64,000 bases of DNA, taken from positions 95,296,001-95,360,000 of the forward strand of contig CM059431.1 of assembly GCA_030390025.1 (NCBI GenBank). Direction: 5' to 3'. Below the pieces are notes generated by a model, which worked only from the letters and a program-made list of their open reading frames with translations, did no database searches and was not told the DNA's origin. The DNA is from Squalus acanthias (lineage: Eukaryota). Below are positions 1 through 64,000 of this stretch, one piece after another; the stretch's first letter is position 1; each line of letters opens with the position of its first letter. A program made the position numbers and the translations under genes.

Positions 1-483
1 CACAAGTCCCCAGATGTTGGTGAGGAGGACTTTGCAGGGTCGACTGGGCTGGGTGTGCCATTGTCGTGTCCGAAGCAGGTGCCGATGCTGGGTGGTCCGT
101 CCATTTTTTTAATTCTTATTGTTTCTTGCAGCGGTTTGTTATAACTGAGTGGCTTGCTAGGCCATTTCAGAGGGCAGTTAGGAGCCAACCACATTGCTGA
201 GTGTCTGGAATCACATATAAAGCCAAACCAGGTAAGGACCGCAGATTTTGTTCCCTGAAGGATATTAGTGAACCAGATGGATTTTTGCGACAATCCGGTC
301 GTTTCATGGTTACCATTACTGATACTAGCTTTTTATTCCAGATTTACTTAAAAACCTGAATTGAAATTCCACAGCTGCCGTGGAAGAAGATATAATTTCT
401 CTGTGGGGTAGGTGATGTGAGCTTAGGTTTTACACGTCACCAAATTACGAGTCCAGTAACACAATCACTATGCTACCGTGCCC
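1..483 (-). mobile_element. 5' end of a non-LTR retroelement: tRNA-derived head, 5' UTR and start of an APE endonuclease ORF (runs off the window)
   Basis: Minus strand begins GGGCACGGTAGCATAGTGA (tRNA A-box-like). Bases ~54->1 translate TQPSRPCKVLLTNIWGLV, resembling APE motif I (xNxxGL). Confidence 0.6.
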
Positions 484-1236
484 TTGTACATAAATCATGT
501 CATGGGATATAAGCGTTCAAATGCTTAAAATGTTTGAAATTCTTGCTGCTATTTCAGCAGAAGTGGTAAGCCATTTATTCTGAATGGGTTAATGCAGCTA
601 CTAAAATAGCAGACAAATATGTTAATTATTCATGCATTAATATCCCAGAGCATAATTTTAAGGCCATGGAAAATTCTATTTTGTTAAACTAATATTATTC
701 TATTGATGTAAGTGTTAATTGGAGAATTAGGTTATTGGAGGGATGAGCTTTGTTGGAAAATTTAGGATACTTGCTGGATGAGCTTCCACGGGAGATTTAA
801 TTACTAGAGTCCATGGGAATGTGTGTACCAGAGGAATGGGTTTTGATATGAAAGTTAACATTTGAGAAGGATGAGCTTCAGTGGAAGATTTAGAGTACAC
901 GATGGCTGAGCTTCAGTGGCAGTTACGTTGTTAAAGGGTTCAGGCTTAGATGGAAGTTAGAACACTAGAAGGATGAGCTCTGGTGGGTTTAATGGCCTTT
1001 CTTATATCCCCTGTTGTTGTAATCATTTCACATCTTGAGTGAACTATTGTGTCCTACAATCAACAGGCCTTTAAAACCTAAGCTAGCATCACCTACCCCA
1101 CAGCTTCGGCTGGACCACTAAACAGGGTATGTGCAGTGCACCCCCCGCCCAATACTGTCCGACAATAATCGGAGTCTTTTCATTATAAATGGCCCTGCCT
1201 CCTGGCTCGGGGTCGCAAAAATAAGGACACCTGCAC

Positions 1237-1530
1237 ATAGAAACATTTACAACACAGAAGGAGACTGTTGGGATCGTCTGTGCTGACTCTTTGCCAGAGC
1301 AATCTAAACTAATCCAACATCTGCTGTTTCCTTGTATTTTTCTTGCTTCAAATATGCATCCAATTTTCCCTTAAAAGGCGCAATGGTTTCTCCCTCAAAT
1401 ACTTACAACTCACTAAGTAAATCATTTTCTCCTCACTCCTCTCCTCGCTCTATTAATCACAATTTTAAGTTGATCACTCTGATCACTAACTCCCCAAACA
1501 GAAGAAATAGATTTTCCCTAGTCGCTGTAT
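1237..1530 (-). mobile_element. Degraded CR1 LINE 3' fragment
   Basis: ATAGAAACATTTACAACACAGAAGGAG resembles the reverse-strand CR1 tail/3' UTR at 7858 and 8360; degraded RT C-terminus follows. Confidence 0.6.
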
Positions 1531-2805
1531 CATATTAGGAAAGTTAGGACAAAGCCGGTTAATAATAGCTTGGCCTTATTTAGTGATCGGTACCCTCCTT
1601 CTAGGGAAGCACAGTGTATTTATAAATTGCAATTGTTAAGAACACAATTTGATTTCCGTTTGTAATTCCTTCCAAAATGTGGTTCCTTTAGACAATACTT
1701 TATGAAAGAGATCGAAAGGAAATAAAAGTAAGCATTACGGAGAATGCATTGTGATTGAGACTACATTTGAATTGAAATCCCAAATGAAAAACTGGGCAGC
1801 TGCTCCTCTTTGTCACTGAGCCTCCCACTCTCCCTATCCCCGTTACACACTCCACAGTCTCCAGACCCACAGCCAGTTTTATGAAGTTTTGCCTTCTGAC
1901 AGTCAACTTAGACACGACTCAGGTAACGGCAGCTCTTTAGCTCTGCGGGTAATTTTAACATCACTGGCGGGGGCTTGGGTTTGGTGGGAGGTCAGTTCCA
2001 AACGGATTCTGTATTAAAAGAGAAAATTGGTGAGGGGAACTAAATAATTCTCACTATAAACCCAAATCTAAATATTTGGTTAATATAGTAAGTTTATTGA
2101 AAACAAAACAAGGAAGGGCGTGTATCGTTTCTTCTCTTGATTACATAATTTGTAAAACTCCGACAGTGGGCGACTTTTAACAGTTGCCTTGAATGTCCGA
2201 TGGAGACAAAAGATTAAAGTTGCACCCAGTAGATGTTTGGGTTCAATTTCATTTTGGCACATTTGACCTCATTAACACTCCTAAAATATTCAATATGGTG
2301 ATAGAACTAATACCACACAATATGGAACCTTACTGCAACAGTTAAACAGAAGTCATTACATATTTTAATATCTATGGTTAGAGTCACTGTAAAATAGTTT
2401 GAAATGCAATCAATTCTATGCATTTAAATCAGGTGTTACATAAATGTACTGATTGTTACAGTATATATCTGTTTGATTCTGAAAATTTTTATTCAGCAAC
2501 AGAATTTCTGTTTAGCTAGAACTGATGAGAAGTAAATTACCAAATCAGTCTAACATTTAAAAAATTGTGAAATAAATACATGGTACAACACCAAGACACA
2601 GGAGTACAGAGTGGGTAAATACCTACGAGTATGAAATCATCCTGCATGTTATCCTATGACGGTTTTCTCATTTAAACTGGATTTGGCGAAGGTTTACAAA
2701 CATTTATTTATTTATGGGCATTATTTGCAGTATTTTATTTATTTTAAAAATTACCTACTGTGTCTTATTGTGGGAAATTGAAAAATGGGGACTTTACTGA
2801 ATAAA

Positions 2806-2854
2806 TCTGTCTGTACGAGTCTGATTTAGTGGCGTGATGGATACCTGTCTATAT
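2806..2854. repeat. Left remnant of the ~38-39 bp minisatellite, split off by the insertion at 2855
   Basis: TCTGTCTGTACGAGTCTGATTTAGTGGCGTGATGGATACCTGTCTATAT matches the unit at 7229-7855. Confidence 0.75.
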
Positions 2855-5800
2855 GGGGGGAATTCTAACCCCAAAAATGGGTGGGCTGGAGTCGGGTGGG
2901 AGTATAGAGTTAAATATCTGAATCCTGACCCTAACCTGCCTCCAAACTTGCGACTTCCGGTTTTAATGGAGGTGGGATGGGGGCGGGTTGGCATTTAAAA
3001 TGTTATAATGAGGCTCCGTGCCTCATAGTGATCCACCATTTTAAATTTAATGTGGGCGGGTGGGTTTCCCAGGCCTTGGGAAACCTGCCAACTAAGGGGA
3101 GTGGAGGACTGCTGGATCCAGGAGGTAAGTGCCTCTTCACTTACCTGTTGAATCCAGTGTTCATGCCTCTCCAAACCCCTGCAATTGGACCCCCGTCCGA
3201 CCTCCCCACTGACCTCCCCCCAAGGCCTCCGATCTCCAATCCCCCACCCGGCCCCTGATTCCTTCTCTAGCCCCCGACCACCACTCTGGCCTCCCATCCC
3301 CCGTCCTGACTTCCTACCTCCTCCTCCGGCCCACGATCCCCCTCCTGCCTTCTGACCTCCTCCCTCCAGCCCCCAATCACCTTCCGACCTCCCCCTCCAG
3401 CCTCCGACCACCTTCCGACCTCGTCCCTCTGACCCCCAATCACCTTCCGACCTCCCCCCTCCGACCCCCGATCACCTTCCGACCTCCCCCCTCTGACCCC
3501 GACCACCTTCCGACCTCCCCCCTCCGACCCCCGATCACCTTCCGACCTCCCCCCTCCGAACCCTGATCACCTTCTGACCTCCCTCCTCCGACCCCCGCTG
3601 ACCTTCCAAACTCCCCCTCCAACCCCCGCTCACCTTCCGACCTCCCCGCTCCGACCCCCGCTCACCTTCCGACCTCCCCCTCCGACCCCCGATCACCTTC
3701 CGAACTCCCCGCTCCAACCCCCAATCACCTTCCGATCTCCCCACTCCGACCCCCGATCACCTTCCGACCTCCCCCATCCAACCCCCAATCATCTTCCGAC
3801 CTCCCCCCTCCGACCCCCGATCACCTTCCGATCTCCCCACTCCGACCCCCGATCACCTTCCGAACTCCCCGCTCCAACCCCCAATCACCTTCAGATCTCC
3901 CCACTCCGACCCCCGATCACCTTCCGACCTCCCCGCTCCAACCCCCAATCACCTTCCGATCTCCCCCCTCCGACCCCCAATCACCTTCCGATCTCCCCCC
4001 TCCGACCCCCAATCACCTTCCGACCTCCCCCCTCCGACCCTGGATCACCTTCCGACCTCCCCCCTCTGACCCCCAATCACCTTCCGACCTCCCCCCTCCG
4101 ACCCCCGATCACCTTCTGACCTCCCCCTCTGACCCCCGATCACCTTCCGACATCCCCCTCCGACCCCCGATCACCTTCCGACCTCCCCCCTCCGACCTCC
4201 GATCACCTTCCGACCTCCCCCTCCAGCCTCCGATCACCTTCCGACCTCCCCCCTCTGACCCCCGATCACCTCCCGACCTCCCCCTCCAGCCTCCGATCAC
4301 CTTCCGAGTTCCCCCTCCCACCCCCGATCACCTTCCGAGCTCCCCCCTCCCACCCCCAATCACCTTCCGATCTCCCCAGTCCGACCCCCGATCACCTTCC
4401 GACCTCCCCCCTCCGACCCCCAATCACCTTCCGACCTCCCCCCTCCGACCTCGGATCACCTTCCGACCTCCCCCCTCCGACCCTCAATCACCTTCCGACC
4501 TCCCCCCTCCGACCCCCGATCACCTTCTGACCTCCCCCTCCGACCCCCGATAACCTTCCGACATCCCCCTCCGACCCCCGATCACCTTCCGACCTCCCCC
4601 TCCAGCCTCCGATCACCTTCCGACCTCCCCCCTCTGACCCCCGATCACCTCCCGACCTCCCCCTCCAGCCTCTGATCACCTTCCGAGTTCCCCCCTCCCA
4701 CGCCCGATCACCTTCCGAGCTCCCCCCTCCCATCCCCAATCACCTTCCGACCTCCCCCCTCCGACCCCCGATCACCTTCCGACCTCCCCCTTTGACCCCA
4801 AACACCTTCCGAACTCCCCCCTCTGACCCCCGATCACCTTCCGACCTCCCCATCCGACCCCCGATCACCTTCCGATCTCCCCGCTCCCGCCCCCGATCAC
4901 CTTGCGACCTCCCCCTGACTCCCATTCACTTCCCGACCTCTCCCTCCGACCCCCGATCACCTTCCGACCTCCCCCCTCCGACCCCCGATCACCTTCCGAC
5001 CTCCCCCTTCCGACCCCCAATCACCTTCCGACCTCCCTGCTCCGACCCCCGATCACCTCCCGACCTCTCCCTCCGACCCCCGATCACCTTCCGACCTCCC
5101 CCCTCCGACCTCCGATCACCTTCCGACCTCCACATCCGACCCGAGATCACCTTCCGACCTCCCCCCTCCGGCTCCCGATCACCTCCCGACCTCCCCCTCC
5201 GACCCCCAATCACCTCCCGACCTCTCCCTCCGAACATCGATCACCTTCCGACCTCCCCCCTCTGACCCCCAATCACCTTCCGACCTCCCCGCTCAGACCC
5301 CCGATCACCTTCCGACCTCCCCCCTCCGACCCCCGATCACCTTCCGACCTCCCCCTCCAACCCCCGATCACCTTCCGACCTCCCCCTCCAGCCTCTGATC
5401 ACCTTCCGACCTCCCCCCTCCAACCCCTGATTACCTCCCGACCTCCCCCTCCGGCCTCCGATCACCTTCCGACCTCCTCACTCACGCCGATCCCCGATCA
5501 CCTTCCGATCACCCCCCTCCCGCCCCCGATCACCTTCCGACCTCCCCATCCGACCCCCGATAACCTTCCGACCTCCCCCTCCAGCCTCCGATCACCGTCC
5601 GACCTCCCCCTCCGACCCCCGATCACCTTCTGACCTCCCCCCTCCGACCCCCGATCACCTTCCGACCTCCCCCCTCCAGCCTCCGATCACCTTCCGACCT
5701 CCCCCTCTGACCCCCGATCACCTTCCGACCTCCCCCTCCGACCTCCGATCACCTTCCGACATCCACATCCGACCCCAGATCACCTTCCGACCTCCCCCCT

Positions 5801-7228
5801 CCGGCTCCCGATCACCTTCCGACCTCCCCCTCCGACCCCCAATCACCTCCCGACCTCTCCCTCCGAACATCGATCTCCTTCCGACCTCCCCCCTCTGACC
5901 CCCAATCACCTTCCGACCTCCCGCTCCGACCCCCGATCACCTTCCAACCTCCCCCCTCCGACCCCCAATCACCTTCCGACCTCCCCCCTCCGACCCACAA
6001 TCACCTTCCGACCTCCCTGCTCCTGCCCCCGATCACATTCCGATCTCCCCCTCCGACCCCCGATCACCTTCCGACCTCCCCCCTCCGACCCCCGATCACC
6101 TTCCGACCTCCCCCTCCGACCCCCGATCACCTTCCGACCTCCCCATCCGACCTCCGATCACCTTCCGACCTCCCCCCTCCGACCCCCGATCACCTTCCGA
6201 CCTCCCCCTCCAGCCTCTGATAACCTTCCGACCTCCCCCTCCGACCCCCGATCACCTTCCGACCTCCCCCTCCGACCCCCGATCACCTTCCAACCTCCCC
6301 CCTCCGACCCCCGATCACCTTCCGATCTCCCCGCTCCCGCCCCCGATGACCTTCCGACCTCCCCCTCCGACCCCGATGACCTTCCGACCTCCCCCTTTGA
6401 CCCCCAATCACCTTCCGACCTTCCCCCTCCGACCCCCGATCACCTCCCGACCTCCCCCCTCCGACCCCCGATCACCTTCCGACCTCTCCCCTCCGACCCC
6501 CGATCTCCTCCCGACCTCCCCCATCCGACCCTTGATCACCTCCGACCTCTCCCTCCGACCCCCGATCACCTTCCGACCTCCCCCTCCGACCCCCAATCAC
6601 CTTCCGACCTCCCCGCTCCGACCCCCGATCACCTCCCGACCTCTCCCTCCGACCCCCGATCACCTTCCGATCTCCCCCTCCCGCCCCCGATCACCTTCCG
6701 ACCTCCCCCTCCAATCCCCAATCACCTTCCGACCTCCCCATCCGACCCCCGATCACCTTCCGACCTCCCCCCTCCGACCCCCAATCACCTTCCGACTTCC
6801 CCCCTCCGGTCCCCGATCACCTCCCGATCTCCCCCTCCGACCCCCAATCACTTCCGACTTCCCCCCTCCGGTCCCCGATCACCTTCCGACATCCCCCCTC
6901 TGACCCCCGATCACTTTCCGACCTCCCCCCTCCAGCCCCCGATGCCCCTCTGGCCTCTGATCCCTCCCAATCCCTCCTTCCCTCCTCTCTGCAGTTTACT
7001 AACGCAGGCCTTCCCGCCCGACAGCCAACCAGCCTCTCCATCTGGCTGGCTCTGGGCAGGAAACAGTGATTTTAAAGGCTAACAAGGCCCTGCCGTTAAA
7101 TTCAGCAAGGCCTGTGAGAAACATATTCTTCTGGGTTTCCCGACCACTTTCTATCACCGCACCCACCCCCCACCGCCCCCCGCCACCCTCCCACACACTC
7201 TACACGCTTCCAAATTAAAATACTGGCC
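2855..7228. mobile_element. Non-autonomous TIR (Harbinger-type) element carrying an internal minisatellite
   Basis: Imperfect TIRs GGGGGGAATTCTAA / TTAAAATACTGGCC, TAT duplicated on both sides; removing the element restores a unit of the flanking minisatellite. Confidence 0.65.
3340..6960. repeat. C-rich 31-32 bp minisatellite (GATCACCTTCCGACCTCCCCCCTCCGACCCCC)n
   Basis: Directly visible ~3.6 kb tandem array with variable C-run lengths. Confidence 0.97.
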
Positions 7229-7855
7229 TATGTGTCTGGTAATGTGGAGAGATGGACACCTGTCTCTCTGTACAGGTCTGATTAAGTGGAGAGCTGGACA
7301 TCTGACCGTCTGTATGGGTCTAATTGTAGCGGGGAGATCGACACCTGTCTGTACAAGTCTGATTTAGTGGAGGAGTGGATAGTTGTCCTACGCATCTGAT
7401 TGTAGTGGAGAGCTGGACACCTGTCTGTATGGGTCTGATTGTTGTATAGAGATGGACACCTGTCTCTACATGTCTGATTTAATTGAGAAATGGACACCTG
7501 TCTGTACAGACCTGTCTGTAGTTGAGAAATGGACATCTGACCAATGTTATGGGTCAGATTTAGTGGAGAGATGGACACCTGTCTATATGGGTCTGATTGT
7601 AGTGGAGAGATGGATATCGGACCATCGTTAAGGGTTAGATTTAGTGGAGAGATGGACACATATCTGTACGGTTCGTTTTAGTTCTGTGTGTAGTGGAGAC
7701 AGATACCTGTCTGTACAGGTCTGGTTGTAGTAGAGAGATAGACATCATAAGGGTCTGATTTAGTGGAATAATGGATACCTGTCTGTATGGTTCTCATTGT
7801 AGTGGAGTGAAGGACGCCTGTCTGTACAGGCCTGATTTAGTGGAAGAGTGAACAG
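7229..7855. repeat. ~38-39 bp minisatellite (TGGACACCTGTCTGTATGGGTCTGATT(G)TAGTGGAGAGA)
   Basis: About 16 diverged tandem units are visible. Confidence 0.9.
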
Positions 7856-8359
7856 TTCATAGAATCATAGAATTATAGAAAATTACAGCACAGAGGAGGC
7901 CATTCGGATCGTCGTGCTTGTGCTGGCTCTTTGAAAGTATAGTCGTGCTTAGTCCCACATCCCCGCTTTTTGTCCGTAACCTGTAAGTTTCTCATCTTCA
8001 AGTACCTGTCTAACTCCCTTTTAAAATTATTTATGGAATCAGCTTTCACCATCTTTTCAGGTAGAGCGCTCCAGATCCCAACAACTCTCAGTGAAAAAAA
8101 TTCTTCTCGTCTCCCCTCTAGAACTTTTACTAATGATTTAAAATCTATGACCTCTACTTATTGACCCACTCGCCAGAGGGAATAATTTTTCTCTATCGAC
8201 TCTACCAAAACCTCTCATCATCTTGAAAACCTCTATTATGTCACCTCTTAACCTTCTCTGTTCCAAGGAGAACAGTCCTAACTTTTCCAAACTCTCCTCA
8301 TAACTGAAATCCCTCAATCCTGGTAAACCTCCTTTGTATCCTTTCTAAGGCCTTTACAT

Positions 8360-9998
8360 AGAACATAGAACATAGAACAGTACAGCACAGTACAGGCCCT
8401 TCGGCCCTCGATGTTGTGCTGAGCATTGTCCGAAACCAAGATCAAGCTATCCCACTCCCTATCATTCTGGTGTGCTCCATGTGCTTATCCAATAACCGCT
8501 TGAAAGTTCCTAAAGTGTCCGACTCCACTATCACAGCAGGCAGTCCATTCCACACCCCAACCACTCTCTGAGTAAAGAATCTACCTCGGACATCCCTTCT
8601 ATATCTCCCCCCATGCACCTTATAGTTATGCCCCCTTGTAACAGCTACATCCACCCGAGGAAATAGTCTCTGAACATCCACTCTATCTATCCCCCTCATC
8701 ATCTTATAAACCTCTATTAAGTCGCCTCTCATCCTCCTCCGCTCTAAAGAGAAATGCCCTAGCTCCCTCAATCTTTCCTCATAAGACCTCCCCCCCAAAC
8801 CAGGCAGCATCCTGGTAAATCTCCTTTGCACTCTTTCCAATGCTTCCACGTCCTTCCTATAGTGAGGTGACCAGAACTGCACACAATATTCCAAATGTGG
8901 TCTCACCAAGGTCCTGTACAGTTGCAGCATAACCTCACGGTTCTTAAACTCAAACCCCTTGTTAATAAACGCTAACACACTATAGGCCTTCTTTACTGCT
9001 CTATCCACTTGAGTGGCAACCTTCAGAGATCTGTGGATATGAACCCCCAGATCCCTCTGTTCCTCCATGTTCCTCAGAACCCTGCCGTTGACCCTGTAAT
9101 CCTTATTCAAATTTGCCCTACCAAAATGAATCACCTCGCACTTATCAGGGTTAAATTCCATCTGCCATTTTTCGGCCCAGCTCTGCATCCTATCAATGTC
9201 TCTTTGCAGCCTACAAAAGCCCTCCACCTCATCCACTACTCCACCAATCTTGATGTCATCAGCAAATTTACTGATCCACCCTTCAGTCCCCTCCTCCAAG
9301 TCATTGATAAAAATCACAAACAGCAGAGGACCCAGCACCGACCCCTGCGGCACACCGCTGGTAACTGGTCTCCAGTCCGAAAATTTTCCATCCACCACCA
9401 CCCTCTGCCTTCTATGAGATAGCCAGTTACTTATCCAATCGGCCAAATTTCCCTCTATCCCACAACTCCTTACTTTCTTCATGAGCCGACCATGGGGAAC
9501 CTTATCAAACGCCTTACTAAAATCTATGTATACGACATCAACTGCTCTACCTTCATCTACACACTTAGTTACCTCCTCAAAGAATTCAATCAAATTTGTT
9601 AGGCAAGACTTACCCTTCACGAATCCGTGTTGACTATCCTGGATTAAGTTGCATCTTTCCAAATGGTCATAAATCCTATCCCTCAGGACCTTTTCCATTA
9701 TCTTACCAACCACCGAAGTAAGACTAACCGGCCTATAATTACCAGGGTCATTCCTATTTCCTTTCTTGAAGAGAGGAACAACATTCGCCACTCTCCAGTC
9801 CTCTGGCACCATCCCCGTGGACAGTGAGGACCCAAAGATCAAAGCCAAAGGCTCTGCAATCTCCTCCCTTGCCTCCCAAAGAATCCTAGGATATATCCCA
9901 TCTGGTCCAGGGGACTTATCGACCCTCAGGTTCTTCAAAATTGCTAAAACATCTTCCCTCAGAACATCTACCTCCTCCAGCCTATCCACCTTTATCAC
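8360..9998 (-). mobile_element. Young 5'-truncated CR1 LINE
   Basis: (CATAGAA)n tail, ACAT shared at both junctions (8356-8359, 9999-10002), uninterrupted RT ORF. Confidence 0.93.
8442..9998 (-). CDS. CR1 ORF2 reverse transcriptase, open but N-terminally truncated (no endonuclease)
   Basis: KSPGPDGIYP, NYRPVSLTS, QHGF, DFSKAFDKVPH, GVPQGSVLGP, KFADD, WQMEFN. The first ~17 aa of the ORF-track call come from the flanking older CR1. Confidence 0.9.
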   Translation of the reverse strand: MIKVDRLEEVDVLREDVLAILKNLRVDKSPGPDGIYPRILWEAREEIAEPLALIFGSSLSTGMVPEDWRVANVVPLFKKGNRNDPGNYRPVSLTSVVGKIMEKVLRDRIYDHLERCNLIQDSQHGFVKGKSCLTNLIEFFEEVTKCVDEGRAVDVVYIDFSKAFDKVPHGRLMKKVRSCGIEGNLADWISNWLSHRRQRVVVDGKFSDWRPVTSGVPQGSVLGPLLFVIFINDLEEGTEGWISKFADDIKIGGVVDEVEGFCRLQRDIDRMQSWAEKWQMEFNPDKCEVIHFGRANLNKDYRVNGRVLRNMEEQRDLGVHIHRSLKVATQVDRAVKKAYSVLAFINKGFEFKNREVMLQLYRTLVRPHLEYCVQFWSPHYRKDVEALERVQRRFTRMLPGLGGRSYEERLRELGHFSLERRRMRGDLIEVYKMMRGIDRVDVQRLFPRVDVAVTRGHNYKVHGGRYRRDVRGRFFTQRVVGVWNGLPAVIVESDTLGTFKRLLDKHMEHTRMIGSGIA

Positions 9999-10484
9999 AC
10001 ATCTTTCCTGAAGTCTGCCCAGAATTGTCCACAATACTCCAGCTGAAGCCAAACCAGTGATCTAAAGTTCGAGCATGATCTCTTTCTTGTTAGATTCTTT
10101 TCCTCTCTTTATAAACCCAAGTAACCCAGATGCTTTTTTAACCACCTTATCAACTTGCCCTGCTACCTTTAATAAGGATTTGTGTATATGGACACCAAGG
10201 TCTCTCTGCTCATCTAAAATTTACAAAATCAAGCCGTTTATATCATACTGTCTTTCCATATTCGACCTCCCAAAGTGCATCATTTCACACTTCATCACAT
10301 TGAACTCCATCTGCCATACTTCTGCCCATTTCACCATCCAGTCTATGTCACCCTGAAGCCTATAACTATCCTCATCACTATCTACCACTTTCCCAAGTTT
10401 CATATCATCTGCAAACTTTATAATGGTGCTCCCGACACCCGAGTCTAGGTCATTTATAAAAATTGAAAAGAGCAATGAACCCAA

Positions 10485-12331
10485 AGGGCAGAATTGGGTT
10501 TTAAATATTCCTGGATATAAGGTGTTCAGGAAAGATAGGGAAGGAAAGAAAGGACGTGGGGTGGCAGTATTGGTTAAGGAAAATGTTACAGTGCTGGAGA
10601 GAGAGGATGTCCTGGAGGGGTCAAGGACAGAATGTATTTGGTTGGAGTTCAGAAATAATAGAGGTGCATTACACTACTAGGTGTATTCTATAGGCCACCA
10701 ACTAGGAGCAAATTTGCAGGGAAATTACAGAGAGGTGCAAGAACTATAAAGTAGTAATAATGGGGGACTTCAATTATCCTAATATAGACTGGGATAGTAA
10801 TAGTGTAAAGGGCAGAGAGGGGGAAGAATTTCTGAAGTGTGTTCAGGGGAACTTTCTTGGTCAGTACGTTTCCAGTCCAACGAGGAAGGAGGCATTGCTG
10901 GCTCTGGTTCTGGGGAATGAGGTGGGACATGTGGAGCAAGTGTCAGTAGGGGAATATTTAGGGAACAGTGATCATAGTATCATAAGGTTTAGATTAGCTA
11001 TGGAAAAGGACAGAGAGAAATCTAGAGTAAAATACTTAATTGGAGGAAGGCCAATTTCAGTGGGTTGAGAACAGATCTGGCCCAGGTAAATTGGAATAAA
11101 AGATTGGCAGGCAAAACTGTAATTGAACAGTGGGCTGCCTTTAAAGAGGAGATGGTTCGGGAACAGTTGAGGTACATTCACACGAGAGGGAAAGGTAGGG
11201 CAACTAAAGCCAGAGCTCCCTGGATGGTGAAAGAGAGAGAGAGTAAGATGAAGCAGAAAAAGAGTGTATATGACAGATGTCAGGTTGAGAATACAAGTGA
11301 GAATTAGGCTGGATATACAAAGTTCAGAGGTGAAGTGAAAAAGAAAATGAGAGGGGCAAAGAGAGAGAGTATGAGAATAGATTGGCAGCCAACATAAAAG
11401 GGAATTCAGAAGTCTTCTATAGGCATATAAATAATAAATGGGTAGTAAGAGGAGGTGTGGGGCCGATTAGGGACCAAAAAGGAGACCTACGCATGGAGGC
11501 AGAGGGCATGGCTAAGGTACTAAATGAGTACTTTGCATCTGTCTTCACCGAGGAAGAAGATGCCGCCAAAGACATAGTGAAGGAGGAGGTAGAGGAGATA
11601 CTGGATGGGATAAAGCTTGATAAAGAGGAGATACTAGAAAAGCTGTCTGTACTTAAAGTAGATAAGTCACCAGGACCGGATGGGATGCATCCTAGGATGC
11701 TGAGGGAGGTTAAGGAGGAAATTGCAGAGGTACTGGCCATAATCATCCAATCCTCCTTAGAGGCTATGGTGGTGCCAGAGGACTGGAGAATTGCAAATGT
11801 TACACCCTTGTTCGAAAAAGGTTGTAAGGATAAACCTAGCAACTACAGGGCAGTCAGTTTAACCTCGGTAGTGGGAAGCTTTTAGAAATGATAATCAGGG
11901 ACAAAGTTCACAGTCACTTGGACAAGTGTGGATTAATTAAGGAAAGCCAGCACAGATTTGTTGAAGGCAAATCATGGTTAACTAACTTGATTGAGTTTTT
12001 TGATGAGGTAACAGAAAGGGTTGATGTGGGCAATGCGGTTGACGTGGTGTATATGGATTTCCAAAAGGCGTTTGATAAAGTGCCACATAATAGGCTTGCC
12101 AGCAAAGTTGAAGCCCATGGAATAAAAGGGACAGTGGCAGCATGGATACGAAATCGGCTAAGTGACAGGAAACAGAGAGTAGTGGTGAACGGTTGTTTTT
12201 CTGACTGGAGGAAGGTACACAGCGGTGTTCCCCAGGGGTCGGTATAAGGACCACTGCTTTTCTTGATATTATTAATGACTTGGACTTGGAAATACAGGGC
12301 ACAATTTCAAAATTTACAGATGATACAGAAC
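10485..12331 (+). pseudogene. CR1 ORF2 (APE endonuclease through RT), frameshifted, truncated at the FxDD motif
   Basis: IPGYKVFRKDR, MGDFNYP, SDH, KSPGPDG, DFQKAFDKVPH, GVPQGS in successive frames with stops. Confidence 0.92.
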
Positions 12332-13459
12332 TCCGGCAACTTGCAGCGGATGCAGAGACAGAGATTGCCAAATGTGGCCAGAGGTAGGAGGAGGGCCGAC
12401 AGACGTCGCAACAGGAGGCCTTACCCGCCCAGGGTTTTCTGGGAGCACTTCTCCTACATTCATCTCTCAGAGGAGCAGTGCCTTAGGAGGCTCCGCTTCA
12501 GCAAGGAGGTGGTCACAGAGCTCTTCCACCTCCTGCAGCCAGAGCTTCAGCCTCAGCTCAGGACCAGGAAGTCTCTCTCAGTGGCAGTTAAGGTCACAGT
12601 CGCTCTCAATTTCTACGCCAGCGGCTCCTTCCAGGCTTCAACAGGGGATATTGCAAACATTTCGCAGTTCGCCATCCATTGCTGCATCTGCGAGGTAACA
12701 GATGCTCTCTACAGAAGGAGAAGGGAGTACATCTCATTCCCCATCACCAGACAGAAGCTGGACGAACGCTTATGTGGCTTTGCAAGGATAGCGGGCTTCC
12801 CCATGGTTCAGGGCGCCATTAACTGCACCCACGTGGCATTGCGGGCACCTCATCACAATGCAGAAGTGTTCCGTAACCGCAAAGGCTACCACTCTCTGAA
12901 CGGTCAGTTGATGTGTGACCACAGACAGCGCCGTCAACGCCCGCTATCCTGGCAGCAGCCACGATGCATTCATCCTGTGACAGAATGGTATCCCAGCACT
13001 GTTCCACCCACCACATGAAGCTCGCGGCTGGCTGCTCGGAGACAAGAGTTATCCACTCGCCACCTGGCTGATGACACCCCACCGCAACCCCAACACTCCA
13101 GCTCATCACGCATTCAATGAGAGCCATAGCGCCACCAGGAACCTGATCGAACAGACTATCGGGGTGCTAAAGCAATGGTTCCGCTGCCTTGACCGCTCTG
13201 GAGGAGCCGTGCTGTACTCCCCTGATCATGTCTCCTTTTCATCATTGTGTGCTGCATGCTGCACAACCTGGCCATTCTGAAGGCCCAGCCATTACCACCA
13301 GGGATTGGAGGTCCACCTCAGGAGGAGGAAGAGGAGGAGGAAGAAGTGGAGGAGGAGGCTGAAGAGGAGGAGGATCAGCAGCAATGGAGGAGGGAGACAC
13401 TCAATCTTGCTTATGCAAGGGCCGTGCATGAGCGCCTCATAAGACAGCGATTCCGATGA
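12332..13459 (+). pseudogene. Harbinger (HARBI1-like) DDE transposase, inactivated
   Basis: RRLRFSKE, ALNFYASGSFQ, GFPMVQGAINCTH (first catalytic D->N), NRKGYHSLN, HDAFIL, GDKSYP, RNLIEQTIG, CCMLHN and an acidic tail; frameshifts present. Confidence 0.92.
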
Positions 13460-13636
13460 ATGATAGAGCGCATGCCGTTTGCTCAGCACAACCACATCAT
13501 TACAGCCAGCTCACAGTCCCTATCACCGGGCAAAGGTCAAATGAGAAACATCACAAAATGTGCAACGTCAAATTAACAATTTATTATTGAACACAACTCT
13601 CTCTTATGAAACACAACTATCCATAACCAAACACAA

Positions 13637-15146
13637 GTGGAAAGTGGCAAATGTGAGACCATTGTTCAAGAAAGGGTGTAAGGACAATCCTAGTAACTAC
13701 AGGCCAGTCAGTTTAACATCAGTACAAAAAGAAAATACTGCAGATGCTGGAAATCAATTTAACATCAGTGGTGGGTAAAGTTTTAGAAACAATAATCAAG
13801 GAAAAAATTAACGGGCACTTGGAGAGGTTTAAGCTAATTAAGGAGAGCCAACACGGATTTGTAAAAGGCAGATCGTGTTTGACTAATCTAACTGAATTTT
13901 TTGATGAAGTAACAGAGAGGATTGATGAAGAGAATGTAATGGATGTTGTCTACATGGATTTTAGGAAGGCATTTGACAAAGTACCACATAGAAGGCTGGT
14001 TAACAAAATTGAGGCTCATGGAATAGGTGGGTCAGTGGCAGCTTGGATAAGGAATTGGCTTAAGGACAGAAAACAGCGAGTTGTGGTAAATGGCTGTTTT
14101 TCAGACTGGAGGATGGTAGACAGTGGTGTTCCCCAAGGGTCAGTGCTGGGGCCACTGCTTTTTTTGATACAAATATAAATGACCTGGATATTAGAATACA
14201 GGGTACAATTTCTAAATTTGCCGATGACACCAAACTTGGGGGTGTGGCAAACAGTGATGATGATACCAATCGACTGCAACAGGACATAGAAAGGTTAGCA
14301 GAATGGGCAGACAAGTGGCAGATGGAATTTAATACAGAGAAGTGTGAGGTGATGCATTTTGGCAGAAGGAACAGGGAGAGGCAATATACACTTAATGGCA
14401 CAGTTTTAAAGAGTGTGCAGGGACAGAGGGACCTGGGAGTTAATGTGCATAGATCCCTGAAGGTGGCAGGACATATTGAGAGAGTGGTTAGCAAAGCATA
14501 TGGGATCTTGGGCTTCATAAATATAGGTATTGAGTACAAAAGTAGAGAAGTTATGCTGAACCTTTATAAAGCGCTGGTAAGACCACAACTGGAGTATTGC
14601 GTCCAGTTCTGGTCACCACACTTTGGGAAGGATGTGAAGGCCCTTGAGAGGGTGCAGAGGAGATTTACCAGAATGGTTCCGGGGATGGGGGATCTTAGCT
14701 ACAAGGACAGGTTAGAGAAGCTGCATTTGTTTTCATTAGAGCAAAGGAGGTTGAGGGGTGTATTGATAGAGGTGTACAAGATTATGACGGGTTTGGATAG
14801 GCTAAACGGGGAAAGGCTGTTCCCACTAGTTGATGGTACAAGGACTAGGGGATACAGATTTAAGGTTTTGGGCAAGAGATACAGGGGGAACGTGAGGAAA
14901 AACTTTTTTACGCAGCGAGTGGTGAGGACCTGGAACTCGCTGCCAATGGAAGTGGTGGAAGCGGAGACACTCAATGTTTTCAAGGGGAGACTAGATAGGC
15001 ACTTGAGTGAAATAAACTTGCAGGGCTCTGGGGATAGAGCGGGGGAATGGGACTGACTGGATCGCTCTACAGAGAGCCGGCTCTTACTCGATGGGCCGAA
15101 TAGCCTCCTTCTGTGTTGTATGACTCTATGACTCTATGATTCTATG
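13637..15146 (+). mobile_element. 5'-truncated CR1 LINE inserted between the two Harbinger genes
   Basis: WKVANVRPLFKKG through the RT C-terminus (14244-15056), 3' UTR and (TATGACTC/TATGATTC)n tail. Confidence 0.93.
13724..13753. mobile_element. 30-bp Penelope-type terminal fragment with 16-bp TSD
   Basis: ACAAAAAGAAAATACTGCAGATGCTGGAAA flanked by TCAGTTTAACATCAGT (13708-13723) and TCAATTTAACATCAGT (13754-13769). Confidence 0.7.
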
Positions 15147-15419
15147 ACAGCCATTTATCAACAAACACAACTCTTTCTTATCAAACTGAACTATTTCTTA
15201 CCAAACACAAATATTTATTTACAAGCATAACTATTTATTCACAAACACAATATATTTACAAACACCTTAATTTATTAACACACACTACCCCCATTTGCTA
15301 CTAAAGTATTATTTACTCCCCCTTCTTCAATGATTTCCCTCCCCTTTTGAGTTCCCCCTCCCAACCCAACTGCTCCTCCGTAATGTGGCCCCAGTGGCTG
15401 CAGCAAGACTGGTGGAAGG

Positions 15420-17210
15420 CTACTGAGTCTGGGAACCAGAGACTGCAGATGGCCTTGCACGATGCCCTTGACCGGCTCTGGGTCTGGAGGGCCTGGCTGC
15501 AAACTGCACCACTTCAGCATGGGCGGCAGCAGTCTGGGCTGGCTGGGTTACAGGCTGCGACAAGTGCAATGGCGGAATGGCAGTGGTGCGAGCAGGAATG
15601 CTGCCATCCTGAGAGAGGGCAGCACCTTCCTGCTTGACCGACACACTGTCACTCCCCTGGGGCAGTACCTCAGCATCCGGAGCAATCTGCTCAAGCACAG
15701 ATTGCTGGCCTGCTGCGGCACCGTGAGATCCCCGGTGGACTGTGGGCGACCCAGCGACAATGGCAGCAGGCAGCACTTGCATGGCATCAATCTGAGACTG
15801 CCTGAGAGCAGTCTGAGACTGGATGCCAGCAACCACTGACTCCATTACAGCACTAAGACATTGCGTTGCCTCGGCCTGTGCTGCAATAGCTGCTGCCACC
15901 TCACCCATGACACACGGCATGAGGTCTCGGTCCCCACAGTCTCTCTGCGAGTCAACCATCCTTTGGAAACTGCCAAGGATGGGCTTGATGGTTTGCGCAG
16001 AGATGAGTGCAATGCTGGAGGTGGACTCCTCCAGGCTCCTAGCCAGTGCATCCATGCTCTTGGGCACCCTTGCCATTGCACCCATGAGCTCGTTGTGCAT
16101 CCCCATCGCCCGTCTGGTCAACACCTCCACATTGACCTCCTCATCTGAGTCCTGTGTAGCTGAACTCATGCGCAAACTCACCCTCCGGGGAGATAGCCTC
16201 CGAGCTTCCCTTTGCTCATGGCATTGCTGCAGCCCTGGAGCTTCACCCACATCAGACCCATCTATTAGGCTGCCCTCCAGTGACCGCATCACCCCATTAT
16301 CGGACCTCTCACCCTCGGGAGACACAGGCAGTGAGGCTCTGGCTTGTTCTTCCTCCTCCTCCCCCACATCGCTGCCACTGGGAGGCTGAGGGACAGGCTG
16401 GTCAGATGTTGGCTGATTATCTGAAAGCATAAAGGCACAAGACTGTGGTTAAGGTCAGGGGAGGGGGCAGGAAGGGAGCAAGGAATGAAGACTGTATACT
16501 TAGATGGAAAGTGGGAAAGGCTTGTGGTGTGAGGGGGAAGTGGAATGAGAGAAGAGGGAGAGGTGATGAACATACCGTTGTTGTACCCAAGGGGGTCGAC
16601 GTCTCCAACGGCCACAGCGCCCATGACCTGGGCCCCAATGATACGCCCCACTCGTTCCTCCAGGTCTGTAAGAGGTTGCAGGTCTGCCTCACCTCCTCCT
16701 GTTCGTAACTGCTCCCTCCTGTTGTGAGCAAGCTTGGCCTCCAAGTAAAAGGAAAGCGTGAGTGTGAGTGTGCAGCTATTTGTTTTGCAGATGTGCCTAC
16801 CATAGTTGAATAGCTGTTAATGTATGCAAGGCGTGAGATGTGGATGTGACTTTTAGTAGGTGGGCATAGTTGGTGGGTGAGTTTTGGGGATTTGGCAGTG
16901 TATACCATCTGTGCACAGAGTGAGGTTGAGATGGTGGGATGTAAAGGTTTTTGAAGTATGTACTCACCCTGACCACCCGAGTGAGGTCATTGAATTTCTT
17001 CCGGCACTGGGTGAGAGTTCTGTGGACCAAACTTCTGGTCAACACCTCCTGGGCGGTCTCCCTCCACATCCTCCTAAAGGCCTGTGGCAATGGCCTCCTG
17101 CCAGTGTCTGGGAAGGGCACTGCCCGTTGGCGTTCCACGGCGGCAACCAGAACCTCCAAAGCATGGTCGCTGAACTGACGAGCTCTCTCTCTGGGCCTCT
17201 GAGCAGCCAT
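15420..17210 (-). CDS. Harbinger Myb/SANT-like DNA-binding protein, 3 exons (17210-16968, 16738-16576, 16420-15420), 468 aa when spliced
   Basis: Exon 1 FSDHALEVLV...W...QCRKKFNDL; donors GTGAGT and GTATGT; acceptors TTGGAG and TTTCAG; intron phases 0 and 1 join into one open frame; exon 2 ...RTGGG motif. Confidence 0.8.
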
Positions 17211-17549
17211 GACTTCTTAGGTGAAGGTTTGCAGCTCCTTGCAGGCCCAGTTCACAAGCAGCAATGACCAGAGTGAGGCTGTGCAGCATGATTGAACCTC
17301 CCCTTTAAGAACTGGAAGGCGCCAGTCTGTCTGACGACTTTCTAATTGACAGCGCCGGAACTTGAGTAGCGCTCTGAAGGTAGCGCCCCGCTCTCCGATA
17401 TTAGCGCCCTAAGAGAAGTGTGTAGTGCTTGATTTAGTGCTCCACTTCCCTCTTGGGGCGCTAAAGCTCAATTTTGCGATCGCCGGAGCTTGCGCTAAAG
17501 TTAGCGCCCCAAAATGATCGATACTGAATTTTCCCCCCTATGATTCTAT

Positions 17550-18284
17550 GGGGGCAAAAGTGGGTGTCTTTGCGCCTCCCGTTAGCGCCCTCGGGGTGCA
17601 AATGGCTTTGCAACCGGTTGCGGCGCTGACATCGACTTCTGCCATATTCGGCGGGAGTTTTGTGGCGGCGCTACAGTGTTGCGCCCGAACCTCCTTCGCT
17701 CGGAGATCGTGACGTCATCGCCGTGCGCATCACCCCATAGTGCCCTGGACCAGAAATTGACTTCCGCCCCCTGCAGCAGTGCCGGCCGAAAACAACAACA
17801 ACTGCAGGAGGCGTGCATCGGGCGGCCGTCCGCTTCGGGGACGATGATTAAAGGTGAGGTGGCTGAGGTAAGTGAAAAATAAACTTACCTTTCCTGTTCC
17901 GTTTTTTTTTCCGTTTTCCTGCCGCGATCGATCAGCCCGGCACTCTGCTTGAGTGCCGGGCTGATCGTGCAGGATCGCGGCTGCCTTGGTGATGCAGGTA
18001 GGTAATTCTTCTATTGCAGAGCCTGCAGCGATGGCCCTTCCCTTTAAGGGATGGAAGGAGCCTTTGAACGCGGCAGCGCTGCTGAAGTCTCTGCCCCGCT
18101 TGCTGCCGATTGCGCTCCAAGAAGGAAGTGGAGCGCTAAAAGCTTTTAGCGCTCCACTTCCTTCTTGGAGTGCAAAACCACATTTTTTTAAAGTTTAGAA
18201 ACATAGAAACATCAGCGCCTGGCGCTAATTTTCCAAACTTTTAAATTTATCACTCCAAACGGGGTTATAATGAATTTCTCCCCC
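17550..18284. mobile_element. Harbinger-type MITE (family A), inserted in a CR1 tail microsatellite
   Basis: TIRs GGGGGCAAAAGT / AATTTCTCCCCC, TAT TSD, shares TTGCGCCTCCCGTTAG with the copies at 30279 and 32764. Confidence 0.88.
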
Positions 18285-19064
18285 TATGATTCTAAATTAC
18301 TGGTGATGAGCGCATGATTTTTCACTCATTAAAATTAATGGATGGAAAATTACGGGCTGTGTCCCCATGGTTTTTTTCTAATGCACTCCCTGAGAACCGC
18401 ACATCGTCCTGGGAGTAGTTAATCAGATGTTTAGCTGCCAGTATGTAATGAATTATAGATGGGTCTGTGGCATGGACCTGTGCCCATTAGGACATATGTT
18501 GCTGTATTGGGCCCTGTCAGACCCATGTTTGAGCCGAGCAATGTGCAGTAAGGAGCTAGGCACCTCATCAGCACTCTTGCCTTCGGGTGTCCTGCTGGCA
18601 GGAAGCCTAAATCATGGGAAGGATTTGTTCAAGAGAGCGGAAGGTCAGACGGCATCCCAGCTGTTGAACCCTGTTCCTCCTCAAGAAAGCCAGGAAAAGT
18701 CATTGCCTGCAGGGTGATCAGAGAGGAAATCTGCCTTCAAATTGGGCTTTTTACCAGATCAGTTTGAACCTGGGAACCCCAGGCAAAAGTTGACACTCTC
18801 CTTGGGTCCTCCTACTCTAACTTCCAAATGATACCTAAATGAAAAAATAGCTTTGCGGAAAGCTTTTCAAAATTAAAATACCGGCACTAATGTAAGTCAG
18901 CAAAAAAAGAGGTGTAATGCCCCCAGGGTCCAAGAGCCCTGTTCAGTAATCCATGCTCTATCTAGTTACCCTATGCTGAAATGTGTTTGTTTGATCATTG
19001 GGCAATGAGATGGTTGACCTAGACTATAATTCTCCCAGGATGGAATAGTCTGCTTACACTCACT

Positions 19065-19926
19065 GGCCCTGAATATCCTGTATATTTGCACCAGAGACAC
19101 GTGCATTCGGGCTGCAAAGCAAATCTGTGAATTTTGGGTGTAAGTGAGTTACGCGTGTAACTTTTAAACAACCAAATCTCCTCGATCTTTTACGATCATC
19201 TATCGATCCCTCAGTCTGTTTGTGGAACAATTGAAGGAGCTGCGATTTCTGGGACTTTTTGCTGAAAGGTCACTTATCAATTAGTTCCCCCTCAGAGACT
19301 TAAGTGTGGTAGCCACCGTGAGCGCCGAACAAATGTGGAGCACACTGAGTATCTGCTCTGGTCACGTCATTGAATACTGCTCCACCATCATGGGCACTGT
19401 GGATGTGGCATTCAGTACCTCTGCCACCTCTGCCCGCATCCTGACTGCACATGGGGGAGCTGAGAAGCTGGTCACGCCCTCCCTCTATCTTATACAAGTC
19501 TACTGCAGCAAAGTTGAAAGCATTCTTCCTGGCAACCTTTGCTGTGAGTCAGTCATGTGTGATAGGGAAAGATTTAAGGCTATGGAGACACGCTACACAG
19601 CAAGTTAAATGAATTTATTAAAAATCTTTATGGCAAAGCGTTCTGTGTTACTTACCTTGCACTCTGCTGCCTCACTCTAAAGGAAAAGTACTTTTTCCCA
19701 CTTTTATAGTCATCCACCCTAAAACCTTGAGGCCCCATCGGTTCTGTTCAATTTCGTTTAAACTAAACTGGGCTATTACACAGATTTATATCCATTTTAC
19801 GTTTAACATTTACTAATGAGATTGGCAAGAAATTTGAGTGTAACTTAACATCGACAGACTGGGCACAGGATTGAGTGCATTTCAGGTCTAGCTTCCAGTT
19901 TGTGCCTACGGAGGAAATTCTGGGCC
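19065..19926. mobile_element. Old Harbinger deletion derivative with a Myb/SANT remnant on the minus strand
   Basis: TIRs GGCCCTGAATATCCT / AGGAAATTCTGGGCC; minus strand ~19440-19355 reads AEVAEVLNATSTVP..EQ..FNDVTR across a frameshift. Confidence 0.6.
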
Positions 19927-20074
19927 ATTATCTCGGCTCACACATGTAGAATGGCTATTTGAGTGAGATACCGGAGGACCACCAGTACCCATGGAACCAT
20001 TCCTTCACACGAGAAAAGAGAAAAGAAGAGAAGGGGAGGCAGCCACTGAGATTGAAATTGTTTCATAGGATATT

Positions 20075-20520
20075 GAAGAAAGAGTTGCACTAATATTGTG
20101 CTTTTCACAACCTGAGGATGTACCAAAGCGCTTTTCAGCCAATGAAGTATGTTTGAAGTGCAGTCACAGTTGTAATGTAGGAAACGCGGCAGCCAATTTT
20201 GCGCACAGCAAGCTCCCACAAACAGCAGTGTGATAATGACTAGATCATCTGTTTTAGTCATGTTTAGTCAGGGATAAATCTTGGCCAGGACAGCAGGGAG
20301 ACCTCCCCTGATCATCTTCGCAATAGTGCCATGGGATAATTTGCATCCACTTTAGAGAGCAGACGGAGCCTCAGTTTAACGACTCATCCAAAAGACGGCA
20401 CTTCTGACAGTGCTGCTCTCCCTCAGTACTGCACTTGAGTGTCAGCCTAGATTTTCTGCTCAATTGAATCCACAACCTTCTGTCGCAAAGGCGAGTACTG
20501 CCACTGAGCCACAGTTGACA
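20075..20520 (-). mobile_element. tRNA-derived SINE with Deu-like core and L2-type tail (SacSINE1-like)
   Basis: Minus-strand A box TGGCTCAGTGG, core ...ATCCCATGGCACTATT..., tail AAAGCGCTTTGGTACATCCTCAGGTTGTGAAAAGCAC. Family name is from recall, not a search. Confidence 0.75.
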
Positions 20521-21540
20521 CCAGTTGGCGTCATTAATTGGATAGGCATTGGGAATGAATGATTGCAGTTGCTTCCTGGTATTTCAGGTAACAGTGCTAT
20601 CTGTTTTTGACCAGGTGTTTATAGGACATGTTATTTATGCGGACATTATCAACATTTTACTTCTCTAGTTGATTGAGAAGTAGCACCAGGATTCCAGTCC
20701 TTGGGAGCATATGAGCCTTTTCGTAGATGAGACACCACTTGGCTTTGAAGAGTGGGTTCAAAGTGTTTTTATCTACATGGGAGTTCCAAATTGAATACAT
20801 ATACATGATTAATTTTAGCCACTCAGTCTCATCATGATGGTGCTTAGACGTTTCTCCATTTTAGAACTGACACATGGCCACTGGGTCAATGAATGGCTTG
20901 CTACATCTTTACTAGATTAATTCACCAGTCGCAGACTTCCTGGCAGAAGCTCATGCAACTGCAACAGCCACTATTTTTGGATGTCATTAACCTTACTTCT
21001 ATCTTTTTAGATCAAAACAATTCTCTACCTGATTTAACTTGTTTATTTTTTTTTCCTATCACATTTTTCCCTTCCCTCAATTTTATCTCTCTCCTAATTG
21101 TTCTTGTTTCTCTTTTCATATTTGCATAATTCTTAATACCGTGCTTTTCTCTTGCTTCTCTCCTTTTGTGATCATGTATGCAGTTAACCCTATAGGAGCA
21201 TGTTGTGAAAGATAAGAGTTTGTACTCAGCCCCTGATTTTTCAATCACAAGGAATCTAGGGCTAAAAATTCGATTAGACTCGAAAATAGTGGTGGGGATT
21301 GCAATGCGCGATTGGTCTGAACCCTTTGAAAGTAATGCAGGCAACACGCAAACTTCATGCTGCCTGCTGATTACCATGATTCCTGCATTCAGTCCAGCAG
21401 GGGGCCGAAGTTTGTGCGAGGCTAGCTCTATTTGAAGCTGGCCACCACTTCTTAAAGGCAGTCTGCACCTCTTAAAGGTGAGGTACAACTTGCATTCAGC
21501 AGCTTCTGGAACTGCTTATGAAGGCAAATGTGCGTGAATA

Positions 21541-23830
21541 ATGGCTCAACAGTGCAGTGAAAGGGCACCAAGTTTCTTGGATGCAACACTAGAGGCCTTA
21601 GTGCAGGGGGTAGAAAGGAGGAGACAGGTCCCCTACCCACAGGAGGCCAGGAAGCCCTCTAGACACACAGTGTGAAGGCAGTGAGAGCAGATAGCCGAAG
21701 CGGTCACTGCCAGCAGTCTTGCCCGCAAGACCTGGATCCAGTGCTGAAAGAAGTTCAATGACCTCACACAAGTGGGCAAGGTCGGTGAATGCACCTTCTA
21801 AAGCCATTTCCCACCAAATGCACCACTAGCCTCACACATTTCTCAATGCACCACACCCCCATCACTCACCTACCAACAATCTCTATCAATCACAACTCAT
21901 ACCTCACATTCATAGCTTTACCTCACCCTCTCACACTTACCACAGCTGCAGTCTCACACCCATATCTCACACCTTGCACACACTGCCAGCTATTGAACCA
22001 TGAGAGGAACATCACTAAAACACATTGCACCACACTCACTGACACTCTTCACCCAAACACATTGCACCACTCTCACTGACACACTTCACCCAAACACATT
22101 GCACCACTCTCACTGACACACTTCACCCAAACACATTGCACCACTCTCACTGACACACTTCCCCAAACACATTGCACCACACTCACTGACACACTTCACC
22201 CAAACACATTGCACCACACTCACTGACACACTTCACCCAAACACATTGCACCACACTCACCGACACACTTCACCCAAACACATTGCATCACATTCACTGA
22301 CACACTTTACCCAAACACATTGCACCACACTCACCGACACACTTCACCCAAACACATTGCACCACACTCACTGACACACTTCACCCAAACACATTGCCCC
22401 ACACTGCCTGACAGACTTCCCTCTCTTCTTGCAGGGCAAGGTGGCTCATAAACACAGGCAGCAGCAGCTAACCAGCGGTGGATGGGCAAGCCTGCATATC
22501 CTTACCCAGCGGGAGGAGACGGTGCTCGACACATTGGAGGGGGCGTCACTGAGGCCGTGGCAAGCGGTGAGGCTGAAACCATTGAAGATGGCGGTATGCC
22601 CATACCTAATCCTTCTTCTCACATCCTACTTCCTCCTCACCCCACAATCTCTTCTCTTACAAACTGCTGATGGTGTAAGCATGCACATCTTGCTTCCCCC
22701 CCACCTCGCCTCACCACAACCCTACCCTTGTGCCTTTCTCTTTTCAAATACCCAAGAACTCCAACCTGGCCAACCAGTGCAGGAAGAAAAAGAGGAGACT
22801 GATGGAGAAGAATAGACTCCGTCAGTCGATCTCACACTCGCAGCCACCAGCTCAGATACTGGCACTGCGTGCACTTTAGAGGGTAGTACAGAGGAGGGAT
22901 CTGCACGTGGTGAGTCACCGGGCATGAGTGTCCTGCAGCCAGGGCAGGGGGAAAGGGTAGCACAGGTGCAGCTCCCCGAAGGACGAAGTCGTACATGAGT
23001 TCTGCTGCAGAGGACTCAGATGAGGATTTTAATGGGGCGGCCTACAGTAGAAGGGTGATGGGCATGAACACAGAAATCCTTGGTGCATCGGCATGCCTGT
23101 CAGAGAGTCTGTTGTCACTGTCAAGGAGAATGGAGGAGTCCTGCACCAACTTTGCACAGGGCTTTGCGCAGAGATTGGAGCCCATGATTTCCAGGATAGA
23201 AGTGATGGGCAACTCTATTAGCACACTTGTGGACCCAAACATGATGCAGGGTCTGATGGGTGATGTCTCAGCTTCCAATGCAGCACAGCCGGAAGTGACC
23301 CAATGTCTTTGTGCTGCAGTCGAAGCTTAGACTTCTGTCATGCAGGCTCAGCTTGCTGCCATGCAAGCTCACACTGCTGCCATCGTGGTTAAGTTTACCA
23401 GTGTTGAAATGGGCTTGCAGGGTGTCACAGCAGTCCAGCAATCTGTCCTCCAACAGATCATTAAGGTTGCTGAGGCGCCGCCCCGGGGAGTAGCAGTGGC
23501 TCCGTGGAGCACGAACCTGGTGTCCTCTTTCAGGAAGACACCATTCGTCCTCCCACCACTGCCACTCCGCCAGTGCCCTTGCTATTGCCTGTCAGACAGC
23601 AGCCCAGACTGCTGCCGCAAATGCTGAAGTTGTGCAGCCTATAGCCGGGCCTTCTAGGCCCAGAGGTGCTCGTGGTCATCCTGCAAGGCCATCACAGTGT
23701 CCCCCACAGAAAGTCAGCAGCTTTCCACCAGCCATGCTGCAGCCACTGGGGTAGCACTTGTAGGAGCACTACACAGGCAAAAGCACATGGAAGACAGGCA
23801 TTAAGGGAATGCACAAGGGTGATTAGTTGA
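21541..23830 (+). pseudogene. Harbinger 2 Myb/SANT-like gene, 3 exons (21541-21780, 22435-22593, ~22748-23830), with stops and frameshifts
   Basis: MAQQCSERAPSFLDATLEALV...C*KKFNDL; same intron positions as 15420-17210; exon 3 SSAAEDSDEDF homologous to SSATQDSDEE. Confidence 0.85.
22012..22405. repeat. 37-bp minisatellite (CACCCAAACACATTGCACCACACTCACTGACACACTT), ~10-11 copies, in intron 1 of the Myb-like gene
   Basis: Direct 37-bp periodicity (e.g. 22021, 22058). Confidence 0.95.
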
Positions 23831-24742
23831 CTTTGTTACGTAGTATTGGATTGATTGATTTATAAATTTGGTCTGGAATGTATATTTTGTACTGGCTTTC
23901 ATTTCAGCATTGTGGGCAAGAGGATGCTGTGATGTTCTGTGACAGAGGGATGGAAAGGTGGTGAAGTGCTGAGCAACGGCGATCTGGGATTTCGTTCAGC
24001 AGAACCGGAGTCTGATGATGTGCTTACGGACAGCCCATCTGGAACGTGGTTGCGCAGGCTGCCTCCTCCTCTTCCTCCTCCCCCTCCTCCTGAGGTGATC
24101 GCAGAACCTGTGGTGCCTTCATGATGACCAAGTTGTGGAGGATGCAGCAGACCACCACAAATTGGGACACCCACTCCGGCGAGTACTAGAGGGCTACTCC
24201 CGAGTGGTCAAGGCAGCAAACCATTGCTTCAGCACCCCGATGTTCTGCTTGATGATGTTCCTCGTGGCAGCATGGCTTTCATTATATGAGTGCTGGCAAC
24301 GAGTGGTGGGGTTGTGGAGGGGAGTCATCAGCCAGGTGTAGAGCGGATAGTCCTTGTCTCTGAGCAGCCACCCTTGCATTCGACATGGTGGCTGGAAGAT
24401 TGCTGGCACAGCAGACTGGCACAAGATGAAGGCATCATGACTGCTGCCAGGATGCCGTGCATTCAGTATCATTATGTGCTGGGCATGGTCGCATATTAAG
24501 TGAGTGGTACCCTTTGCAGTTACGGTACATCTCACATTGAGATGTGGCACCCGCAAAGTCACCTGTATGCATTCAATGACACCCTGCACCATGGGGAAGC
24601 CCAATATCCTGGCAAAGCCACGTGCGCACTCCTCTTACTTCTTTCTATTTAGAGAGAAGACAATGAAATCCCCTCTATAATAACAACAGAAAACGCTGGA
24701 AAAACTCAGCAGGCCAGGCAGCATCCGTGGAGAGAGAAAGAG

Positions 24743-24779
24743 AGTTGACGTTTCAGGTCGATGACCTTTCATCAGAACT
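24743..24779 (-). ncRNA. Minimal type-I hammerhead ribozyme motif
   Basis: AGUU-CUGAUGA-A-AGGUC-AUC-GACCU-GAAA-C-GUC^AACU: conserved core, 5-bp stem II, 4-bp stem I, palindromic ACGU helix III. Confidence 0.78.
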
Positions 24780-25055
24780 GGGAAGAGCTGGAAATCAAAT
24801 AGATTTAAGGCCAGGGTAAAGCTGGGAAAAGGGGGAGGGGATAAAGGAACAAAGGAGGAGATGAAGAGACATTAAGAGACATTAAGAGATATGCAAGGCT
24901 AGAGGTGGTGTTAATGTGACAGATTAAGGCTGAATGAAGTGTGAAATCTACTGGCAGAATGAAGGACAGCTGCCAGCTTCTAGGAGGAAAAAAAAGGTGG
25001 GGGGGACAAATAAAAGGGTGGATAAAATAAAATATAAATGTGATTGGAGCTGAGG

Positions 25056-26342
25056 TTATGATCTAAAATTGTTGAACTCGATATTGAGTCCAGAGGGCTG
25101 TAGCGTGCCTAAACGAAAGATGAGGTGCTGTTCCTCGAGCTTACGCTGAGCTTCCGTGGAGCAGTGTATTAGGCCGAGGACGGTGAGGTCAGAGTGGGAG
25201 TGAAGCGGTGAATTAAAGTGACAGGCCACCGGGAGCTCGGGGTCCCCCTTACGGACTGAACGGAGGTGTTCCGCAAAGCGGTCACCCAATCTGCGTTTGG
25301 TCTCCCCAATGTAGAGGAGTCCACATCGTGAGCAGCGAATACAGTATACTAAATTGCAGGAAGTACAAGTAAATCGCTGTTTCACCTGGAAGGGGTGTTT
25401 GGGGCCCTGGACAGTGGGAAGAGGGGAGGTATAAGGGCATGTGTTGCATCTCCTGCGCGTGCACGGGAAGGTGCCGGGCGAAGGGGAAGGGGTGCTGGGG
25501 GTGGTAGAGGAGTGGACTAGGGTGTCGCGGAGGGAGCGGTCCCTGCGGAATGCTGAAAGGGGAGGTGAGGGGAAGATGTGTTTGGTGGTGGGATCACGCT
25601 GGAGGTGGCGGAAATGGCGGAGGATGATCCGTTGAATGTGGAGGCTGGTGGGGTGAAAGGTGAGGACAAGGGGAACCCTATCGTGGTTCCGGGAGGGAGG
25701 GGCAGGGGTGAGGGCAGATGTGCGGGAGATAGAACGGACACGGTCGGGGGCCGTGTCGACCATGGTAGAGGGGAATCCTCGGTTGAGGAAAAAGGAAGAC
25801 ATGTCGGAAGCACTGGTATGGAAGGTGGCATCATCAGAGCAGATGCGGCGGAGACGGAGAAACTGGGAGAATGGAATAGAGTCCTTACAGGAGGCGGGGT
25901 GGGAGGAAGTGTAGTCCAGGTAGCTGTGGGAGTCGGTGGGCTTGTAGTGAATGTTAGTCAATAACCTATCCCCAGAGATGGAGATGGAGAAGTCGAGGAA
26001 GGGAAGAGAAGAGTCGGAGATGGACCATGTGAAGGTGAGGGAAGGGTGGAAATTGGAAGCATAGTGAATGAAATGTTCTAGTTCAGGGCGAGAGCAGGAG
26101 ACGGCACCGATACAGTCATCAATGTACCGGAAAAAGAGGTGAGGGAGGGGACCCGAGTAGGACTGGAACAAAGAGTGTTCCACATATCCCACGAAAAGGC
26201 AGGCATAGCTAGGACCCATGCGGATACCCATAGCAACACCTTTAATTTGGAGGAAATGGGTAGAGTCAAAGGAGAAGTTGTTCAATGTGAGAACAAGTTC
26301 AGCCAGGCGGAGGAGGGTGGTGGTGGATGGGGACTGGTTGGG
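25056..26342 (-). CDS. Penelope-like RT C-terminal half + GIY-YIG endonuclease (open frame, N-terminus missing)
   Basis: QIKGVAMG, RYIDD, FLD, YKPTDSHSYLDY, Cys cluster CTRRRCNTC, VYCIRCSRCGLLYIGETKRRLGDRFAEH, E...GLN. Confidence 0.92.
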   Translation of the reverse strand, partial: PNQSPSTTTLLRLAELVLTLNNFSFDSTHFLQIKGVAMGIRMGPSYACLFVGYVEHSLFQSYSGPLPHLFFRYIDDCIGAVSCSRPELEHFIHYASNFHPSLTFTWSISDSSLPFLDFSISISGDRLLTNIHYKPTDSHSYLDYTSSHPASCKDSIPFSQFLRLRRICSDDATFHTSASDMSSFFLNRGFPSTMVDTAPDRVRSISRTSALTPAPPSRNHDRVPLVLTFHPTSLHIQRIILRHFRHLQRDPTTKHIFPSPPLSAFRRDRSLRDTLVHSSTTPSTPSPSPGTFPCTRRRCNTCPYTSPLPTVQGPKHPFQVKQRFTCTSCNLVYCIRCSRCGLLYIGETKRRLGDRFAEHLRSVRKGDPELPVACHFNSPLHSHSDLTVLGLIHCSTEAQRKLEEQHLIFRLGTLQPSGLNIEFNNFRS

Positions 26343-28824
26343 CCCCTCTCCTGGAGTACAGAGCCTCTGTGACGTCCCGGATGCATCGATGGGTGGCGAA
26401 CTGTGAGATGTTTGTTATGTCACCTGTTCCAGCCTGGAAGGATCCGCTAGTGAAAAAGTTCAGGGCCATGGCAGCGCAATCATCGCTCTGCTCTGAGGCT
26501 GCAGGTCTGGTTCCAAGAGGTGGCAGAATTCAGTGACCACCTCCTTGGTGAAGCGGAGCCTCCTAATACACTGCTCCTGGCTTAGGTGCAGGTAGGAGAA
26601 GTGCTCCCTGAAGACCCTGGGTGGGTAAGACCTCCTGCTGAGAGCCCTCCTCCTCCTCCTTCCTTTGCTAGCAGCTTGTCTTCTTTGCTCCCTCTGCTCC
26701 ATCTCCCTGTTATGCTGCAGCGCGAGGAGGACTGCAACTAGAGCCCCCCTGACTGGGAGCAAGTGGTGTAATCAGAGGCCTTCCAGTAGCAGCCCACGAC
26801 TTCCCGATGTCCAGCAACACTCCCTGCACACTTAACAACTTTTGAAATCTCTTACAGCAACCCAATACTCCTGCAAACTCTGCAAGAGCCAGTACAAAAG
26901 CAATAAGCAACTTACCTCCAAGTTGGATGTATCCCTTTAAGTAACGCTGGTGGGGGGTCCTTCGTGCAGCTGAACGCAGGATCAGCTGTGCGTGTTTAGA
27001 AGAGGATGTTAAATGGAGCAGCGACATCAAAAATGGCAGGTGATGCGTCAAATCAGCGTAATACGCTGACTGACGTCACGATTTGCATACTCTGCATACT
27101 GCTGGAGTACGCACGTCTCGCCCACGCATCGCCCTCACCAAGATGGCGAACAGCGTGGGCTGTGCCGGAAGTGGGCGGAAGCCATTTTTTTTTTACAACG
27201 GCCTATAGTACTGACACTACGGAGGTGAATTCACGGCCCTAATTTCTCTATATTCAAGAGAATAAGTTGTTAGATTGTTCAAATATCCTCATAAAGAATA
27301 TTCAGGTAGCTCTATTTGATAGAATTAGTAAAAGTCTGAGTTTTGTTCTTAAGGCCTTCTTCCTGTCTCTTGACCACACTTAGAATGGTTCCAAAACCCA
27401 TTGATTAATCAGTTTCCTCTGGGAGTGTGAGTATTAGGAAATCATATTGTTTAAGATTACTTCCTTGTAAAGAAAACAAAACAAATAAAATGTGCTGTTG
27501 TTCACAGATGAATACTCCTCACTTCCCTACTGTTGAATAAAGTTTTGTTCCCATGAATCATGTTTCAGTTGATTGGCGTACCACCGGGTGTTACCGTGTG
27601 CCATTGTTTCAGATTGTTTGCTTTTGGAATCTGGTAGATAGCTATGACTTCATTGATATGCATTAATTTATCACCTCGTGGAAGTGTTCTGTTGCACTAG
27701 ATAACCTCTGACAACCTTGCAAAATATAATGTCCCATAGGAGGCAATAACTTTGGGAAACATTCAGCAACCTAGAGTACTCTGCCAAAAGATTAAATTGG
27801 CACATTTAAAAAATAGTTCAGATACTTACCAAATTGTAAGAGGTTGGTTTTCCCCCAAGGATTTGACAGACGGATGTTTTTGGATTTATGTATCTAAGCA
27901 AAATAAACTGATAATAACAAATATTCTACTGAGTTTGCTGGGCTGAAACCAATAGTCAGTCACATTCTTCCAGCAAGATATCAATGATCACCAGGAAATT
28001 TCAGTGATTTTTACAGAAGAAAATTCGCGTAGCCATTGCCCATGCAAATACAACAAGTAGGCTCTCTTGACACAATTTTAGCTGTTGTTTCTATCCTGCA
28101 GCAACAACATTATTCCCTACTTTTAAATTTATGAGTCTGTGGGTTTAATATATTTCCTCATATTCTTTGATAGTTGTACTTGTGTTGTAATAAGGAACTG
28201 GACTTCCAGCTTGCTGACAGTGTCAGAACTTCCAGTGTAACTGTACCTATTTAACAGGAATTAGGTGATCGTATCTATCTGGCTATTCACATGACTGTCA
28301 TTATATTTGACAGTCTGATAGTTCAGGAGTATTAATGTTTCCTTTACTTAAATGCCTAAAAGGGATGGGATATCTTTTTAAAAATAACTTTGCTTTGGTC
28401 TGGCCATGTCTGACTTTGGTATGCCACAGCGCCCAACTTGCCACATGCTGAACTTTCCCAGCAACTCGTGGTGCTAACAAGCAAAAAGGACCCTGTAACA
28501 GCGGTGTTTAAAGGAATCATGCGGTACTTACAGGTTGATTTGTCATTTCAGGCTGCTGGTTAACTTTGGCCATTTCTTTGTGTGTTTGATGACTCTGCAA
28601 GGTTCAGTTTATCTGCTGAGAAGAACATTTTGCTGGTGTTGCACTATGGTTGACTGTCTTATAATCAGTTTGACTTCAGTCGTGGTCAGGTAGGGCTGCC
28701 CTCAGGGCTGGAGGAAAAGGAGGCAGCAACGAAAACAACAGAGAGCAGGAGCAGCTGCCAGAAGAGGGAGGAGGAGAAGGGCACTGTGCAGGAGGCCGTA
28801 TCCACAGCGGGTATTCAAGGATCC

Positions 28825-29458
28825 CTTCCTGGCTACAGTGTATTCAGGAAAGATAGGGAAGGGAAAAATGGAGGGAGGGTGGCAGTATTGATCAAACATA
28901 ATGTTGCAGCACTAGAAAAGGATAATATACTTGAGAGTTCAAAGACAGAATCTATTTGATTAGAATTAAAGAAGGATAGAGGAGCTATTATGCTGTTGGG
29001 TGTGTACTATAGGCCACCAAATAGTGGAGAAGAGATTGAGGAGCAAATTTGCAGGCAAATTGAAAAAGATGCAAGAACTTTAGAGCAGTGATAATGGGGG
29101 ACTTCAATTATCCTAATATGGACTGGGACAATAACAGGGCAAAGAGAGGGAAGAATAACTGAAATATATACAAGATAACTTTCTTGATCAGTATATTACT
29201 AGCCCAACTAGAGTAGTTATGGAAAAGGACAAGGAAAAATCAAACATGAAAATACTCAACTGGAGGAGGGCTAATTTCAATCAGTTGAAAAGAGATCTGG
29301 CCCTGGTGGACTGGAATCAAAGTTTGGCAGGTAAAACGGTAAATTATCAATGGGAAGCCTTTAAAGAGGGGATAGTTCAGGTACAGACTAGACACATTCC
29401 CATCAGGGGGAAAGGAAAGGCATCCAAAGCTAGAGCTCTCTAGATGACTAAAGATTAA
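28825..29458 (+). pseudogene. CR1 ORF2 APE endonuclease fragment
   Basis: PGYSVFRKDR, GVYYRPP, MGDFNYP, LNWRRANF. Confidence 0.88.
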
Positions 29459-29945
29459 GGGGGAGAAATTTCCTACCTTAGTGCCACCTGTTAAAGCGAC
29501 GAAATGTCAAGAAAGTGGCGGTGGCCGCTCGTCCGCCAGCTGGTGGTTGGTCCCGGGGCATCCTCCATGTTCGAAGTCCTGCTAGTGCTGCCATTATGAA
29601 GCAGTGCCCTGTAAAACAAAATGGCAGAGTGGTGACGTCAATCGGCATGCAACGCCGAATTAACATCACCATGGCGAACTTCGACCCTAGCGCTGAGTTT
29701 AGCACTGGGTCCTAAACATGGCAGGTAAACCCAACGTGCAAGCAGACTGACAGAGTTTCTGTCAGCACCTCTTAAAGGGACACACACATCTTTTTGGTAA
29801 TTTGGCATTTAAACTTTCGGACTTTTTTTTTTTGATTTTATTGAAGTAGTGCCTTGCTGAGTAGATGTTAAAACATTTTTTAAGTGTGTAGGGAGTGCTG
29901 CTGGATGCTTGCAAGGCCTCAGATGGTAAAGGAAGGCCTCTGAGA

Positions 29946-30085
29946 AGACAGAAAATGCTGCAAATACTCAGCAGGTCAGGCAACATCTGTGGAGAGAGAA
30001 ACAAAGCTCATGTCTCAGGTCAAGATGCTGCCCGACCAGCTGAGTATTTCCAGCATTTTATGCTTTTATTTCAGATTTACAGCAT
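29946..30085. mobile_element. Palindromic Penelope-terminus-derived short element
   Basis: Inverted arms AAAATGCTGCAAATACTCAGCAGGTCAGGCAACATCT / AGATGCTGCCCGACCAGCTGAGTATTTCCAGCATTTT, homologous to the Penelope 3' end at 24685-24735. Confidence 0.75.
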
Positions 30086-30224
30086 TCACTCGCAGAGGGA
30101 ATGATGCGGAGATGCCGGCGTTGGACTGGGGTGGACAAAAATGAGAAGTTGCACAACACCAGGTTATAGTCCAACAGTTTTATTTGAAATTACGAGCTTT
30201 TGGAGCTCTGCTTTCAGAGCACTG

Positions 30225-30259
30225 TACCTGACGAAGGAGCAGAGCTCCGAAAGCTCGTA
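30225..30259 (+). ncRNA. Minimal hammerhead ribozyme motif (second variant)
   Basis: UAC-CUGACGA-A-GGAGC-AGA-GCUCC-GAAA-G-CUC^GUA: core, 5-bp stem II, 3-bp stem I, palindromic AGCU helix III. Confidence 0.68.
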
Positions 30260-30278
30260 ATTTCAAATAAAACTGTTG

Positions 30279-31051
30279 GGGGGAAAAATTCAGCTGCTTG
30301 CGCCTCCCGTTAGCACCTTAAGAGGGCGCTAATGGGGCGTAAAGCAGCTAACGCCCGGGCGCAGCGCCGCCCACGCCTCCCGTAAAATTCAGCAGGAGGT
30401 TAGCGGCGGCGCCAGCCGGTAGCGCCCTGTGGCGCTGCGCCGCCGGCGATGACGTCATCGCCGTGCGCAGCACCCCGCTCGCGCTCCAGCCGCGATCTTC
30501 AGTCGCGCCCCCTGATTTACCGCCAGACGCTATGTCCGACGGGTTCAGGGAGGCGTACGTGCGGCCGGGGCGGCGATATTTAAAGGGGAGGTGGCAGGCG
30601 GCCATTTTTGTTGCTGGCCGCCTGCCAGCACCTGCCCCCGTTGCTGTCCCCGGCCCCCGTGAAGCTCCCCCACCGTGAAGTGCCGGCTGCGCTCCAAGAG
30701 CCCGGCACTTCTCTTGAGTGCCGGGCTCTTTTGCCGGCACTCCCGATCCCTGGGGGCCCAGCTGGGCCCCGGTTCGCGCTGCGCAGGGTCCCTCCCCTTT
30801 AAGAAGGGGAGGAAGGCCTGCAATACCGCGGCGCGACGTGCCGCAGCGCCTGGCGCTGCGGCACGTAGCGCCAGGATATTCCCTCGCAGCGCCCCAAGAG
30901 AGATGCGGGGTGCTTCCAGTGGCGCCCCGCTTCCCTCTTGGGGCGCAACCACTGAAGTTCCGGCGCGGGGCTGCTAATTTTTTCGGGGCGCTAAAAGTAG
31001 CGCCCCGGCGAGGTTAGCGCCCCAAATGGGGCGCGACTCAATTTTTACCCC
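30279..31051. mobile_element. Harbinger-type MITE (family A), CpG-rich
   Basis: TIRs GGGGGAAAAATT / AATTTTTACCCC; TTG TSD; excision restores CTGTTGGACTATAACC, the complement of the other palindrome arm. Confidence 0.92.
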
Positions 31052-32722
31052 TTGGACTATAACCTGGTGTTGTGCGACTTCTCATTTTCGTAGAGGGAAG
31101 AGGAAGATGCAGAAGAGGAAGATGTAGAAGAGGAAGAAACAGGAGAGGAAGAAGCTGAAGAGGAGGAAGCAGCAGAGGAGGAAGCAGAAGGAAGGATGGA
31201 ACCCAGACAGCCCCTTTCTGGCCGGGATATCCAGGATGGAATCATTCACCTTCAGTCCCAGTGTCCACAACCCCAATTCCCCTTTCAACATTTGTCCCAC
31301 ACCTTACCTTCCCTCTGTTAATGACCATCACAGTGTCCTCTTGACCACAATGCTAAAATAAAAGCCACCACAAAGCAAACTTTCCAATCCAAATCTTTAT
31401 ACCTTTCCATCTAATATGACATCAAGAAATCAATTCCTCACCCTTATGCATTCTCTTAGTGACTGTCTTGTGTGTGCCTTTGCCTATCCTACTGATGTCA
31501 CGCAGTGCTACCCCAGTGGCTGCTGCATGGCTGGTTAAAGGCTGCTGACTTTCAGTGGTGGACACTGCAAAAGGCCTTGCTGGTCGAACCTGAGGAGCTG
31601 GTGGCTGGGAGAGACAAAACAATCTTTTTCTTCTTCTTCACTCTCCTCTTCCTCTTCTTGGTCACCCACTGGCTGGGCAGGCTGCATTTCTTGGGTGTGT
31701 GAAATGAGGAAGGCACAAGGGTGGAGTTGTGGTGAGGGGAGGGCGGGAAAGCATGAGATGCATTACAGAAGGAGGATGACGTATGAGCATACCAGCATCT
31801 TGTATCCTTTCAGCCCCTCCGTTGGCATAGGGCTCAGCCATGCCCCGGCCAAGAATGGCCTGCACCGTCTCCTCCATGAGGGTCAGGTGAGGCTAGGAAT
31901 GGGAGATGTGCCTCGTGATTGGTACAGCTTTTGGTAGGTGAGTGATTGGTGGGGGAGTGGCGCTGCATTGAGCAGTGTGTGAGGCTAGTGGTGCAATTGG
32001 TAGGAGACGGCTTTTGAAGATGCATTCACTGACCTTGACCAGTGGTCTGAGGTCATGAAGCTTCCTTGGGCACTGGAGCCAGGTGGCGGGGGTGACACTG
32101 CTGGCAGTGATGGCCTCGGTGATGCGGTCCTACATTGTTCTTTCTGGAGGGCCTCCTGGCCCCTGTGGGTAGAGGACCTCTCTTGCAGTGTTGACCCCCT
32201 GCACAAAGCTGGAGTGCTGCGTGCGAGACCCTGGATGCCCCTTCCCTGGCTTGCTGAGCCATTTGTGTTAGTGCTGAAGCACTTTTCCCATTTTTTGAGG
32301 ATCAGAAAGGAATTCAGCTTTAAGAGCTGAAGACTCCCATTTGGGAATTTTTAATGTTAATTTTTTTTAAACAGCAGTAAGGGCTGAAAACTGCATTTTT
32401 TCACTGAATTTTAATTCTTATTATTTCTGAATGCATTGTCCCTTTAATTCATAGCCCTTTTCATTGCCCACAATTCCTTGCAAACTCCACAGCCTCGCTC
32501 CCAGAGGCTGTAAGAAGCAGCAACACTGCTCCTGGACGGGAACTTCGGGTCGGATGCCTTCGCTAACGCCACCAGGATGGCGTTACATGGTAAGTTAGCG
32601 CTATGCTACAAATCTCCAGTCCCCAGCATGAATTTTTGCCCAGTAGCACTGCGGCCATTTTCAGCGGCCATAAACCCGAGACCGTGGTGACATCAGCAGG
32701 TATCTGTTGATGTCCAATTTCT

Positions 32723-34496
32723 AGAGGGTTGATGAGGGTAGTGTGGTTGATGTTATGTATATGGGGGGAGAAATTCGGTTGCTTTGCGCCTCCCGTTAGT
32801 GCCCTAAGAGGGCTCTAACAGGGCGCAAAGCAACTAGAGCCTGGGCGCGGTGCCGCCAATGCAGGAGGTTAGCGGCGGTGGTAACCGTTAATGCCCCGCG
32901 GCGCTGCATCGCCGGCAATGACGTCATCGCCGTGCGCAGCGCCCCGATGGCGGCCGCGATCTTCGGTAGCACCCCCTGCCTTACCGCCGGACGCTATGTC
33001 CGACGGGGTCAAGGGAGCCTACCTGCGGCCGGGGCGTCACTAATTAAAGGCGAGGTGCCGGGTGGCCATTTTTGTTGCTGTGTTGCTGGCCGCCTGCCAA
33101 CACCTGCCTCCGTTGCCATCCCTGGCCTCCTGATCACCCCGCCCCCCACGCGGGCTCTTTTGCCGGCACTCCGATCCCGGTGGCCCAGCTGGGCCCTGGG
33201 TCGTGCTGCGCAAGGCCCCTCCCCTTTAGAAGGCCTGCAATAGCGCGTGGCGCTGTGGCATATAGCAGCGCGATATTCCCTCGCAGCACCCCAAGAGGGA
33301 GGCGGGGCGCTTCCCTCTTGGGGTGCTAACGATGAATTTCGGCCACGGGGGCGCTAATTTTTTCGGGCCGCTAAAAGTGGCGCCCCGGCAAAGTTAGCGC
33401 CCCAAAGTGACTCAATTTTTCCCCCATGGAGTTTCAAATGGTGTTTGATAAAGTACCACATAATAGACTTGCTATTATTGTTTTCCAGACTAGAGGGATG
33501 TGTGCAGTGGTGTCCTGCAGGGTCGGTGTTGGGACCACTGCTCTTCTTGAAATATATTAATGACCTAGACTTGAGCATATGGGGAATATTTTCAAAGTTT
33601 GTAGGTGACACAAAACTTAGACATGTAGTAAAAAGCGAGGAGGATATTAATAGACTTTAGGAGGATATATAAAGACTGGTGAAATGGGGACACTCAAGGC
33701 AGATGCAACTTAACGTAGAGAAGTGTGAAGATATTCATTTTGGTAGGAGGAATAAGAGAGAATATAAACTAAATGGTACAATATTAATGGGAGTGCAGGA
33801 ACAGAGAGAGTTGCGGGTGTACATACACAAGTCTATGAAGGTGGCATGACAACTTCAAATGGCTGAAAAAGGCATAGGGGATCCTTGGCTTTATAAATAG
33901 AGGCATCGAGTACAAAAGCAAGGTTGTTAGGCTAAACCTTTATAAATCACTGGTTATATCTCAGCTGGAGTATTGTGTTCAATTCTGGGCACCACACTTT
34001 AGGAAGGACGTCAAGGCCTTAGAGAGCGTGCAGAGGAGATTTGCTAGAATGGTACTAGGGATGTAAGACTTCAGTTATGTGGAGAGACTGGAGAAGCTGG
34101 GATTGTTCTCCTTCGGGCAGAGAAGGTTAAGGATAGATTTGATAGAGGCATTCAATATTATGAAGGGTTTTGATAGAGTTAATAAGGAGAAATTGTTTCC
34201 AGTGGCAGAAGGGTCTTGGCCAAAGAACCAGAAGCGACATGAGGGAAAAAATTATACACCAATTTGATATGATCTGGAAAGCACTGCCTGAAAGGGCGGT
34301 GGAAGCAGATTCAATAATAACTTTCAAAAGGGAATTGGAAAAATACTTGAAGTGGAAACATTTTCAGGGCTTTGAGGAAAGGGCAGGGGAGTGGGACTAA
34401 TTGGATCGCTCTTTCAAAGAGCCTACACAGGCATGATGGACTGAATGGCTTCCTTCTGTTCTGTATCATTCTATGATTCTATTATTCTATAATTCT
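32723..34496 (+). mobile_element. CR1 LINE 3' part (RT to tail), interrupted by a MITE
   Basis: RVDEGSVVDVMYM|EFQ..FDKVPH, SVLGPLLF, KFVGDTKL, and (ATTCTAT)n tail. Confidence 0.88.
32764..33425. mobile_element. Harbinger-type MITE (family A)
   Basis: TIRs GGGGGAGAAATT / AATTTTTCCCCC; ATG TSD; collinear with 30279-31051. Confidence 0.92.
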
Positions 34497-36214
34497 CTTC
34501 AGCAACTTCACTGAGGAGCAATGTATGAGGCGAGGTGCCTTTGCTTCCAAATGGAGGCTGTCACGTTGGTGTGTCACATGCTGCAGCCACAACTTGAGCC
34601 CCGTTGCATGGCATGGACTGCACAGCCTATGACTGTCAATGTCACCATGGTCCTTAACTTTTATGCCATGGGCTTCTTACAGACTACAGTAGGTGAGATC
34701 AGCGACATATCCCAGTTCGCATTCCTCTGGAGGTCAGGGAGGTCACCGAGGCTCCTCTTCACCAGGAGAAACACCTACATCTCCTTCCCTATTGACAGAG
34801 CGAAGCAAGATGAAAGAGAACAAGGCTTCACCCACATGGCAGGCTTCCTCAGGATGCAAAGTGCCATACACTGCACCCACATTGTCTTGCATGCTCTCCT
34901 TCACTAGCCTGACATGTTATCAATTGTAAGGGATTCCACTTCTCAACATGAGCACAGGCAGCTCATCGTGCGGGTCTGTGCCTGGTATCCTGGCAGCAAT
35001 CATAACTCTTTCATTGTGTGCATGTCCCTGCGCCGAATCTGGTTGGTCCTTTAAATTTCACTTACATGCAATTCCCCTCTCCCACTATTGATATTTTCCC
35101 TCGACCCATCTGAGTTTACACCTGGAGACATGAATAATTATTCAAATTAGCTTAGAGAATTGACAGTTATTTATGCTTGACCTTATTGGTAGGGATTATT
35201 TAGAACTGATTTAGACCTGTAAACAAAAACTGGCCCCAGTATTTCATTAGTTTGCAATCAAAGAGTCAAGAAAAGAGGATATGCGCAGTCTGCCATTGAC
35301 CACACCATAGGCTGCAAGGTGATTGGGCGGCAAAGTCAGAAGGGCACAGGGAACGACTACAAGTAGCAGTCTGCGAATAATCACTGTGCAGAACACAGGC
35401 AGCAAACTAGAACCCGAAAGGGAGAATATCTAAAAACAGCAGTCTGCGCATATACACCCTGTCTGTAACTACAGGCAGTAAAACAGACTCCAGAAGGAGG
35501 AGCAACCAGCTACAAGAGTAGTTTGTTAGTGTCTACTGTGTGAGCAACACACTCTTTGTGATCTGTGCTGGTAAGAAGGGTTTGCCTTTTCATTATTGTT
35601 GCAGTTAATCTTTGAAAAATCCAATGTTTGTGATTTTGAATAATGTGTGAGTTGAGGTGGGTTATTTTTCATTGACATGTACCCAGTGACATAGTTTTAC
35701 CTCAATCTTATGCCGAAATTAATTGAAAAGAGAAAGAATTATGAACTGCTGTGTAAAAATATGTACTATATGAATGCTTCAGTTCCTTATACATTTTACT
35801 AGGTTATTTATATCTGAATATTCATACATTTATATCTGAGGGACATGTGTACAGATTTGTTATTGGTTTTGATGGCTATAGATCAGGTAAATAATACTTG
35901 AAACGATGAGGTGTGAATATTAGTGCTGTGGTTGGTTAGAACATCCTACAATTTCACTCTATGAGCATCGATTTTAAGAGGTAATTGTGAGTCTGTGTTT
36001 GCAGTATGGATGGTTGCAGCTGGGAGCATGGGTCAAAGGTAGGGCTGAAATACTATTGGGGGCGATTCCACAACTGTCCTTCCCATCTAACGAGGCTCTG
36101 CGTCGGGTTCAGAGTCTCACAAAACTTACTCATAACGATTTAGGCAGCTGCTTTCACAATGTTATATAAGATAGTGATGAAGATTATTTATGTTTAAAAA
36201 ATATTGCTGCATTA

Positions 36215-36445
36215 GACATTCTTTATGAGCAATATGGGAACGTTTAAGACATGGAATGCCCTACCAGAAACTGTGCTGGAAGCAGAATCCATTGTAGTTT
36301 TAAAAAGGAAATGGTGAAATATATGAAAGAGAAAATTTTTAAAGGGTATGGGGAAAGGGCAGAGGAATAGAACTAAGTGGATAAATCTTTCAGAGAACCA
36401 GCACAGGCAAGATGGGCCAAATGTGCAATAAAATTTTATGATTTC
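36215..36445 (+). mobile_element. CR1 3' end fragment
   Basis: TWNALPETVLEAES...FKKE motif and GATGGGCCAAATG 3' UTR. Confidence 0.75.
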
Positions 36446-37118
36446 TGCTAAATGTGACTTAGAGTATATAACAACTTTAAAGTATATTCCAGGAAGACTT
36501 TTACAGGACATTTGGCTGCCACAGTTTACTGCACAATTTGTTGCACATATTTTGTTCCAGCAGTAAATTAATGACAGGTTGTCATTTGAAGGGCACTTTA
36601 CAATGACTTCCTGTGAATCACTTCAAATTAATTTAGACCATAGAGAGAGCTAACACCAGTATCAGAATTTACATACATTTAGTGGGCAAAAGAGAATGAG
36701 GTTGAAAGTACAAAGCAAAAAGTGTGTTCTTCCGGTGAAGTGTTCTGTGCCTAAGCAAATTTGGAAAGGGTTTCGACCCTTTTCTCTCAATGAGAACAAA
36801 ACTATTTACAAACTAACCAAGTATTGCCGACAGATCATTAACAGTTTAACGGCATGGTGCTGAAGTTTTTATCTCCAAACATAGCAACAGCCATTACAAA
36901 AATTCTTAGTGTAGAGCCATCATTATTCCTAAAAGCTAGAAGGGTAAATTTTCAGAAGGGATAACTTTCAACACTAGCCGGGGAGTAAAGCTGATGGTCT
37001 TGGACCGGCTGCTCAATTTTCCATTGCACTGACCTCAATGAAAAGGAAGATCAAGCAGGGTGTGTAACGGGCAGCTGATCCCAATCAGGTGCCAAGTTCA
37101 ATGTGCCTGATTCATATC

Positions 37119-39273
37119 GGGGTCGAAATTCAACATCGTTGAATAGGCATAAAACAGGTGCAACAATGACAAATTTAGCACTGGGAAGCCCCACACCCAA
37201 TTTGCACAAGTGCCTGGGCCACTGTCAAATTTAGCAAGACCTTTATTTAGGCAGCAATGGCAGCCGTCTGAAATGAGCATAGGCCTCATTACAATGCCCT
37301 AGTCATTAAATTGGTTAAAAGTAGTCAGACCTTGTGTTGTCAAAAGCTCTGTATACTTTTTCGGGCTTTACAACAGTGTAACTAGCCGTCTTTAAAGGGA
37401 CCGCTGGAGGCTGTGGAAGAATCCTTCAGATAACTTACCTTAATGCAAGGCCCTGACAATCATTTTCCAATCCTCTCTGGCTTAAGGTGTGGTGCCGGAG
37501 GACTGGAGGACTGCTAATGTGGTACCCTTGTTTAAAAAGGGAGAAAAGGATAGACCGAGTAATTACAGGCCAGTCAGCCGAACCTAGGTGGTGGGAAAAT
37601 TATTGGAAAGAATTCTGAAGGACAGGATAAATCTTCATTGAGAAAGACACGGATTAATCAAGGATAGTCAGCGCGGATTTGTTAAGGGAAGGTCGTGTCT
37701 GACACACTTGATTGAATATTTTGAGGAGGTAACAAAGAGGGTAGATGAGGGTAGTGTGTTTGATGTAGTGTATATGAACTTTAGCAAGGCTTTTGATAAG
37801 GTTCCACATGGCAGACTGGTCACAAAGTTAAAAGCCCATGGGATCCAGGGCAAAGTGTCAAGTTGGATTCAAAACTGGCTCAGAGGCAGGAAGCAGAGGG
37901 TAATGGTTGATGGGTGTTTTTGTGACTGAAAGGCTGTTTCCAGTGGGGTTCCGCAGGGCTCAGTACTAGGTCCTTTGCTTTTTGTGGTATATATCAATGA
38001 TCTAGACTTGAATATAGGGGGTATGATTAAGAAGTTTGCAGATGATACTAAAATCGGCTGTGTGGTTGATACTGAAGAAGGAAGCTGTAGACTGCAGGAA
38101 AATTTCAATAAATTGGTCAGGTGGGCAGAACACTGGCAAATGGAATTCAATCCGGAGAAGTGTGAGGTAATGCATTTGGGGAGGGCTAACAAGGAAAGGG
38201 AATGCACATTAAATGGTAGGACACAGAGTAGTGTAGAGGAACAAAGGGACTTTGGAGTGCATGTCCACAGATCCCTGAAGGTAGCCGGCCAGGTAGATAA
38301 GGTGGTTAAGAAGGCATACGGAATGCTTGCTATGTATGGCATAGAATACAAGAGCAGGGGGGTTATGCTTCAACTGTATAAAACACTAGTTAGGCTCGGC
38401 TAGAGTACTGCGTGCAGTTCTGGTCACCACATTACAGGAAAGATGTGATTGCACGAGAGAGGGTACAGAGGAAATTTACAAGGATGTTGTCAGGAGTAGA
38501 GAATCTTAGCTCTGAGGAAAGACTGGATAGGCTGGGTTTGTTTTCCTTGGAACAGAGGAGGCTGAGGAGACCTTATTGAGGTGTATAAAATTATGAGGGG
38601 CCTAGATAAAGTGGATAGAAAGGACCTATTTCCCTTAGCAGAGGGGTCAAAAACCAGGGGGCACAGATTTAAAGTAATTTGGGGAAGGTTTAGAGGGGAG
38701 TTGAGGGGAAATTTCTTCACCCAGAGGGTTTTGGGGGTCTGGAACTCACTGCCTGAAAGGGTGGTAGAGGCAGGAACCCTAACCACATTTAAAAAGTACT
38801 TTGATGTGCACTTGGGATATGCTGTAACCTGCAGGGCTACGGACCAAAAGCTAGGAAGTGGGATTAGGCTGGATAGCTCTTTTTTGGCCTGCGCGGACAC
38901 GATGGGCCAAAATGGCCTCCTTCCGTGCTGTAACTTTCTATGGTTCTATGATAATGTGAGGCAAGAGTGCTCCTCCTGCCTCCCCATTAAGACTGCAGTC
39001 ATTGCCAGTCTGTGCTCACCACCTTCCCAAACACATCCCCTCCACAGATTCACCTATGGGTCTCAGTCAGTGTCCGAGCCAGCTGAAAATGTTCAGGCTC
39101 TGACCAGTGAGCTACGTCGGGTCGCTCAATTGCCATCCGTGTCTCACTGGAATTATGATGAATAGACCCAAATACTAATTTAGGACGGTCATTGGACCTC
39201 TTCGTTCTCAAGCACCTTACCTCCATGCTGCACAAACTGTGCTCGGTTTTGAGTGCTGAGGAATTTACGCCCC
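37119..39273. mobile_element. Old Harbinger-type MITE hosting a CR1
   Basis: TIRs GGGGTCGAAATTC / GAATTTACGCCCC; flanks ATC/AAC; internal TTTAAAGGG and ACTTACCT motifs as in the other Harbinger ends. Confidence 0.55.
37452..38951 (+). mobile_element. 5'-truncated CR1 LINE with 11-bp TSD
   Basis: RT motifs (NFSKAFDKVPH, KFADDTK, WQMEFN), TTCTATG tail; TSD TAATGCAAGGC / TAATGTGAGGC. Confidence 0.92.
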
Positions 39274-40199
39274 AACGCTCCTGACTTTCTGGTCATTAAA
39301 ATTTAGTATCAGGAAATCAGATGCTGACCGCCACACTCTGCCTTGTGCTCTCATTGAGCCAGACTCCACTTCTGAAATCTCCTAAACTTATCCCAGAGTT
39401 TAACACATTCATTACTCCCAACAAATAACAAGTATACTGGTCTTATATTTATATCTACATTTTTTCTCATAAGGAGCCGTGTTTACTTTGCTCTGCAGGC
39501 TGACCTCTACTGATCTATTTGATAAGTTGCCAGCAGACCAACCCGTGGGAAAGTTTCCTACATATCAAACCAGATTTCTGAGATAGGCTCATTGCTTTTT
39601 AAAAAAATGTGACAACTGCTGGTAAAAGATCATGTTTATTCAGCTTGGGTTTATTCTTTTAAGCCAGCTACATGTTTTGTCTCAATGTGAAGTGGTTTCT
39701 GCTCGGCATCAAATCAAACTGTAAGGTGTAACCTGGGTGTGAAGTCCAGAGCTTTGGACATCAGTGTGATATTTCTAGTGACAAGCTGTGTACCTGAGAT
39801 ATTGCTTCATGCCAGGAATGTAAACAAAATGATCCCTGATGAATTGCCTTCTCCATTAATTAAAGACTGCAACCTGGATTTCCTTCATCAAATTGGCATG
39901 AAGACACTGTAAGCTGTGTGATTGGTGGGAGAACTTGGGCTGGAACTCTTTGTTCCTTTTTCAACCCATCAAAATTTCTAGTAGACTTGGAGAAGAGCAT
40001 ATAAGACAACCCTTCCCAATTAGGTGGGAGTATTACGATGCCATATGTATGAGGGAAATATGACACAGGACATTTGCACATAGCAACACTGGGTGCTAAA
40101 GACACTTGTGCATCTCTAATTTCCAGCATTGCTAAGAGTCTCAGGGAGATTTAAAAGTTTACCAGACTGTTCACAGCACATCCAACCTCATACCTTCTC

Positions 40200-40722
40200 C
40201 AGCACCAACATTGCCTACTTCCTACTGGCCTTCTATTTTCCATAAACTTCAGCTCATCCCAAACTCTGATACCCATATCCTATCCTATACTAATCACATT
40301 CAACCATCACCTCTGTTCTCACTGATCTACATTGGTTCCTAGTCCCCCAACACATCAAATTAAAAATTCTTGTCCTTTTGTTTAAATCCCTCCATGGCCT
40401 CACCCCTCCCTCTCTCCGTAATCTTCTCCAGCCCTATATCAGTTTAAACTCTCTTTTCCTCTGATTCTGGTCTCTTGTGCATGTCGCAATTCTTCACTCC
40501 ACCATTGGTAGCCATGCTTTCAGCCGCCCAGATACCACACTCAGAAATTCCATCCCTAAACCCCTCTGCCTCTCCACCTCTTTCTCCTCCTTTAAGACCA
40601 TGTTTAAAACCCATCTTACACCCCTTCAAGCTTCTCCTTTGGCTCGGTGTCTATTTTTCTCATCCCCTTATGAAGTGCCTTGAGCATTTTTCCATGTTAA
40701 AATGCTATATAGATGCAAGTTG
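40200..40722 (+). mobile_element. L2 LINE 3' end
   Basis: KLQLI.N...ITSVLTDLHW...KILVLLFKSLHGL C-terminal motifs; tail ATGCTATATAGATGCAAGTTG. Confidence 0.8.
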
Positions 40723-41159
40723 CACACAGGCTTTGATTCAAAAATTCAGGATAGCTTGAGACATAAGCAAAAAACAAACAGACTGTTGTCACAGACATTA
40801 TTTACACTTTGCAACACTCTGGACTGTATTCTTATCTTTGAAAAGTAAAGTTATGAGAATACAATAATGTTTGTTGAGCCCCAGGAAAGACAATGGCCGT
40901 AGCGTTGCTGCAAGCCCCATGTCTCTGACTCTAGCCCTGGTTCCGAGATTACCCATTTCCACATGGTCTCTATGCAGCAACTCAACTTGGACAGTTTGTT
41001 CATTCATGTTGTATGTGTATCTCTTTCTCTCTCCCCTCCTCTCTCACAATCACAATTTCTAAATTACATCTAAGATCATAACACTGCTTAGTTTCACTGA
41101 CCAGAAACTTAAGATACCCTTAAACAGGGTAATGAAATGGATGAGGCGGGGGGCGGGGT

Positions 41160-41794
41160 ATTTTTTATGTCATTGTTCCCGACATGGACCATGACAACTG
41201 GACCTCCCCCACCCTTTCCAAGTTCCTCCCCAGTTGCTCCAAGATGTCCTTTACTCTGTGCCAGACAGGTAACACTCCCTCCTGGACTCTTGGTCGTGAC
41301 TACAATGGATGCTATCTATCCCCCTAATTATGGAATCCCCTGTGATGATAACATTTATATTATGATTTTCACTTCCTCCCCATTGGGCCGCCTCCTGCTC
41401 AACAGTGCCATGATTAGTAATCTGGCCATCCTCCCTGCAGCCTTCATCCTTATCCTCACAGGTATCAAGTTACATTGTAACTATTGGATAGGACCAGTGT
41501 CTGCAGAACCTTCTTCTCCATCGTCCCTTGGTACCCACTACCCTACTGACTGACAGTCACACTCTCCCCTTCCTGCAGTTGTGCTTTCCTCTGAGGTGTG
41601 ACTGTACTCTGGAGAAAACTATCCAGAAATTCCTCCTCCTCCCTTGTGTCAGTGTGTCTCTAGCTCGCATTCGAGCTCAATGACTCTAAGCTGGAGTTTC
41701 TCCAGGCATTTCCTGCAGATGTGGCAATCCAGGACATCTCACTGTCCACAAATTCCCACATACTGCAGTCCCAACACAGAACCTGAACTGCCAT
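41160..41794 (-). pseudogene. CR1 ORF1 (zinc finger/leucine zipper + SGNH esterase), degraded
   Basis: MAVQVLCWDCSMWEF...HICRKCLEKLQLRVIELE; ITGDSIIRGID; VMVHVGNND. Confidence 0.8.
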
Positions 41795-41912
41795 TTCTAT
41801 TCTTTATTAATTAATTTATTTTTAGTTAGCAATACTTTATTTTTAAAACTAATATAATCACTAGAGATCTAGATTATAATTATTAAATAGATTTAGTTTG
41901 ATTTCAAATTAG

Positions 41913-42172
41913 TTAGTGGACGAGTTCAAGTAGGTTTTTCCCTCGTGATGGTTCTCTCATCACCTGTCGCAGGCCCAGACTGGCAGTTATGTCCTTCAGG
42001 ACTCGGCCAGCGTAGTCAGTGGTGGTGCTACCGAGCCACTCTTGGTGATGGACATTGAAGTCCCCAACCCAGAGTACATTCTGTGCCCTTGCTATTCTTA
42101 GTGCTTCTTCCAAGTGGTGTTCAACATGGAGGAGTACTGATTCATCAGCTGAGGGAGGGCAGTAGGTGGTAA
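41913..42172 (-). pseudogene. LINE APE endonuclease fragment (not the CR1 type seen elsewhere in the window; possibly same family as 1-483)
   Basis: NVLWVGDFNVHHQEWLGSTTTD...LRQVMREPSRGKNLLELV. Confidence 0.8.
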
Positions 42173-42173
42173 C

Positions 42174-45100
42174 AATGCACTTTGGAACATCCTGAGGAAG
42201 TTCTAAGGTGCTTTATTAATGCATTTTGGGAGTTCCTGAGGATGTTATGAGGTGTTGCATCAAAGCACTTTGGGAGATGCTGATGATGTGGTAAGCTGTT
42301 GTATCAATTTACTTTGAGGGGTCCTGTTGATGTGAAAAGGTACTGTATGAATGCAGTTTGGGAGATCCTGAGGGTGTTAGGATGCTATATAATGCGCTAT
42401 TGGAGATCCCGAGGATGAGAGAAGGATCTGTACAAATGTATTGGGAGATCCTGAGGATGTTATAAGGTGCTATATCAATGGACTTTGGGAGATGCTGAAG
42501 AAGTCATAAACTGCTGTATGAATGTCAATTTAAGAGGTCTTGTGGATGTGAAAATGTGCTGTATGAATGCATTTTGGGAAAACTTGAGGATGTTTTATGC
42601 TGTGATATGACTGTACCTTTGGAGATCCTGAGTATGAGAAAAGGGGCTGTCCAAATCCACTGGGAGATCCTCAGGATGCTATAAGGTGCTGTATGACTGC
42701 ACTTTGGGAGATCCTGAGGATGTGATAAGGAGCTTTATCAATGCACTTTTTGAGATCCTGAGGATGTTTTAAGATGCCACAAAAATGCAGTTAAGGATAA
42801 TCGAAGGATGTGATAACATTCTTTATGAATACAGTTTCGGAGATCCTGAGCATGTGATAAGGTGCACTTTGCAGATTCTGGGGGTGTGATATGGTGCTGT
42901 ATTAATACAGTTTGGGAGATCCTGGGGGTGTGATATGGTGCTTTATGAATACAGTTTGGGAGATCCTGGGGGTGTGATATGGTGCTGTAGGAATACAGTT
43001 TGGGAGATCCTGGGGGTGTGATATGCTGCTGTAGGAATACAGTTTGGGAGATCCTGGGGTGTGATATGCTGCTGTATGAATACAGTTTGCGAGATCCTGG
43101 GGGTGTGATATGGTGCTGTAAGAATGCAGTTTGGGAGATCCTGGGGNNNNNNNNNNNNNNNNNNNNNNNNNNNNNNNNNNNNNNNNNNNNNNNNNNNNNN
43201 NNNNNNNNNNNNNNNNNNNNNNNNNNNNNNNNNNNNNNNNNNNNNNNNNNNNNNNNNNNNNNNNNNNNNNNNNNNNNNNNNNNNNNNNNNNNNNNNNNNN
43301 NNNNNNNNNNNNNNNNNNNNNNNNNNNNNNNNNNNNNNNNNNNNNNTTTGGGAGATCCTGGGGGTGTGATATGGTGCTGTATGAAAGCACTTTGAGAGAT
43401 CCTAGGGGTGTGATATGCTGCTGTATGAATACAGTTTGGGAGATCCTGGGGGTGTGATATGATGCTGTATGAATACAGGTTGTGAGATCCTGGGGCTGTG
43501 ATATGGTGCTGTATGAATGCAGTTTGGTAGATCCTGGGGGTGTGATATGGTGCTGTAAGAATGCAGTTTGGTAGATCCTGGGGGTGTGATATGGTGCTTA
43601 ATGAATACAGTTTGGGAGATCCTGGGGCTGTGATATGGTGCTGTATGAATGCAGTTTGTGAGATCCTGGGGGTGTGTTATGGTGCTGTACGAATGCAGTT
43701 TGTGAGAACTTGTGGATCTGATATGATGCTGTATGAATGCAGTTTGGGAGATCCTGGGGGTGTGATATGGTGCTGTATGAATACAGTTTGGGAAATAATG
43801 GGTGTGTGATATGGTGCTGTATGAATGCAGTGTGGGAGATCCTGGGGGTGGGATATGGTGCTGTATGAATGCAGTTTGGGAGATCCTTGTGGTGTGATAT
43901 GGTGCTGCATGAATGCAGTTTGGGAGATCCTGGGGGTGTGATATGGTGCTGTATGAATGCAGTTTGGGAGATCCTGGGGGTGTGATATGGTGCTGTATGA
44001 ATGCAGTTTGGGAGATCCTGGGGGTGTGATATGTTACTGTACGAATACAGTTTGGGAGATCCTGGGGGTGTGATATGGTACTGTATGAATGCAGTTTGGG
44101 AGATCCTGGGGGTGTGATATGTTACTGTACGAATACACTATGCAGTTCCTGGGGGTGTGATATGGTGCTGTATTTATACAGTTTGGGAGATCCTGGGGGT
44201 GTGATATGGTGCTGTATGAATACAGTTTGGGAGATCCGGGGGTGTGATATGCTGCTGTATGAATACAGTTTGGGAGATCCCGGGGGTGTGATATGGTGCT
44301 GTACGAATGCAGTTTGGGAGATCCTGGGGGTGTGATATGGTGGTTTATGAATACAGTTTGGGAGATCCTGGGGTGAGATATGGTGCTGTATGAATGCACT
44401 TTGGGAGATCCTGGGGGTGTGATATGGTGCTGTATGAAAGCACTTTGAGAGATCCTAGGGGTGTGATATGCTGCTGTATGAATACAGTTTGGGAGATCCT
44501 GGGTGTGTGATATGATGCTGTATGAATACAGGTTGTGAGATCCTGTGGGTGTGATATGGTGCTGTAAGAATGCAGTTTGGTAGATCCTGGGGGTGTGATA
44601 TGGTGCTTAATGAATACAGTTTGGGAGATCCTGGGGCTGTGTTATGGTGCTGTATGAATGCAGTTTGTGAGATCCTGGGGGTGTGTTATGGTGCTGTACA
44701 AATGCAGTTTGTGAGAACTTGTGGATCTGATATGGTGCTGTATGAATGCAGTTTGGGAGATCCTGGGGGTGTGATATGGTGCTGTATGAATGCAGTTTGG
44801 GAGATCCTGTGGGTGTGATATGGTGCTGTATGAATACAGTTTGGGAAATAATGGGTGTGTGATATGGTGCTGTATGAATGCAGTGTGGGAGATCCTGGGG
44901 GTGGGATATGGTGCTGTATGAATGCAGTTTGGGAGATCCTTGTGGTGTGATATGTTGCTGCATGAATGCAGTTTGGGAGATCCTGGGGTTGTGATATGGT
45001 GCTGTATGAATGCAGTTTGGGAGATCCTGGGGGTGTGATATGTTACTGTACGAATACACTATGCAGTTCCTGGGGGTGTGATATGGTGCTGTATTTATAC

Positions 45101-48100
45101 AGTTTGGGAGATCCTGGGGGTGTGATATGGTGCTGTATGAATGCAGTTTGGGAGATCCTGGGGGTGTGATATGCTGCTGTATGAATACAGTTTGGGAGAT
45201 CCTGGGGGTGTGATATGGTGCTGTATGAATGCAGTTTGGGAGATCCTGGGGGTATGATATGCTGCTTTATGAATACAGTTTGGGGTTCCTGGGGGTCTGA
45301 TGTGGTACTGTATGAATACAGTTCGTGAGATCCTGGGGGTGTGATATGGTGCCGTATGAATGCAGTTTGGGAGATTCTGGGGGTGTGATATGGTGTTCTA
45401 TGAATACAGTGTGGGAGATCCTGAATGTGTGATATGGTGCTGTATGAATGCAGTTTGGGAGATCCTGGGGGTGTGATATTGTGCTGTATGAATACAGTTT
45501 GGGAGATCCTGGGGTGAGATATGGTGCTGTATGAATGCAGTTTGGGAGATCCTTGGGGTGTGATATGGTGCTGTATGAATGCAGTTTGGGAGATCCTGGG
45601 GGCGTGATATGGTGCTGTATGAATACAGTTTGGGAGATCCTGGGGTGTGATATGGTGCTGTATGAATGCAGTTTGGGAGATCCTTGGGGTGTGATATGGT
45701 GCTGTATGAATACAGTTTTGGAGATCCTGGGGGTGTGATATGATGCTGTATGAATACAGGTTGTGAGATCCTGTGGGTGTGATATGGTGCTGTAAGAATG
45801 CAGTTTGGTAGATCCTGGGTGTGTGATATGGTGCTTAATGAATACAGTTTGGGAGATCCTGGGGCTGTGATATGGTGCTGTATGAATGCAGTTTGGGAGA
45901 TCCTGGGGGTGTGTTATGGTGCTGTACGAATGCAGTTTGTGAGAACTTGTGGATCTGATATGGTGCTGTATGAATGCAGTTTGGGTGATCCTGGGGGTGT
46001 GATATGGTGCTGTATGAATACAGTTTGGGAAATAATGTGTGTGTGATATGGTGCTGTATGAATGCAGTGTGGGAGATCCTGGGGGTGGGATATGTTACTG
46101 TATGAATACAGTTTGGGAGATCCTTGTGGTGTGATATGGTGTTGTATGAATGCAGTTTGGGAGATCCTGGGGGTGTGATATGTTACTGTATGAATACAGT
46201 TTGGGAGATCCTTGTGGTGTGATATGGTGCTGTACGAATGCAGTTTGTGAGAACTTGTGGATCTGATATGGTGCTGTATGAATGCAGTTTGGGAGATCCT
46301 GGGGGTGTGTTATGGTGCTGTATGAATACAGTTTGGGAGATCCTGGGGGTGTGATATGGTGCTGTATGAATGCAGTTTGGGAGATCCTGGGGGTGTGATA
46401 TGTTACTGTATGAATACAGTTTGGGAGATCCTGGGGGTGTGATATGGTGCTGTATGAATACAGTTTGGGAGATCCTGGGGGTGTGATATGGTGCTGTATG
46501 AATACAGCTTGGGAGATCCTTGTGATGTGATATGGTGCTGTATGAATGCAGTTTGGGAGATCCTTGTGATGTGATATGATGCTGTATGAATACAGTTTGG
46601 GAGATCCTTGTGGTGTGATATGGTGCTGTATGAATGCAGTTTGGGAGATCCTGGGGGTGGGATATGTTACTGTACGAATACAGTTTGGGAGATCCTGGGG
46701 GTGTGATATGTTACTGTACGAATTAGGTTTGGGAGATCCTGGGGGTGTGATATGGTGCTGTATGAATGCAGTTTGGCAGATCCTGGGGATGTGATACGGT
46801 GCTGTATGAATGCAGTTTGGGAGATCCTGGGGGTGTGATATGGTGCTTTATGAATACAGTTTGGGGTTCCTGGGGGTCTGATGTGGTGCTGTATGAATGC
46901 AGTTTGGGAGATCCTTGGGGTGTGATATGGTGCTGTATGAATACAGTTTTGGAGATCCTGGGGGTGTGATATGATGCTGTATGAATACAGGTTGTGAGAT
47001 CCTGTGGGTGTGATATGGTGCTGTATGAATGCAGTTTGGGAGATCCTGGGGGTGTGATATGGTGCTGTATGAATACAGTTTGGGAAATAATGTGTGTGTG
47101 ATATGGTGCTGTATGAATGCAGTTTGGAAGATCCTGGGGGTGTGATATGGTGCTATACGAATGCAGTTTGGGAGATCCTGGGGGTGTGATATGGTGCTTT
47201 ATGTATACAGTTTGGGAGATCCTGGGGTTGTGATATGCCGCTGTATGAATGCAGTTTGGGAGATCCTGGGGGTGTGATATTGTGCTGTATTTATACAGTT
47301 TGGAAGATCCTGGGGGTGTGATATGGTGCTGTATGAATACAGTTTGGGAGATCCTGCAGGTGTGATATGGTGTTGTATGAATACAGTTTGGGAGATCCTG
47401 GGGGTGTGATATGGTGCTGTATGAATACAGTTTGGGAGATCCTGGGGTTGTGATATGGTGCTGTATGAATACAGGTTGGGAGATCCTGGGGGTGTGATAT
47501 GATGCTGTATGAATACAGTTTGGGAGATCCTGGGGTTGTGGTATGGTGCTGTAAGAATGTAGTTTGGGAGATCCTGGGGTGTGATACGGTGCTGTATGAA
47601 TGCACTTTGGGAGATCCTGTCTGTGTGATATGGTGCTGTATGAAAGCACTTTGGGAGATCCTGGGGGTGTGATATGGTGCTGTATGAATACAGTTTGGGA
47701 GATCCTGGGTGTGTGATATGGTGCTGTATGAAAGCACTTTGGGAGATCCTGGGGGTGTGATATGCTGCTGTGTGAATACAGTTTGGGAGATCCTGAAGCT
47801 GTGATATTGTGCTGTATGAATGCAGTTTGGGAGATCCTGGGGATGTGATATGGTGCTGTATGAATGCAGTTTGGGAGATCCTGGGGGTGTGATATTGTGC
47901 TGTATTTATACAGTTTGGAAGATCCTGGGGGTGTGATATGGTGCTATACGAATGCAGTTTGGGAGATCCTGGGGGTGTGATATGGTGCTTTATGTGTACA
48001 GTTTGGGAGATCCTGGGGGTGTGATATGCCGCTGTATGAATACAGTTTTGGAGATCCTGGGGTGTGATATGGTGCTGTACGAATGCAGTTTAGGGATCCT

Positions 48101-51100
48101 GGGGGTCTGATGTGGTGCTGCATGAATGCAGTTTGGGAGATTCTGGGGGTGTGATATGCTGCTGTATGAATGCAGTTTGTGAGATCCTGGGGGTGTGATA
48201 TGGTATGTATGAATACAGGTTAGGAGATCCTGTGGGTGTGATATGGTGCTGTACGAATGCAGTTTGGGAGATCCTGGGGGTGTGATATGGTGCTGTATGA
48301 ATGTAGTTTGGGAGATCCTGGGGTGTGATACGGTGCTGTATGAATGCATTTGGGAGATCCTGGGGTGTGATATGGTGCTGTACGAATGCAGTTTGGGAGA
48401 TCCTGGGGGTGGGATATGTTACTGTACGAATACAGTTTGGGAGATCCTGAAGCTGTGATATTGTGCTCTATGAATACAGTTTGGGAGATCCTGGGGTGTG
48501 ATATGGTGCTGTACGAATGCAGTTTGGGAGATCCTGGGGGTGTGATATGCTGCTGTATGAATACAGTTTGGGAGATCCTGCAGGTGTGACATGGTGCTGT
48601 ATGAATACAGTTTGGGAGATCCTGGGGTGTGATATGGTGCTGTACGAATGCAGTTTAGAGTTCCTGGGGGTCTGATGTGGTACTGTATGAATACCGTTTG
48701 GGAGATTCTGGGGGTGTGATATGCTGCTGTATGAATGCAGTTTTTGAGATCCTGGGGGTGTGATATGGTGCTGTATGAATACAGTTTGGGAGATCCTGGG
48801 GGTGTGATATGGTGCTGTATGAATACAGTTTGGGAGATCCTGGGGGTGCGATATGGTGCTGTATGAATACAGTTTGGGAGATCCTGGGGGTGTGATATGG
48901 TGCTGTATGAATACAGTTTGGGAGATCCTGGGGGTGTGATATGGTGCTGTATGAATACAGTTTGGGAGATCCTGGGGGTGTGATATGTTACTGTACGAAT
49001 GCAGTTTGGGAGATCCTGGGGGTGTGATATGGTGCTATATGAATACTGTTTGCGAGATCCTGGGGGTGTGATATGGTTCTGTACGAAGGCAGTTTGTGAG
49101 AACTTGTGGATGTGATATGGTGCTGTATGAATACAGTTTGGGAGATCCTGGGGGTGTGATATGGTGCTGTATGAATGCAGTTTGGGAGATCCTGGGGGTG
49201 TGATATGGTGCTGTATGAATACAGTTTGGGAGATCCTGGGGGTGTGATATGGTGCTGTATGAATACAGTTTGGGAGATCCTGGGGGTGTGATATGGTGCT
49301 GTATGAATACAGTTTGGGAGATCCTGGGGGTGTGATATGGTGCTGTATGAATACAGTTTGGGAGATCCTGGGGGTGTGATATGTTACTGTACGAATGCAG
49401 TTTGGGAGATCCTGGGGCTGTGATATGGTGCTATATGAATACTGTTTGCGAGATCCTGGGGGTGTGATATGGTTCTGTATGAAGGCAGTTTGTGAGAACT
49501 TGTGGATGTGATATGGTGCTGTATGAATACAGTTTGGGAGATCCTGGGGGTGTGATATGGTGCTGTATGAATGCAGTTTGGGAGATCCTGGGGGTGTGAT
49601 ATGGTGCTGTACGAAGGCAGTTTGTGAGAACTTGTGGATGTGATATGGTGCTGTATGAATACAGTTTGTGAGATCCTGGGGTTGTGATATGGTGCTGTAT
49701 GAATACAGGTTGGGAGATCCTGGGGGTGTGATATGATGCTGTATGAATACAGTTTGGGAGATCCTGGGGTTGTGGTATGGTGCTGTAAGAATGTAGTTTG
49801 GGAGATCCTGGGGTGTGATACGGTGCTGTATGAATGCACTTTGGGAGATCCTGGGGGTGTGATATGGTGCTGTATGAAAGCACTTTGGGAGATCCTGGGG
49901 GTGTGATATGGTGCTGTATGAATACAGTTTGGGAGATCCTGGGTGTGTGATATGGTGCTGTATGAAAGCACTTTGGGAGATCCTGGGGGTGTGATATGCT
50001 GCTGTGTGAATACAGTTTGGGAGATCCTGAAGCTGTGATATTGTGCTCTATGAATACAGTTTGGGAGATCCTGGGGGTGTGATATGGTGCTGTATGAATG
50101 CAGTTTGGGAGATCCTGGGGATGTGATATGGTGCTGTATTTATACAGTTTGGAAGATCCTGGGGGTGTGATATGGTGCTATACGAATGCAGTTTGGGAGA
50201 TCCTGGGGGTGTGATATTGTGCTGTATTTATACAGTTTGGAAGATCCTGGGGGTGTGATATGGTGCTATACGAATGCAGTTTGGGAGATCCTGGGGGTGT
50301 GATATGGTGCTTTATGTGTACAGTTTGGGAGATCCTGGGGGTGTGATATGCCGCTGTATGAATACAGTTTTGGAGATCCTGGGGTGTGATATGGTGCTGT
50401 ACGAATGCAGTTTAGGGATCCTGGGGGTCTGATGTGGTGCTGCATGAATGCAGTTTGGGAGATTCTGGGGGTGTGATATGCTGCTGTATGAATGCAGTTT
50501 GTGAGATCCTGGGGGTGTGATATGGTATGTATGAATACAGGTTAGGAAATCCTGGGGGTTTGATATGGTGCTGTACGAATGCAGTTTGGGAGATCCTGGG
50601 GGTTTGATATGGTGCTGTATGAATGTAGTTTGGGAGATCCTGGGGTGTGATACGGTGCTGTATGAATGCATTTGGGAGATCCTGGGGTGTGATATGGTGC
50701 TGTACGAATGCAATTTGGGAGATCCTGGGGGTGGGATATGTTACTGTACGAATACAGTTTGGGAGATCCTGAAGCTGTGATATTGTGCTCTATGAATACA
50801 GTTTGGGAGATCCTGGGGGTGTGATATGGTGCTGTATGAATGCAGTTTGGGAGATCCTGGGGGTGTGATATGGTGCTGTATGAATGCAGTTTGGGAGATC
50901 CTGGGGTGTGATATGGTGCTGTACGAAGGCAGTTTGTGAGAACTTGTGGATGTGATATGGTGCTGTATGAATGCAGTTTGGGAGATCCTGGGGGTGTGAT
51001 ATTGTGCTGTATTTATACAGTTTGGAAGATCCTGGGGGTGTGATATGGTGCTATACGAATGCAGTTTGGGAGATCCTGGGGGTGTGATATGCTGCTGTAT

Positions 51101-54100
51101 GAATACAGTTTGGGAGATCCTGCAGGTGTGACATGGTGCTGTATGAATACAGTTTGGGAGATCCTGGGGTGTGATATGGTGCTGTACGAATGCAGTTTAG
51201 AGTTCCTGGGGGTCTGATGTGGTACTGTATGAATACCGTTTGGGAGATTCTGGGGGTGTGATATGCTGCTGTATGAATGCAGTTTTTGAGATCCTGGGGG
51301 TGTGATATGGTGCTGTATGAATACAGTTTGGGAGATCCTGGGGGTGTGATATGGTGCTGTATGAATACAGTTTGGGAGATCCTGGGGGTGTGATATGGTG
51401 CTGTATGAATACAGTTTGGGAGATCCTGGGGGTGTGATATGGTGCTGTATGAATACAGTTTGGGAGATCCTGGGGGTGTGATATGGTGCTGTATGAATAC
51501 AGTTTGGGAGATCCTGGGGGTGTGATATGTTACTGTACGAATGCAGTTTGGGAGATCCTGGGGCTGTGATATGGTGCTATATGAATACTGTTTGCGAGAT
51601 CCTGGGGGTGTGATATGGTTCTGTACGAAGGCAGTTTGTGAGAACTTGTGGATGTGATATGGTGCTGTATGAATACAGTTTGGGAGATCCTGGGGGTGTG
51701 ATATGGTGCTGTATGAATGCAGTTTGGGAGATCCTGGGGGTGTGATATGGTGCTGTACGAAGGCAGTTTGTGAGAACTTGTGGATGTGATATGGTGCTGT
51801 ATGAATACAGTTTGGGAGATCCTGGGGGTGTGATATGGTGCTGTATGAATACAGTTTGGGAGATCCTGGGGTATGATATGGTGCTGTACGAATGCAGTTT
51901 AGGGATCCTGGGGGTCTGATGTGGTACTGTATGAATACAGTTCGTGAAATCCTGGGCGTGTGATATGGTGCTGCATGAATGCAGTTTGGGAGATTCTGGG
52001 GGTGTGATATGCTGCTGTATGAATGCAGTTTGTGAGATCCTGGGGTTGTGATATGGTGCTGTATGAATAAAGGTTTGGAGATCCTGGGGGTGTGATATGA
52101 TGCTGTATGAATACAGTTTGGGAGATCCTGGGGTTGTGGTATGGTGCTGTATGAATGTAGTTTGGGAGATCCTGGGGTGTGATACGGTGCTGTATGAATG
52201 CACTTTGGGAGATCCTGGGGTGTGATATGGTGCTGTATGAAAGCACTTTGGGAGATCCTGGGGGTGTGATATGGTTCTGTATGAAAGCACTTTGGGAGAT
52301 CCTGGGGGTGTGATATGGTGCTGTATGAATACAGTTTGGGAGATCCTGGGGGTGTGATATGGTGCTGTATGAAAGCACTTTGGGAGATCCTGGGGGTGTG
52401 ATATGCTGCTGTGTGAATACAGTTTGGGAGATCCTGAAGCTGTGATATTGTGCTCTATGAATACAGTTTGGGAGATCCTGGGGGTGTGATATGGTGCTGT
52501 ATGAATGCAGTTTGGGAGATCCTGGGGATGTGATATGGTGCTGTATGAATGCAGTTTGGGAGATCCTGGGGGTGTGATATTGTGCTGTATTTATACAGTT
52601 TGGAAGATCCTGGGGGTGTGATATGGTGCTATACGAATGCAGTTTGGGAGATCCTGGGGGTGTGATATGGTGCTTTATGTGTACAGTTTGGGAGATCCTG
52701 GGGGTGTGATATGCCGCTGTATGAATACAGTTTTGGAGATCCTGGGGTGTGATATGGTGCTGTACGAATGCAGTTTAGGGATCCTGGGGGTCTGATGTGG
52801 TGCTGCATGAATGCAGTTTGGGAGATTCTGGGGGTGTGATATGCTGCTGTATGAATGCAGTTTGTGAGATCCTGGGGGTGTGATATGGTATGTATGAATA
52901 CAGGTTAGGAGATCCTGGGGGTTTGATATGGTGCTGTACGAATGCAGTTTGGGAGATCCTGGGGGTGTGATATGGTGCTGTATGAATGTAGTTTGGGAGA
53001 TCCTGGGGTGTGATACGGTGCTGTATGAATGCATTTGGGAGATCCTGGGGTGTGATATGGTGCTGTACGAATGCAGTTTGGGAGATCCTGGGGGTGGGAT
53101 ATGTTACTGTACGAATACAGTTTGGGAGATCCTGAAGCTGTGATATTGTGCTCTATGAATACAGTTTGGGAGATCCTGGGGGTGTGATATGGTGCTGTAT
53201 GAATGCAGTTTGGGAGATCCTGGGGGTGTGATATGGTGCTGTATGAATGCAGTTTGGGAGATCCTGGGGTGTGATATGGTGCTGTACGAAGGCAGTTTGT
53301 GAGAACTTGTGGATGTGATATGGTGCTGTATGAATGCAGTTTGGGAGATCCTGGGGGTGTGAAATAGTGCTGTATTTATACAGTTTGGAAGATCCTGGGG
53401 GTGTGATATGGTGCTATACGAATGCAGTTTGGGAGATCCTGGGGGTGTGATATGCTGCTGTATGAATACAGTTTGGGAGATCCTGCAGGTGTGACATGGT
53501 GCTGTATGAATACAGTTTGGGAGATCCTGGGGTGTGATATGGTGCTGTACGAATGCAGTTTAGAGTTCCTGGGGGTCTGATGTGGTACTGTATGAATACC
53601 GTTTGGAGATTCTGGGGGTGTGATATGCTGCTGTATGAATGCAGTTTTTGAGATCCTGGGGGTGTGATATGGTGCTGTATGAATACAGTTTGGGAGATCC
53701 TGGGGGTGTGATATGGTGCTGTATGAATACAGTTTGGGAGATCCTGGGGGTGTGATATGGTGCTGTATGAATACAGTTTGGGAGATCCTGGGGGTGTGAT
53801 ATGGTGCTGTATGAATACAGTTTGGGAGATCCTGGGGGTGTGATATGGTGCTGTATGAATACAGTTTGGGAGATCCTGGGGATGTGATATGTTACTGTAC
53901 GAATGCAGTTTGGGAGATCCTGGGGCTGTGATATGGTGCTATATGAATACTGTTTGCGAGATCCTGGGGGTGTGATATGGTTCTGTACGAAGGCAGTTTG
54001 TGAGAACTTGTGGATGTGATATGGTGCTGTATGAATACAGTTTGGGAGATCCTGGGGGTGTGATATGGTGCTGTATGAATGCAGTTTGGGAGATCCTGGG

Positions 54101-57100
54101 GGTGTGATATGGTGCTGTACGAAGGCAGTTTGTGAGAACTTGTGGATGTGATATGGTGCTGTATGAATACAGTTTGGGAGATCCTGGGGGTGTGATATGG
54201 TGCTGTATGAATACAGTTTGGGAGATCCTGGGGTATGATATGGTGCTGTACGAATGCAGTTTAGGGATCCTGGGGGTCTGATGTGGTACTGTATGAATAC
54301 AGTTCGTGAAATCCTGGGCGTGTGATATGGTGCTGCATGAATGCAGTTTGGGAGATTCTGGGGGTGTGATATGCTGCTGTATGAATGCAGTTTGTGAGAT
54401 CCTGGGGTTGTGATATGGTGCTGTATGAATAAAGGTTTGGAGATCCTGGGGGTGTGATATGATGCTGTATGAATACAGTTTGGGAGATCCTGGGGTTGTG
54501 GTATGGTGCTGTATGAATGTAGTTTGGGAGATCCTGGGGTGTGATACGGTGCTGTATGAATGCACTTTGGGAGATCCTGGGGTGTGATATGGTGCTGTAT
54601 GAAAGCACTTTGGGAGATCCTGGGGGTGTGATATGGTTCTGTATGAAAGCACTTTGGGAGATCCTGGGGGTGTGATATGGTGCTGTATGAATACAGTTTG
54701 GGAGATCCTGGGGGTGTGATATGGTGCTGTATGAAAGCACTTTGGGAGATCCTGGGGGTGTGATATGCTGCTGTGTGAATACAGTTTGGGAGATCCTGAA
54801 GCTGTGATATTGTGCTCTATGAATACAGTTTGGGAGATCCTGGGGGTGTGATATGGTGCTGTATGAATGCAGTTTGGGAGATCCTGGGGATGTGATATGG
54901 TGCTGTATGAATGCAGTTTGGGAGATCCTGGGGGTGTGATATTGTGCTGTATTTATACAGTTTGGAAGATCCTGGGGGTGTGATATGGTGCTATACGAAT
55001 GCAGTTTGGGAGATCCTGGGGGTGTGATATGGTGCTTTATGTATACAGTTTGGGAGATCCTGGGGGTGTGATATGCCGCTGTATGAATACAGTTTGGGAG
55101 ATCCTGCGGGTGTGACATGGTGCTGTATGAATACAGTTTTGGAGATCCTGGGGTGTGATATGGTGCTGTACGAATGCAGTTTAGGGATCCTGGGGGTCTG
55201 ATGTGGTACTGTATGAATACAGTTCGTGAAATCCTGGGCGTGTGATATGGTGCTATACGAATGCAGTTTGGGAGATTCTGGGGGTGTGATATGCTGCTGT
55301 ATGAATGCAGTTTGTGAGATCCTGGGGGTGTGATATGGTATGTATGAATACAGGTTAGGAGATCCTGGGGGTGTGATATGGTGCTGTACGAATGCAGTTT
55401 GGGAGATCCTGGGGGTGTGATATGGTGCTGTATGAATGTAGTTTGGGAGATCCTGGGGTGTGATACGGTGCTGTATGAATGCACTTTGGGAGATCCTGGG
55501 GTGTGATATGGTGCTGTACGAATGCAGTTTGGGAGATCCTGGGGGTGTGATATGGTGCTTTATGAATACAGTTTGGGAGATCCTGGGTCTGTGATATGGT
55601 GCTGTTTGAATACAGTTTGGGAGATCCTGAAGCTGTGATATTGTGCTCTATGAATACAGTTTGGGAGATCCTGGGGGTGTGATATGGTGCTGTATGAATG
55701 CAGTTTGGGAGATCCTGGGGATGTGATATGTTACTGTACGAATGCAGTTTGGGAGATCCTGGGGCTGTGATATGGTGCTATATGAATACTGTTTGCGAGA
55801 TCCTGGGGGTGTGATATGGTTCTGTACGAAGGCAGTTTGTGAGAACTTGTGGATGTGATATGGTGCTGTATGAATACAGTTTGGGAGATCCTGGGGGTGT
55901 GATATGGTGCTGTATGAATGCAGTTTGGGAGATCCTGGGGGTGTGATATGGTGCTGTACGAAGGCAGTTTGTGAGAACTTGTGGATGTGATATGGTGCTG
56001 TATGAATACAGTTTGGGAGATCCTGGGGGTGTGATATGGTGCTGTATGAATACAGTTTGGGAGATCCTGGGGTATGATATGGTGCTGTACGAATGCAGTT
56101 TAGGGATCCTGGGGGTCTGATGTGGTACTGTATGAATACAGTTCGTGAAATCCTGGGCGTGTGATATGGTGCTGCATGAATGCAGTTTGGGAGATTCTGG
56201 GGGTGTGATATGCTGCTGTATGAATGCAGTTTGTGAGATCCTGGGGTTGTGATATGGTGCTGTATGAATAAAGGTTTGGAGATCCTGGGGGTGTGATATG
56301 ATGCTGTATGAATACAGTTTGGGAGATCCTGGGGTTGTGGTATGGTGCTGTATGAATGTAGTTTGGGAGATCCTGGGGTGTGATACGGTGCTGTATGAAT
56401 GCACTTTGGGAGATCCTGGGGTGTGATATGGTGCTGTATGAAAGCACTTTGGGAGATCCTGGGGGTGTGATATGGTTCTGTATGAAAGCACTTTGGGAGA
56501 TCCTGGGGTGTGATATGGTGCTGTATGAATACAGTATGGGAGATCCTGGGGGTGTGATATGGTGCTGTATGAAAGCACTTTGGGAGATCCTGGGGGTGTG
56601 ATATGCTGCTGTGTGAATACAGTTTGGGAGATCCTGAAGCTGTGATATTGTGCTCTATGAATACAGTTTGGGAGATCCTGGGGGTGTGATATGGTGCTGT
56701 ATGAATGCAGTTTGGGAGATCCTGGGGATGTGATATGGTGCTGTATGAATGCAGTTTGGGAGATCCTGGGGGTGTGATATTGTGCTGTATTTATACAGTT
56801 TGGAAGATCCTGGGGGTGTGATATGGTGCTATACGAATGCAGTTTGGGAGATCCTGGGGGTGTGATATGGTGCTTTATGTATACAGTTTGGGAGATCCTG
56901 GGGGTGTGATATGCCGCTGTATGAATACAGTTTGGGAGATCCTGCGGGTGTGACATGGTGCTGTATGAATACAGTTTTGGAGATCCTGGGGTGTGATATG
57001 GTGCTGTACGAATGCAGTTTAGGGATCCTGGGGGTCTGATGTGGTACTGTATGAATACAGTTCGTGAAATCCTGGGCGTGTGATATGGTGCTATACGAAT

Positions 57101-60100
57101 GCAGTTTGGGAGATTCTGGGGGTGTGATATGCTGCTGTATGAATGCAGTTTGTGAGATCCTGGGGGTGTGATATGGTATGTATGAATACAGGTTAGGAGA
57201 TCCTGGGGGTGTGATATGGTGCTGTACGAATGCAGTTTGGGAGATCCTGGGGGTGTGATATGGTGCTGTATGAATGTAGTTTGGGAGATCCTGGGGTGTG
57301 ATACGGTGCTGTATGAATGCACTTTGGGAGATCCTGGGGTGTGATATGGTGCTGTACGAATGCAGTTTGGGAGATCCTGGGGGTGTGATATGGTGCTTTA
57401 TGAATACAGTTTGGGAGATCCTGGGTCTGTGATATGGTGCTGTTTGAATACAGTTTGGGAGATCCTGAAGCTGTGATATTGTGCTCTATGAATACAGTTT
57501 GGGAGATCCTGGGGGTGTGATATGGTGCTGTACGAATGCAGTTTGTGAGATCCTGGGGGTGTGATATGGTGCTGTACGAATGCAGTTTGTGAGAACTTGT
57601 GGATCTGATGTGGTGCTGTATGAATGCAGTTTGGGAGATCCTGGGGGTGTGATATGGTGCTGTATGAATACAGTTTGGGAAATCCTGGGTGTGTGATATG
57701 GTGCTGTATGAATGCAGTGTGGGAGATCCTGGGGGTGGGATATGTTACTGTACGAATACAGTTTGGGAGATCCTGAAGCTGTGATATTGTGCTCTATGAA
57801 TACAGTTTGGGAGATCCTGGGGGTGTGATATGGTGCTGTACGAAGGCAGTTTGTGAGAACTTGTGGATGTGATATGGTGCTGTATGAATGCAATTTGGGA
57901 GATCCTGGGGGTGTGATATTGTGCTGTATTTATACAGTTTGGAAGATCCTGGGGGTGTGATATGGTGCTGTACGAATGCTGTTTGGGAGATCCTGGGGGT
58001 GTGATATGGTGCTGTATGAATGTAGTTTGGGAGATCCTGGGGTGTGATACGGTGCTGTATGAATGCATTTGGGAGATCCTGGGGTGTGATATGGTGCTGT
58101 ACGAATGCAGTTTGGGAGATCCTGGGGGTGGGATATGTTACTGTACGAATACAGTTTGGGAGATCCTGAAGCTGTGATATTGTGCTCTATGAATACAGTT
58201 TGGGAGATCCTGGGGGTGTGATATGGTGCTGTATGAATGCAGTTTGGGAGATCCTGGGGCTGTGATATGGTGCTGTATGAATGCAGTTTGGGAGATCCTG
58301 GGGTGTGATATGGTGCTGTACGAATGCAGTTTGTGAGAACTTGTGGATGTGATATGGTGCTGTATGAATGCAGTTTGGGAGATCCTGGGGGTGTGATATT
58401 GTGCTGTATTTATACAGTTTGGAAGATCCTGGGGGTGTGATATGGTGCTATACGAATGCAGTTTGGGAGATCCTGGGGGTGTGATATGCTGCTGTATGAA
58501 TACAGTTTGGGAGATCCTGCAGGTGTGACATGGTGCTGTATGAATACAGTTTGGGAGATCCTGGGGTGTGATATGGTGCTGTACGAATGCAGTTTAGAGT
58601 TCCTGGGGGTCTGATGTGGTACTGTATGAATACCGTTTGGGAGATTCTGGGGGTGTGATATGCTGCTGTATGAATGCAGTTTTTGAGATCCTGGGGGTGT
58701 GATATGGTGCTGTATGAATACAGTTTGGGAGATCCTGGGGGTGTGATATGGTGCTGTATGAATACAGTTTGGGAGATCCTGGGGGTGTGATATGGTGCTG
58801 TATGAATACAGTTTGGGAGATCCTGGGGGTGTGATATGGTGCTGTATGAATACAGTTTGGGAGATCCTGGGGGTGTGATATGGTGCTGTATGAATACAGT
58901 TTGGGAGATCCTGGGGGTGTGATATGTTACTGTACGAATGCAGTTTGGGAGATCCTGGGGCTGTGATATGGTGCTATATGAATACTGTTTGCGAGATCCT
59001 GGTGGTGTGATATGGTGCTGTACGAAGGCAGTTTGTGAGAACTTGTGGATGTGATATGGTGCTGTATGAATACAGTTTGGGAGATCCTGGGGGTGTGATA
59101 TGGTGCTGTATGAATGCAGTTTGGGAGATCCTGGGGGTGTGATATGGTGCTGTACGAAGGCAGTTTGTGAGAACTTGTGGATGTGATATGGTGCTGTATG
59201 AATACAGTTTGGGAGATCCTGGGGGTGTGATATGGTGCTGTATGAATACAGTTTGGGAGATCCTGGGGTATGATATGGTGCTGTACGAATGCAGTTTAGG
59301 GATCCTGGGGGTCTGATGTGGTACTGTATGAATACAGTTCGTGAAATCCTGGGCGTGTGATATGGTGCTGCATGAATGCAGTTTGGGAGATTCTGGGGGT
59401 GTGATATGGTGCTGTATGAATACAGGTTGGGAGATCCTGGGGGTGTGATATGATGCTGTATGAATACAGTTTGGGAGATCCTGGGGTTGTGATATGGTGC
59501 TGTATGAATGTAGTTTGGGAGATCCTGGGGTGTGATACGGTGCTGTATGAATGCACTTTGGGAGATCCTGGGGTGTGATATGGTGCTGTATGAAAGCACT
59601 TTGGGAGATCCTGGGGGTGTGATATGGTGCTGTATGAAAGCACTTTGGGAGATCCTGGGGGTGTGATATGGTGCTGTATGAATACAGTTTGGGAGATCCT
59701 GGGGGTGTGATATGGTGCTGTATGAAAGCACTTTGGGAGATCCTGGGGGTGTGATATGCTGCTGTGTGAATACAGTTTGGGAGATCCTGAAGCTGTGATA
59801 TTGTGCTCTATGAATACAGTTTGGGAGATCCTGGGGGTGTGATATGGTGCTGTATGAATGCAGTTTGGGAGATCCTGGGGATGTGATATGGTGCTGTATG
59901 AATGCAGTTTGGGAGATCCTGGGGGTGTGATATTGTGCTGTATTTATACAGTTTGGAAGATCCTGGGGGTGTGATATGGTGCTATACGAATGCAGTTTGG
60001 GAGATCCTGGGGGTGTGATATGGTGCTTTATGTATACAGTTTGGGAGATCCTGGGGGTGTGATATGCCGCTGTATGAATACAGTTTGGGAGATCCTGCGG

Positions 60101-63100
60101 GTGTGACATGGTGCTGTATGAATACAGTTTTGGAGATCCTGGGGTGTGATATGGTGCTGTACGAATGCAGTTTAGGGATCCTGGGGGTCTGATGTGGTAC
60201 TGTATGAATACAGTTCGTGAAATCCTGGGCGTGTGATATGGTGCTATACGAATGCAGTTTGGGAGATTCTGGGGGTGTGATATGCTGCTGTATGAATGCA
60301 GTTTGTGAGATCCTGGGGGTGTGATATGGTATGTATGAATACAGGTTAGGAGATCCTGGGGGTGTGATATGGTGCTGTACGAATGCAGTTTGGGAGATCC
60401 TGGGGGTGTGATATGGTATGTATGAATACAGGTTAGGAGATCCTGGGGGTGTGATATGGTGCTGTATGAATGTAGTTTGGGAGATCCTGGGGTGTGATAC
60501 GGTGCTGTATGAATGCACTTTGGGAGATCCTGGGGTGTGATATGGTGCTTTATGAATACAGTTTGGGAGATCCTGGGTCTGTGATATGGTGCTGTTTGAA
60601 TACAGTTTGGGAGATCCTGAAGCTGTGATATTGTGCTCTATGAATACAGTTTGGGAGATCCTGGGGGTGTGATATGGTGCTGTACGAATGCAGTTTGTGA
60701 GATCCTGGGGGTGTGATATGGTGCTGTACGAATGCAGTTTGTGAGAACTTGTGGATCTGATGTGGTGCTGTATGAATGCAGTTTGGGAGATCCAGGGGGT
60801 GTGATATGGTGCTGTATGAATACAGTTTGTGAAATCCTGGGTGTGTGATATGGTGCTGTATGAATGCAGTGTGGGAGATCCTGGGGGTGGGATATGTTAC
60901 TGTACGAATACAGTTTGGGAGATCCTGAAGCTGTGATATTGTGCTCTATGAATACAGTTTGGGAGATCCTGGGGGTGTGATATGGTGCTGTATGAATGCA
61001 ATTTGGGAGATCCTGGGGGTGTGATATTGTGCTGTATTTATACAGTTTGGAAGATCCTGGGGGTGTGATATGGTGCTATACGAATGCAGTTTGGGAGATC
61101 CTGGGGGTGTGATATGCTGCTGTATGAATACAGTTTGGGAGATCCTGCAGGTGTGACATGGTGCTGTATGAATACAGTTTGGGAGATCCTGGGGTGTGAT
61201 ATGGTGCTGTACGAATGCAGTTTAGAGTTCCTGGGGGTCTGATGTGGTACTGTATGAATACCGTTTGGGAGATTCTGGGGGTGTGATATGCTGCTGTATG
61301 AATGCAGTTTTTGAGATCCTGGGGGTGTGATATGGTGTTGTATGAATACAGTTTGGGAGATCCTGGGGGTGTGATATGGTGCTGTATGAATACAGTTTGG
61401 GAGATCCTGGGGGTGTGATATGGTGCTGTATGAATACAGTTTGGGAGATCCTGGGGGTGTGATATGGTGCTGTATGAATACAGTTTGGGAGATCCTGGGG
61501 GTGTGATATGGTGCTGTATGAATACAGTTTGGGAGATCCTGGGGGTGTGATATGGTGCTGTATGAATACAGTTTGGGAGATCCTGGGGGTGTGATATGTT
61601 ACTGTACGAATGCAGTTTGGGAGATCCTGGGGCTGTGATATGGTGCTATATGAATACTGTTTGCGAGATCCTGGGGGTGTGATATGGTTCTGTACGAAGG
61701 CAGTTTGTGAGAACTTGTGGATGTGATATGGTGCTGTATGAATACAGTTTGGGAGATCCTGGGGGTGTGATATGGTGCTGTATGAATGCAGTTTGGGAGA
61801 TCCTGGGGGTGTGATATGGTGCTGTACGAAGGCAGTTTGTGAGAACTTGTGGATGTGATATGGTGCTGTATGAATACAGTTTGGGAGATCCTGGGGGTGT
61901 GATATGGTGCTGTATGAATACAGTTTGGGAGATCCTGGGGTATGATATGGTGCTGTACGAATGCAGTTTAGGGATCCTGGGGGTCTGATGTGGTACTGTA
62001 TGAATACAGTTCGTGAAATCCTGGGCGTGTGATATGGTGCTGCATGAATGCAGTTTGGGAGATTCTGGGGGTGTGATATGCTGCTGTATGAATGCAGTTT
62101 GTGAGATCCTGGGGTTGTGATATGGTGCTGTATGAATAAAGGTTTGGAGATCCTGGGGGTGTGATATGATGCTGTATGAATACAGTTTGGGAGATCCTGG
62201 GGTTGTGGTATGGTGCTGTATGAATGTAGTTTGGGAGATCCTGGGGTGTGATACGGTGCTGTATGAATGCACTTTGGGAGATCCTGGGGTGTGATATGGT
62301 GCTGTATGAAAGCACTTTGGGAGATCCTGGGGGTGTGATATGGTTCTGTATGAAAGCACTTTGGGAGATCCTGGGGGTGTGATATGGTGCTGTATGAATA
62401 CAGTTTGGGAGATCCTGGGGGTGTGATATGGTGCTGTATGAAAGCACTTTGGGAGATCCTGGGGGTGTGATATGGTGCTGTATGAATGCAGTTTGGGAGA
62501 TCCTGGGGGTGTGATATTGTGCTGTATTTATACAGTTTGGAAGATCCTGGGGGTGTGATATGGTGCTATACGAATGCAGTTTGGGAGATCCTGGGGGTGT
62601 GATATGGTGCTTTATGTATACAGTTTGGGAGATCCTGGGGGTGTGATATGCCGCTGTATGAATACAGTTTGGGAGATCCTGGGGGTGTGATATTGTGCTG
62701 TATTTATACAGTTTGGAAGATCCTGGGGGTGTGATATGGTGCTATACGAATGCAGTTTGGGAGATCCTGGGGGTGTGATATGGTGCTTTATGTATACAGT
62801 TTGGGAGATCCTGGGGGTGTGATATGCCGCTGTATGAATACAGTTTGGGAGATCCTGGGGTGTGATATGGTGCTGTTTGAATACAGTTTGGGAGATCCTG
62901 AAGCTGTGATATTGTGCTCTATGAATACAGTTTGGGAGATCCTGGGGGTGTGATATGGTGCTGTACGAATGCAGTTTGTGAGATCCTGGGGGTGTGATAC
63001 GGTGCTGTATGAATGCAGTTTGGGAGATCCTGGGGGTGTGATATGGTGCTGTATGAATACAGTTTGGGAAATCCTGGGTGTGTGATATGGTGCTGTATGA

Positions 63101-64000
63101 ATGCAGTGTGGGAGATCCTGGGGGTGGGATATGTTACTGTACGAATACAGTTTGGGAGATCCTGAAGCTGTGATATTGTGCTCTATGAATACAGTTTGGG
63201 AGATCCTGGGGGTGTGATATGGTGCTGTACGAAGGCAGTTTGTGAGAACTTGTGGATGTGATATGGTGCTGTATGAATGCAATTTGGGAGATCCTGGGGG
63301 TGTGATATTGTGCTGTATTTATACAGTTTGGAAGATCCTGGGGGTGTGATATGGTGCTGTACGAATGCAGTTTGGGAGATCCTGGGGGTGTGATATGGTG
63401 CTGTATGAATGTAGTTTGGGAGATCCTGGGGTGTGATACGGTGCTGTATGAATGCATTTGGGAGATCCTGGGGTGTGATATGGTGCTGTACGAATGCAGT
63501 TTGGGAGATCCTGGGGGTGGGATATGTTACTGTACGAATACAGTTTGGGAGATCCTGAAGCTGTGATATTGTGCTCTATGAATACAGTTTGGGAGATCCT
63601 GGGGGTGTGATATGGTGCTGTATGAATGCAGTTTGGGAGATCCTGGGGCTGTGATATGGTGCTGTATGAATGCAGTTTGGGAGATCCTGGGGTGTGATAT
63701 GGTGCTGTACGAAGGCAGTTTGTGAGAACTTGTGGATGTGATATGGTGCTGTATGAATGCAGTTTGGGAGATCCTGGGGGTGTGATATTGTGCTGTATTT
63801 ATACAGTTTGGAAGATCCTGGGGGTGTGATATGGTGCTATACGAATGCAGTTTGGGAGATCCTGGGGGTGTGATATGCTGCTGTATGAATACAGTTTGGG
63901 AGATCCTGCAGGTGTGACATGGTGCTGTATGAATACAGTTTGGGAGATCCTGGGGTGTGATATGGTGCTGTACGAATGCAGTTTAGAGTTCCTGGGGGTC
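42174..64000. repeat. 44-bp satellite (TTTGGGAGATCCTGGGGGTGTGATATGGTGCTGTATGAATACAG)n, >21 kb, continues past the window
   Basis: Direct 44-bp periodicity (e.g. 42911, 42955); degenerate edge at 42174-42870. Confidence 0.98.
43147..43346. other. Assembly gap (200 N)
   Basis: Run of N. Confidence 0.99.

Follow-up and report, generated by a model that had tools for sequence, protein, structure and literature searches.

A 44-bp satellite array in a shark genome with a probable origin in a SINE-type retroposon tail

That transposons can give rise to satellites is already known, and a SINE-derived origin is already described in reptiles: Vassetzky, Kosushkin and Ryskov (2023) reported the SINE-derived satellites sSat1-3 of squamates and called the occurrence of sSats outside squamates uncertain (PMC10702118). 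Sharks carry the SINE family SacSINE1, with copies of 97-463 bp that are about 75% identical to their consensus, and the tails of SacSINE1-type elements and CmiSINE are common to the LINE L2-2_CM (PMC5499810); in the accessible part of PMC10468316, SacSINE1 is named merely as an entry of a masking library. LINEs of the stringent type (UnaL2, ZfL2-1/2) possess a 3' tail hairpin that is recognised by the LINE protein (PMC4176376, PMC3747384). With regard to tandem repeats, shark genomes are reported to have more simple ones on short chromosomes and at chromosome ends (10.1101/2022.10.17.512540). In the open-access literature (Repbase and Dfam lay outside the search), we found no description of the 44-bp repeat reported here.

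This repeat forms an array of at least 21 kb that reaches past the end of the analysed window, a stretch of 64,000 nucleotides of Squalus acanthias (Table 1). We propose that it is probably a transposon-derived satellite, which arose from a SINE-type tail in two stages by DNA-level processes. Its resemblance to the sSats is considerable. In the sSats the tandem unit is part of a tRNA-derived SINE, as it probably is here; in both cases it is present in hundreds of copies, longer arrays are more homogeneous with sub-variants that alternate, and DNA recombination is the proposed origin (PMC10702118). Consistent with the way in which sSats are defined, the 44-bp unit is shorter than the SINE to part of which it is homologous, and far more than four middle units (16 edge and 475 interior) lie head to tail. 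However, the unit of 44 bp is smaller than the approximately 67-290 nt of the sSats and, unlike theirs, holds the terminal LINE-derived hairpin only (PMC10702118). The sSats usually, though not universally, have an extended terminal unit (PMC10702118), whereas none is visible here: at the left end of the array, the right end being beyond the window, no longer terminal unit runs on into a SINE. The sSats also occupy many loci and tend to be subtelomeric (PMC10702118). Conversely, an old, apparently ancestral block beside a young derived array is a feature of this locus, unlike the sSats as presented in the accessible part of PMC10702118.

Table 1. Coordinates of the satellite array and of related elements in the window.
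Feature	Position	Strand	Remarks
Old SINE copy with putative tRNA-type head	20080..20512	-	A box match, degenerate B box
SINE tail segment of 43 nt, corresponding to one satellite unit	20092..20134	-	31/43 to edge consensus
Decayed LINE 3' end	40180..40722	+	Tail at 40673-40722 is also related to the satellite unit, but more remotely
Internal LINE fragment, 255 bp	41918..42172	-	Piece of a single-ORF APE-RT LINE with many copies; breaks off precisely at array start
44-bp satellite array	42173/42174 to window end	+	Old block, transition unit, interior units, gap, young array
Old block	42173..42865	+	16 decayed 44-bp units of apparently ancestral type; 70% pairwise identity
First unit	42174..42217	+	SINE base kept at column 15; unusually perfect hairpin
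Transition unit	42866..42903	+	Follows an 11-bp deletion at TGC microhomology near 42865
First homogenised (interior-type) units	42904..43146	+	Upstream of gap
Assembly gap	43147..43346		Exactly 200 N
Young homogenised array	43347..64000	+	About 470 units

The array was split into 499 rows, of which 16 edge and 475 interior units were analysed; the eight rows left out were the transition unit, six rows that contain N and another with many gaps. The first-pass annotation had put the length of the array at more than 21 kb, and the array does run off the end of the window, but this length spans a scaffolded join with a 200-N assembly gap at 43147-43346.

A SINE origin of the unit had been suggested on the basis of a 24-base match between 42174-42197 and the reverse of 20111-20134. 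The letters and coordinates of this match are correct (20/24, 83.3%), but by itself it is not significant, with a BLAST E of 0.45 when the edge region is compared with the 42-kb flank, in which it is not the top match. The similarity was also said to continue beyond these 24 bases, and we found that it covers the whole unit. Between the edge consensus, built from 16 units, and the SINE tail, 31 of 43 positions agree and one 1-base gap is needed; carried on into the next unit, the alignment has 36 matches in 51 columns. The interior consensus agrees with the tail at 28 of 43. Across both strands of positions 1-42170, the SINE tail is the best glocal match of the edge consensus, with a score of 54 against a flank-wide null of 40.4±2.7 and none of 150 dinucleotide shuffles as good, and an HMM of the edge units likewise puts it first (E=0.012). 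The SINE tail is also the best match of the interior consensus in the flank, although the score of 45 was equalled or exceeded in 10 of 150 shuffles and is not significant. In a pairwise test, 0 of 1500 shuffles equalled the edge consensus and 0 of 1500 the interior consensus. At the level of sequence, this whole-unit homology shows that the 44-bp unit has its origin in a 3' tail of SINE/L2 type, in support of the original suggestion on this point.

Chance resemblance, or descent from the part of CR1 ORF2 that encodes M-H-F-G-R, appears hardly credible to us. Those codons have 14 bases in common with the start of the unit, a CR1 copy at 10264-10300 is the second match of the edge consensus (HMM E 0.033), and the E of 0.45 for the 24-base match alone would fit chance. 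However, the 10264-10300 match scores just 43 on the scale of the null given above, and the SINE match spans the full unit and polarises the differences between edge and interior units. A CR1 ORF2 origin was also rejected as a candidate because all five motif-bearing CR1 copies match the unit at just 19-22 of 44 positions in any rotation.

The SINE at 20080-20512 is the sole copy within 1-42170. Pattern scans for further copies of the SINE or the satellite in viral, prokaryote and metagenome sequences gave 0 matches, which is uninformative because these collections contain little vertebrate DNA. We tentatively take this element to be SacSINE1/Deu-like, with a central domain that presumably resembles Deu, neither assignment being based on alignment to a published consensus. 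No TSD longer than 5 nt was detected around it, ARAGORN returned 0 tRNA matches, the SINE head included, and Rfam gave 0 matches in 1-44000. The published consensus of the SINE family was not found in supplementary files of PMC4824008 and PMC5804259 or by a motif search of papers, and the tail comparison used a single decayed SINE copy and a single tail of L2 type as references. Like SacSINE1, the copy seems to have a tRNA-like head and a LINE-shared tail, and its 433 decayed base pairs fit the 97-463 bp range of that family (PMC5499810). Tandem amplification of the tail, as seen in the array, is not described for SacSINE1 or CmiSINE in the accessible part of PMC5499810. A pair of imperfect direct repeats of 6 nt each, 43 bases apart (20134-20129 and 20091-20086), brackets the hairpin of the SINE tail.

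A further tail of this kind belongs to the LINE at 40180-40722, which we tentatively take to be L2-type by its C-terminal motif; comparison of this LINE with the atlas gave no family name. The SINE tail can be aligned with the LINE tail at 40673-40722 (to which the same tentative label applies). At columns 36, 37 and 39, in which the SINE copy deviates, the LINE tail has the bases of the edge units. The loop of the satellite unit is SINE-like, whereas the loop of the L2-type tail is different and shorter, and this tail scores 27.5 against the edge consensus, outside the top six flank matches. That the same DNA-level history began from the partner LINE or another tail-sharing element and not from the SINE is a possibility that we regard as unlikely. 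Such a donor would agree with the tail held in common by L2-2_CM and the SacSINE1-type and CmiSINE elements (PMC5499810) and with a unit that consists of tail sequence only, with no SINE body attached. Against it stand the divergent loop and far lower score of the only LINE-type tail in the window, a comparison in which the true partner LINE is absent.

Returning to the proposed SINE-type tail as donor, the edge and interior units differ in a manner that indicates the direction of change. The two consensus sequences differ at four columns (7, 22, 25 and 33), in agreement with the motif difference claimed previously, and the SINE carries the edge state at columns 7, 22 and 33 and neither state at column 25. 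At these three diagnostic columns the SINE state has frequencies of 0.50, 0.88 and 0.88 in the edge units and of 0.07, 0.04 and 0.00 in the interior. When the consensus sequences were bootstrapped, identity to the SINE was at least 30 for the edge in 1929 of 2000 replicates and at most 28 for the interior in all 2000. Individual units do not follow this trend, with a mean identity to the SINE of 26.0/43 for edge units (n=16) and 26.5/43 for interior units (n=475; p=0.14). Edge units depart from their own consensus at 8.4 of 44 columns, compared with 3.1 for interior units, and it is because of this decay that single edge units are not closer to the SINE. Seen together, the per-unit and consensus results make the edge an old, decayed block from a more SINE-like founder and not one end of a gradient. 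By sequence comparison, the edge block retains ancestral states, as the first-pass annotation had argued: the claim stands for the consensus, at three of the four diagnostic columns and in the pairing of the stem, but fails for edge monomers taken singly.

Pairwise identity is 88.6% among interior units (120 of 475 sampled) and 70.3% within the 16-unit block, the greater homogeneity of long arrays being the pattern of concerted evolution seen in sSats. The switch from edge to interior is abrupt, an 11-bp deletion being followed by a mixed-state unit with the edge state at column 7 and the interior states at columns 22, 25 and 33. Since both states of column 7 occur on both backgrounds, the order of the changes is blurred. 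The old block has a weak periodicity of five units (about 219 bp), and positions 43736-43779 are identical to the interior consensus. Throughout 43347-64000, column 4 is nearly even between G and A (243/227 of 471), and the plus strand of this stretch has a G skew of about +0.55.

The stem formed by GCACTTT and AAGGTGC has all seven pairs in the edge consensus, six in the SINE copy and five of seven in the interior consensus, the fold of which has a z of -0.8. The predicted fold of the ancestral unit resembles the stem-loop of stringent LINEs, but the amplified units differ from it in two stem mismatches (PMC4176376, PMC3747384). The hairpin of the first unit is exceptional, with 12+3 pairs, -20.2 kcal/mol and a z of -5.7, whereas the remaining 15 edge units range from -4.1 to -9.5. 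Pairing is gained through each of the changes that the first unit has at columns 13, 15, 29 and 30, which suggests palindrome correction by template switching.

The array begins at the end of a LINE fragment (41918-42172) that matches PF14529 (E 3.9e-9) and corresponds to residues about 130-220 of relatives 935-983 amino acids long, the closest named protein being from a shark. In each of the four runs compared, out of 23, 127-257 contigs contain the LINE's own continuation beyond 42172, and among the contigs listed none spans the 42172 junction with 31 letters on either side. These contigs leave the window at 42172, which makes the start of the array a breakpoint, and the seed may have been a unit other than the first. 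No SINE body, promoter head or TSD occurs at the left end of the array, the right end being beyond the window.

Sequence from the best-matching organism in a second sample agrees with 42167-42368 except for one difference and with 42425-42697 except for five. In another species (organism D), a single 751-nt contig spans 42343-42896 with 34 mismatched letters and 15 gaps, corresponding to about 94% identity, and extends 184 bases past the match to the old block. Since this match of about 94% covers a block whose own units are only 70% alike, we read it as orthologous, and given equal rates the age of the old block would be about five to six times that of the divergence from organism D. The left flank at 41000-41609 is spanned by a contig of a further organism (B) at about 95%, with 30 mismatched letters and a single gap, so that the locus can be traced in relatives. 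Read depth, which does not give copy number, was 3818, 2.9, 38 and 1.6 at bin 42856-42900 in runs X5, X6, X11 and X15, and likewise without bearing on copy number 206-1907 in all four runs at the bins over units 42435 and 42696. Runs X6 and X15 have coverage holes over the old block, and such holes prove nothing.

In the young array, the identity of units to their consensus shows no trend with position, and exact 250-mers recur at offsets of 1838, 2362 and 3153 bp and longer, each across a limited stretch. A unit-lag scan of the interior produced a weak peak at 54 units only (0.903 versus a median of 0.888); the block repeats are therefore irregular duplications and not a regular higher-order repeat. 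Exact recurrence of kilobase blocks is characteristic of unequal crossing-over or of block duplication by replication-based processes. The recognition hairpin expected of a repeat amplified by reverse transcriptase is not retained in the amplified units, and because the interior stem is weakened, selection for recognition by this enzyme does not fit the growth of the array. Together, the exact 1.8-3.2 kb blocks and the loss of two of seven stem pairs point to amplification at the DNA level and not by reverse transcriptase.

We hypothesise that the terminal hairpin of the SINE tail, located between the 6-nt repeats, was initially doubled head to tail, potentially via slipped-strand mispairing or unequal crossing-over. 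The start of the unit fits this: its first six bases are similar to the downstream repeat, and the bases after them are those that come after the upstream repeat. A 1-base insertion would then have turned 43 into 44 bp. The founder reached at least 16 units, after which homogenisation ceased and the block decayed to its present pairwise identity of 70%. Kilobase duplications of a variant changed at columns 22, 25 and 33, and mostly at 7, then built up the young array. With the LINE breakpoint as the left end of the old block, the SINE body would have been lost or would never have been at the locus.

At the seed step, no trace at this locus separates DNA slippage from slippage of reverse transcriptase. 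The seed could alternatively have been made during target-primed reverse transcription, with the LINE enzyme slipping or jumping back across its recognition hairpin and thereby writing tandem tails, and in one variant an inversion similar to twin priming could have joined the antisense LINE fragment to the sense tails. The unit coincides nearly exactly with the terminal hairpin and a spacer, the first unit has a near-perfect hairpin, the LINE-5' end of the fragment faces the array as in an inversion, and template slippage on a short 3' repeat has been described for UnaL2 (PMC3747384). Nevertheless, we consider this distinctly unlikely, since slippage in UnaL2 involves 5-nt repeats and not a 43-nt unit (PMC3747384), the locus is devoid of a TSD and a SINE head, and the stem pairs were lost in later amplification. 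Furthermore, tblastn with 11 proteins related to the APE fragment gave no match to the L2-type 3' end at 40180-40722, and a 5'-truncated insertion or a repair event would account for the junction just as well. The first-pass annotation had raised the possibility of a seed by such slippage or template jumping, a view that finds no support in the LINE breakpoint at 42172 with its lack of SINE body and TSD, in the weakened stem or in the kilobase duplications of DNA. An extended version, in which the LINE reverse transcriptase wrote the first tandem tails, mobile multi-tail RNAs seeded several loci and one of these escaped into satellite growth, is quite improbable in our opinion; if true, tails written by reverse transcriptase would constitute a direct route from retroposon to satellite with its stages kept side by side.

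Under the preferred history of DNA-level growth from a SINE-type tail, SINE-derived satellites would be extended from squamates to cartilaginous fishes, in their smallest form, with one terminal hairpin as the unit. The putative donor, the old block with its ancestral states, the transition unit and the array of young units would all lie within one window. As the locus keeps all stages and the old block is common to species, the order of changes during the birth of a satellite becomes testable in sharks. The array itself is most likely neutral satellite DNA.

The window includes additional repeats and coding remnants. A second satellite at 3348-6943 has a 32-bp unit in about 114 copies, with a C-rich strand and long, spurious proline-rich ORFs, and smaller arrays are located at 7244-7844 (39 bp, 15 copies, decayed) and 22018-22419 (37 bp, 11 copies, 94%); tandem TTAGGG is absent from the window. 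An open frame of 539 codons at 8442-10061 (-) encodes RVT_1 (E 4.7e-38) and represents the 3' half of a CR1-type ORF2, with at least four further decayed CR1 copies in the flank. The 452-codon open frame at 25056-26414 (-) is Penelope-like with a C-terminal GIY-YIG match just under the cut-off (E 2.8e-4), and a DDE_Tnp_4 (Harbinger-like) fragment at 12248-13018 (+) is also under the cut-off (E 0.001). Palindromes are found near 18110-18175, 29949-30062, 30171-30279, 30822-30880 and 33285-33327, and these self-inverted stretches may be MITE-like ends.
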